A stretch of 56,736 nt of DNA, filler included, from Sphacelaria rigidula (taxonomy: Eukaryota): the NCBI GenBank assembly GCA_964200075.2. It is 6 parts of 6 records of this genome, joined end to end, with 100 filler letters (N's around TTAATTAATTAA, not from the genome) between each part and the next. Parts side by side here need not be neighbours in the genome. Positions count along the whole stretch, not along the records: positions 47,365 to 56,736 come from CAXNAA020008650.1; 5 more parts are not named here. One strand, 5' to 3'. Shown one piece after another: positions 1-56,736 of the stretch. Positions within the stretch are counted from its first letter, which is position 1; the number at the start of each line of letters is the position of its first letter. The notes under the pieces were generated by a model. The model ran no database searches, was not told the origin of the DNA, and worked only from the letters and a program-made list of their open reading frames with translations. The translations under genes were made by a program, and so were the position numbers.

Positions 1-692
1 CCCTCCTCCGTCTCGGAAGGGATGCGTGGTCAATGGTCAAACGACTAAGGCAAGCAACAAATGAGTACGCCCCCACCCCCCCCCCACCCCCGTATATTAC
101 TTAAGGGAACAACTCGTGGCTTCGGGTATTATTCAGGGACATGTGTTCGGACGTACGTACGCACTATACGTTCTTGATGTTCAGCTGCTGTGAATCATTT
201 CCAGGCGGGGATACTTCAAAACGTGCCCAACAACGGGTTTCCAGGATTTTTTCCCTTGTGGCTGAGCATATGCCAACGTTGCAGTAGATTTTTTTACCCG
301 GTGAAATGACACAATTAGAAATTTCCCGCCGTGATTTTTGTTTTGTTTTGGAGTGTTGATACGGATATTCTGATCTTTAGGCGAGCGCTTATCGGAGTCT
401 CTTAGAGGTATATCAAACTCGAGATTCCCGGTGTATTTCATTGCAATATACAGTGGAAGATACCGGGGACATCGTGTTTGAGATACCTACATTAACCCTT
501 CGACTGCAAGCGTTGCCTCGGAACGGTCACACCGCCGGACATTCCAGGAGACACCCGGGGCGGTTCCGGAGCGCGGGGCGTTTTTTTACAGAGGGATGGG
601 GGGCCTGTTCGCTAAACAGCCGAAAAGCTCAATAAGTCAACCATGCGTGTTCTGAAGCCCATGTGTGCGATGGTGCATCTGAGATCGTCTGA

Positions 693-874
693 GGCCGCGT
701 ATTAGCACATTAGTATTCGATCGAAATTGTGCGGTAGAAAACAAAAGTCCCGACCTGATGGGTCGTAATTTCAACCATCTTCAAGTTTTTCGACGATGGT
801 TGAAATTACGACCCATCAGATTGGGATTTCCACCACACATTTTCGATCGGAAACTAATGTGCTAAGACACGCCC
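693..874. mobile_element. Palindromic Tourist-like MITE
   Basis: Arms of about 80 bp (including ctgatgggtcgtaatttcaaccatc and its complement), TGA on both flanks. Confidence 0.75.
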
Positions 875-1841
875 TGAGGGGGGTCCGCAATCTCATAGTT
901 GATCAGTTGTCCAAAGATCGTTCGGAAAAAAGATGGTTTACAATGAATAACCTGCTTGAAGTCATGTCAGGAATATTTCTTGTCCGGATCGACGCGCAGA
1001 TAGATTTGAACACACATTTCACCTTGAGACAGCGAGCGTCGCCTCGGAACAGTTTCACAGACTGATAATCCAGGGACATCCGGGGGTTTTCAGGGGGCGA
1101 GGGGGGGGGGGGGATGTGTACTCATGATCATGCATGCCATAGTCATAAGACCATTGACCTCGCAGGGGGGGCGGCGGAAGGGAGGGTTGACGGTGAGTGG
1201 GGGCCTGTTCGCAGAACAGCCGAAAGCTCACTAAGTCATCAACCACGTGTGTTTGGAAGTTTCCCACGGAAAATTATAAGCCAGGAACTAGGCCCGAGAG
1301 GAGCGGAATGACCATCCTGACCAATCACCGCTGTCAAAATGGTCACTTTGTTCCCCTGCAGGTGGACTACTTCGCTGTCTAGCCGTAGTTCTCATTTTGG
1401 CCGTGGCAATTCAACCATAGATTACACGGGCACAAAGAGCGTGCTTTTCACTCTGCTTGTGGTGTATGCCGCTTACCTGACCCCTTATGTGTTGCCAGCG
1501 TATCTTCGCCCTGTCCGTTCCAGAAGACCAAATAGAGGCATTAGCAAGCATGCAGCAGATCGTGTTGAGTGGGGAGCGATAGCACGCTGACCGTTTTTTC
1601 GCCGTTGTATCCAGCGGAACCATACAGCACACATTCTGACTGCACACAAGAGACTGGAGGGTCAAAACCGGTCAGGGGTTCTCCGGGACTATTTTTTTAT
1701 ACAGATACCAAAGATCCACATGTTCATTGTAAAAAATAAGGCGTTTTGTGTAGCGAGAAAACAGCTGCTCTGGACCCCAAATGTGACGTATAGTCCATCC
1801 CAGTCCACCTCCGGCGGGGTCGCTGTCTTACGATTAAGGTT

Positions 1842-1953
1842 TTAACCCTTCGACGGCCAGAGTAGGTCACCTGTTGAATCGGCATCCATTACATTTTCAA
1901 AATTATGTACAATTCAGATCGACTACGACATACCCTCGCGGTCGAAGGGTTAT
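1842..1953 (+). mobile_element. Solo piggyBac-like MITE
   Basis: TTAA-CCCTTCGAC...GTCGAAGGG-TTAT. Same internal aggtcacctgttgaatcggcatc as the array and the copy near 13130-13217. Confidence 0.78.
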
Positions 1954-2239
1954 CAAGAATGCAACGGTTTCTGGAAGTGTCGTCGACAGTAGAATTTCCC
2001 CCCCCTTCGTCTACAATCTGCTGATACCGTAGTTGACACTGGACTTTATTTGAGTGCGAAGATAGAGATCAAGATCTTTAGTGAGGATGGCATTCCCGAG
2101 CGCACCTGCAGTAGCGTGCGCACCTACAGTAGCGTGCGCAGAAGGCGTTTTGGTTCATATATGCGGCACCAAGTAGAGGTCTGCCAACGCATGCTTTGCC
2201 TAAAGAGCCCTGTACACTCCCCTCGTTGTTCGAGGGTTC

Positions 2240-2740
2240 TACGGTTAAGACGAATCAAATCGTGATTCAACTCACGTTCATCATTTCAACGAATAAATCA
2301 TGCGATTCGTACATGATTCATAATTTATACAGGTTCTGAGCTCTTGAGTCGTGCAGTACACCGTCAACGGTACCTGTTTGCTACCTTCCGTTCATACGCG
2401 GTAAATCATGGGCACAGATTCATCCCCTGCAAAAAAGTGTGGAATGAATCAATCGATTGTAAATGTCACCCACACTTGATTTCATGGGGGCGTGAATGGC
2501 ATGTACATCTATGCCATGCGTGATTCGTGCGGGACGCAGAATCGGCACATGATTGGATCCTCTCATTTCATTGGCCTTGAATCAGGCGTACTTTTCTCCC
2601 ATCTGTAATGTGGTTGAGATGACTGCACTGCATATGTTATCCACCTTCGGGTTCATGCGGGACCAGCAGTCGACATATGGTTGAATCCTGTCATTTCATG
2701 GGGAGTCAACTCGTATGAACTCTGATTCGTCCTAACCGTG
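2240..2740. mobile_element. hAT-type MITE, second copy in opposite orientation
   Basis: Colinear reverse complement of 34114-34607. Degenerate 8-bp TSD gagggttc/aaggattc. Confidence 0.85.
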
Positions 2741-4004
2741 AAGGATTCTACTCTAGGGATACTGTAGGTTTGGGGTTAGGGTTAGTGCCAGTAGAAAGTC
2801 ACCACTCGGTAGAATGAGAACTGCGTTTGACTTTATAACGTTGAGCACTACGCTTCAGGAGGCGTTTTGTGTGTCCCTCGTGACAGCCCGCGACGAATTG
2901 ACCCGCTTCTCAGCGCGAGGGAGCTCTCAGAGCTGGGGCAGAAACGCGCGCACACACAACAAGATACTGCGGCGTTCCTGCTGCTGCTGGACCTGCTGCT
3001 GCTGGACCTGCTGGACCTGCTGAGTCGCTGTAGTCAATCAATTTGGGGGGCAATACCGAAGTATACGCTTATCTATACGGGCTGGGCCAACCGTAAAACT
3101 GACCCTACACTACCCCGCAAGCGAGTTCGTGTGCCGATTCCCCGGAGGCTCGCCTATTGTAGATCGCTTCGCGGCGGTCATGTGGGGTAGGCGCCTCGAC
3201 CGTTCGGATCGCTTTGCTCAATGCAGGGTGGGGGTCGAACTCAGTTACACCCTCTATTACCTTGGCGCAGTGCACGAGCCGTCCTACGCTGATGAGGTTC
3301 GACCCTAGACCTCCCTAATGAGCAGACGGATTTCTACGCTTTGGTTCGTTTCCACCGATGTCGTCCATATGAGGCGCTTCATGCAGCCTGAAACCAAACA
3401 TCAGGCGCTGTATGACCATGTTCTTTGTGACAGTTTTTGGCTGTTTTTTTGGGGAGGGGGCTATCGTAGAAAGTGTCATCACTACAGCCGGATCAGTAGA
3501 CACTACCCTGCAATACTAGGACGTTTAGTCAACACACCGTGCATGGATCTACTTGTATGATGCTGCAGTGTCTATCCCTCATCATTGAACATGATGATAT
3601 TGAGTGCGTCACCTTGTGGGTGCGACGGATAGATACACAGGGAAGTTACCGTCCTACCCACTACGCCGTAAACCACCGTCAGAGCTAGAACACCCGCATT
3701 TCCAACGATATGCATGCCATAATGTCATATTCCACCTTTCCGTCCGGTGCCCTGCAAGCAGTATTTGAAGACACCCACAATGAACAGTGTACCGCAGCAG
3801 ATCATGTTCCAAAGCGCCGTAGTAGCGTGCTCTCCACCAGAGGTTGTGTTTCATGCTCTCGTGCAGGAAAACGATGTATGGCACGCGGTTCCCGCTCAGA
3901 CGGTTGCGCGTTTCAGTTATAACGAGTCCGCCCACAGAAGCAAAAAAAAACCAACGTTTGGATGCGGCAGATGAAGTTTGGCCCGCGGGGTCCCTGCGGG
4001 CTAA

Positions 4005-4481
4005 GACCGACTCTAATGGGAGCTGTTCAAAACCATTCCTGTCTCAAAATGCCTTTTTGGCCCTTCTCCGTCGTTTTACGCCTGAAAAGAGGGCTGCGCG
4101 GACATTGACGCCTTTGGAAGGACTTGCTCTACTCATTGAGACCGTTCCAGGGCAACCTTGCATTTCCCGCTGACTGCATTTTTATTTTTTACCGAACACG
4201 GATTCTCAGTGGAAGAATATCCAACGATTAAAAGACAGGGAGGAATTTTGATAATCTGATCGTTTTTTACCAAAAATCCGTGTTTGACCTGGTTTGGCGA
4301 AGAACAAAAGTGCGGCCAGCGGGAAATGCAGAGTTGCCCTGGAACGGTCTTATCGAGTAGAGCAAGTCATTCCAAGGCGTCAGCATCCGCCTGACCCTCT
4401 TTTCGGGCGTAAATCGACGGAGAAGGGGTCCATAGAGCGGTTTTCAGCAAGAATTTTGAACGGCTCCCATTAGAGTCGGCC
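4005..4481. mobile_element. PIF/Harbinger (Tourist-like) MITE with long TIRs
   Basis: Ends GACCGACTCTAATGGGAGC...GCTCCCATTAGAGTCGGCC, flanked by TAA/TGA. Other copies at 47708-48182 and 26765-27185. Confidence 0.85.
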
Positions 4482-5425
4482 TGAGCTGGCGATATGGGGA
4501 TACACGCGCTTCGCCATCGACCAACACCCCACAGGACCGCCTGCGTGAAGTACGTCTTTTCCCCCTGAAAGTTCGTACTCACTCTCTTCTTCGTCTCCGT
4601 CAGCAGTCAGCAGTCAGTGCCATCGGCAAGGCAGAAGTCGGCTTTACTTCCAGCTTGGCTGTTGTCTAGTGTGGGAGAATACTCCGCTGTGGCATTGCCG
4701 GCGGCGGGTGCAGCACCTGCACCACGATCGACCGCGCCAGGCATGATGTCGAGCTACGTGTAACCCTGAGCGTTCTGCTCTGCTGTTGTGCCGTGTGTTT
4801 CGAGGTAACCAATTGAGCCACCGGGGCCACCGGCGCACCAGTGTAATCGATTGAACAGCACCTCCCAACACCCAGGGATCGTCTGTGCTTAGCACGGAGA
4901 GTTTGCTCTACCTGCGCTCTCCCTGGGGCCGATGGCGGTGGGTAACCTTTTCGTTTTGTCGACCTAGTCGCGCGATGTGCGAAGAAAACGCGCTGCATGC
5001 CGCAGCAAGGCCGAAATTGTCTGGCTGAAACATTTATGCACTCGCGGTCTGCTACGATACCTGGCGGTCCCGTGGAGGGTGACAATATTGTAGACAGACG
5101 AGACCTACAGGGGCAGGACGTCCGGGCGCGATAACAGAATACGCGTATTTATGTTTACACTCATGTAGTAGCATCGCGGCAAGCTAACATGGCTGAGAGA
5201 GAGGGCTGCGGTTCTCCCGCAGGCCGTGCCTGCCGCAGGCTCCGCAGTGAACAGTCGCGGATGGAAGCTGGGGTTTGTGGGAAGGGCAAGCTCACGAATG
5301 AGGTCCCATGCGTGTTGCTTGTATATGTGTGTGTCAACGTATGTGTGTTCGTCCTGGTCAGTCGGCTGTTGGAGGTTTATTAGTGGCGGGGAAAATTTCC
5401 GATAAGGACCTGGCCACATCATACA

Positions 5426-5427
<2 letters not shown>

Positions 5428-5477
<50 letters not shown>
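5428..5477 (+). repeat. (CA)n microsatellite
   Basis: Directly visible. Confidence 0.95.
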
Positions 5478-5481
<4 letters not shown>

Positions 5482-5560
5482 ACACCCCCCCCCCCCAACT
5501 AGGGCCGTCAATGGCCATGGTCAAATGACTATGGCATGCAAGATCATGAGTACACCCCCC

Positions 5561-5760
5561 ACTAGGGCCGAAACTCATAAGAGTAGGGCGGCGTGTCCGT
5601 TGCGACAGTTCGACGGGTGGTTTTTGTGGGTTCAACCCCCATACTGCCTTGAGCAGAGCTTTCCGCACGCTCGAGGCGCCTGCCCGACATGACTGTCGTG
5701 AGACGGTCTGGCCGAGCCTCTGGGTAATCGGCACACGAGCCCGCTTGCGGTGCAAGTTGT
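5561..5760 (-). repeat. ~200-bp interspersed repeat (family C)
   Basis: cgcaagcg.g.tcgtgtgccgatt.ccc...ggcgcctcga.cgt...ccctag. Copies at about 3110-3308 (+) and 51735-51865 (-). Confidence 0.8.
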
Positions 5761-6809
5761 AATCCAAATGCAAGATAATCAGTACGCTCCGGCCCCAACA
5801 ATCTTAGCAGGATGGAGCTCACACTTCATGCGACTCGCCGAACACAGCACGGCGCTTGGCGCTTGGCCGTTGGTTGCGAGCTTCCGACCAATCCTCGGCT
5901 TGTGCTGTAATTCGTCACCCCACATGATCCACAAAACCAGAAACATGACGTGTTTGTCTTTTGCGCATGGTCATCATCCACATTCCCTGTATCTTCTGTA
6001 GAAACGTCACTTTTGCTGAAGGGCCGGTACCCACGCACTTGGCACGCATGCGGGGCGATGAATTAGCGACCCAGCGCTCGTGGGAAGCATATGCCTACGC
6101 TACACACACAAAAAATTCCGGGTCCTGTTCAGGGTGACATCTCCACAGCGCTGCAGGGCACGCGGTGCGTGGAGCATGAAGCCCGCACTAGGGCTTCTCT
6201 GACCCATGGAAAGCCTAAATAAAAGTAGTTCCGATTTTTCCCGCAAGAAGTTCGGGGCAGGAAAATTTCAGGGCGAAGATCACGTGTGTGTATTTTTTTC
6301 GTGCTAGCTATTTAAATACTGCAAGGTGAGAGGGGTACATGTTTGTTCATAGAAGTGATTTCGCAACCTTGACGGTATTATACCGTGTCTCCTGCGTAAC
6401 GATACACGCATGCGCCATCGCTGACCATTCCAGCGACACCCACAGCTTTCCAGGGTAACATGAAAAAAAATCTCGCTCTTATTCTGCCTGGAAAAACAAA
6501 GATTCGCTTCGAATTTTGTTGCCAATTCTTTTCATCAGTCGAATGGATTGCACTGTACTTATACCCTACATTGTTCCCTGTCAGTCACACCCTCATGAAA
6601 ACGTTTTCAAGAGCAAAAGTGAAAACGCTTGGAAACGCGCATGATGCGGAAGAATAAGCATCGCAAGACACCCCCCCCCCCAAAAACAAAACAATACAAA
6701 ACAATACAGTCACGGCGGTAAGGAATGCTGCTCCGTACGCTCCCAGGCTTGGAAATACTACTTGCGATCATTCATTGCGTCCCCAGGCCTCACACTGATT
6801 TTTTTCTCT

Positions 6810-6821
6810 TCTGTGCCTGTC

Positions 6822-6852
<31 letters not shown>

Positions 6853-7023
6853 TTGTCTGTCTGTCTTTGTCTGTCTATATCTATGTATGTGCCTGTCTCT
6901 GTCTGTCTGTCTATCTGTCTTTGTCTGTCCATGTCTATGTCTGTGCCTGTCTCTCTCTCTGTTTGTCTGTCTCTGTCTCTCTGTCTGTCTCTCTGTCTGT
7001 CTCTGTCTGTCTGTCTATCTTTC

Positions 7024-7056
<33 letters not shown>

Positions 7057-7125
7057 ATCTCTCCCTGTCGCTCCCCCCCTGTCTCTGTCTCTGTCTCCGT
7101 CTCCGTCTCTGTCTTTGCCTCTCTC
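6810..7125 (+). repeat. Compound (TCTG/TC)n microsatellite
   Basis: Directly visible. It explains the spurious ORFs at 6725-7304. Confidence 0.95.
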
Positions 7126-7189
7126 TGATGTCTGTTGGGGCGCTGGAACGCTACTACACTCACTACTTGCGGCGGTGGTCGAGAGAAGC

Positions 7190-7351
7190 CTCCCGAGTTT
7201 CGACGGCCGATCCGGTGTTGCCGGTACTGCAGCTACCGCTGCTAAAGCGGAAGATGACAAAAAATCTGCGGCACTACTGGCTGCCCTGGAGGAGGTGTTC
7301 GTGAGCGCTCGCGGGAACGAAGATCGCGCCCAAGCTTTGGAGACGATGCAG
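7190..7351 (+). CDS. Candidate exon, unknown protein (5' boundary uncertain)
   Basis: Protein-like stretch ...AAKAEDDKKSAALLAALEEVFVSARGNEDRAQALETMQ followed by a GT donor, downstream of a long pyrimidine microsatellite. Confidence 0.4.
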
Positions 7352-8367
7352 GTGATGAGAGCAAGTGCGTGTAGGGCTGTGTGTTAGGGTAGTCGCCGAA
7401 GTTGCACGACCTACACCGGAGGATGCATTTTGTAATCAAATTCGTTTCAATACTATTTGCGGGATGTCTATCATCTGGTGTTCGTTCATCGGGGTAATGC
7501 ACGAACTCGTCGTCGAATACTGCGAAGGCGCGTTCGCCATCAGCCTACTGTAGCAGGATTTGCTCGGCCGCAGTGTGGTTATGTCGTAGGTGTCAAGCAA
7601 AGTGGATGGCAACATGAGGATAATAAAAACAAACGAGAGAGCAAAAAGGAACAAAATGAGCGCAAACAAGAGCAAGATGGAAAAAAAAAACTCGCACAAG
7701 CTATAGCTGTGGTGGGAGTGGGGTCGACATCTGCGTGTACGCTCGATTTTTACCTCCAATCCGTGGTGTTTGTCCACGGGCCCGTGGCCCAGAGATTGTT
7801 TATCTGTCGTCCCTGCGTTTTCCATGGTGGTGGGCTGATGACCCTTGCGTGCGCGGCACCCGGGGCCACACGAGTAGAAAGAAGGCTTCTGTGGTCACGT
7901 TGTCTTGCTCCGCTCCGCTCCGCTTCGTTCATTGTTGTTGCTATATTTTCGTTTTTGCTGTTAAATTGGCGACGAATGCGGTGTGCATTTGCACGTGTGT
8001 GCCGTTTTCATGAAGGGGGGCCAACGACAGTCGTTCAAAGATGTAAGTTGTCTTGTTTTTTTTTTCGGGAGGAGAGAGGGGGGGATGAAGCACCCGCCCC
8101 CGCCCCCGCCCCCCCCCGAAAAAAAAGTCCTGCGGGATAGCGACCTAGTGTGAGAAGTACAAATAGAATAGAATTGAAAGGGCGCAGGAGTGACGGTCGA
8201 ACCAGCACGCAATCTCGAGAGAGGGAGCATGAGGTGTGATACGTGCGCCTCTGATATTTGCTTTGCCTCGGCCATGGTAATGAAAATCCCGACGACCCCC
8301 GGCGCTACCCGTGTGTGCTCATCTGATTCACCCGATAGTACGCTCGATCTTTTAGCGATACGGGGTG

Positions 8368-8401
<34 letters not shown>

Positions 8402-9373
8402 TCATGATCTTGCATGCCGTCGTCACATGACCATCAACCTCGCATCCCAACGAAGCCGGGGCGGAGCACGCCGGGTTATCGGTGGACCAGGGGCAGGGGG
8501 GGGGAGAGGTGTACTCATTTGTCGCGTGCCTTAGTCAGGGTGTGTATGTGTGTGGGCGTATTCATTTGTTGCGTGCTTTAGTCATTTGACAATTGACCAC
8601 GCATCCCTTTCAAGCCGAAACACTTGAGTCAGGGAGGGGAAGGAGGGGGGGGGGGGGGCAGACTGTTTCACGAACGTTCCTGAAAACAACTGCAACCCGG
8701 CATGATGATCTGCCTAGTATCTCCGGTAAGGCATGGACAATGAGCTTGAACAACCCAGCCTTGTGTTCGACAACATGGTCATACACCACTCGTCGATACG
8801 TTTTAGCAGACGTATGGCGATACTTTCAGGTTTAAACTTGTCTCCACTGCACGAGCCAAGCGTAAACGATTCTGTGGAATTGTCTCTTTGAGCTAGTATT
8901 ACACGTGTTTGAGAGCGATTGGTTGTATTGTATTCCTCAACAACGATATAAAGAAAACAGCATATTTCGCTGTTACCGCGGCAGAGCACCCCGGTGTTTT
9001 AGTGGTACAACCGCCGCCATCAGGGTGGAAAGGATGCGGGTTTGATTCCTAGCAGGAGTCTTTCTACAATACCTCCCCCCCGCCCTCCCCCAAAACCACG
9101 AAGAAAATGGTCACATAGCGAGCGCCTGATGCTTGGTTCCAGGCTGCATGAAGCGCTTCCTGTGGGCGACATTGGCTATAACGACCCCTAAGCGTGGGAA
9201 TTCCCAGCTGCTTGTTGTGCTCGGCTTTTTTCATTTCGATTTACGTGTAGATTTTCTTGACTCCCCAAACCGACCACTTTGTTTTTGGGAGGGAGGGAGG
9301 GGAGGGGGGGGGGGGGGGGGGGGGGGTGACTGATCATGCCGGCAATAGCCAAAAAACCACAAACCCCGCAACC

Positions 9374-9473
9374 NNNNNNNNNNNNNNNNNNNNNNNNNNN
9401 NNNNNNNNNNNNNNNNNTTAATTAATTAANNNNNNNNNNNNNNNNNNNNNNNNNNNNNNNNNNNNNNNNNNNN
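9374..9473. other. Artificial contig linker (N44-TTAATTAATTAA-N44); also at 18847-18946, 28320-28419, 37793-37892 and 47265-47364
   Basis: Identical 100-bp spacer with stop codons in all six frames. Confidence 0.98.
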
Positions 9474-10639
9474 ATTCGTACTGGGCATCTGATGCGGACG
9501 CCTTCAGTGGTCACAAGCTGGCAAAAAATACAAAAAAACAAAATAGACCCAGATTAAAAACTCACAAAACGCGATACAAGCAAAAAAAGCAAAACAGGAG
9601 ATGAGGGAGGTAGAATACTCTCTACATATATATGGTAATAATAGTAGAGAGTATTACGAAGTGAAAAAATGTCGAAATCTATGATTACGAGGCCTAACGC
9701 ACGGCCACAAAATGATAACAGTTGCTGTCAGTATGACAACACCACGCACAGCGGCGATATTTTATGTTTGATAGTATGCGCACCCCCCCCCCCCCCCTCC
9801 CTCCCCCCCCTCCGACTGGCCTACATTATTACGACTACTAATAACCTCGATAATTGCCGTTGCAGCTCTCCGCCCGCCTTTTCCCCCGTATCTCGGTGTC
9901 CGCATGACCTTCGACCAACTGAAGGACACCTATTAAAAAATATAGAGTCTTCCTAACACGCCATAGTAAACGAATATATAACCCTACTATCCATGGTCTG
10001 CCGACCCCCGATCATGTCTGCCGACCCCCACCGTGTCTGCCGACCCCACCGTGTCTTTGGCTTGGTCGACCGTTTATGTTTTTTGCTCATGCAAATTATT
10101 TTCATGCAGAACAAACGGCAGAACATCAGCATAACGGTATAGAGGTATACCGAGTTTTCATCGACAGGGTCTTCCTCCAAACACGGTATAAGCAGTTTTT
10201 TGCCAACGGGATTTTTTGCGCGCTCTCTCAGACGGACAGTCCAGCACAGGCAGTGCCTACCGTATCACTTGGGAACCTTTTACACAACTCATCACACGCA
10301 ACCGACAGACACAAGGAAGCACGAGAAACATAAACCCACAGCAGGAGCAGGAGCAGCAGGAGAAGCATCAGCAGCATCAGGCGCAGGTACAGCAATAATA
10401 TTCTGTGCTTCGGCAGCAAGATCTGGAGAGTTGTAGTTTTTTGAAGTTTTCTGTACAAGAAGCCAACGAAAGAGGAGATTACGGAGGGCTCTTCACAGCA
10501 ACTTTAGCACTCGCTCCAGCACACCTCGAACATACATCACCACAGAGTCAAATTGAACACAACCCAAGTAGGCAGGGGTTGTGTGCGACACTAGCAGCAG
10601 CAGCGGCAGCACCCCCCCCCCTACCCACACGCGTTCAAG

Positions 10640-11383
10640 ATGCAAACACGACGACACGCAGCTGACCAAGAGAACACCGGCTTCTCGGCAACGTTGTGTG
10701 AAAACGCGGCCGCGAGCAAGCCCTCAGGCCTCAGCAACAAAAATCACAGCAACGGTGTCAGCACAAGGCGGGTTGGGTTGGGTGGGGTGGGCGGGAAGGC
10801 ATCAGCGACGCAGTCCACCACCGGGATGCAAACCCGCCGCGGGCTGAAGGACATAACCAACAAGACAGAAGCAGGGGGAGGGGGAGGAGGAGCCACGGGC
10901 AAAGCCAACGGCAAGAAGCCCGGCGCGCGCGTGGCCAGCGCGAGCGTTGGTAGCGCGGACACGGGTGTAGCGGCACCCGCTGCGGGAGTTAATGTAAATT
11001 TGTCATCAGCATCAAGCAATTCGGCCGTTGCTGTTATCGCACCCGGCCCATCGTCGGTTGCGGCGGCTGCAACGACGAGCACCGCCGTCCAGCAACGCCC
11101 GATCCGTACGGCCGTGAGAACAGCGACGGACATCGATCTACGAGACGCCGATGAGCCGCTTGCGGTGACGGAGTACGTGGAAGACCTGTACGCGTTTCTG
11201 AGGGAGAGGGAGATGGCGACCAAAGTAGATCGGGGATATATGGAGAGGCAGCCAAACGTGAACGAGAGGATGCGATCAATCCTCATTGACTGGTTGGTCG
11301 AGGTACACCTCAAGTTTAAGCTCGTGCCCGACACGTTGTATCTGACGGTGTATCTGATCGACAAGTACTTGGAGCTTGAGGAG
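10640..11383 (+). CDS. CYCB: B-type mitotic cyclin, exon 1 of 4 (spliced protein 430 aa)
   Basis: ATG at 10640. D-box RRGLKDITN (10835-10861) and cyclin-box start MRSILIDWLVEVHLKFKL. GT donor at 11384, phase 0. Confidence 0.93.
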
Positions 11384-12824
11384 GTGAGATGTTTCATGAT
11401 GTCGCCCTCTGTGTCCGTGTTCTATCACTTCTCTGCAGCTTTCCCGAGGCCTTGCCCCTCATAAATTGTGGTCACATCAAACACGTAATTTTTTCAGCCC
11501 CGATTTTCTCCTCTTGCTGTTTCTGTATGTTGCTCTCAAGTTACTTCCAGCAGGTGAAGAACTTGTTCCCCCCTGTGCAAATTGGGCTTTGACTGTGCGG
11601 AAAAGATCATGGTTGGATGCTATGACTTGCGTATGAACTGTTTTTTGTGAGAGTTGGAGTTCTTACGCAGGAGTCAGAGCCGACGCTCTACTCTCGACTC
11701 ATGATGGTTCGATCGTGTATTACATCCCGGACTTTTCACCTGTTGCCGTTTACACGGCTGTCCTCATGAGAAAACGAGTGCCCATTTTTTTGCGTGATTT
11801 TTGCTTGCCACAAAACGCTGTCCTTCGTACAACAAGACTCTCTGAAAAAAACTACGGTGTTTTGTTACCCGTTTACAGAGCCTGCCGTGGGATGGATAGC
11901 GTGTTCACCCGCGGGGCCTCGAAAAAATGCGAACTGTATATTGGCTGCATGCAAGCACCGCACTTGCAGCAACTATATGCGTTGGATGCGGGCGGGTGTA
12001 CGAAGTCAGCTGGGCAGCCAGAGAGCGAGCCACCGTTGGGCCTCTTGTTGCTTGCCGTTAGCTGTTTCGCGTCAGCATCCCATTCAGCAACCGTTAGATG
12101 CATACTTTTTTTTTCGCGCCCACCCATGGTGAATCCTGTCTACGCGTTCGATTCTGCCCGAGTGCAAGAACACCCAACGCAACGGCTGCTGCGCGCGTTC
12201 CTGTATGCCTCTGGTGTTTGATTGACCGCTCGTCTCGGAGTGAAGTAAACATGACCTTGCGTGCACTGGACACATGATCAATGTGCCCGCTGGCTGTGTC
12301 AGCGTTTTCGTCCCGTGGTATTTCTGTCGTGTCCTGACATTTGAAGGAGTTGGGTGAAGTACCGCGTGTGTTGCTTTGTTCGGCCTGGACATTTCCATTT
12401 CCTCAGTAGTGAACATTACAGACCACAGTACAGTACAGTCAGTGAAGGCGTGAACATACCTTTTCGGGACTGTACAGTAGCACGGTGATTCGAGCGAGTC
12501 CTTCGAAGTTCCCCTCCTGTGTCTCCCCGCTGCCCGCTCCTGATGCAGCTGTGTCTTTCGCACCACACGACCCAAGACTATATCTTGGTGATCAAGCCTG
12601 AGTACAGAGCCATGACGACTGCTCTGCAGTAGTGGATACTGCGGCGCGTACGTTGCACGCACTCAACTCACCCCAAATCTAGCATGATAGTTTCCCCGAC
12701 TAAACTAGTCCGAACACACTGGGGTCTGGCGTATTCATGTGCGTTGAGTTGCGCCTCTATCCATGCTCCACCGTGACCTCGTCGCCGTTTCCCGCCCAAA
12801 ATCCCAACCCTTACGCACGATCAG

Positions 12825-13043
12825 GTAACGCGTCAAAACTTGCAGCTAGTAGGCGTAACGGCAATGCTCCTGGCGTCCAAGTATGAGGAGATATATCCTC
12901 CGGAAATCCGGGACCTGGTGTTCATCACAGACCGCGCGTACAACAAGGAGCAGATCCTACAGATGGAATCCACCATGGCGAACGCGCTGGAGTTCCGGCT
13001 CACGGTACCCACCATCTACTGCTTTTTACTTCGATACCTCAAG
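12825..13043 (+). CDS. CYCB: B-type cyclin, exon 2
   Basis: AG/GT bounded, 73 codons: [39 protein letters not shown]...FLLRYLK (cyclin N-box). Confidence 0.95.
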
Positions 13044-15049
13044 GTGTGTTTCGTGGTCGTCCTTTCATGTGTGGGTGTGTGTGTTCGTCTGTGGTCCTGT
13101 ACCCGAGTGACTACGCCTTTTCCGAAAGTCAACCCTTTGACCGCGAGGGTAGGTCACAACCTGAATCGGCATCAATATTAACTTGAACAAAGTGTAGATG
13201 ATCCAAATGGACTACCCGCACCGTAGTCCACGGGTAAAGTCTTTGACAAACACTGGTGCGGCCAGTACTGGCTGTAGTCGTCATAAACTGAAACCCGTGG
13301 CATTTTGATCGGTTTGTACTGTATCTCGTCGCGAATGCACGCATTGCTGGGTAACGGAGCTGATAAGGTTGATGATCTCATTCGTCGACGCTGCGCACCT
13401 GAAGGCGTCATGATTGAATTCTCAGTACTGGAAGGGTTTTCGGCACATAAACAACACCACCAGTTGTGAAGGTTCGCGTTCCTCATACCAATCTCGGTAA
13501 AACTTTTAAGGGAACCATGAGCCTTGCTGCTTCTTTCACCGAGATGGTCTGATATGATATATGTGGTCGCACTCTCTAATGTTTTATTCCGCGAGTTCCC
13601 TTGAAAAGTTGACCGTTTTACACATCTCCTCGATCCTTCGTTGTACCTTGGTTGTACCGCTGGACCGACTGCGGATGTTCAAGCTGGCAAAACGTAGCAC
13701 TCTTTGATCGTTTACCGAAGGCCTCCTTTACGGTATGCCTCACAGCAGCTAGAACGTGAAGAAAATGAGGACCCCATGACCACCTGGGTGGTGCATGGGT
13801 CAAATCGCCGTTTTATTACGCTTGAAGTAGGAATTATGTTGATTCAATCAACATCCTCGTGGTAAAAAAGTTCACCTACAGCCTTCTGTTCCGATAATCT
13901 GGTAAGACAGTCCCGCTGCTTTTGGAAAACGAAGGTATTCATTTGATGTAGATGGCCCTTACAGACCAAGACTGTCGAGCCTCGTTTTTCATGTTTTCTT
14001 TTGATCTATGGAGTTGCTAAGCGGGAATGTGGGATACATTCTTCAAAATGTGTCACCATGAGCTCCCGCTTGGACAACGGTGGTTTTCGAGGAGAAGCCC
14101 ATCACTGCGTTGCGTTGCTTTGCTCGTGTTCATGTAAGCTTGTATTCCTCGTGCTGCCTGGTTTCTCGGTGGGAGATTTCTCTTGCGAACTTCGGACATG
14201 AAATCGAAATACCTAACCACACCCAAACACGTGGCTGACAGCGCGCACACTAACAGCGACATAATCCCTTGGGAGCGAGGGTAGTCCATCTGGATCGTAC
14301 TTTTTTTCCCCAACTGACCCTGAACCCGATTCATCAGATGACGTATTTTAATACCGCATGCATGAACAAACAACTCCTTTCGGCGTTACTACAAATGACG
14401 TTCTGAGACCGCAACCGCCGCGCAATGTCAATATATTCGCCGGGCGGCATACACGTGGCAACGGCCTTTTTTTATCACTCTATGTACGCGTTGATGTCTC
14501 GCCATCAAATACAATTATTCTGAACCACGGTGAGTGAAAACAGTGCAGCCTACTGGCTTATGGCGCTCAAGCTGTCAACCCTTCGACCGCAAGGAGCTTG
14601 GAATCTTCACGGTTGGAGCATCTCTATACAAAAATTCAGAGGAGCTACTGCTGTACCGTACCAGTGCATTGCTATACATGACTCAAGTGGGCCAGGGGTT
14701 ACCCTGCGGACGTGATGCCCACTGTCGGAACAAAATCACCGACCAACAGTCCCGATAAAAACTTGACGGGAAGATTTTGGCGGCCTTCGGTGTTGGAATG
14801 GTGAATGATCCCTCGTTCGCACACTGTGGATCATCGGTGCCGGCAAGCTTTTCTTGTTGTCTCAATGAACACATTGCCGAGTCGAAATGCCAGACTATTC
14901 GTCGACTCATTTTCTTGACGGTACATTGATCGATCGTTCCAATGTGAAGCATTCCGTTCGATTTATTGTGTAAATATGCCCATACACCGCACTGCGAATT
15001 GATCCTTGTCAATGACAGCTCTTGCTGCGAATATTTCAAGCTTCCCTCG

Positions 15050-15385
15050 TTAACCCTTAGACCGCGAGCTGAGTCTTCTGTTGAATCGGCATCAATTTCA
15101 AGTAAAGAAAAGTAGCACGATCCCAAACGACTGATTTCGCGGTCCAAGGGTCAACCCTTTGACTGCGAGGATAAGTCACCTGCTGAATCGGCATCAATTT
15201 CACTGAAAAAGGTATGCGTGATCCGGATGGACTGCCCGCATCGCGGTCGAAGGGTTGACCCTTGGACATCGAGACTAGGTCACCTGTTGAATCGGCATTA
15301 ATTTCGAGTGAAGGAAGTATGCATGGTCCAGAAAGACTAATCTCGCGGTCTAAAGGTTAACCTCGGATCGTGAGGGTAGTCCATT
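15050..15385 (+). mobile_element. Tandem array of three ~100-bp piggyBac-like MITEs plus a partial copy
   Basis: CCCTT.GACCGCGAG...CTCGCGGTC.AAGGG units separated by single TTAA/TCAA/TTGA tetramers. Confidence 0.8.
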
Positions 15386-17089
15386 TGCATCATGCATGTA
15401 GTTGCTTCGATAGACCGTGATGCCGATTCAACATGGAGTTGAACGCTCTATAGAGACAGTAGCAGGCGAATTTCCCCTTGCGATCAACCCCAGCACGCAT
15501 CCCGTCGGATGTTGAGTCATGTTTACCAACGCCACCTTTCCAGTGTCCCGGCGTAGCTTGTACTTGACGGATTGCGAAATTAGCGGGCAAGACGTTTCAC
15601 CAGTATAGCTGGCAGTGAGATTGGCACAGTAAAGCGTGGTGTAGTGTGAACTATTGGTTGGTCCTTCTCTTGGTGCAGCTGCTATCTTTGCTGGAGGCAT
15701 GCTGGGTGAATCAACCTGAGAAATACACATGGATGATGTGCTCATCCACAAGTGGAGGCAAGACAAGGACAATAAGTTGAGACCTCGCCCATCTTTTCGA
15801 GGTACGGTATCGCAGGCAGTAGGACGCTAGCGAAGTGGAATATAACGGAGTGCACCGAGAAATATGTGTGCGCGGCAGGTCTTGTTTCCACCCTTGCAGC
15901 TGCGATGTGAAACACGGAACAACGCAACAGCAAACATGAGGTAGAACAAGCAAACTCCTCTCTGATTCACAGAAATGCTCCTTCTTCTGTAACACCAGAG
16001 AACAGGCCATATGACAGAGGAAGGTTCTTCATAGTCCAGCACAAGTTCATACAGGGAAGAATCTGTTCAGGTTCGCGCGGACAGGCCTCGTGAGTTGATG
16101 GGGTCAGTTGGGGGAGGTAACGCGTGTGACGGACGACTAGTAGCCGATGTCCCGATACCGCTGAACTTGTATCCGGGGTAGTCCGTGTTCATTGGATAGC
16201 CAAATGGAAAAATAGACGGGGAGTCCTCTCAGAGCTTCCCAACACGCACCCGAGACTGAAGCGCAATTGTCTTGAACGACTCTTGTAATCAGACAAAATG
16301 GAGCGATATGAACGTCTGTGGTAGGAAAACCCTGTAGTCAGGGAAAAATGAGCGGATTCCGGCCTCTCAGGCCTTTACGACCTTTCCACTTGTGTTCACC
16401 TATGGTGACCAGGGAGGTGTGCCAGGAGAGAAGTAGTGCGAGGGAAACTAATGAAACGAGGAGACATCGGGACAGGAATACAAGAATTATACAATCGATT
16501 GATGTAAGGAACAAAAACGCGTACTCGTACCTCGTGATGGTGGTGGAAATGTTTTTTGTCTGACAGGATCGATAGAGGCATGCTTCTCGCCAGACCAGAG
16601 ATCGACCCTTTCCACGCTAGGGCGGGTCAGCCGTCGCAAGGGTCTGGAAGTCGGTGTCACTTACATGAAAATAGAAGTGAGACGGGACAGGGGAAGGTAA
16701 AATCCATGTAAAAACACGAGAGACCAACAAAAAAAGGAAGAAGTGACGAGGATGTTACGGGCCGGGTACAGGTGGTGGAGACGAGACAAAATCTCACGAA
16801 TCGTAACCCGTTGCTGTCGGCCGGCCAGCTAATTTTGCCTCGTCACTATTTGCTCTTCCAACGCGTCATGAAAGCAGACGACAATGTACTTGATTGGCGC
16901 ATCTCGTACCTGTGCTCTATTGACTCATCAAATTCCACAAAGTGGCGACTCTACTAACGGTTGAATCATCATTACCAATCAATCTTGGACCGCGTCGTTT
17001 CCAATCAAGTAGAGTATATTCGAGACGCCTTCCCCTTCCCCGCATTCTTGACATGCATATCCATGATCATCGTATCGCCTCTTGTGCAG

Positions 17090-17302
17090 GCCGCGCACGC
17101 GGACAAGAAAATAGTACAGCTTAGCTGTTACGTTGCGGAGCGCATGCTTCAAGAGGTGACGATGCTGGACTTTCTCCCGAGCGTGGTGGCCTGCTGTGCC
17201 ATCTACGTGGCGCGCAAAAACATGGGGCGCAATTCGTGGAGCCCCACGTTGGAAAAGTACACGAAGTACCACGTCGAGGACCTATTGCCCTGTCTAACCG
17301 AG
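17090..17302 (+). CDS. CYCB: B-type cyclin, exon 3
   Basis: AG/GT bounded, 71 codons: AAHADKKIVQLSCYVAERMLQE...FLPSVVACCAIYVARK...WSPTLEKYTKY (cyclin C-domain). Confidence 0.95.
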
Positions 17303-18000
17303 GTGGGCAACATTGGCATATCCGAATGGATGAAGACACGTACTACGGTGTCAATCTCGAGTGGTTTTGCCCAGTGAACCAAAAGCGTGTAGGAACATCG
17401 GGGCTTTTTTTAGTTTTGGAATGTAGGAGGTCAACAGGTGATTGGAAGATGACCGTGTTTCATTCCTTGCGATGTTGGCGGCCGAACACGAAACACGATG
17501 AGGGATGCCGCAGACTGTTGTTCCGTGCCTGCTTGATTTTACTTCGTTCTCTCTTGATTTCTTTTTCGAGACCTGTGTCACTTGTACACTTTTTTAGTCA
17601 AGGTACACGGAATTGTGCCGGGTAAGTGAAACGCCGCATGTTGTAAATACAAGCTGGGACAGATGACCTTTTTGTGGAGAAACACGTGGATATCCCGGGC
17701 TTGTCTCTTGGATTCGCAGCATCATGGATGATTCAACGTGTTGTCAGGCTTGGATGTCCCATCAGCAGTGTTGCTGCAATGAAATGTAGAGCTCAAACCT
17801 CCGATGTTCCACCATAATGAGTTTCCTCTCTTCTGCGCGAGCCGTGACGCGGCTTGGTGAAATTGGTTGGGTCTACTCATTTTCATCACGTGAGATGTTA
17901 CTCCTCCCTAGCACCGTACATTCTCTATTCCACGTACGCACGCCTCTGATGTACTCGTGTGCATACATACGTGGGTCTACCTTTTGTGACAAACACGCAG

Positions 18001-18117
18001 ATTTCGCGGCTGCTTGCGAGTGAAGTGGGTGAGCTAGAGGCTGTCAAAAAGAAATTCAGCAGCAACAAATTTGGAGCTGTGGCAACCATGGATGTCAAGG
18101 TCCTCCCCGATGCATGA
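18001..18117 (+). CDS. CYCB: B-type cyclin, exon 4 (terminal)
   Basis: CAG acceptor ends at 18000. ISRLLASEVGELEAVKKKFSSNKFGAVATMDVKVLPDA*, containing the typical cyclin tail AVxKKFSSxKFG. Confidence 0.9.
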   Translation: MSRLLASEVGELEAVKKKFSSNKFGAVATMDVKVLPDA

Positions 18118-18946
18118 TGAAAGTGCACGATTTGCCGCCACCTACGTACGTACCCGCGCGACACGATGGGGAAGCAAGGGGAAAAGGGCAACAGCAAGCC
18201 ACTATCTGCACGACGCTTGGCTCTTTCTGGGATGAGTCGGGTTGCGTGTCCCGATCGGTGGGCTGTTGTGGCTCTCCCTCGAAAAAGAGAGCACATTCCC
18301 CGCACGACCCGACCATCTTGCACTCGGTCCGATCTTCGCCCGCTAAGGTAATACCGGCAACTTACCTTCAAATTTCCGGTGTTGCTTTTGGTTCTGTCCC
18401 TCACGTTTGTTTCACTCAATTTTTTTGTCTTTGGTACTCCCCTTGGTTCTCTTGTTTTTGTTACTGTTTTCTTTTCTCTGTCTGCGTCTCCGGCTCTGAC
18501 GGATCTTATTCCGTTATCTTTATCCTTCAGATTGATTGGGTGTGGTGGTTCTGGTTCTGTACGTTTTCGTGTGTCTTGTTCCACGTGAAGACGCGGACGG
18601 CTATTATTCTTTGCCGTCGCGCGTTTTCGGGGGGATATCGGATCATGTACTCTCGCCTGCATTGGGTTTGACGTCCATCCAATATTTCCAAGCGTCGTCT
18701 GAAGTGAATCGGTGTTTTTGTAAAACGGTATCACTTCGAGACGGAACGAGCAGGGTGAGGAAGGGAGGGGAGTCGGGGGGGGGGGGGGGGGGAAGGGGGG
18801 GTTCTTGGTTTTCAAACGTGGTGAAATTCGGTGAACGGGGGAAGGGNNNNNNNNNNNNNNNNNNNNNNNNNNNNNNNNNNNNNNNNNNNNTTAATTAATT
18901 AANNNNNNNNNNNNNNNNNNNNNNNNNNNNNNNNNNNNNNNNNNNN

Positions 18947-19399
18947 AAACTGTATTACTCGTCGTTTTCGAGCATCCAGGTATTTTCTTAGCTGCTACCA
19001 TCTGTACTGTTTCCAACCTCTCCACCAACTTCCCGTTCCCCTCCCATATTTCTACTGCATATTCCAGCTTTGGTACGTTCACGTTCATCAGGATACATGT
19101 CTTAATCCTAGTGTCTAGGTGCGGGTCTCTGAGGACGACGTCCAACTTGCCTATCTGTGACTTACCCTTTTCTTTTACTTTGTTAATGTGCGCATCTCAA
19201 GAACAGTTTCTTGAGATCTCCACGCCAAGGTATGTATACTGGTCTACATACCTTGGCGTGGAGAGCTAAAGACACTGTTCTTGGAATGCACTCATAAACA
19301 AAGTAATAGAAAAAAGGGTAAGGCACAGCTAGGCAGGCTGGACGTAGTCCTCAGAGACCCGCACCTAGACACTAGAATTAAGATATGCATCCTGACGAA
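18947..19399 (-). mobile_element. Decayed LINE fragment with a fold-back duplication
   Basis: LRDPHLDTRIK...PKLEYA.EIWEGN.KLVERLETVQM.AAKKI.GCS peptide. Segment 19084-19399 forms an inverted repeat. Confidence 0.8.
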
Positions 19400-19730
19400 G
19401 GGATGGGGATGGGGGGGAGGTACCCATTCGTTGCTTGCCTTAGTCATTTGACCATTGACCACGCATTTCTTTCGAGACAGAGCAGAGTGGGGGGCGGGGG
19501 CATGGGCGGAGGCGGGGCGGCTACCCATTCGTTGCTTGCCTTTGTCGTTTGACCGTTGACCACGCATTTCTTTCGAGACAGAGCAGAGTAGGGGGCGGGG
19601 GCGGGGGCGGGGGGGTACCCATTTGTTGCTTGCCGTTGTCGTTGGACCATTGACCACGCATCCTTTTCGAGACGGAATATTTACTCATGACCTTGCATGC
19701 CATAGTTATAAGACCATTGATCTCGCAGTG
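19400..19730 (-). repeat. Tandem cluster of a short C-tailed interspersed repeat (3 type-A copies and 1 type-B copy)
   Basis: Core gtac.cattyGTTGCTTGCC...TTTGACCATTGACCACGCAT. Other copies at 1-90, 1110-1165, 5508-5560, 8395-8610, 28430-28514, 31985-32060, 37893-37950, 39085-39180, 43150-43220, 45010-45062, 50112-50138 and 51612-51712. Confidence 0.85.
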
Positions 19731-19883
19731 GGGAGGGGAGCATACACGCCGAAATACCTCACAGCCCAGACACTACGTTGTACCGGCTAGCGGCGGGAGG
19801 GTTGGTCTCATAAGATATCAACCGCATTACAAGTTAATACTTATCTGTGGTGTATGTGTTTTCAACGTTTCAACGAAAGTTAC

Positions 19884-19920
19884 CTGGATCCAAAGAGCCG
19901 CCAGCCAGCGTCGCTTGTGC
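19884..19920 (-). CDS. IQ repeat protein, internal exon e (37 nt)
   Basis: CAG/GTAA bounded. Phase-2 start fits exon d. (E)HKRRWLAALWIQ ends on an IQ. Confidence 0.7.
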
Positions 19921-22060
19921 CTGTTTCGACGTGAGCGAGTTTTGGCAGTCGCACGGCATCAATCAGACAGGTCATCAGACAAATCCGACGTCGAGGGCAG
20001 AACAGGAGGAGGACGCATACATGGGACAATCGATTCGATTGCAATGAGCTTCGTTGTCACACCACGACGTGGTTGTCTTAGAGAGCATATGCACCATTTA
20101 AGGATCATTTCCTCCGCGGGTGAAAGTTCCTGGGTGAATACCTTGAGTACATACGCATGTCTATTCTCGCGAGTATGACCAGCTTCGTAGCATTATGCTA
20201 CAAAAAAGCAATTGAGGGTGCGTGCTAGACCCCCTACCCTGAACGACATCCAAGGGTGATAAGTGTCCGGGATGTAAATGATCATCACCCCCAGGGCTAT
20301 AGTACCGTGTTACACGCGCTATTGTTGCCTCCCCCGAGAAGTTACAGACCCTTCCTACTTCGGAGATGATAAACACCAATGTTAACGAAGGGGTATCTAA
20401 GTAGGGAAACACGCTCACAGCAAAATGAACTCTAGGGATACATGAAAAAGGAAAAATAAGTACAGAAGCGTGCCTCGGAAAATTATCGCTCGATTCGTAG
20501 GGTATATATTGCACGCCAATATTCTTGCGTGACCATCATTTGCGGGATGTCTGTAGTATACAGTTTACAGTAGGCACGGTGATCGTGCTTATTCGCTTTG
20601 CCACAATTCGTTGAAGACGTCTCATGGCCAATCAACTGGGTGCTCATCTACGTGAAAATATGTATCAATACTGCTCGGTGCAATCGCAAACGCTCTTATT
20701 CACCACGCCATTCTTTCACCCATGAAGCCGCGCGTGCTTCGGCCATTGACGTACAGCGATCGCATAACACACACATGTACACACACATACATCTGCAACT
20801 TTCTCCGTCAAATAGAAACTGCTCCGGCTAGGGCCTAAAAATGAACAAGAAACAAAACAAACGTGAGGCAGCAGGGCATATTCCCTCTATCCACCAACAA
20901 CAAAATCTCACACGGAAACACTCTTCGCGTTTCAGTCGATCACGTACGAGGAATGACCCTGAAACACGCATTGTATGTACTTGTAAAGAGTGAGAGTTTC
21001 GAAATCTTGGTGAAGATGGAATGATGACGTGTTTTACGAATCCCTACCCCTGCAATGGCGCACCGTCCGATAGGTTGGTGCCGTATATTGCTGTCTCGGC
21101 TTTTGCTGTGGGTACAGCACTGTAAAAAATTTGGAGTGCACACCCCGCTCCATCAAGATACTGGGAGGAGTATTTTTCCAAGTTTGTGTTTTGTACGGTA
21201 GACCGACTGAAATTCAAGTATTTGAAGAAAACAAATTCAGGTATATACAGAAGTATAAAAGAGGCGTTTCATAGGTGAATGCTCTTCTGAACCATACCGG
21301 AGTGTTATATATACATTCCGGCATGGCCTAGTATGACCACCAAAAATCCCGCATTGTCGGGTATACCCTACTAATAACACGCCCTGTACACTAGATTATA
21401 TTGTCAAGAAGTGTGCTGCGTGCAGTATGGAATCTATTGCCCGTCGTGATACGCGCAAAAGTCGATACTGTATGCAGTACACGTTTTGACTGTGCACTCT
21501 CTTGTCCAGGGTACACCCTATCAATACAGAACACAACATTGTTTTTTTCCGCCGAAGGTGTCATGTTTTTTTATGTTGTCCGTATATTTCTTGTGCGATT
21601 TTTCATCTGCGACCGCGAATCTGAATGCCAGGCTAATATTGACGGGGAAGAAAAAACATAACCACAATCTCAACATATCCAAACATATATACCCCAAAAA
21701 AAGCGTGGCTATAATAGATGAGCGGCAATCTGTTTCCATTCCATTTTTTTATTCTCTTATGGGTATGATGAGTGAAGGTGATTTTTAGCAAGGCCTTTTC
21801 CACCTGAAGAAGCCATGTCGCAGAGGTCGACCGACCATTTCTTCTATATATATATATTTTTTGTTCTTCTCTTTTTCATTTAGTCTGTTCTGTTTTTTTC
21901 TATTCTACCGCTCGGTTTTTCTTCACTCTTCTTCATCGAGGCTATCCTTCTTATTCATCTCGGGTACTTCTACCTTATGACTAAGGCTGGATCCCTGGAA
22001 AATGACTGGATGTGGGAAAACCAATCAATATACACATATAATAACATGTTCGTGGGATAT

Positions 22061-22415
22061 GGAACGGATTTTTTTTTCGGAACAGGAGGTTTTCCGCGTT
22101 TTACATCAATACGGTCAAGTCGTCCGAAATGGCCTTCACCCCCCTGAAAACTCGTGATCAGACGGGAATTTCGGCATAATCAGATATGAAATCGATGACG
22201 CCCTCCATGAGATACGACCGAAAAGATGCGAGACTTTTTATTTTGTTTTATTTGGACACATTTTTTCTCATACCTCTGCACTGAACGCGTTGAATTTATT
22301 TTGTTTTGCACCAAAATTTGTGTCAGCTCACGGGCTTGACGGTCGCTTCGGGCGATTCGACCGTCTCCCTGTAAATCACGAGAAAACTCCCGCTCCGAAA
22401 TCAAAATCCGTTCCT
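22061..22415. mobile_element. Degenerate long-TIR MITE
   Basis: ggaacggatttt..ttcgga..gga..ttttc at the left end pairs with gaaaactccc..tccgaaatcaaaatccgttcc at the right end. Confidence 0.55.
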
Positions 22416-22879
22416 AACCTAACGATGATTTCTCTGCTGTTATGAACACATGCATACATATCTACGACATCACATCCACACACAACAAATGATATAAACA
22501 GCGTTTTCATGATATTGAGAGTGAGAACCCTGATTTAGAGTGGCTTTGATCATTCGTTTCAACTTAGCCAATTTTCTTACGTGTGTGCTTTTCTTTGCCT
22601 CTCATCACTGGCGTGTGCTTATACAGCTACGCGTCGATATCCTACTCAGGGATATCAAGGGCCTCAGTGGCAAGCTACTACAGAAAGCATATCGGGCCGC
22701 GCGGAGGGGCATTCCGGAACTGAAACGATTCATTCACTATAATTGAACGCTTTTCACTCTCAATCGTAACCTCTAGAACGCTTTTCACTCTCAATCGTAA
22801 CCTCTGCTCTCATTCTCTCGAAACCATTGTTCATAGTAAAAACAACTTCGTCACTGTCTGTATTGCAGCAACCACTCAC

Positions 22880-23016
22880 TCGGCCAGATCCCTCCGCTTG
22901 GTGTATCCCCTCCACTGACTCTGTATGAGCACCACTGCTGGGACCACGGTGAGCAGAAAGTATCGCTGTGCTCGCCGGGCCTTCACGAGCTCTCTGTCAA
23001 TATATCCGCGCCCGAC
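22880..23016 (-). CDS. IQ repeat protein, internal exon d
   Basis: TAG/GTGAGT bounded: VGRGYIDRELVKARRAQRYFLLTVVPAVVLIQSQWRGYTKRRDLA, ends in phase 2. Confidence 0.82.
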
Positions 23017-24960
23017 CTATCAAGATAACCGCGGGTAGTAGTAAACGTGTACAAGATTTGAGGCCCACTAATTTCTTTTTCTTCTTTTTTCTTTTTTTTT
23101 TCTTCTTTTTTTCTTTTTTTCTTGCTCTTCGTCGGCTACTCTTATGTTCTGGTATGACTTTTCTGGGTTTTTTTTTTAATTTCTTCTTCAGCGAGTTCTT
23201 CGATTTTTTTTCGCCCCGCGTACGTGTATCGTGTGACCATGACTGGATCTCTGGGGGGTCAGTTGAAGCGCGACAACCAATCACATCAGTCAAATCAATC
23301 AAGATGCGGGAGTCCGCGTATGTATACTTTTGTGCGGCATTATTACCCAGTCACCCCGCAAAACAGGTCAGCTGACCAACCTGACACATACTAAGCATGC
23401 AAGCAAGCACACTCGCAAGATAGAAGTGCATTTTTTCAAGGGGCCGAAGTCCAAATATGCAACATTCGGGTATATTCAAAACGCCATTAAAAAAGCATAC
23501 TTTTCTTTGAGGGTGCGGCATAGTCACATCAAAGTTTCTACGGTTCGGGCGAATCATCGCCGGTTGGAATCGCCAAACCCACGATTTTTCAGGCCTGATT
23601 GCTCGAAAGAGAAAAAAAAGAGTTGGCCGCTGACGAAAAAGGTCTGCACGCAATTTTTGCGCCATTCCACGTACCTGGGCTGCGCGTACCTGGGTTGCAA
23701 CGCTGAAAACAAAGCCCAAGGATTGATTCGTACGGTACGAATCAATTGCGCTAAAATCACGTAATTTCCAGACGAATCGTTAATTCGTCCGACCCGTGAA
23801 ATTTTCTTTAAAACACGAGCGGAAATTGCTGGATTCAGCTTAGCACATCCAGAATCGTGTCCTAAACCAAGTGCGATCCGGTAACCCCGATCCTAGGAGG
23901 GGCACACTCGCCTACCAGGTGCTGAAAGGCCTCGATTCAGGATATCTTGATATCTGGCCTCGAAACGAGTTGCATAAGGACATGGCATTGCTTCCCAAGT
24001 GAGCAAAGCGTGGAGGTCGGCTAAACTGGGTGGTCACTCTCGTTTTCCTTCTGAGAAGAACTTCAAGTCATAAAAGAAGACAGTGCATTGCGCATCCGGA
24101 GTCATTTCGCAAACACGAACCCACTTGATATATGCCTGCCCTACATCGCAACCTAAAGTAAACGCGGCACATAGAGGGAATTTATAGTGGGGGTACGTCA
24201 GTCAATATATTCGTGACCATCGAGTGCTTATTATTGACATCCTGCTGTTTTTATATTTTATTTTTTTCCTTCCTTACTTTAAAAAAAATTATATTCTCCA
24301 CGAGGAAAAGCAATACTTCGAAGTATGTTTGATGCGCGATGGTGATGATGGACAGGGTGTTTCTGTGCGGTACACACTGAACCAGTGTATAGTCGATTGG
24401 TACTACCATGTATACATATATATATATATATATAACTTGTTCTGTCCCAGATATGTATATAGTATTCGGTTGTTTCGAATGGACGGAACGAAAATCATAA
24501 GTGAGGACAAGTACATGTACCCCATCCCGGGTGGACCAAAGTCGGAATTCAGTACGAAACTAGCCAGATCTAAACAGTCAACACATGAGGTCTCAACGAG
24601 CCTCCTTTCATTTTCCTGCTGTTGTATCACTACTTTTTTGATTGATTGATTGTCGCACTTTAACTGACCCCCCAGGTAGTCATGATCCAGTCGTGGTCTC
24701 ATGATAGACGTACGTACCCAACAAACACGAAACTGAAACACGCTCTGAAGAAAAGAAGGGACAGAAAGGGGGGGAAAAGTCGAACAGAACGACATAGCAG
24801 ACAAAGTCGTAACTACTGCTACGCATATTTCGTCTCCTTCCGACGTGATTACGTCCCGCTGTACTGACGGCGAGGCTTCAAAATCAGCGAACGTATCTCG
24901 CACATGCCGTCACGATTTCGGGTCTCGACAATACGGTATCCCCCACAGCTAAGGGCTCAC

Positions 24961-25050
24961 CGCCGCCATTCTGGTCGCCATTGCGTGCTCCAGCCGACAT
25001 CGCAGCACCCTTTCCCACCATCTTCTGCGGATGAATCCTCTTATGTGGCG
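24961..25050 (-). CDS. IQ repeat protein, internal exon c
   Basis: CAG/GTGAG bounded: RHIRGFIRRRWWERVLRCRLEHAMATRMAA (spliced motif IQ|RHIRGFIRR). Confidence 0.82.
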
Positions 25051-25476
25051 CTGTGGGTAGCCGTTGGAGCAGATAGCAGCACACCAAACGAGCAAGCATA
25101 TGCTCGATGAGCATTTAGGATGAGCTACGATGACTACTGGACCGATATTTGGTTGATTGATTGTTCTAATTGACTGATTGATACGAGGTAGTTAGCTGAT
25201 CCCCGAGGGGGAATCCAGCCAAGGTCACAAGATCGACGCTGAAGAGACATGCCCTCAGCAGAACTGGACAGACGAAGCCACCGGGGGGCTGACTACGAGC
25301 AGTTCTGTTACACAATAGGCATTCGTTATGTGACGGGAATGTTTCGTCCTGTGTCCTCTGCTGTAGCAAAAACCAGCACAAACCAAAACCAAAACAAGAG
25401 AAGCAGAAAAGGAAAGGAAAGGAAAGGAAAGGAAATAATTAGAAAAGAGTAAGAATTAAAATGCAAGGAGAAGGAG

Positions 25477-25556
25477 AAGAAGAACAACAAGAACAACAAG
25501 AGCAACAAGAGCAACAAGAGCAACAAGAGCAACAAGAGCAACAAGAGCAACAAGAA
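25477..25556 (+). repeat. (AGCAACAAG)n minisatellite
   Basis: Directly visible 9-bp tandem repeat. Confidence 0.9.
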
Positions 25557-25728
25557 GGAGGAGGAGCAGGAAGAGGACTAGAATTATCCTAAAATTGGCC
25601 GGCCCCTACAGCCTGGCTTCAGGTGCAAAAATAACTGTGCGCACGGAGCACACGCGGCCATTAAAACATGCTCAAACACGAACTGGCACGTCGAAATTAC
25701 AAAAAATATCATCGACTGGGCGAAATAC

Positions 25729-25836
25729 CTGTATCTCGATCGCTGATGCCTTTCTTAGCCTGAGGTGAGCCGCCTTCATCCTTCCCTTCATCCCACGCCA
25801 GCATTTCGAAATCACCCCGGCGGCCGGCACCATTAC
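25729..25836 (-). CDS. IQ repeat protein, internal exon b
   Basis: AG/GT bounded: VMVPAAGVISKCWRGMKGRMKAAHLRLRKASAIEIQ. Completes an IQ motif with the next exon. Confidence 0.8.
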
Positions 25837-26764
25837 CTGACAAAGTCCAACGGAGGAATTAGTGGAGTACCGTGGGGTTGGGTGAGTGACGTTCTCATGG
25901 TTTTAGGATCAGGGACGCCAAGTCCTCATGCATTACGCGAGACAAAACGGACCACCCATACGTCAAGCATGCTGATTTTCTTGTCAACATCGAACAGACT
26001 TCTTGTGTACAGTACAAATCAAAGAGAGCTGAGTAGTAGTGCTACTATTGTAGTAGAGTGTCCCGTATACTTTCATCATGCGTTATCTGAAAGTCGTGAT
26101 GACGCTATCATCTTTCAATATACACTGTGACTTTTTTTCATTCATATCCCCGCGCCACAGTAATCTACAGCCCTTCTAAGGAAGCACGCGAGATCAAAAC
26201 GTTCTCACAACATTTTGGACAATGACGATGTATGGTCAATAGTAGCAATAGACAAACGCGGTACATTTTTGTCTATTGCAACTATTGTATCGACCATATA
26301 TATATATATATATATATTGTCCAAGGTCTGAACGTTTCCGACGTGCAGTATGGTTCAGCTAAAGCAAACATACGTGAGAGATTTACTACTTTCCGGCAAC
26401 TTTCCGTATAATCCTTGGTCATCTCCCTCACCTCACGCGACTACATAAGCACGAACAGCTATATCTTATGCTGAAATTCGTACAAAGAGCTTGCTGACAG
26501 CTTATGTTACGCTTGATTGGAAAATGACTAAAACCTATTGCTCGACAACACCACCACCGCAAATACGCCAACCTGAACACGAAATCCTCCGTTGTCTCCG
26601 TCACGTCACACTGACTGCACGAAGTACGGGCAGCTAGCTACCTTGCGTACAAATTTATGTGACGAAACAATTGCGCAGTCATGCCACACCGTACGGGAGC
26701 ACAATATATTTCTCAGGTTTGAGTTGTTGGGCCGCTTCATACGAGGCGAGCAAAAACAAAATCC

Positions 26765-27185
26765 TGTAAAACCGCCTTTTTGGTCCTTCTGCGTCGCTTT
26801 ACGCCCTGAAATCAATGAGGGCTAGGCGGGTTTCGACACCTTGGAACGACTTGCTCCACTCGTTGGGGCCGTTTTGAGGCACCTTCGCGTTCTCCGGTGG
26901 TCGCGATTTTTTCGTTTTTTGCTAAAGTTGCATATGTGTCCAAGAACGATCAAGAACGATCACATCTAAAAAAACAAAAATGGCAGATTTTTCAGGACTG
27001 AACCGTCTTCGGACAAAAATACAAGTTTGGCCAAAAACGAAAAACTACGGCCACCGCCGAATGAAAAGGTGTCTTGGCACCGTCTAGATGTCTAGAGCAA
27101 GTCACCCCAAGGTGTCAGGACCCGCCTAGCGCTCTTTAATGTAAGAGCATAAAACGACGCAGATGGGCCAAAAAGGCCGGTTCAC
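26765..27185. mobile_element. Diverged relative of the 4005-4481 MITE
   Basis: Shares arm sequence gcctttttggtccttct..gtcg..ttacgcc and ccttgga..gacttgctc in inverted arrangement. Confidence 0.65.
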
Positions 27186-27911
27186 ATAAAAAAAAATCTC
27201 GTTTGCCACAACAAGAGGCCTCGGGAGCCCTTCACCTCATCCAAAGAAACTACGTATGAAACATGTGAGAGCACGCCCCGATTGACATTCCAATGGCCCA
27301 GGGATATCTCGAACGAATTTCGAAAACGGGAACGTCCTGACTGATATTCTTGTGTAGCTCCTACCTCTGGGAGCCCGTCAACGAGAAACGTCCGGGAAAA
27401 AATGTCAAACCCTTACCGTGGCATGACTATTTGCAGGCATTCTTTCTACGCACGAGTAGCACATGACTGGAAAGCATTTTCTACTCACAGGTGACAAACG
27501 TTTCAAAATTTCACCTCGACAACACCATCACACAGCTCTAACCCGAGCACGGGTACTCACAAAATGCAACGTATCCGAACCCTCAACTGCAAGTCTAACT
27601 CTCACAGCACATCGCTGGCCCACCGCCACCGTTGAGGCGTTCTGAAACCGTCGCGCATACCCCTCCGCGACTTTTTCGAAGTCGTGAAAGCCTCTACGAT
27701 CGCAAACCCAAAGCTCCACTCGGACGACCTCTCTCTTCCTATACCCGTTGTCATCATTCAAATACTCGAGTAAAACGCACACGCCTAAATGAACAAAATA
27801 CAACAAAACAACAACGAGTTATCCCCCAACCGCAACCGTTTCGTGTGAATTTTCAAAATACCCGAACGTAAGAAAATACGTTACCCACGACACTCTTGAA
27901 ACTGTGCATAC

Positions 27912-28157
27912 CTTCACCCTTACAGCCTCCTGAAATCGCCGCCCGTACGCCCTGCGCACGAGGAAGCCCCTGACTGCTCGCTGCACGGTGACCAACGCGG
28001 GAACGCCGAACTTCACCCAGGAGCGTTCTTCGCGCAGTTTTCGAGCGCGGCAGCGCGCCATAAAACCGCGCACCCCAGCCTGAATCGATCTTGTGGCATG
28101 CACGTGTTGTGCACACCACGCGGCGTACTGGCGTCCCACGTACCCTCGGAAAAGGGC
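27912..28157 (-). CDS. IQ calmodulin-binding repeat protein, internal exon a
   Basis: AG/GT bounded, phase 0, 82 codons. Motifs ALFRGYVGR, IQAGVRGFMAR, VQRAVRGFLVRR. Confidence 0.85.
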
Positions 28158-28960
28158 CTGATATTTTCAGAATAGCGAAAATAGTATTATCTGATTGCCC
28201 TCTCGAGACCTCAGCGCAAAAGGGAAGTGCAAGGTAAGCTGCAAGTATTTTTTTTGTCTGTTTGGTCGTATGAAGCACAGAAGAGTCATCCTACGATAGG
28301 GGGAGGGGTATTTGGTTGCNNNNNNNNNNNNNNNNNNNNNNNNNNNNNNNNNNNNNNNNNNNNTTAATTAATTAANNNNNNNNNNNNNNNNNNNNNNNNN
28401 NNNNNNNNNNNNNNNNNNNCCCCCCCCCCCCCGTTATGCTCCGTCTCGAAAGGGATGCGTGGTCAATGGTCAAATGACTAAGGCAAGCAACAAATGAGTA
28501 CGCCCCCCCCCCCCGTTGTCGTAGCATGACTCTCAAACCAATTTTTGAGTTGGGTGTACAATCCGATTCGGCAGTCGGGGCTCCTGCACGGGCATGGTGA
28601 ATTATTATTTGAATCCTGATCCCAAGTACTCAGGCGACTCGATTGCCACAATAATGGAGCGAATGATCCCCTAGGACACTGGGATCCCTGACAACAGGTG
28701 CAGAGCACAGAAAAACGAAAGATCTATATCTTCGCAAGTTTCATGATAATAACATATACTTCGAAGTAATATACGTGTGCAAAGTGCAAAGCTTCAGTCT
28801 TTGGGGTTATTGTAGTGAAGTCTGCGTACTGTAATGAGCGTGGACAAGCACGTCAAGGGGAATCAAACTTGTCGCCTACAACCCGAACTGCCCTCAGCAC
28901 ATTTTTACCGTCACCCCGGGCCGGAATCTTACCGCTACCATGTTGTTTATACATCCATAC

Positions 28961-29439
28961 CGTTCGTGGAAAGGTTCGTAGCCTGGATCACTTCTCCTGC
29001 CGAATGACACCTGTCCATGTGCGTGAGATGTGCGTCTGTGGCGGTAGACATTATCAGGTCCGCCGTGCTCATCCGAGTGCCTGTGTGAACGGTCATGATG
29101 GTCATCGCGCGGCTCGCGAGTACAACGCGTGTGGTGTCTTTCATCGTCCTCGGCAACCGAGCCGAGGCACGAATCTAGCTTCGCACTATGAGAGCTGAAC
29201 GCAAGATGAGCTAGACTAAGTGAATCGGTGGCAGCGGAGTCTGGACCACTGCAGTCGGCGGCCGCCCGAAAAGCGCCTTCGTCTTCGGTATCGCAGTCTC
29301 TGCCCAGCGTCGCGATTCTTAGGCTCGCTTCGTCAACGACGTCCATAGTATCAGCCGTACCTTTATCTTGCTGCATCATCTGTGGGATCACCACAGCACG
29401 TGGATTTCCTCCCGAAAAGCTCAGGTGGAGAGGTAAGAC
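28961..29439 (-). CDS. Candidate exon, low-complexity D/H/S-rich unknown protein
   Basis: 479-nt open frame between a TAG acceptor and a GTATG donor. No domain recognised. Confidence 0.4.
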
Positions 29440-32122
29440 CTAACAGGCAACATCACGCTCCTATCTCGGTCCCTCCACTCGATACTGAGGGTCGTTCAGC
29501 GGGCTGGCAAGTGTCTCGCAGTGCCGCGGTTTCCAGGAAAAAGAAACACAAAATGCCGCACCAAAGATATTTTCATTTTTTCCTTACGGTTTTCAATTTG
29601 AACTAATCGCTCAGACCCGCAGTAGTGTCCTGAAATGTCCCGCTAAGGAGGACGTCGGAAAAGACCGGCAGCGGGGTTCGACTATGTGAGGATCCTTTAG
29701 CAGGGCATCTTTTCACGCGTATTTTTCCCGAGTTCTCCCGATCAAACTCCCGGGAATAAATTCCGGCGATAGATTTTCGACGAAATCGGTAGTCATTCTT
29801 GATCCTTTCACAGGCAGAGGTGTGCATTTTTTTTTCAAATAGGCATTCCCTTCAGTCTTTTTTCAAGTGAAAGTCATGCCGATTCCACAAGTGGACCACG
29901 TCCGGCGATGAAAGGGTCGAATCGATCTTTCGCCTGCCATGGTCAAGAAATCTGCTCTCAAACTCTTCGGAGGAGAAAAAAATCCACACAGATCGTAGAT
30001 ATCGGGGGGGTACACCTGTTCGCAAGAACGACCCTATGTGGTGTGATCCTCGTCATCGACATCAACCACCACTGCCTACTCCAATCTCCTCTGGATGAGG
30101 GGTACCTCTGTCGCGCAACTCCGCACAATAGCAGCCCAGGCTACGAGCTGGGCCAGCCGTAAAATTTACAACCGCACAGCACACAACAGCTTCTTCTCAA
30201 GTTTCCCGAGTTAGCCCTATTCAACCCTTGCTTATGGAAGACGATTTTCGTTTTCGTGGATCGGCATCATTTTCACTCATTTCCAATTCAAAATGATGTC
30301 GATTCACGAAAACGAAAATTGTCAATGGGTTCCAAGAGGGGTAAGAATATCCTGTATTTTCATAGTATATCCCTATAATGTAATATATTTCCCCCATTGG
30401 AGCGCAGAAAAAAAACAAGATACAGTATATAAATGATGCTGGGATTCAGGGCGATTTCTTTTTACGACGGCTGACAGAACTTTTGCCAGGGGTCTTCGTG
30501 CCGTTATGTTTAGGTGCATCATTCATTGAGCATTCTCGCTCGTTTCGATAGCCACGCCCCCAAAGGGGTCGCGTGAGCACCAAGACTCATGTATGTGGTC
30601 GTACGTTTCTACATTCACGCGGGCGGGCATATTCATACTCGAAGCTGCGCACCATTCCTGTGGTGTGGGAAAGTTGAGTGAGTACGGCACGCAATAGAGG
30701 AAGCACTGCGGCGGGCTCCTTGCGCTACGGGTAGTGCACGATAGAGGATTTGTTTTTTTCCCGTTGAGTCGCTTGCACTCCGTGAGTACGACGATGTCCA
30801 TTCAACAACATCGAAAGTTGATGACGGAGAACCCGTATGAGCAAAAGCGTCTGCATCTCTACACGCACACCCTTCACCTCCCCTAGCCGGATCTTCTTAA
30901 ACCCACCTCTCCTTGTGCGGTGGGACAAGGCCAGGAAGAACATCTGGCAAAACATTGCCGTAACGAGTGCAACTGAAGTTATCATTAACAGAGCTACATA
31001 CAGTTACAGCAGAGTAGATTTACGGGCGGTTTTTCACATGAAAGACGAACAATGCAGCGATCAACATGGTCATCAAGACATGACGAAACACCAACAGTAC
31101 AGCCGGCAGGCACCAATAGTACTGTTGTGATGGAACTCCCATCACCACCCTCTCAGGGGTATTGATGGCGGGTTTATTTTTTCCGAAAAATTCGAAACTT
31201 TCGGGGAGGGGGGGGGGGGAAGAAATCTCCGAAAATTGTGTGATCATATTTCTCAAATAGGCCAGGTAATAGATCGGTTCAAAACTGCCTACAGACTTCT
31301 CCGAAAGTCTAACGTCGGCGCTTTTTCAGCAACTTATGTTTTGGGAGGAGTCGGGAAAGAAATCCAATTCGTCGCTAAAAGTTGTGGTGAAAAAGGGAGC
31401 AAATTACCCTGCGAATAAGACACCTGAACACAGATGAACAACACAATTGCGTAATAGTCTGAACCTTGCAAAAATCCCTCAGCGATACCGTGCGACTCTG
31501 TCATGAGCCGACCATTCTCCCCGGGAGGCGCTCCCCCACCCCCGGACACTGGACAACAAGCGCTCCGTCTTCTCGACGACCGATGGTTGTTATGCCTCAA
31601 ACAGCCTCACAGTATTGCCAGCACTAGAGACACCAGACACCAGCTACATATGGGTTTGTCTACCTACAGCAAAGGACAAGCGATGCTATGGGGAAACAGT
31701 TCTTTCACACGCTGTTCGCACACACACAGTCCAACCCAACGCAAGTGAGCAGGGGAGTGTGCACGAAAATGTCCGAGCTAAGCCAACAGCACCAGGCGTG
31801 AGGCAACAACGCTACGCCCATAGCGGGCGTGTTCCCAATGCAGGCACACCTTCGACGCCGAAAAAAAAACAGAACAGGGCGGTTGAACCTTCTTCCCCTG
31901 CACATCTAGGTAGGGAGCCAATAGAGCATTCGGGAACTGAACCAAGCACCGTCCAACTACACGGGTGCGAGGGCGGGAGGGGGGGCGTGGGGGGCGTACT
32001 CATTCGTTGCTTGTCTTAGTCGTTTGACCATGGACCACGCATCCCTTTCGAGACGGAGCAGGTGCGGGGGAGCGGGAGGGGGGGAGGGGAGGAGTGACAT
32101 ATTCCATCACTGACGGAGAGAA

Positions 32123-32286
32123 CTAAGAGCAACATCCTTCGGCTTGTGGGAACTCGGGCACTGGCCTAGTCTTGCTTTTGGTGTTCAATCCCTTCTTGGT
32201 AGCTCCCCCGCTCCCTTTGCCAGACCCCTTCGGCTTGGATTTTTTGCCGGCGCCAATCTTCCTTCCCCTCGGCGTCGCGACTGCAT
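32123..32286 (-). CDS. Derlin, probable terminal exon
   Basis: Phase-1 CAG acceptor: DAVATPRGRKIGAGKKSKPK...EGCCS*. GRKIG resembles the SHP-box tail. The alternative is read-through of the previous exon to the stop at 32790. Confidence 0.6.
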
Positions 32287-32815
32287 CTGAGTTTCGGGCG
32301 TGAGGGGGCAACGCATACCGTACACTTTATGCACGCGCTAATAAATGAAAGTGCATGTTGAACGACTCCTTGAATTACACAGCATTGGGGTGGGGAATTT
32401 GTGCTGTGCTATCACCGCGCACACGAAAACGAGGACAACGAACGAAATACACACGCATATACTCACGTACACACATCGCTCGGTCAGGGGGCGCTTCTGC
32501 ATCACGTGCAGCGTTGTGTACAGTGTACAGTGTACAGTACCGCAGCAAGACGACGCGACACCAGAAAATGTTTGTGAAACAAACAAACAAACAAACAAAA
32601 TATATTTTGAAGATTAGATTGATGGTGAACCATTTTTGAACAGGGGAAACGGGCACCAGACGACGATTTTGAAGCAACTCCGCCGAGTTTCTCCGGGATT
32701 TTGCATCGAACATGACGGACATTTTCTTCGATCGAGTTGACGGCGTCCGAACGATTATGTGAGAAACACCGAGGCAGTTAACAAACACGTTACACTCCTA
32801 CTCCGAGAATCTCAC

Positions 32816-33013
32816 CTTCGTCAGGGCTTTGCATGAAGTTCGGATTATCTCCACCGTCCAAACGCCGTTTCATCCAGGCGGGCGCACCGAGCCTCCTCTT
32901 AGCCCCCATGAGCGGATGGACCACCGTGAAAAAGTGGTAAACGTGCCCGCACAGGATACCCAGCAAATGAGGGATTGCAGCCAGGGGGTTGCCCTCCGCT
33001 TGCAGCACAGCGG
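32816..33013 (-). CDS. Derlin, internal exon (last TM helix)
   Basis: AAVLQAEGNPLAAIPHLLGILCGHVYHFFTVVHP...APAWM, matching the derlin LxGxxxGHxYxF...P motif. CAG acceptor, GTGAG donor. Confidence 0.85.
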
Positions 33014-34113
33014 CTGCAGCCGAAAAGGACAAGTTGAGAGAAGTTAGCAGACAGGCGGCCGGACGAACGTTCGGACAGCCAAGTAGACAGACGAGAGAGA
33101 AACGCAGGGAAAACAGTGAATGGGTACAGGAGTTTAAATTATAGTTGGACAAATGCACGTTGCCCTGATCAAGCCCTTCCTGGCATTCCGAGTACGGCGG
33201 CTAAAGATTGCGGACTGAGTAAGATCCATGCAAAGTTTTGATTGATGCGTTGCTAGTTTTTCATGAGATGCATCCGCCAAGATGAATTTCACGGTCAGAC
33301 CAGACTTGCACGCACTCGTGGAAGATTCGGGAATGCCACACAAGGTTTGATCACTTCGTTGTCTCTCGTGCATGCACACGCGAGCACACTCGAGTACGAA
33401 GCGTCCGCACAGACAGCTACGGCTGCTCAACATAAAATAGCCAGTGTAATGGCACACCAAAACTCAAAAGCGTTCTACAAGCGTACAATCACCATCACAA
33501 GCACCCATACCGCGTTGCACACACTGCACAACAGCAGTGAACGCATCACATGGTACAGGTGGCGCTCTTGTAGTGAACTGGTAGTGATGGCGCTGTATGT
33601 ATTGCTAGTATATGTCGCAGCCGTGGCCATCAGTCGTCTACAACTTGACACGCGCATTGCCTTCTCCAGTTTTTTCTTTTTCGTTTGTTTTCGTTATGCC
33701 TTCGACGGCTCCTCCATCTTTACGCACAGACAATGCAACAGACATGACCAACAAACGTATGCGTGCGTATGTACACATGTGGCATAGCAATGCTGTACTC
33801 GCCCCCCAAAACCCAGGATTGCTTTCAGCAAGCTGGGGCTGATGTGTGAAACTCCTCATGACTCGCAGCACGAGCAGCATATTTTTTGGTGAGCGATATA
33901 AACATCAACATCAACGTGCCCGATCCATGATAGTCCGAAAGTACTTTTTGGCTGCTGCGAGTGGAGAAAGGGTGCAACACAGCCCTCCTCGAATATTTTT
34001 ACATGGGACAAAAACAAATGTGAGCAACAAAGCTTGGGGGTGCGCTCCAGCCTCGGAGAGCGAGGTGCTTGCTTACATGGCCAAAGTTACCATCCATTAC
34101 ATGGCCAATGTTG

Positions 34114-34607
34114 CACGGTTAGGACGAATCAGAGTTCATAGGAGTTGACTACCCATGAAATGACAGGATCCAACCACATGCCGACTGTTGGTCCCCCGCA
34201 TGCACCCGACGGTGGATAACATATGCAGTGCAGTCATCTCAACCGCAATACAGATTGGGAGAAAGATACGCCAGATGCGAGGCCCATGAAATGAGAGGAT
34301 TCAACGATGTGCCGTCTCTACGTCCCGCACGGGTCATACGCATGGCATGTATGAACATGCCTTTCACGCCTCATGGTAAGTGTGGGTGGCATGTACAATC
34401 GATTCATTCGAATTGCAGTACAGGGGATGAATATGTGCCCATGATATACCCTGTCACGGAAGGTAGGAAACAGGTACCGTTGGCGGTGTACTGCACGACT
34501 CAAGAGCTCAAAATCTGTAAAAATTACAAATGATGTAGGAATCGTATGACTTTTTCGTTGAAATGATGAACATGATTTGAATCACGATTTGATTCGTCCC
34601 GACCGTG
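34114..34607. mobile_element. hAT-type MITE
   Basis: TIR CACGGTTAGGACGAATCA, perfect 8-bp TSD CAATGTTG (34106-34113, 34608-34615). Inserted into a 24-bp minisatellite. Confidence 0.88.
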
Positions 34608-35707
34608 CAATGTTGCCATCCATCACATGGCCAATGTTACCATCCATTGCATGTGCCAATGTTACCATTCACTGTTACCAGTACTACTGTATAGTGCAGT
34701 CAGTACAGCACGGAGTTTTGCAAATCTTCATGCCCCTACATGGTGCCCTCGTGTGTAGACACGTGACGTGCTGTACTGTACTGTCATAAGGAACTCCAAG
34801 ACTCAAGACCGACAGATTTGAAGCACGGGACTTTTGTACTGAGACTGATGCCTTTGCAACACTAACATAATTGAGCGCTTGTCACCCGGAGCGTGTCATT
34901 TTTGGACGAAACTGACCCATCCCATCAAACTGGGAATACATTTTTGTATGTGCCCGCTCTGTGCTTGTGGATTCTTCTTTGACCCTCGGTATTCATGATT
35001 GATTGCGGTTGGTCTCCTTCTTGTTCATGTTTGTTTTGTTTTTTTCAAGTTTCGAAACAATGAGGCATCTGACCCGGGGATGGGAAGGAAGGATTCCAAA
35101 ACGACTTTATACAAATTCATGAAATAAGCGCAGAATGTGCGAGTCAACATTTACGAACATTTTTATGCGCTACTATGGTGCAAATCAGGCCCACACCTTT
35201 CGGTTGTGAAACATGGGCCTCAATCTTCGGTTCGCCCCTACAGTGGCGGGGGTGGCTATCGCCTGGGTTCAGAGCCCTCCCACTAATGATTCGATTTTAG
35301 TGTCAGCCAAGTCACGAGATAAGACACAGTCGATGGGCGACGTAATGAACATTTGGTCACATTCTACCCCTGTTAGTCCCATATTGTACCGTACCCATAT
35401 TCACTCGAGTACTATACGATACCCATTTTCTCTCGAGTTGTGAGTTCTGACGGCCGAGTACCTGACTCCAGAGCGGGTCAGATAACTACAAGAGACGGCT
35501 GTCGTCTACATGTTCGCGTTCACAGAATGGGCGCGCCGACCGCTATACTAGAGCACCAACCAGAAATACGAACACACTAGAGCGGAATCGTGGCGCGCCT
35601 ACTGCACACTCGGGTGAATTCAACCTCACGAACAATCAATTTCCAAGGGCAGGAAACATAACAACGCTGTATACTTCACCGGACTGTATTAATAGTACAG
35701 AACGCAC

Positions 35708-35784
35708 CTCCCATCTGAGCGAAGGGCAACGTCCACAGGGGTATCTTGAGGAACTGGAACTGAATGAAGCCGAGAGGGTCCATC
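35708..35784 (-). CDS. Derlin, internal exon
   Basis: Phases 2 and 1 match neighbouring exons. MDPLGFIQFQFLKIPLWTLPFAQMG resembles the derlin NP...YLPW segment. Confidence 0.8.
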
Positions 35785-36911
35785 CTGATAACTCGAGAAA
35801 AATCGAGCAAGCAGAAGAGCAAATATTTTAGCCAAGACCGCCAACGAGTGGTGGTTGGGTGAATGACATTTTTGGATGAAAAATTACGCTACAATATATT
35901 TCTCAACGAACACCTCAAGCACTGAAATGTCAACGTAGACTACGGAAGCAAAGTACTTGAGACAGTAAGAAGTAGGACGTCGCGGTGTAGAGAACTTCAC
36001 GAATGGAATAGCGCGGAAGGGTGAAGAATTTTCTGAAGCGGGACCTAGCTGAAAGGTCGGCGCTTATCGTGCAATTTCGACAACACGAGTAAACGCAGAT
36101 GGGTATTCACGGCAAAAGAGCATGGACATCTGTGAAGGAGAGAACAATGCAGCAGTGTTCCATGGCGGATGTCTCCCGAAGAGCGCCAACACGAAAACGA
36201 CAAGACACCAACGAGTTATCAGGTACCATCGGGTGGGTTTCGACACGAGGATAACGTAAGCGGAAGAACCAACGACTGAAAAAAAACTACCGTGTAAAAC
36301 ACCATACACAACCTACACGAGGCCAAGGTTAATGAATGGGCATGGACAACAAAAACAATATCTGCAGGAAATTAAAAAACAAAAACAAACGTGATTTCAG
36401 TCCCGGTAGCATGAAAAAGTTGGCACAGATGAACCAGCTCGACCCCCAACCCCTAGAAAACCGTTCGAAACCGGAGCTTTCTTCACACGAAAACGAAGCG
36501 CGGTCGGGGGTTGGTCGACAGCTTCATGTGGCGAATATCTTGGAAAACACCTTTGAAAACACACAACAGACAATAAACTCGCGCAAAAAAAAATAGCACG
36601 CGTAAAAGAGTTCCGGGATACCACCATTACGACTGCGCGTAAAAAGAGCTACGGGATACCACCATAACGACTTCAATCGGCGCCAAAACGCCTCAGAGCG
36701 TACGAGGGCTAAGTTACGACGACGACTCCATTTCACAGTTTCTGGTCGATAGCATTTCTCCGGGAATGTCGTGCTTCCAATGACATGATCTCCCACGACT
36801 CGAGGAATAGTGCACACGAGGTGGTGGAGAGGACCTCGGTCCGTGCAGAGACCACGTGTAACACATCACCGATCCCATTACCGCCTTCATGCTTTCAGGA
36901 GACGGACGCAC

Positions 36912-37000
36912 CTCGAAGAGACGTAGGTATGCGCGGCCACCATGGGGGTGGACAGGAAGGGCATGCCGATCAGAGGTCCCACGAGCAGCAGCAAAGCTCC
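36912..37000 (-). CDS. Derlin (Der1-family) protein, internal exon; 5' exons lie outside the contig
   Basis: CAG/GT bounded: GALLLLVGPLIGMPFLSTPMVAAHTYVSSR, resembling the derlin FL...YVWSR segment. Confidence 0.8.
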
Positions 37001-37699
37001 CTGCACACATACATACAAATACACACGTGTGAGACAGACAGAGACAGAGAGACGGATACAGAGAGACAGGGATTGCGGAATTATTCACGATGAAAATAAG
37101 GTGGCGTTCATGGCCATCCAAGCCTACAGCAGTTGAAATAAACCGGCCAGTTTGTTGCTTGACCCCCAATATCGGACTTGATCTTCAGCGGCGCTTTGAT
37201 TCGCACATTTTTTTCGTCTCTGTGTATGTGTATGTGTGTGTGTGGAGGCGTGTATATTCGTCTCATTTATTCTGGACGCCTACACCTTCCCGTGTAGATG
37301 GGTGCCCTAGCCGGGGGTCACGCCTGAGGAAGGTCACACAGGAGTTTTTTTTTTTTTTCCTTCAATGTTCCTACTGCGGTGCTTGCCTTATGGTGGTGTT
37401 TATTTTACTTTCCAAGCGCAAGAGTCCATGCCGTGATAGTCATGAGTCAGCAGCGAAACAACAACATGATTTGCACCAGGAAACAAAAAAACACTACTGC
37501 AGGCGGTAAGGCTGGCAAAATAAACAGTTTGCAAACGCCCACGAGACTCGCATCACAAAAGCAAAAAAAAAATGATTTTTCCAAAGTACAGCCGAGGAGA
37601 CGGGGTACATTTTACCGTGCCATTCTCCGCAATGACGCATTCGTAGTGAACTGTTTTCCCCGAAATAAAATGGCTGCGCCGGGATGGCGCAGGCCGTAG

Positions 37700-37737
<38 letters not shown>

Positions 37738-39224
37738 CCGCCGCGCGTCGGCGCGGTCTCGGGGGCCGCGGGTGGCTGGGGGCGGCCAGCAGNNNNNNNN
37801 NNNNNNNNNNNNNNNNNNNNNNNNNNNNNNNNNNNNTTAATTAATTAANNNNNNNNNNNNNNNNNNNNNNNNNNNNNNNNNNNNNNNNNNNNGATGCGAG
37901 GTCAATGGCCTGATGACTATGGCATGCATGATCATGAGTACACCCACCCCCCAAGTGTGTAAAATTGATCACCATCGGGGATCGGATGGAGAACAAGCGT
38001 TGCAGCGCGGTCCAGGTAAATAGAATAATACGTGCAACCGATGGTTTTCCTGTAATTGGGCCGCCATGTAGGCGGACAAGTATGCAAATGTGCGGGAGTA
38101 TTGACGAAACGACGATATGTACATGTAAGGCTGGGATGGGCAGTATATGGGTTGATCGCTCGATACACGGACTCATCCGGAGGATGGAGATTCCATGTTG
38201 CAGCAGTACAGTACTAGTCAGTCTACTTTCGGCTGCGCATATCAGGTGTTCGCCTGTCTGTGCGGCGGGATTGTCTATCGTAATACCACCGCATTGTGTG
38301 AAACGGAACGTCTCCAGACACGCTATCGCACAAAGACTGGGGGACGTACTCGGTACTCAATGCAGTACAAAAACATCATCGCCAAAAGTGCGCCAATCGA
38401 GCAGCGGCGGTGCCGTATGTTACCAGGTTAGTCTGCAGTTCACAGCGATATGCTCAACTCGCGCTGATTTGGGAAACTTGAAGAGTTGTGGTGTGGAGAG
38501 AGAGTGTGGGATTTACTGCCGGCCCAACTCGTAGTACCCGCGGTCGAACAAGACAAAACGAGGAGGAAAAAAGACGCTGGAAGCTACTTCTCGTCATGGG
38601 GGCAAGAGTATCATCATATTTTTTTCTCGAGATTTCGTCGAAAGGGGCTTCACAACATGGACAAAAGCAGGCTTCTCAAAACTGTTTTGGGCTCTCCATC
38701 ATACAGCGTGAAATAAGGCAAAAACAGCGCGCGGGGACGGAGAGGAGGAGGAAGCAAGACACGCCTGCACACACAGAAAAAACATGTGTTCGTTAATTTA
38801 CACGCCTACACCCTTTTGGAACCCTTGATGGGAAAGTGACGATTTTACAAAGTCCCATATGCGAGCTTTCGTCACCAGGGAAACGTCACTTGGAGTTTGG
38901 TGCACGAATATGTCACATTAGCATACTAGAACTTAGAGTGGCGCACCGTTTTGGAGGGCTGCATCAACACTTGGAGAAAATTGACCATATCTTACCAAAG
39001 AAGACGTCAATTATGAATCGTCACTTTTTCATCAACGGTTCCAAGAGGGTTAAACCCGCTCGACAACATAAATTACCGCACGGGGGGGGGAGGGGATGCG
39101 TGCTCATCTGTTGTTTGCCTTGTTGTCTCACCATTGATCACGCATTCCTTTCGAGACGGAGCACCGTCCCTACTCCTAATAGGGCCACCTTCAACATTCC
39201 GGCGCTCATTGCGTTTCTTCCATT

Positions 39225-39720
39225 GATTGGTTGATTGATTGATTGTCCCAATGCTGCTCTCAATACTGTATTCACTGGTCGTTTTTGAGAATCCAAGTAT
39301 TTTCCTGGCCGTTGTCATCTGTACTGTTCCCAGCTGCTTTCACCAACTTCACGTTACCTTCCCATACCTCTCCTGCACCATCCAGCTTCGTTACAATCGC
39401 CTTGATAACAATGCATCACGTAATCCTAGTGTCGAGGTGCAAGTCTTTTAGGATTACGTCCATCCTGCCCATCTGTGCCTCACCCTTTCTCATTAATGTG
39501 TCTATGTGTGCATCTCAACAACAGTTTTTGATATCTCTACGCCAAGGCATGTATACTGACCTACGATCGGCAATTCCTCTTCTCCCCACTTGCATTTGAA
39601 CTCTATCGGATTTTTCTTATCCTCGTTACATACAAGTACCACGCATTTGCTTACGTTCGCGGTCACTCTCCATTTTCTAGTGTATTCTAGCGCCGTACTC
39701 GTTTTGTTTCTGCAGTCCTT
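39225..39720 (-). mobile_element. Decayed LINE fragment (post-RT region) ending next to a (CAAT)n tract
   Basis: Homologous to 18947-19240 (YxYLG, TVQMxAARKILG motifs), with stops and frameshifts. Confidence 0.75.
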
Positions 39721-39949
39721 CTGATATCAATCCCGATATCGCATCTTCCCCCCCCCCCCTGACTCCCTGCTTTGCTGCTTATATTTCCTCGTTTAGGAAG
39801 GATGTGTCATCTTCTTCACCATTCTCCAAATCCTTCCTCTGATACCCGCTTCCCACATCTGATCCAGCAGCCCAATTCCCCACGTTGTGTCAGGTATCTT
39901 GTATGTCCAAAAATGAACAGTACATTGCTAGCCCGGCGTCTTTCCTCCC

Positions 39950-40175
39950 TTGAATAATCTTACCCAATGTCTACACATTGTCTACGCAGCTACGGTTTGC
40001 TCTAAACCCTGCTTGCCCCTCGCTGATTTTTTCTTCCTTCTCCAGCATTATTCCCACTCTATCGCACAGAATCTTGCAAACTGTTTCCCCTACGGTGCTC
40101 AGTACTGTTATCCCTCGACAATTCCCTGGGTAAGCCTTGTCTCCTTCCTTGAAGAGGTTCACAATTTCCGTACTG
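39950..40175 (-). mobile_element. Non-LTR retrotransposon reverse transcriptase fragment (N-terminal part of RT)
   Basis: IVNLFKEGDKAYPGNCRGITVLSTVGETVCKIL...ISEGQAGFRANRSCVD matches the LINE K.GD...NYR.I.L...Q.GFR..RSC.D motif. Confidence 0.88.
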
Positions 40176-41451
40176 GGGGCGATACAGTATAAGGCCCGTG
40201 CGCCGGGTGATGACTTTTCCAAGGTCTTGATCTGTAGGGTATGGATATGTTCGGCAGGGTGTGAGATTTCTTATAGGGCTTAACGGAACTTCGGATACCG
40301 GTACGGAAGCCCTACAGAACTTACAGAACATGTCGGGTGTGGTATGGAGGTTGTACAAAAACCCTTACGCCCGGGGGTAGTTCTACAAAGGTGTACCCGT
40401 ATCCCAGGTGAGGGTGAAAATCTCGTACAGACCTCACGGAACTGTCTGGTACCGGTATGGAAGGCTTACAGAACTGTCGGGTGCGGGTAATACCCGGGAT
40501 ATTTACCCGAGTATACAAAAATCGTACTCTACGAAACTCAACCTTGGACCTTTCAGGTATCCAATATCAATGCACCATACCGGCAACCACAATCCTGTGG
40601 TAATCTCACGTTGAACACCACCCATCTAATGAACATCTCTCTCCCGCCGCAGGATGATGTTACGGGCACCAAGAGGTCTATCACCCGCGGGTGTTACAGT
40701 ACACTGCTCTGCGTACACGATCCCGGTCAGGAATATTTTCATCCTCACTATTTACAGTAATAGTACACAACACCCTCAATGACAGAATAGACCGTGAAGC
40801 CCTACAGTAGCGATCAAGCTGGAACATGACTAATTTGGGGACAAGGGTGTACGTAGGGTTAGATACCGACAGCAGCTGGTGTGAAGAGGCGTCCATGCTG
40901 GTTTTACCCCGTACAGTAGTGAGGATGACACTTGGTACCAGTGGAGTAAATTACCATGACAATGTCTACGAGGTGAGGAAGTGCAAAATGAAATTCTTGG
41001 ATGTTAGCAAAAACTTCTGAATGATATCAATTGGCGAGGCGGGTACAGTACCTCGGCTGAGGAAAGAAGGGTTGATTACATTAGAGGGCGGATTTGTGCC
41101 GAGGAAGGGGGGGGACGGGGGGGACGAGGGCACGGGGGGGGATTCGAGTACGACTAGAAAGCAAGGAGTAAAAAAGGAGAGGAAACTGATTCAAAAAAGG
41201 AGAACAAAATAATAAAGGAACAAGATAGAAAAATGACGGAAAAGGGGGGAAAAGGGGGGGAAAGGGGGAAAGGAGAGAGAAAAAAAGAAAAAGAGGGGGG
41301 AGGGCAGAGAGAGAGAGAGAAAAAAAGGTCGGCCCACCAGCTCCCAGCACACGGCGTTAAAGCTCCCCTCTAGCAGATGTGCCGCAAACAGTTTTGATGT
41401 GCAGTGTATATAGGGTAGATATTACGTGGTATATATAATGTAGATACCAAC

Positions 41452-41637
41452 CTTGAGGAGAGGGTGTAGATTGCCACCGCCGCACGGTGCGCCGAGCGCC
41501 TCGAAGTTATACTCCTTGAAAGAGGTGTCTTTCCAGGATCCGTTCGCCAGCATGTCCTTTGTTAGCTCGGCCTGGCGCTTCACCCGTCTCACGGCGTACG
41601 CTGAGCCTCTCACCACCTTGAACGACTTTCGGGTTAC
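41452..41637 (-). CDS. FARSA: PheRS alpha, exon; catalytic-domain exons not found in this contig
   Basis: VTRKSFKVVRGSAY...AELTKDMLANGSWKDTSFKEYNFEALGAPCGGGNLHPLLK, with the diagnostic GSW...FKxYNF...GxLHPLLK motif. Confidence 0.93.
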
Positions 41638-42010
41638 CTGTTTCACATGTGTGCGTGTGTGAGTGTGTGCGTGTGTGCGTGTGTGTGTGTGTGTTGTGTT
41701 ACGTCGTTGTGCTGTGTACTGTTTTGTGTTATCTTGTTTTTGTCGCACACGGAAGTTTGGGGGTACTAGAGATATAGTGTACGGGCATAAAGGGCGGAAA
41801 TTTATGAGATTGATTTCAGCGGTATGTGTGTCTTGGCCCTTGGAGAATCATGTGTCGTGGTTTGAGACCTATGTGAGAAAAAAATGGTCGACACTCGAAA
41901 AAAGGTTCCAGGGCAGAGGGCGGATGAATACATGCTTCAGGTATAGGCAGGATACAGCTATCCACACACCCCGTCGCCACTCCAGAGACCCAACACGAAA
42001 TAGCATAGAC

Positions 42011-42202
42011 CTGCTCGACGAGTTTCCGCCGCTTGAGATCTTTCGCCGGCTGAGCGTCCAGCGTGGTCCCGGCCGCCAGCTGGCTGAGCAACTCTCGCAC
42101 CAAGTCTTTTACCGCCCCGTCACCCCCGTTAGCCCCGCGGACCAGCTTGCTTCCCTCCCCTTTGGCCACCCACTTGTTCTTCATGCATTGTCCAAGGCCG
42201 AT
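42011..42202 (-). CDS. FARSA: PheRS alpha, exon
   Basis: IGLGQCMKNKWV...VKDLVRELL...DLKRRKLVEQ, phase 0 at both ends. Confidence 0.9.
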
Positions 42203-42797
42203 CTGGATAATGGTTTAAAGACAAAGCACGATAATCGCACGATGCATTGAAATTTATTTACACACGTTATCTTTCCGCATAAAGATTACTGTGGCTTCAC
42301 CCACCCTTTGGCCGCCTGGGTGCGTGCGTGCGCGTGTGTGTGTTCAGCTCTTGCACCGACATCATTTTCGCCTGAGAAATGACTGCTGGACTGCCAGACT
42401 CAGGTGTCCACGACAGGGTGCCTGTAGGCTTGAGCAGTGACGATCTCTGCTTCGAAATAAGGGGAGCTAAAGAGCCTTCCAGAGAAGCAAAAAAGGGCGA
42501 AGAATCAAACAATTTACCACGTGCTACACACGTGCGCCAAATCACTTCAGCTCCAAGTATCACACAGAACAGAGCTGCAAAAACAAAGTCATGGAAACGA
42601 AACAACGAAGGAGCGGGGACAACCGCGAAAAAAACCCGGCAACAACGACCGTTCCCCAACCCCTCCCCATTCGCTACAACAGCCACATCACCCTTACAAC
42701 CACATCACGTACAGGGGCAGTCCCAGTACCAGCAGCACACGAGCTACACTGAGGCAACACAGGTGGGGTCAGACACTCTGGGATACACCACACACAC

Positions 42798-42908
42798 CTT
42801 GACCACGTCAGCCCCCAAGGCCGCTTCGAGGTCCTTCTTTTCAATTCCTTCGGCGCCTTGTGGGACGCACTCCAGCACTCGCATCTCCGGAGACCCTCCT
42901 GCGATCAC
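42798..42908 (-). CDS. FARSA: PheRS alpha, exon
   Basis: VIAGGSPEMRVLECVPQGAEGIEKKDLEAALGADVVK (GSPE.RV motif), phase 0 at both ends. Confidence 0.88.
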
Positions 42909-43496
42909 CTATCCACAGTTCGTACGTACGTCCGCACAGCGTACGTACACGTTATGCACAAACCCCAAGTGTAGCTAACATGTATATATCACAGTGTAAC
43001 GTACAATATGCATACTTTTGTAACTTTCAACGTACCCGTAACATCTGTGGTACAGACTGTAATCAAGCTAACTGTACTGTACTGTTGCTAGTGTATCGTA
43101 GGGCACCTACTATAGCAACTGCGCTATCCGCGGTATCTGGCGGGTACTTCCCCTCCCCCGAAAAACTACGTGGTCAATGGTCACCACCAAGGCAAGCATC
43201 ACATGAGTACGACCCCCCCTCTCCCCCTCTACCCCCCCGGAAAACTGGAGTAGCCTCCCTCTCAGGCCTCGTCCATTATGGCTCCTGGCCTACAGTTGAC
43301 GGGCCCCCTAGATCTACGGTATATTCTATGGTAATTAGGGGAAAGCCCCCCTCAAAACTAGGATACCCCCTCCCCCTCCCCCCGCCCCCCACCCCTCAGC
43401 CTCGCTTATGATGGCGAGGTTGGCCTGCAGCTGGTAGAGACCCTTGGAGGAAGTGAACAAAATGAAAGCCAAAACAAATGTATTACACCCACTCAC

Positions 43497-43643
43497 CCCT
43501 TGACCTTCTTTGGATACAACCAAGTACTGCGTCTGGATGAGCGACGACTTCACCATGTCCTCTGCCTCAAGGGAGATCAGCACCCCGACGAGGTCTGTGT
43601 GCGGACACCCCAGCGTCTCCGCGAAGCCCCACGTGTCCTCGAT
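43497..43643 (-). CDS. FARSA: Cytosolic phenylalanyl-tRNA synthetase alpha subunit, N-terminal exon (start exon not identified)
   Basis: CAG/GTGAGT bounded: IEDTWGFAETLGCPHTDLVGVLISLEAEDMVKSSLIQTQYLVVSKEGQG, the eukaryotic PheRS-alpha N-terminal domain. Confidence 0.85.
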
Positions 43644-45629
43644 CTGTTTTCAGTTCACGTGTGTTTGTATACGCCCGGCAGAAGATCACTTCACCTCTCA
43701 GAAATCTTCGGGTTATGAGGACGGGTATCGGAACAAGATAAAAAGTTTGGTGGCCGGCAATCGGCTACTGTGCGGTGGGCACGGTGCGCTTCGCTCTCGC
43801 TAGATTCACTCGCCGTCAAGAGTGTTTCGAAATAACCACCAACCCGGAGTTCATGATACTGAAGCCATTCCAAAATGGCAAACTCTTTTCCATCATTTGT
43901 CCGCGATATGTCATACGGATGAGGGACAATGCCCAAACGCATCGCACGTAGGTTTGGTGCTGCAATTCTGAGCAGATATGGCGTATAAATGGGAAGGTCG
44001 AGCGACCAACGGGCAACACGGCAACAGTCTAACAGACGAACTGCACGGGCTTCAAAGAGCCAACTCTTGTAACAATCATCCTGGTGTAAGCAGCTCAGCT
44101 GCGCCTCCTACATCTTCGGATTGAGGTGTTTCGTATCGTGCTTCAACGACGGTACACCACCCACAGGTGTATGCACATGTGTACGCATGGGTGCCGCCGA
44201 TACTAGAAAAAAAACAGTTCCAGAAATGAAGACACCACGCAAAAAGCACTTGGAACCATGGGGCAAAAACAAGACAACAGGCGGTGGAAATCATCATCTT
44301 GAAGAAATTTGGATGATCGGCAAATCCGGTGCAGACACGAGCCTGCAAAAATGGTGTACGAATCATACGTACAGTGCAAATATTAAAGACGTTTTGGGTA
44401 AAGTTCTCACGTCTACATGAAAATAAGGGCCCCTATTCACGGGTTTAATTTTTTATACTTTCCATCCGTATTTCATCATCATATTGATGGAAATGGATGA
44501 AAAATCAAGTCCGTTAAAACGGACCCTACGTAGATAGTTAACATACTCCCCCGCCTTTTGCTTTTGAGGGTTAGCGTCGGTCAGCGACCACGCTGTGAAA
44601 CACGCTCCTCACTGGGTAGACTAGGCAACCAGGATACCCTTATGTTTTCGCTTGCGTTATTTTTACGGTAACCATGATGTTGGTCGAGCTAGACCATATT
44701 GTGCGGGGTGGAAAACCCGAACACAGCGCAAGGGGAATGACCGTACTACGAAGCGTTTATGTGGTGAGACATCAATGACGTAGGGTGTAACGCGTGGCTG
44801 TCTCTGCAAGTGGCGATACCAGAAATTGAAGCACCTCATCGGGGGCTGTCATCAATATGAAAGACGATCAGTACGCTACGGGCCCAACTATCTTCGCAGG
44901 ATGGAGCTCACCCTTTATACGAATCGCCGAACACGTCACGACGCTTCGCGCTTGATGATTGCAAGTCTGGTCCGGCAAAAAAAACGGCGTGCCCCGTCCC
45001 GGCTTTGTAGGGATGCCAGGTCAATAGTCTCATGACTACGGCATGGAACGTGATGAGTACACCAGCATTTTACTGTGCAGCAAGTAGGCCTCTTCTGGTC
45101 CAGATGCACCAAAACTCTTACATTACGCAGTAGTAGAACGCATGTGCCAACACAAGAATCTATAGAAGACACACCAAGGTATATGAAGACCATAGAGGCA
45201 ACAGTTCAATCCTTTTATACACCACTCGTAACTTGATCGACAGTTGGTTGGGCTGAGGGTGGATTCGGAATGGTTGTTTCTGGTAGAGATACAGCAGTTA
45301 CATGGAAAAGACCGTTGCAACATATAGACCGTGCGTCACAGTCACGTATCAGCCACGGTCAGCAGCACGTTGCCTGAGGGCATTTAACTTTTCACAATGA
45401 AGTAATAGCGATCGCCAAATGTCGTACAGATACTTGGGGCATGCATGGGTGCATACTTTGATACACAAAGCTGTTACTGAAGAGCTCAACAGCGTGACGT
45501 ATATATTTGGTGGGGAGTATAGTTCCTCTAGGTGGGGCTCGCGGGTGTAATTGGGTGGTGTTTTGATTTCGTGCCTGAGGTTGCATTCGCTACAGGCTGG
45601 TTCACGGTGATCACCCAAAAAACACTCAT

Positions 45630-46960
45630 CGGCAAAACCTCACGCCGTTTTAAGGAGTTAGACCCTGAAATTTTGCACAAATGTTCGGTGGGTAATTACG
45701 CAACTTTCGATGATCAAGGTTTTTTTACTCTTTGATTTTTTCCGCCGTTTTTCGGGGGTCTTTTGGGGGGAAACCTCGACCCAATTGGACCCCCGTAAAA
45801 TGATAACGAAAAAAAAAAAACCTTGTCCATCCAAAGGTTGCGTAATGTCCCAAAGCACAGTTGTGCAAAAATTCAGGGTCTAACTCCTTAAAACGGCGTG
45901 AGGTTTTTGACCTTTGTACGATGAAGTTTGCCGTACCGCGGTGAAACCGCACCCTACTTGGTTTTAGTACCAAAACGGCGTTTTTTAGCCTTCTTTGACG
46001 TGACCATGAAAATTCAAGCATCAGTTGATCGACTTTTGCGACAAAAAAAAATTGTGGAGCCCATCCTTGGGTTATGCGGAGGCATATAATTGCGAAAAAA
46101 TGAAAAAAATATATCGAAGTGCCGTTTTTCTGGGGTCCCAGAATGCAGAATATTTCGAAAATCGGGTAGGCACCGTCGCTCGGCGTGGTGACCCCCGTAA
46201 AACGGTAAAACGGTAAAAATAAAAACCTCGTCCATCCAAAGTTGCATAATGATCCAAAGCATAGTTGTACAAAATTTCAGGTCCAACTCCTTCAAACGGC
46301 GTGAGGTTTTTCGCTCTTGTGCGATGAACTTTGCCGTGCCGCGTTGAAACCGCGACCTACTTGATTTTAGTACCAAAACGGCGTTTTTGGGCCTTGTTTG
46401 ACGTGAACTTGGAAATTCAAGCATCAGTTGATCGAGTTCTGCGACGAAAATTTGTGGAGCCCATCCTTGGGTTGTGCGGAGGCAGATAGTTCGCGAAAAT
46501 ATGAAAAATAATACCGTACGTGGTGCCGTTTTTCTGGGGTCCCAGAATGGAGACTACTTCGAAGAACGACTTCGATCCCGTCAGACCCCCGAAAAACGGT
46601 GAAAAACTCAAGAAGTACACAAAACATCGTCCGTAGAAAGTCGCGTAATGATACATAGCATATTCATGCGAAGTTTCAGGATCTAACTCCTAATGGCAGC
46701 GTGAAAGTTTGCGCGTTTATGGAGGACGTGAGCTTGATTCGTGCAACTCCCAACTACTTGGTTTTAGTATGGAAACGTCTTTTGGGGTGAATTTGACGTC
46801 AAGGCAAGAAAAACTGTATGAGGTTTTCGAGTTTCTCCACCGAACTTTGTACATGTGTTCCTTGAACTCTCCCGGGACGCATCATTTCATTGTTTTTCTT
46901 TTAGGACATTCTGTACCGCCTTCCGGGGGTCTTTATGCTGGGACCCTCGGAAGCCCGTAA
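45630..46960. repeat. Degenerate tandem array of ~400-bp units with an inverted partial unit at the left end
   Basis: cctacttg.ttttagta and aactcct..a.cggcgtgaggttt recur about every 400 bp. Segment 45633-45908 is an inverted repeat. Confidence 0.8.
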
Positions 46961-47495
46961 AGAACAGAGAAAACATGATATATTGTCAAGAATACAGTTT
47001 TTCTATTTCGAGCATCAATACCCACGGAACTGCTGAGTTTGAGGGTGATCTGAGCTTTTCTACAACAGATCAAGGGGACACCATCACGAGGCTCCCTGGG
47101 TCTTTCCTGCGTATCATTAGTGGAAATTAGACGACCCCAGCACCCGACATCACCGAAACATCACGGTTTCGGGTATAATTCGACCCCCGTAGTAACCGTT
47201 TTAAAAATATGATTTTCTCATTAGATTTCCGTGTCGATGACGGTTACTACGATTTGAAGCATATNNNNNNNNNNNNNNNNNNNNNNNNNNNNNNNNNNNN
47301 NNNNNNNNTTAATTAATTAANNNNNNNNNNNNNNNNNNNNNNNNNNNNNNNNNNNNNNNNNNNNCTCACATTCCCACGCGTTCCACGGTGGAAATCATAC
47401 ATTACGAAGAAAAAACCCAACGCATCGAAAATCGAACCCCCGTTCTCTCCACCCCTATGGCGATAGTCGGACCATTACACCACCGGGGCGCGGCA

Positions 47496-48182
47496 CCATT
47501 AGAGTCGGTCTTGGCCAGAACGGCAGTTTTCAACAGGAATTTTGAACGGCTTCCACTAAAGTCGGTCTTAGACCGACTATAGTAGAGCAAGTCATTCCAA
47601 CGCGTCAACCTCCGCCTAGCCCTCTTTTGGGGCGAAAATCGACGGAGAAGGGCCAAAAGAGCAGTTTTCGACAGAATTTTGAACGGCTCCCATTAGAGTT
47701 GACCTAAGACCGATTCTAGTGGGAGCCATGAATTTTTGATTAAAACTGCCTTTTTGGCCCTTCTCCGTCGTTTTTCGCCTGAAAAGAGGGCTTGGCGAAT
47801 ATTGACGCCTTGGAATGACTTGCTCTACTCATCGAGGCCGTTCCAGGGCAACTTTGCATTTCCCGCTGGCCGCGCTTTCATTTTTGGCCTAACACGGATT
47901 TTCAACAAAAAACGGTCGAGCGATCAATAAAAAGGGAGAACATTTGATCACCTGACCGTTTTATACTGAACATCCGTGTGTGGCCACTCTTGGCCAAAAA
48001 CGGAAGTGCGGCCAGCGGGAAATGCAAAAGTTGCCCTATAATAGAACGGTCTCAACGAGTAGAGCAAGTCATTCCGAGGCGTCAACATGCGTCTAGCCCT
48101 CTTTTCGGGCGTAAATCGACGGAGAAGGGCCCAAATGGCAGTTTTAAACAGGAATTTTGAACGGCTCTGTTTAGAGTTGGCC
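47496..48182. mobile_element. Cluster of the same Tourist-like MITE: one full copy (47708-48182) plus truncated copies
   Basis: The full copy has a TAA TSD on both sides (47705-47707, 48183-48185). The upstream partial copy ends at the shared TAA. Confidence 0.85.
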
Positions 48183-48197
48183 TAAGACACGCCCTTA

Positions 48198-48372
48198 GGC
48201 CAACTCTTATGGAGGCATTAAGAATTTTATTTTGCGATAATTTTCAACGACTTTTCTTTCTTCTTTGCCGTAGTTGTGTATTTTGTGCGCGTTCGCCATG
48301 ATGACAAAGAAAAAAACACTCCTCTGAAATTGTTGCAAAATAAAATTTCAAACGCTCTCATAAGAGTTGGCC
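48198..48372. mobile_element. Short Tourist-like MITE with related TIRs
   Basis: GGCCAACTCTTATG...CATAAGAGTTGGCC, flanked by TTA/TGA. Confidence 0.75.
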
Positions 48373-49754
48373 TGAGCACTTTATTTTTCGATCGCAAAAG
48401 TGTGTTCGATTTTTTTTGTCGTCGATCTGATACGTGCACCGCATTTATATTCCCAGAAGGCTTCAACTCAAAATTATAATTAGCGGCGCGCGGAGAAGAA
48501 CGCAACGAGGTTGAAAACAATCGTGTTCGATCGAATACATGCGGTCGAAAGGCACGAAGCGGCACTTGACTCCTATCTTACAGACCACCACGCCAGATAA
48601 CACCTGTTCACAGGACCATGCAAACTCCATCCAATTCAATCTCAGCTACCACCGCAATCCTGCAGCATCGAGTACGAATTGAGCCAAGGGATAGATACAC
48701 TGCAGTACAGAAGTTGGTTGTGATTTGTTTATTTTTGTTGGCGAAAACTTGACTTTGCATCTTCTCTCATGGTGGGGATCAGCGACGGAACTGCGTGGTA
48801 CGGTGCGCAGCCGAGTTGCGTGCACGCTCATGGACAGTCGAGGCAGCACAAGGCTGCACGTTGCTGAAGTCCTCTTCACGTCGCATTGTAAAAAGAGAGA
48901 ATTGACAGTCCTGGGCTGTATGCACTGCACGTTGCCCGCTTCTCTTCTATATCCTCCTGAACGAAACACGCACACACGCACCCAAGACACTGCTTGCAAG
49001 CAATGCAGACAGTACAGACAGAGACAAAAAATTCCGGCTCCAAAAGTCACCGAACGGCGGCAAATCGGCTGTTAATTTCACCGAACCCCGAACGCGGGGA
49101 AATATAATTTTAGGAACACAGAAAGGCCTGCAAACAGGCAACAACAAACACCGCGCCTATTACTGTTGTTGATTGAAATCATATTGATATGACGCACGCA
49201 TATGTCGCGCTTACACGATTCAGACGCCTGCGGTGTAAGGAAAAATAAATATACTCGCGTTACCATTTGAACGTGATGTGTTGCACATATACAATAAAGG
49301 CTGCGATTGCCAAATAATAGACAACCCAGAAAGAGACGAAGAAAAACCAAAAAACTGCGACGCCAAAATTGATCGAACTCCAAGAAATCGTTGTGCAGTC
49401 TCGTGTCACCTGTGTTCATCCCGTGTATGCATGTATACGTTAAATTTCCGTTTTTCAGAATCAAAGTGTCAGATCCACCACCAGGGCTCCGCGTATTGCC
49501 TATTACGCGCAAACTTCCAGGCACTGACTGCTTGGGTCAAAGGTCGAATCTCGCCCTCGTCGAACGTGAACGATGGTGGGAAAACATTGCACGATCTTAT
49601 CAAGCTTTCGAGAATGGAAAATGTCGCAGGGTGAAGTAGAGCTGAAGGGCTTTGTGAAGTGTACTGTTTCAAGAGTACGTCTAATTGACCCGCTTGCACG
49701 GGAGCTTTCACACGCAAGCTTAGTTAGAAATATGTATGTATGTATGCAAATCAC

Positions 49755-49907
49755 CTGCAGATGAGCGACGTCGATGATACGGAACTCGCGACCGCCCGCG
49801 TCCTCGCTACCTCCTGGAGGCGGCAAGGGGATCGCGGCTTGGATAAGCAAGCCCCGCACTCTGGCGTCCCCCGGATTCCGCGCCGGTCCTTCTCGTCCGA
49901 GCTCAAT
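49755..49907 (-). CDS. Probable exon of an unidentified gene, likely the next exon after 56089-56247
   Basis: GCAG/GTGA bounded, 51 codons, GC-rich, phase 0: IELGREGPARNPGDARVRGLLIQAAIPLPPPGG...FRIIDVAHLQ. Confidence 0.55.
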
Positions 49908-51009
49908 CTGCGTGCCCGCAACCCAAAATAAACAGACGCACATAAACGAGTTGAGCGTGTATCGATCCAGAGAGAGGGGGGGGAGGGGTGCGAGGAAAAT
50001 GATCCATGGGACTCGCGCGACACTCTATCCGCCACGGTAAACATGTCCATATGACCGGGAAAAATGGTCTTTGGGACGCACGCTACAAACAACGTTTCCG
50101 TGAGATTGGGAGTACTCATGATCATGCTTGCCATAGTCAGATTGGGAGTAGAGGATACGATTGACAGTGAAGAGCGGTCAGTGAATGAGTCGTTTCAGTT
50201 CCGGAATGCCCCTCCACGAGGCCCGATATGCTTTCTGCCGTAGCTTGCCTCTGAGGCCCTTGATATCCCTGAGTAAGATATCGACGTGTAGCTGTGAGCA
50301 CACGCTAGTGAAAGAGGCAAAGAAAAGCACACACGGAATGAAAAACTGGCTAGGTCAAAGCGAATTACCGAAGGCACTCTCAATCAGCGCTCTACTCTCA
50401 AGTTCACGAAAACGTTGTTGACACTCGATCCGCCAAGGTAAACATATCTCCGTGATCCGGAGATCACCATGCGTGCCCTTGGACAGCTCTTCGTGCACTT
50501 GAGTGTGTGTTCATACCAAAAGAAGAAAAGGTTCGCGTGACGACAACATACTGGATTAGGTACAGCGCGTAACTACCACGTCTTCGCAACGAGAAAAATG
50601 CCGGCATTTTTTTTCGCTACACAAGGTAGCTCTGATCGGACGATGCAATGGAATATATCTTGACGTCTGCGCAGCGTGAGTTTTACCCACAAGGTAAAGC
50701 GTACACAACATCCCCTCACGTTTTTTTTTTTCGCACATGACACGACGAGGAAAAGCTTTGAAAACGGTGGATAACTTTTCACGCGTGCCGTGCGAAGGAA
50801 TTAAATCACGGCAGTATATATATATATATATACGGCACGCGGTTGGACCGAAATACCATACGACACAAGCAACGATAGATGATTTTGAAAAACCAAGGCT
50901 TCTTTCTTTACCGGAAAACAAAACCCCCACGCGTGAACGTGGTACGTCAAGGTACACGCTTCGCACACTGCCCATCCTCGACATCCCTAATCTGAGTCTA
51001 CTGCTTGTC

Positions 51010-52950
51010 AAACAGAATCCCGGCTCCAAGCCAAAATGACGTGTATCACGATGCGCCTTGGAGACCCTCCCGCATTTTCTTGATCTGGTCCTTGGACTCA
51101 ATGGCTCCGCCGTTCTCGAGCGCCGGGTACGTCCGGCAGCGAGGCTAGTTTACCGGCGTTGAGCTACAAAAGTATCGCTACCCCTAACCCTAATCCCGAC
51201 CCAACGCATACCGAGCACCCTCGGGCAAGGACGGTACATACATTCCCTAGGCAAAGTGCGGCCTTGGTAGACCCCAAATCGGCGCCTGTGGCGTCGATTT
51301 CAGCGAAAAACGCGTTCTGCGCATGCGAGGAGCACACGGTCCTTGCAGCCCTCCTAAACATCCGATTCTCGTTGATCAGACTCAAATCGAGTAATATCAA
51401 CCCCGGGCATTTGTGGCCCGATGCCGGTAAACGCTACTGCCGGCCGCAGCCGCGGGCTCGTCGTACGAAGCGACGAACCCGCCCGAGCGCTGGCATCGAC
51501 TCCCTCGACTCCCTCGCACACCATCGACTCGAGCATATTCTATCATGCAGGTTCTTCTTGGGCCGACGCTTACAAGAGCATGGCGGCGCGTGTACTGCTC
51601 CAAGTTGATGGAGGGGGGTGGGGGTGGGGGGCGTACTCATTTGTTGCTCGCCTTAGTCGTTTGACCACTGACCACGCATCCCTTTCGAGACGGAGCACCG
51701 TTCCTACTCCTAGGTGGAGGGGGGAGAGTTAGTGGGAGCACCCCCCACACTGCCCCGAGCAAAGCTTGCGAACGCTCGAGGCGCCGTCCCCGGATAACTG
51801 CCGCGAGGCAGTCTAGCCGAGTCTTCGGGTAATCAGCACACGAACTCGCTTGCGAGGTAAGTGTTGGGTTGGGTTTCCTCCTTCCGTCAAGGAAAGGAGA
51901 TTTTTTGTTTTAATCATGCAGGTTCTTCGGAACTCCGCCATTGATCCGACGCCGAAATTTCAGCATCGACGACATCCCTGAGGAGTACTCGATTCCCGTC
52001 CCTGCGATCTTCAGACGAGGACTTCGGAGACAGCGAAAGGGTGTGCCTGCGGTTGCTGCGTACCGAGTGTTGCAGAGCCGACAGCTCCGACAGCTCCGCA
52101 GGCAAGCTGCCGAGGAAATGATTCATCCAGCCTTTTTGCCTGGCGGCGCCATGTCCGACATCGACATCCCATCAACTCACCAACCGCGCTCCCACAGCAC
52201 CTGCCTTATCTCCTACGGTTGATTACCAAACTCATCTTCAGTCGCTCTCTGATCGTGAAACGGGAGGGGGGCGGGGGGGGCGTCCACGGCGAAATACATG
52301 TTCTGCGTGTTGCCAAGCTCCGGCTTTAAATCCACCGTCTTCGTAGTGACCCCCGGGGATGAATTAAGCGCTCGAAGCTGCCACGTGCAACTGCATCTTC
52401 AACTCGTGCGGGCCCAAACACCCGACAGCCATGCCAGCATCAAGAAGGATCAGCCTTCTGCTTGCCACAGTACTTCACATTCATGTTTCCCTACGTGCAA
52501 TCCGCTCCCTAGACATGTTGGCGTGCCCTGCAGCGTGGTCTGTCTGGCTCGATCACGTCAAAGCAGTCAGTCCTCCGGGTCAATTACTTGCTCCCCCCCA
52601 CCACCACCCTTCCTTGTTTTTACCGTCGCACGAGCGAATCGCGAGCCGGAGGTGGTCATGAGACGCTCGCGCCCTCCTCCAGCGCCGGTGTTGTCGTTGG
52701 CGGTGGCGTTGGCGAGCTCGCCCCTCCTACAGGGGCAAACAGTACCCACGCAATTCGATCCTGAACGGCGGGCACCATCTCGACCGGCCCCTCTTGTCTT
52801 CCTCCTCAACCGGCGCACACCTCTTACTACCCACTCAATCCCCTCGCGTGTGAATGCCTTGTAGATGCTCTCGCTCTGACTGACCATGGTAAAACACAAG
52901 AAGGTCGCATCAACAGACGTCGGGATCTCGACGTGTGTTGGTGCGACCTT
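51010..52950 (-). pseudogene. Decayed IS630/Tc1-mariner-related (Sagan-like) DDE transposase
   Basis: Ordered motifs recovered across frameshifts: Q(S/N)ESIYKAF.REGIEWV, GP.EMV, GKNKEGWW, DCFDVIEPD, DHAAGHA, MNVKYCGKQ, QP*EIRQVLWERGW, SELSALQH, SPK, IAGTGIEYS, LKFRRRIN..VPKNLHD, LGRVRRF.RRAR, RTY.ALE...KAHR..LEPGF. The family assignment is from remembered motifs, not from a search. Confidence 0.72.
51146..51435 (-). mobile_element. Small non-autonomous element containing a TTAGGG tract, inserted in the transposase pseudogene
   Basis: Terminal IR gtttaccggc/gccggtaaac. It interrupts RRAR...RTY. A similar element lies at about 2020-2813. Confidence 0.55.
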
Positions 52951-53317
52951 CCTGTGTTTTACCATGGTCAGTCAGAACGAGAGCATTTACAAGGCATTCG
53001 CACGCGAGGGGATTGAGTGGGTAGAAAGAGGTGTGCGCCGGTGGAGGAGGAAGACAAGAGGGGCCGGGCGAGATGGTGCCCGCCGTTCAGGATCGAATTG
53101 CGTGGGTACTGTTTGCCCCTGTAGGAGGGGCGAGCTCGCCAACACCAACGACAACGACAACACCGACGCTGGAGGAGGGCGCAAGTGTGTCACAACCACC
53201 CCCGGCTCGCGATTCGCTCGTGCGACAGCAAAAACAAGGAAGGGTGGTGATGGGGGGGGGAGGGGAGCAAGTAATTGACCCGGAGGACTGACTGCTTTGA
53301 CGTGATCGAGCCAGACA
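52541..53317. repeat. 777-bp spacer-less palindrome (inverted duplication of the transposase core)
   Basis: Centre 52925/52926 (cggga|tctcg), arms about 385 bp. About two dozen substitutions and one indel by manual count. Confidence 0.95.
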
Positions 53318-53841
53318 AGCAACTCGTGAGTCAGCGTCCTGATCGTCTGTCGGAGGGTGCACCAGCATTTTGCTGACATTGACCCGAAGGGCTTCGGAAA
53401 GTTGGTAGACGTGGTGCCTACCACTATTGAGGCAGGCGTTCGTGCAATTCCTTGAACCGATGCGTGGGTGAGATACTCGGTCCGGTCGTGAGAACGCTTG
53501 TTGACCTTCTCCTCGCGCTTGTTCCACAATCGCCCGAGACCACGCTTCTGGTGATCGACAAGGATCGTCGACGGTATCCACCCTCTCCCGGTGCTTCTTC
53601 TTGAATCCGCAATCTCCTGTGCAGCACTGAGGATGCCGAGGGAGTTTCAATATGTTTGCCTGTCGCGAGTGTAGAGACGGGGTATGGGAGATCGGACGGT
53701 TTGGCCAGCACGTGAAGCTTTGCCTTCAACAAAGTTTCGTCGAAAAATGAGGCTCGTATGGCCCAAGGGATTTTGTACGAAATTGTTTGAACATTGTGCA
53801 CGTCGAACAAGTCATGAGTTAACTCAGTTATATGGTATAAG

Positions 53842-54299
53842 ACCGTCTTGTATGGCAACCAATCCGTATTTGTACAAATATGAGGATTTCAGCCTGTCCA
53901 CAGTGGATTTTCTCCCGTGAATTGGTTATTCGGACCCCAGTCCTTTGGGCATTGTTTTTCGCCTAGCTCTGAAGAAACCAGATCAATTCTCCTATTTTCT
54001 GGACGCTCACTTTTGGTTTATCACATTTCTGCTCAGATCAGGAGACTCCCGCATCTCCCCTGATTTGGGCCCAAGATTCGGGGGAAAAGCGGGACTCTCC
54101 TGATCTGAGCAGAAATGTGATAAACCAAAAGTGAGCGTCCAGAAAATAGGAGAATTGATCTGGTTTCTTCAGAGCTAGGCGAAAAACAATGCCCAAAGGA
54201 CTGGGGTCCGAATAACCAATCCACGGGAGAAAATCCACTGTGGACAGGCTGAAATCCTCATATTTGTACAAATACGGATTGGTTGCCATACAATACGGT
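53842..54299. repeat. 458-bp near-perfect palindrome / foldback element
   Basis: Centre ttggg|cccaa at 54069/54070. One mismatch over about 200 bp of arm, with more mismatches in the inner 25 bp. Confidence 0.95.
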
Positions 54300-56088
54300 A
54301 TAACTCATCCGGTGGAAAAATTTACCGATGAGCTGTACAGTATAACTCAACCGGTGGGAAACGGCACAACTGAATTGTACCGTGTGACTCCGCGAGTGTA
54401 AAATGGTATTGCTGAGTTGTATCGTACAAGTCAGCCTGAGGAATAATACTAAGTGACTTGTCTCGAGTTAAGGTGAGTTGAGTAGTCCGACGTGTGGAAG
54501 AGTATCTTACGTCTTCTGTCTTATTCATGTATTTCGCACGTTTGATGAAAAGAGTGTAGCAGCCGAGGCCGGAAGGGATCCCTTGAAATATAGAGCAGAA
54601 GAATGCCAAAACAGCTGCTGCCTTTAAGTGGGGCAGATGCTCTGCAGACGGTGTGGCACACGCTACGGTGGTGCGGATGCACGCTGCACAACGAACGTAA
54701 AACTAACGTACAACTAACGTGCAACTACCGTACAGTAGGGTACAGTACAGTCACCATGATCCTATCTTGCCTCTCCGTTAACGCCAAGCGATCTACTTCG
54801 TCTTGCCTGCATTACCTGCTCGTGCTGTCGGCTCAAAATTCTACAACAAGTGCTCCATGTTCACAGCGGACGGATGCCCTACAGACAGCACGGCACATAT
54901 GGCAATATCGATAGCCACAGCACAACTCACGAGAAAATGTTGCGCCGGGGTTACTGACGCCAAAAATGTTCCGCAATATTACTGTCCCCAACGGAGGCCT
55001 AGCGCCCGAGGGGTCGCCACGTTTAGTGCAGACTGTACAACGCACCTGGTGGGAGCGTGGGACTCGTGCATGCGGATGCCGCCGACCCAGACACTGCTGT
55101 TTGCTCTGGAACTTGAAGGCTTACCGCCTCCATGGGCTTCCCGCGATGCCTTAGTTCCCAACTCAGGTGCCACACGAGCGCGAGCCCGCCTCAGCCCCCA
55201 TGCGAGAGGCGGATGGTTGTGAGGTGTAACGAGACGAACGAGCCTTTGGTCTTGTACACTTTAGCCTCAACAGCTGCTTGTGTCACTTCTCATCGTAGTA
55301 TATGGCAGCGACAGAGGTCCTTTCCCATCGCTCATATCTCGGCGAGCTTGGCGCCAAGACGCAGAGCGCACGCAGCGCGCGAGGAAGATCCAAGAAAAAC
55401 GACCGTAGCGGGCCGGCCCCTAAAAGCACAGAAAATCCCGCCGCGTTCTTGGAAATCTAATTGCGCCGCATTCTGTTCTTAGTTTCGCCTTGTACTTGAC
55501 CCAGTACAACTATCGGCACGCGACCTTTTCATTTTGTATGAACAGCACACAAGTACATTGAGAGCTGTCGGGGACACGCATGACGATTTCCCCTTCACAA
55601 AAGATATGTTTACTCGACGATATTTCGCCGCGGTCCTTGATATATGTTCGGTATAAGTACTACGGTATAAGTTTCAGGCTAAATCTCATATATATATATA
55701 TATATATACATCGTTTCCCAAACCTTATTCATAACCATGTTGCGACAATTTCATTTTTAGGTCACCCTCACCCCCTTGCGGCTACACACACCATGGCAAG
55801 TGTTCTCAAGCCGGTGCATCGACACTATTTCCCGAAAAAAAAGTACTATTAATAGCTGACACACCTCACCACCCATGAATTCACCCTGCCAAATAGATGT
55901 ATCTCGTCTAAACATATACCAAATGAGTATACAAGAAGCATACCGCAGAAAAAAAAAAAACGAACACTTGGTTTCTGCAGCATTACGATTTAACCCCATA
56001 CTATCTATCATCCTGCCGGCCTACACCATATATATATATATATATATATATCATGTAGCCGTGGTGTAACGCAACCAAAAAATGGTAC

Positions 56089-56247
56089 CTTGTTCTCCAA
56101 AAGGGTCAATAACGGCGCCCGAGCCTGATCGTGGTGATGGCTGTCTTGCCCCAGGCCCGCAAATGATCCTTGAAAAATTCCGAAGTGAGAGCTGCCGCCG
56201 AGTGCCTTTCCTCCACCACTGCCGGGCGCGTCTCCGACAAAGAGGGC
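56089..56247 (-). CDS. Probable exon of an unidentified gene
   Basis: AG/GT bounded, 53 open codons, phase 0: ALFVGDAPGSGGGKALGGSSHFGIFQGSFAG...PLLTLLENK. No family recognised. Confidence 0.5.
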
Positions 56248-56736
56248 CTTCAGCAAGGCTCGCGCATGAGAAAAGTGCATCGTTTTTCCTGCGGGAGAGG
56301 GAGGAAGGGGGAGGGGGGTTGGGTAGGGGGGTACCATACATATATCGCGCCGGGGGAGGGAATAGGAGTTCGATCGACGTGCGCGGATGCGTGAGGAGGT
56401 GCAAACTGAGGATATCAAAACATCGCGATTCTTTCCTTTCTGAGGCCGTTGCTTCTGTCTTCTTCTATTTCTTTCTTTCTTTATTCTTTTATTATTCTGT
56501 TTTTTTTTCTTCCTGCTCCTGATCATGGGCTGGATTGTTGCAATCAGCTAATGTGGGGTAGTCAATCAATCAATCAATCATCGCCCCGTATAGCGGAGAA
56601 ACAGCGCGGGAAAAGCGAAAAACAGCATCTGAGTGAAACATTGTGAATCGATAGATCGATTGATTGACTTTTTTCTATTTTTCAACAATATGTTTTTCAA
56701 CAACACAGGAGTCATCTTACGATAGGGGAGGGGGGG

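Follow-up and report, generated by a model that had tools for sequence, protein, structure and literature searches.

A transposase-derived palindrome in a host intron of the brown alga Sphacelaria rigidula, probably a relic of a dead transposon

Within the stretch of Sphacelaria rigidula DNA analysed here (the window, 56,736 nucleotides), the intron of an expressed gene holds what is probably a TIR DNA transposon that has died and been rearranged internally, and which most likely persists as a neutral relic. Part of its transposase gene is present twice, in inverted orientation and without a spacer, and the sequence-only reading had taken this palindrome for a siRNA trigger of the Mu killer type. 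To our knowledge, few natural loci for the first recognition of transposons have been described, and all of them are from maize, for example Mu killer and the Ac/Ds composite insertions. For brown algae, the available sections of one study report 21-nt small RNAs associated with transposable elements (TEs) and no cytosine methylation, and treat the silencing trigger as largely unknown (PMC12477816). A verified, intronic and transposase-derived hairpin offers a concrete place for testing such a trigger; since the evidence speaks for an old and orphaned relic, however, the pay-off is likely to be small. The features are as follows, in window coordinates.

49755..49907, minus strand: downstream host exon, 51 codons, phase 0 (piece 49754-49907 of a contig from run X6)
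49908..56088, minus strand: host intron of 6181 nt holding the transposase remnant and the palindrome (X6 joint 49907->56089)
51010..51144, minus strand: C-terminal end of the remnant, with CRTYPALENGGAIESKDQIKKMRE, KAHRD and LEPGF (tblastn E 4.5e-4, P0017)
51145..51912, no strand assigned: high-copy repeats inserted into the remnant (blastn self-matches, contig depth)
51913..52540, minus strand: continuation of the dead transposase, with Asp-2 motif, insertion domain and Glu motif, in several frames and with stops
52541-53317: palindrome, 777 nt, arms of 385 and 392 nt, no spacer
52541..52925, minus strand: left arm, the duplicated segment as originally oriented, running on into the remainder of the gene
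52926..53317, plus strand: right arm, inverted copy of aa ~404-531, a segment that opens shortly ahead of catalytic Asp 1 and closes shortly ahead of Asp 2
53470..53565, minus strand: probable remains of the N-terminal coding region of this transposase (profile positions 4-39, ~aa 1-32 of P0014)
56089..56290, minus strand: upstream host exon, at least this much exonic (X6 contig piece)

The geometry of the palindrome is as first described. A repeat search resolves core arms of 333 nt each (52593-52925 and 52926-53258), which are 93% complementary with 0 nt between them, and outer extensions at 52541-52605 and 53253-53317. Global alignment of arm against arm yields 362 matches, 23 mismatches and one 7-nt indel, which bears out the earlier count of about two dozen differences; transitions account for 16 of the 23 substitutions. 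Differences fall at 3, 10, 16 and 27 nt from the centre, and the idea that this central excess (four within 27 nt) is a sign of palindrome stabilisation was dropped on account of the small numbers. Within the window, the palindrome sequence matches nothing but itself (blastn).

The arms are derived from a transposase, because they are homologous to a protein family of which one member has a mariner-type DDE fold and relatives are surrounded by TIRs. This unannotated family, with proteins of about 700-1080 aa from brown algae and other protists, was found by exhaustive phmmer search only: 12 matches at E<=1e-3 emerged from 1.84e9 proteins, 11 of them sharing the motif around Asp 1, and a word-indexed protein search at near length returned 0 of 96 candidates. 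The top phmmer match (P0001), a low-complexity repeat protein, was left out of all alignments. Twenty-five longer relatives (708-1081 aa) include proteins from Laminaria, Ectocarpus and Lithocolla. Neither alignment A1 nor the family profile A2 includes P0019 or the three proteins with partial coverage or SAP/chromo fusions (P0024, P0033 and P0034), and P0016 entered A1 only. Across 20 sequences D420, E421 and D536 are invariant and E726 is nearly so. In the AF2 model of P0014 (pLDDT 79) the members of the acidic triad would fall on a strand, the end of a strand and the beginning of a helix, and the model aligns with the SETMAR transposase domain (3k9j_A) at Z 15.3 and rmsd 2.7 A over 188 of 201 residues and with the Mos1 catalytic domain (4mdb) at Z 15.1, the next fold reaching Z 8.7 (VIA-align). 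Foldseek alone gave a best E of 0.011 and nothing at E<=1e-3, its top seven rows all being Mos1. No transposase model of Pfam, DDE_3 included, was reached by any of the 12 first phmmer matches or of 11 long relatives, and a PDB sequence-profile search gave 0 matches. In three of six long metagenome loci (L002, L007 and L009) the ORF is bordered on both sides by TIRs of 29-44 nt, next to sequence that fits a TA target duplication, and in brown algae the family is multi-copy, with 90%-identity clusters of 17-20 members. Together with the model, the invariant aspartates and the nearly invariant glutamate support the initial assignment to the DDE transposases, and point to a mariner-type, RNase-H-like core.

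The family shares with Tc1/mariner elements (Mos1, Hsmar1/SETMAR) the catalytic fold (Z 15, rmsd 2.7 A), the D..D..E triad, in the family with an HPE..G.GIEY.W block at the third residue, and TIRs with TA-compatible target duplications; its nearest Atlas clusters carry DDE_3, which is a lead only. It differs in that its proteins are two to three times longer, in that its transposase core reaches no Pfam cut-off and has no PDB sequence match, and in the spacing from Asp 2 to Glu, which is ~190 residues in P0014 (D536 to E726) and about 34-41 in classical Tc1/mariner transposases. The existence of a widespread family of long, Pfam-less transposases that combine a mariner fold with a sizeable insertion in the catalytic domain is a side result, and maybe the one of more lasting use. 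Long Mariner-Tc1 families of 3.7-4.4 kb with spliced genes (Sagan-1, TcMar-1 and TcMar-2) appear in the consulted part of the Ectocarpus TE table (PMC12477816, supplement 1).

The window copy is dead, because its first catalytic Asp is lost and its arms share at least six frame switches. The transposase motifs first read from the arms are present and match the family, with the left arm aligning to profile positions 417-496 (E 1.5e-11) and the right arm to 417-498 (E 2e-12), but in the Asp-1 motif Asp has given way to S in the left arm (SQSES) and to N in the right one (SQNES). The frame switches lie at equal distances from the centre in both arms, and a stop after ...CLPL is common to the two, as had been noted. 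As first read, the left arm runs on along the minus strand into the rest of the gene: DHAAGHA lies at 52540->52520, GIEYSSG at 51996->51976 and KAHRD at 51059->51045, the stretch 51913-52540 matches profile positions 567-747, and a tblastn match extends over 52884->51916 (E 6e-27). The right arm alone has KQLV after EPD, again as previously read; the 12 bases beyond it, to 53329, still encode these residues as in the family. When the 1578 ORFs of the window are ranked with the family profile, the six best after the two arms are collinear, on the minus strand and reach down to 51049. The probable N-terminal remnant is likewise collinear and on the same strand, with weak scores (tblastn E 3e-4 for P0014 and 1e-3 for P0017; profile E 0.01 among 1578 ORFs). 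Between the N-terminus and the first catalytic Asp, profile positions 40-416 (about 375; roughly 1.1 kb) are missing, and an inverted copy of the following 385 nt stands in their place.

Further damage comes from the inserted repeats, whose summed contig depth runs from 2e4 to 1.8e6 against about 20 in the flanks; the repeat at 51613-51869 recurs at no fewer than eight other places in the window (blastn), and a weak piece of the gene survives among them at 51437-51571 (profile 743-773, E 0.023). This copy has no open frame, and it carries stops and repeat insertions in addition to the lesions named above. None of 12 local ORFs reaches any transposase model of Pfam. A search for termini in 50000-51100 and 53320-55700 found no TIR beyond (TA)n runs, and TACAGTG, the Sagan/TcMar-1-type end plus TA according to the consulted table (PMC12477816), occurs seven times in the window, at chance level and never near the locus. 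The remnant lies in sense orientation to the host gene.

Both copies begin at the identical base of the gene, around a GATC, and because they do so without a spacer, they would be better accounted for by one event, a strand switch or fold-back repair where the DNA had broken or a fork had stalled, than by two insertions. This event most likely hit an element that was already non-coding, and the arms would since have diverged by 6%. The claim that the fold-back arose after gene decay stands in part: the frameshifts and the stop common to both arms make it likely, but it falls short of proof because gene conversion between the arms could also have produced the shared lesions. The survival of a spacer-less 385-bp palindrome at this divergence might reflect tolerance or use, and divergence near the centre would also stabilise it.

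The locus lies within the intron of an expressed gene on the minus strand, because a single X6 contig (3550 nt, depth 116) joins 49907 to 56089 and skips the 6181 nt between them. X6 is a run guessed to be RNA, as is the case for all of X6-X9, none of the listed runs being recorded as such, and the joint is absent from each of three DNA runs. The skipped sequence begins with CT and ends with AC on the plus strand, corresponding to GT..AG on the minus strand, where it starts with GTACC... and ends with ...CAG. The predicted splice junction was thereby recovered, and of the two phase-0 exons on one strand that had been proposed, 49755-49907 stands and 56089-56247 proved too short, the exon extending to at least 56290. 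Base 49754 is compatible with an exon end or a GT donor; the frame is open across the splice, and the ORF of the upstream exon is still open further upstream. The exon-2 peptide matched nothing among longer proteins, and the two host-exon ORFs had no match in Pfam. Inside the intron, X6 has low-depth contigs at 52164-52585 and 51027-51177, no cover in bins 52704-53015 and 53328-53639 and next to none in 53016-53327, a pattern that is neutral as evidence. In the same run, bin 52080-52391 reaches a depth of 132 with a loose end at 52262, which coincides with a G-run.

Since the host gene is spliced across the arm-bearing intron, both arms should be contained in every pre-mRNA; no RNA contig or read that covers the two together was seen. 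Computed folding brings them into one hairpin of ~385 bp with a minimum free energy of -797 kcal/mol, in good agreement with the ~380 bp of double-stranded RNA (dsRNA) anticipated from the sequence, and the stem includes six perfect stretches of at least 21 bp, 224 bp in total. Such an intronic hairpin is a plausible Dicer substrate, and 21-nt siRNAs may follow from it; these would be orphans, because no near-identical copy is in sight.

The most serious competitor of the relic, albeit an unlikely one, is a working trigger that resembles Mu killer, in which the diced hairpin yields siRNAs that silence active members of the subfamily in trans and selection maintains the locus. The architecture lends itself to this idea: it parallels that described for Mu killer in the sections consulted (PMC3440606), where part of a transposase gene, duplicated in inverted orientation, is read through from a neighbouring gene, the host gene is expressed and spliced, perfect duplex stretches of siRNA length are available, and the family is multi-copy in brown algae. 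In Ectocarpus, moreover, the consulted parts of one study describe a single AGO and 21-nt small RNAs enriched on TEs (PMC12477816). What is missing from view is a target. In three DNA runs the arm sequence occurs at about single-copy depth at 90% likeness or more, contig depth being a weak measure of copy number, and no second copy exists in the 56.7-kb window. Compared with the loci of 38 relatives from other organisms, the heavily decayed arms show 70-83% identity over at most 92 nt and no exact match longer than 18 nt. Near-identical copies may still reside elsewhere in the Sphacelaria rigidula genome. A further point against the trigger comes from run X4, where three palindrome SNPs, among those listed, each add a new mismatch between the arms, and where SNP density (at least three in the 777 nt of the palindrome) does not fall below that of the flanks (3-9 per 580-820 nt), although the numbers are small. 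The proposed trigger holds in its structure, an inverted duplication from a transposase gene that host transcription would carry, while for its extension to a family-wide silencing source the depth, window and identity data show no visible target. A neutral relic, and not a working trans-silencer, is the most likely reading of the locus.

The likeness of architecture to Mu killer is fair, in that both contain a stretch of transposase gene repeated in inverted orientation, from which neighbouring or host transcription would yield a long hairpin RNA (PMC3440606, as far as consulted). Mu killer, however, contains the terminal repeat of its element and closely matches active MuDR, and its silencing of MuDR through siRNAs and DNA methylation was shown genetically, whereas the palindrome arms consist of 385 nt of decayed coding sequence without termini and with no close target visible; Ectocarpus is reported to be without cytosine methylation (PMC12477816, sections consulted). 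A second parallel is provided by the Ac/Ds composite insertions of maize, inverted duplications of fractured transposon pieces from which dsRNA is transcribed by the promoter of the element or of a flanking gene, with measured siRNAs of 21-22 and 24 nt and heritable repression (10.1101/2020.01.07.897926, in the portions available). These composites differ in arising by aberrant (alternative) transposition of an active element, whereas the element of the palindrome seems to have been dead already. Our literature search, in sources available in part, found no hairpin trigger locus in brown algae. It is improbable that the locus serves a brown alga, from a lineage without cytosine methylation, as a naturally arisen hairpin 'vaccine' directed at this subfamily of transposons. 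If it did, host transcription would feed transposase dsRNA into a single Dicer/AGO pathway, 21-nt siRNAs would keep, or would once have kept, related elements silent, and the locus would be the first such trigger outside plants and animals and a handle on the start of TE silencing in brown algae.

Less probable still is a hairpin-RNA or proto-miRNA gene, from which a few dominant small RNAs would regulate unrelated host mRNAs. Inverted duplications are seen as starting points of new miRNA genes, and this hairpin, within an intron and in the orientation of its host, resembles most Ectocarpus miRNA loci in placement: 75% of them are located in protein-coding genes, for the most part within an intron and on the strand of the host, according to the sections consulted (PMC4513859). 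The short precursor of a miRNA gene is nevertheless far exceeded by a near-perfect stem of ~385 bp, which would be expected to release heterogeneous products of the siRNA type, and its sequence stems from a transposase and not from a host gene.

Still weaker is the proposal that the locus itself is a mobile fold-back element or MITE. It owes what appeal it has to the long inverted arms and to a true high-copy fold-back repeat only 525 bp away (53842-54299), but that neighbour has a depth of 8e3-3e4 against about single copy here, and the arms are derived from coding sequence, the left one continuing into the rest of the gene, with no separate termini or target duplication and with no other copy in the window.

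Finally, the palindrome is genuine and not an assembly chimera, because short-read contigs from two samples cross its centre and show no difference there. Long-read libraries prone to chimeras that run through both strands are well known for producing spacer-less palindromes as artefacts, but an amplification or assembly artefact, judged unlikely from the outset, is close to refuted already by the 23 substitutions and the indel between the arms and by the reads. X1 and X3, two samples of one study, both yield a 346-nt contig on 52753-53098 with 0 differences, which spans the centre and carries arm-specific bases, and their flank contigs reach exactly 30 nt into each arm, as expected for a k=31 graph. 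Run X4 belongs to a different study and likewise covers the arms, at roughly single-copy depth and with SNPs of its own.

The palindrome lies exactly where the sequence-only reading had placed it. A repeat search recovered an inner pair of arms (52593-52925 and 52926-53258; 333 nt, 93% complementary, spacer 0) and an outer pair (52541-52605 and 53253-53317), and when 52541-52925 was globally aligned to reverse-complemented 52926-53317 there were 362 matches, 23 mismatches (16 of them transitions) and one 7-nt indel. The centre falls between GGGA and TCTC, i.e. within GATC, and a search of the 56.7-kb window finds each arm matched by the other alone. A chimeric long read and an amplification artefact are both practically excluded: a 346-nt contig (52753-53098) found in the DNA runs X1 and X3, two samples of a single study, crosses the centre with zero differences and includes about ten arm-distinguishing positions on each side; contigs of the unique flanks (51866-52570 and 53288-53867) enter each arm by exactly 30 nt, as expected of a k=31 graph at a repeat edge; and in X4, a DNA run from a different study, the arms are covered at the depth of the single-copy flanks and carry X4-specific SNPs at 52625, 52758 and 53131. 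X1 is possibly the sample behind the window assembly, which makes X4 the more independent witness, with no centre-spanning contig among the X4 contigs listed. The earlier argument against a chimera, drawn from the arm differences, is thus upheld.

A family profile was run on all 1578 window ORFs of at least 25 codons, and its top eight matches are all at this locus and collinear, all on the minus strand except the right arm:

52990-53646, minus strand: ORF matching profile positions 4-39 (E 0.01)
52926-53317, plus strand: right arm, inverted copy, profile 417-498 (E 2e-12)
52541-52925, minus strand: left arm, native orientation, profile 417-496 (E 1.5e-11)
52216-52398, minus strand: ORF matching profile 588-624 (E 2.2e-5)
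51917-52171, minus strand: ORF matching profile 674-716 (E 0.0037)
51913-52122, minus strand: ORF matching profile 717-747 (E 2.3e-8)
51437-51652, minus strand: ORF matching profile 743-773 (E 0.023)
51049-51144, minus strand: ORF matching profile 775-800 (E 0.23)

A tblastn search agrees (52884 to 51916, E 6e-27; 53565 to 53470, E 3e-4; 51138 to 51055, E 4.5e-4) and at E<1e-2 finds no second transposase copy elsewhere in the window. Profile positions 40-416 are absent from this copy; the stretch they would occupy is taken by the right arm, which duplicates the next gene segment in inverted orientation. As first described, the arms span from the C.C..YH.GQDES block, with the first catalytic Asp, to immediately before EVDHS.GH, with the second; DHAAGHA begins at 52540, one base beyond the left arm. 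The copy is dead. The codon of the first Asp reads S in the left arm and N in the right, at least six frame changes are common to both arms at equal distances from the centre, as is a stop after ...CLPL, confirming the shared lesions already reported, and high-copy repeats are inserted within the remnant (51145-51912). A very high-copy repeat of ~85-100 nt, with a G/C run at its end and summed depths reaching 1.8e6, has one copy inserted in the remnant; its copies lie at 51613-51712, 6-91, 8554-8654, 19388-19708, 28421-28514, 31975-32062 and 39082-39178. The repeat at 51729-51869 also occurs at 5623-5757 and 3102-3234.

Neither Pfam on 12 local ORFs nor a word-indexed protein search at near length returned a match. 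Exhaustive phmmer with the left-arm ORF gave 12 matches at E<=1e-3, 11 of which have the common block GQDES..Y.REG.EWV..GVRGLRKKTEGPG; the twelfth, a repeat protein, was dropped. From one of these matches 25 longer relatives (708-1081 aa) were reached. Unnamed proteins from Laminaria digitata, Ectocarpus sp. CCAP 1310/34 and Lithocolla globosa are among them; no precomputed Pfam domain covers the core in any of the 25, and none of the 11 long relatives scanned reaches a transposase model. The alignment of 20 sequences shows no variation at D420, E421 and D536 and almost none at E726 (numbering of the relative P0014). An AlphaFold model of P0014 from this alignment (mean pLDDT 79) was matched by VIA-align to the SETMAR transposase domain (Z 15.3, rmsd 2.7 A, 188/201 residues) and to the Mos1 catalytic domain (Z 15.1), the next fold being retroviral integrase (Z 8.7). 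The top seven Foldseek rows were Mos1 mariner transposase, at E of only 0.011-0.19, and a language-model Atlas pointed to DDE_3 clusters (score 0.96), a lead only, in the same direction as the structure comparison. Relatives are also encoded by 38 metagenome loci; of six long ones examined for termini, three (L002, L007, L009) have TIRs of 29-44 nt around the ORF, bounding elements of 3.4-4.7 kb whose flanks are compatible with TA duplication. The conserved triad, the fold of the model, and the TIRs with their TA-compatible flanks thus establish a genuine family of TIR transposons whose core is of mariner type, bearing out the proposed DDE-transposase origin of the arms. Its proteins are unusually long, and unusual too is the distance of ~190 residues from the second Asp to the Glu; the family (proteins P0013-P0037 and the three TIR-bounded loci) has lengths of 700-1080 aa and occurs in brown algae, Lithocolla and marine metagenomes. 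It may correspond to a long Ectocarpus Mariner-Tc1 family, Sagan-1, TcMar-1 or TcMar-2.

Both arms start at the identical gene base without spacer, around a natural GATC, which argues against two independent insertions and fits a strand switch or fold-back in repair or replication that would have created the palindrome. The shared frame switches (at least six) outnumber the one indel differing between the arms, suggesting that the event struck an already decayed element. The sequence-only reading had likewise placed the fold-back after gene decay, and the shared lesions agree, although gene conversion between the arms would mimic the same pattern. Ongoing conversion is not suggested by the three X4 SNPs listed inside the palindrome, a small number of sites, since each adds a new arm mismatch and none alters both arms. 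With arm divergence at 6.0% and X4 differing from the window by ~0.4-1.1% in the same region, the palindrome is, by this measure, much older than the split of these strains.

A 3550-nt contig (depth 116) of X6, a run that is RNA by guess only, joins 49754-49907 to 56089-56290 and skips 6181 nt whose minus-strand ends are GT..AG. This joint is seen in none of the three DNA runs and the open reading frame is maintained across it; the host gene is therefore expressed from the minus strand and the whole palindrome locus is intronic. The predicted 56089-to-49907 junction is thus present, and of the proposed exons 49755-49907 is right, whereas the upstream one does not end at 56247 but reaches at least 56290. 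Protein and Pfam searches of the exon sequences gave no name for the host gene. The closest recognisable minus-strand coding to its exons consists of PheRS alpha pieces at 43.3-43.6 and 41.8-42.2 kb: ORF 43338-43649 (DNA-binding domain 1, E 0.009) and ORF 41819-42214 (DNA-binding domain 3, E 8e-6, 26.5 bits vs cut-off 26.6). Within the intron, downstream of the hairpin, X6 contigs lie at 52164-52585 (depth 5, extending 45 nt into the left arm) and 51027-51177 (depth 2.3), compared with 116 for the exons; possible sources are unspliced pre-mRNA, a distinct transcript and carried-over DNA. (TA)n microsatellites lie inside or at the edge of the intron (50815-50832, 55688-55708, 56021-56050), and Logan contigs end at the latter two.

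The intron is transcribed, then removed. Its 777 minus-strand nucleotides are predicted to form a single hairpin (MFE -797 kcal/mol) with perfect stretches of 52, 25, 75, 24, 24 and 24 bp. PMC12477816 and PMC4513859 describe, in Ectocarpus, Dicer, a single AGO, plentiful 21-nt sRNAs enriched on TEs, and miRNA loci that are in their majority intronic and on the host strand. Given the transcribed intron, the computed hairpin and this Ectocarpus machinery, dicing is plausible, with the chances about evenly balanced. Silencing in trans requires targets. In three DNA runs, counting contigs of >=90% likeness, the arms lie at about single-copy depth (contig depth being a poor measure of copy number), and alignments of the arms to the 38 relatives' loci of other organisms reach 70-83% identity across 92 nt or fewer, the longest exact match being 18 nt. 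No targets are visible in the depth of these runs, the window or the 38 loci, and the 'family-wide' silencing once proposed is hence unlikely.

The most likely reading is a neutral relic, left by a repair event that struck a dead transposon and retained in a host intron. Possibly it is a source of orphan siRNAs, as a candidate only. The trigger reading is possible but unsupported: of the features of a trigger locus only the inverted TE duplication was found, with co-transcription implied, and no such locus in a brown alga was among the publications listed by the literature searches. In its build the locus resembles a smaller and older version of Mu killer and of the Ac/Ds composite insertions. 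The underlying observation proved correct in almost all its details. A miRNA gene was rejected, as was a MITE.

The genuine MITE-like element here is the adjacent fold-back at 53842-54299 (222-nt arms, 97% complementary, 14-nt loop), high-copy by its summed depth of 8e3-3e4 in the DNA runs. Its ends, CCGTC...TACGG, resemble the CCGTA-TACGG termini that PMC12477816 tabulates for Ectocarpus TcMar-N families, and three 42-bp tandem units (54294-54419) follow it. Blocks built of 44 N, 12 bases and a further 44 N occur five times (9374-9473, 18847-18946, 28320-28419, 37793-37892, 47265-47364), spaced 9473 (the last 9472); they score as perfect repeats and are apparent masking or withheld sequence, non-biological.
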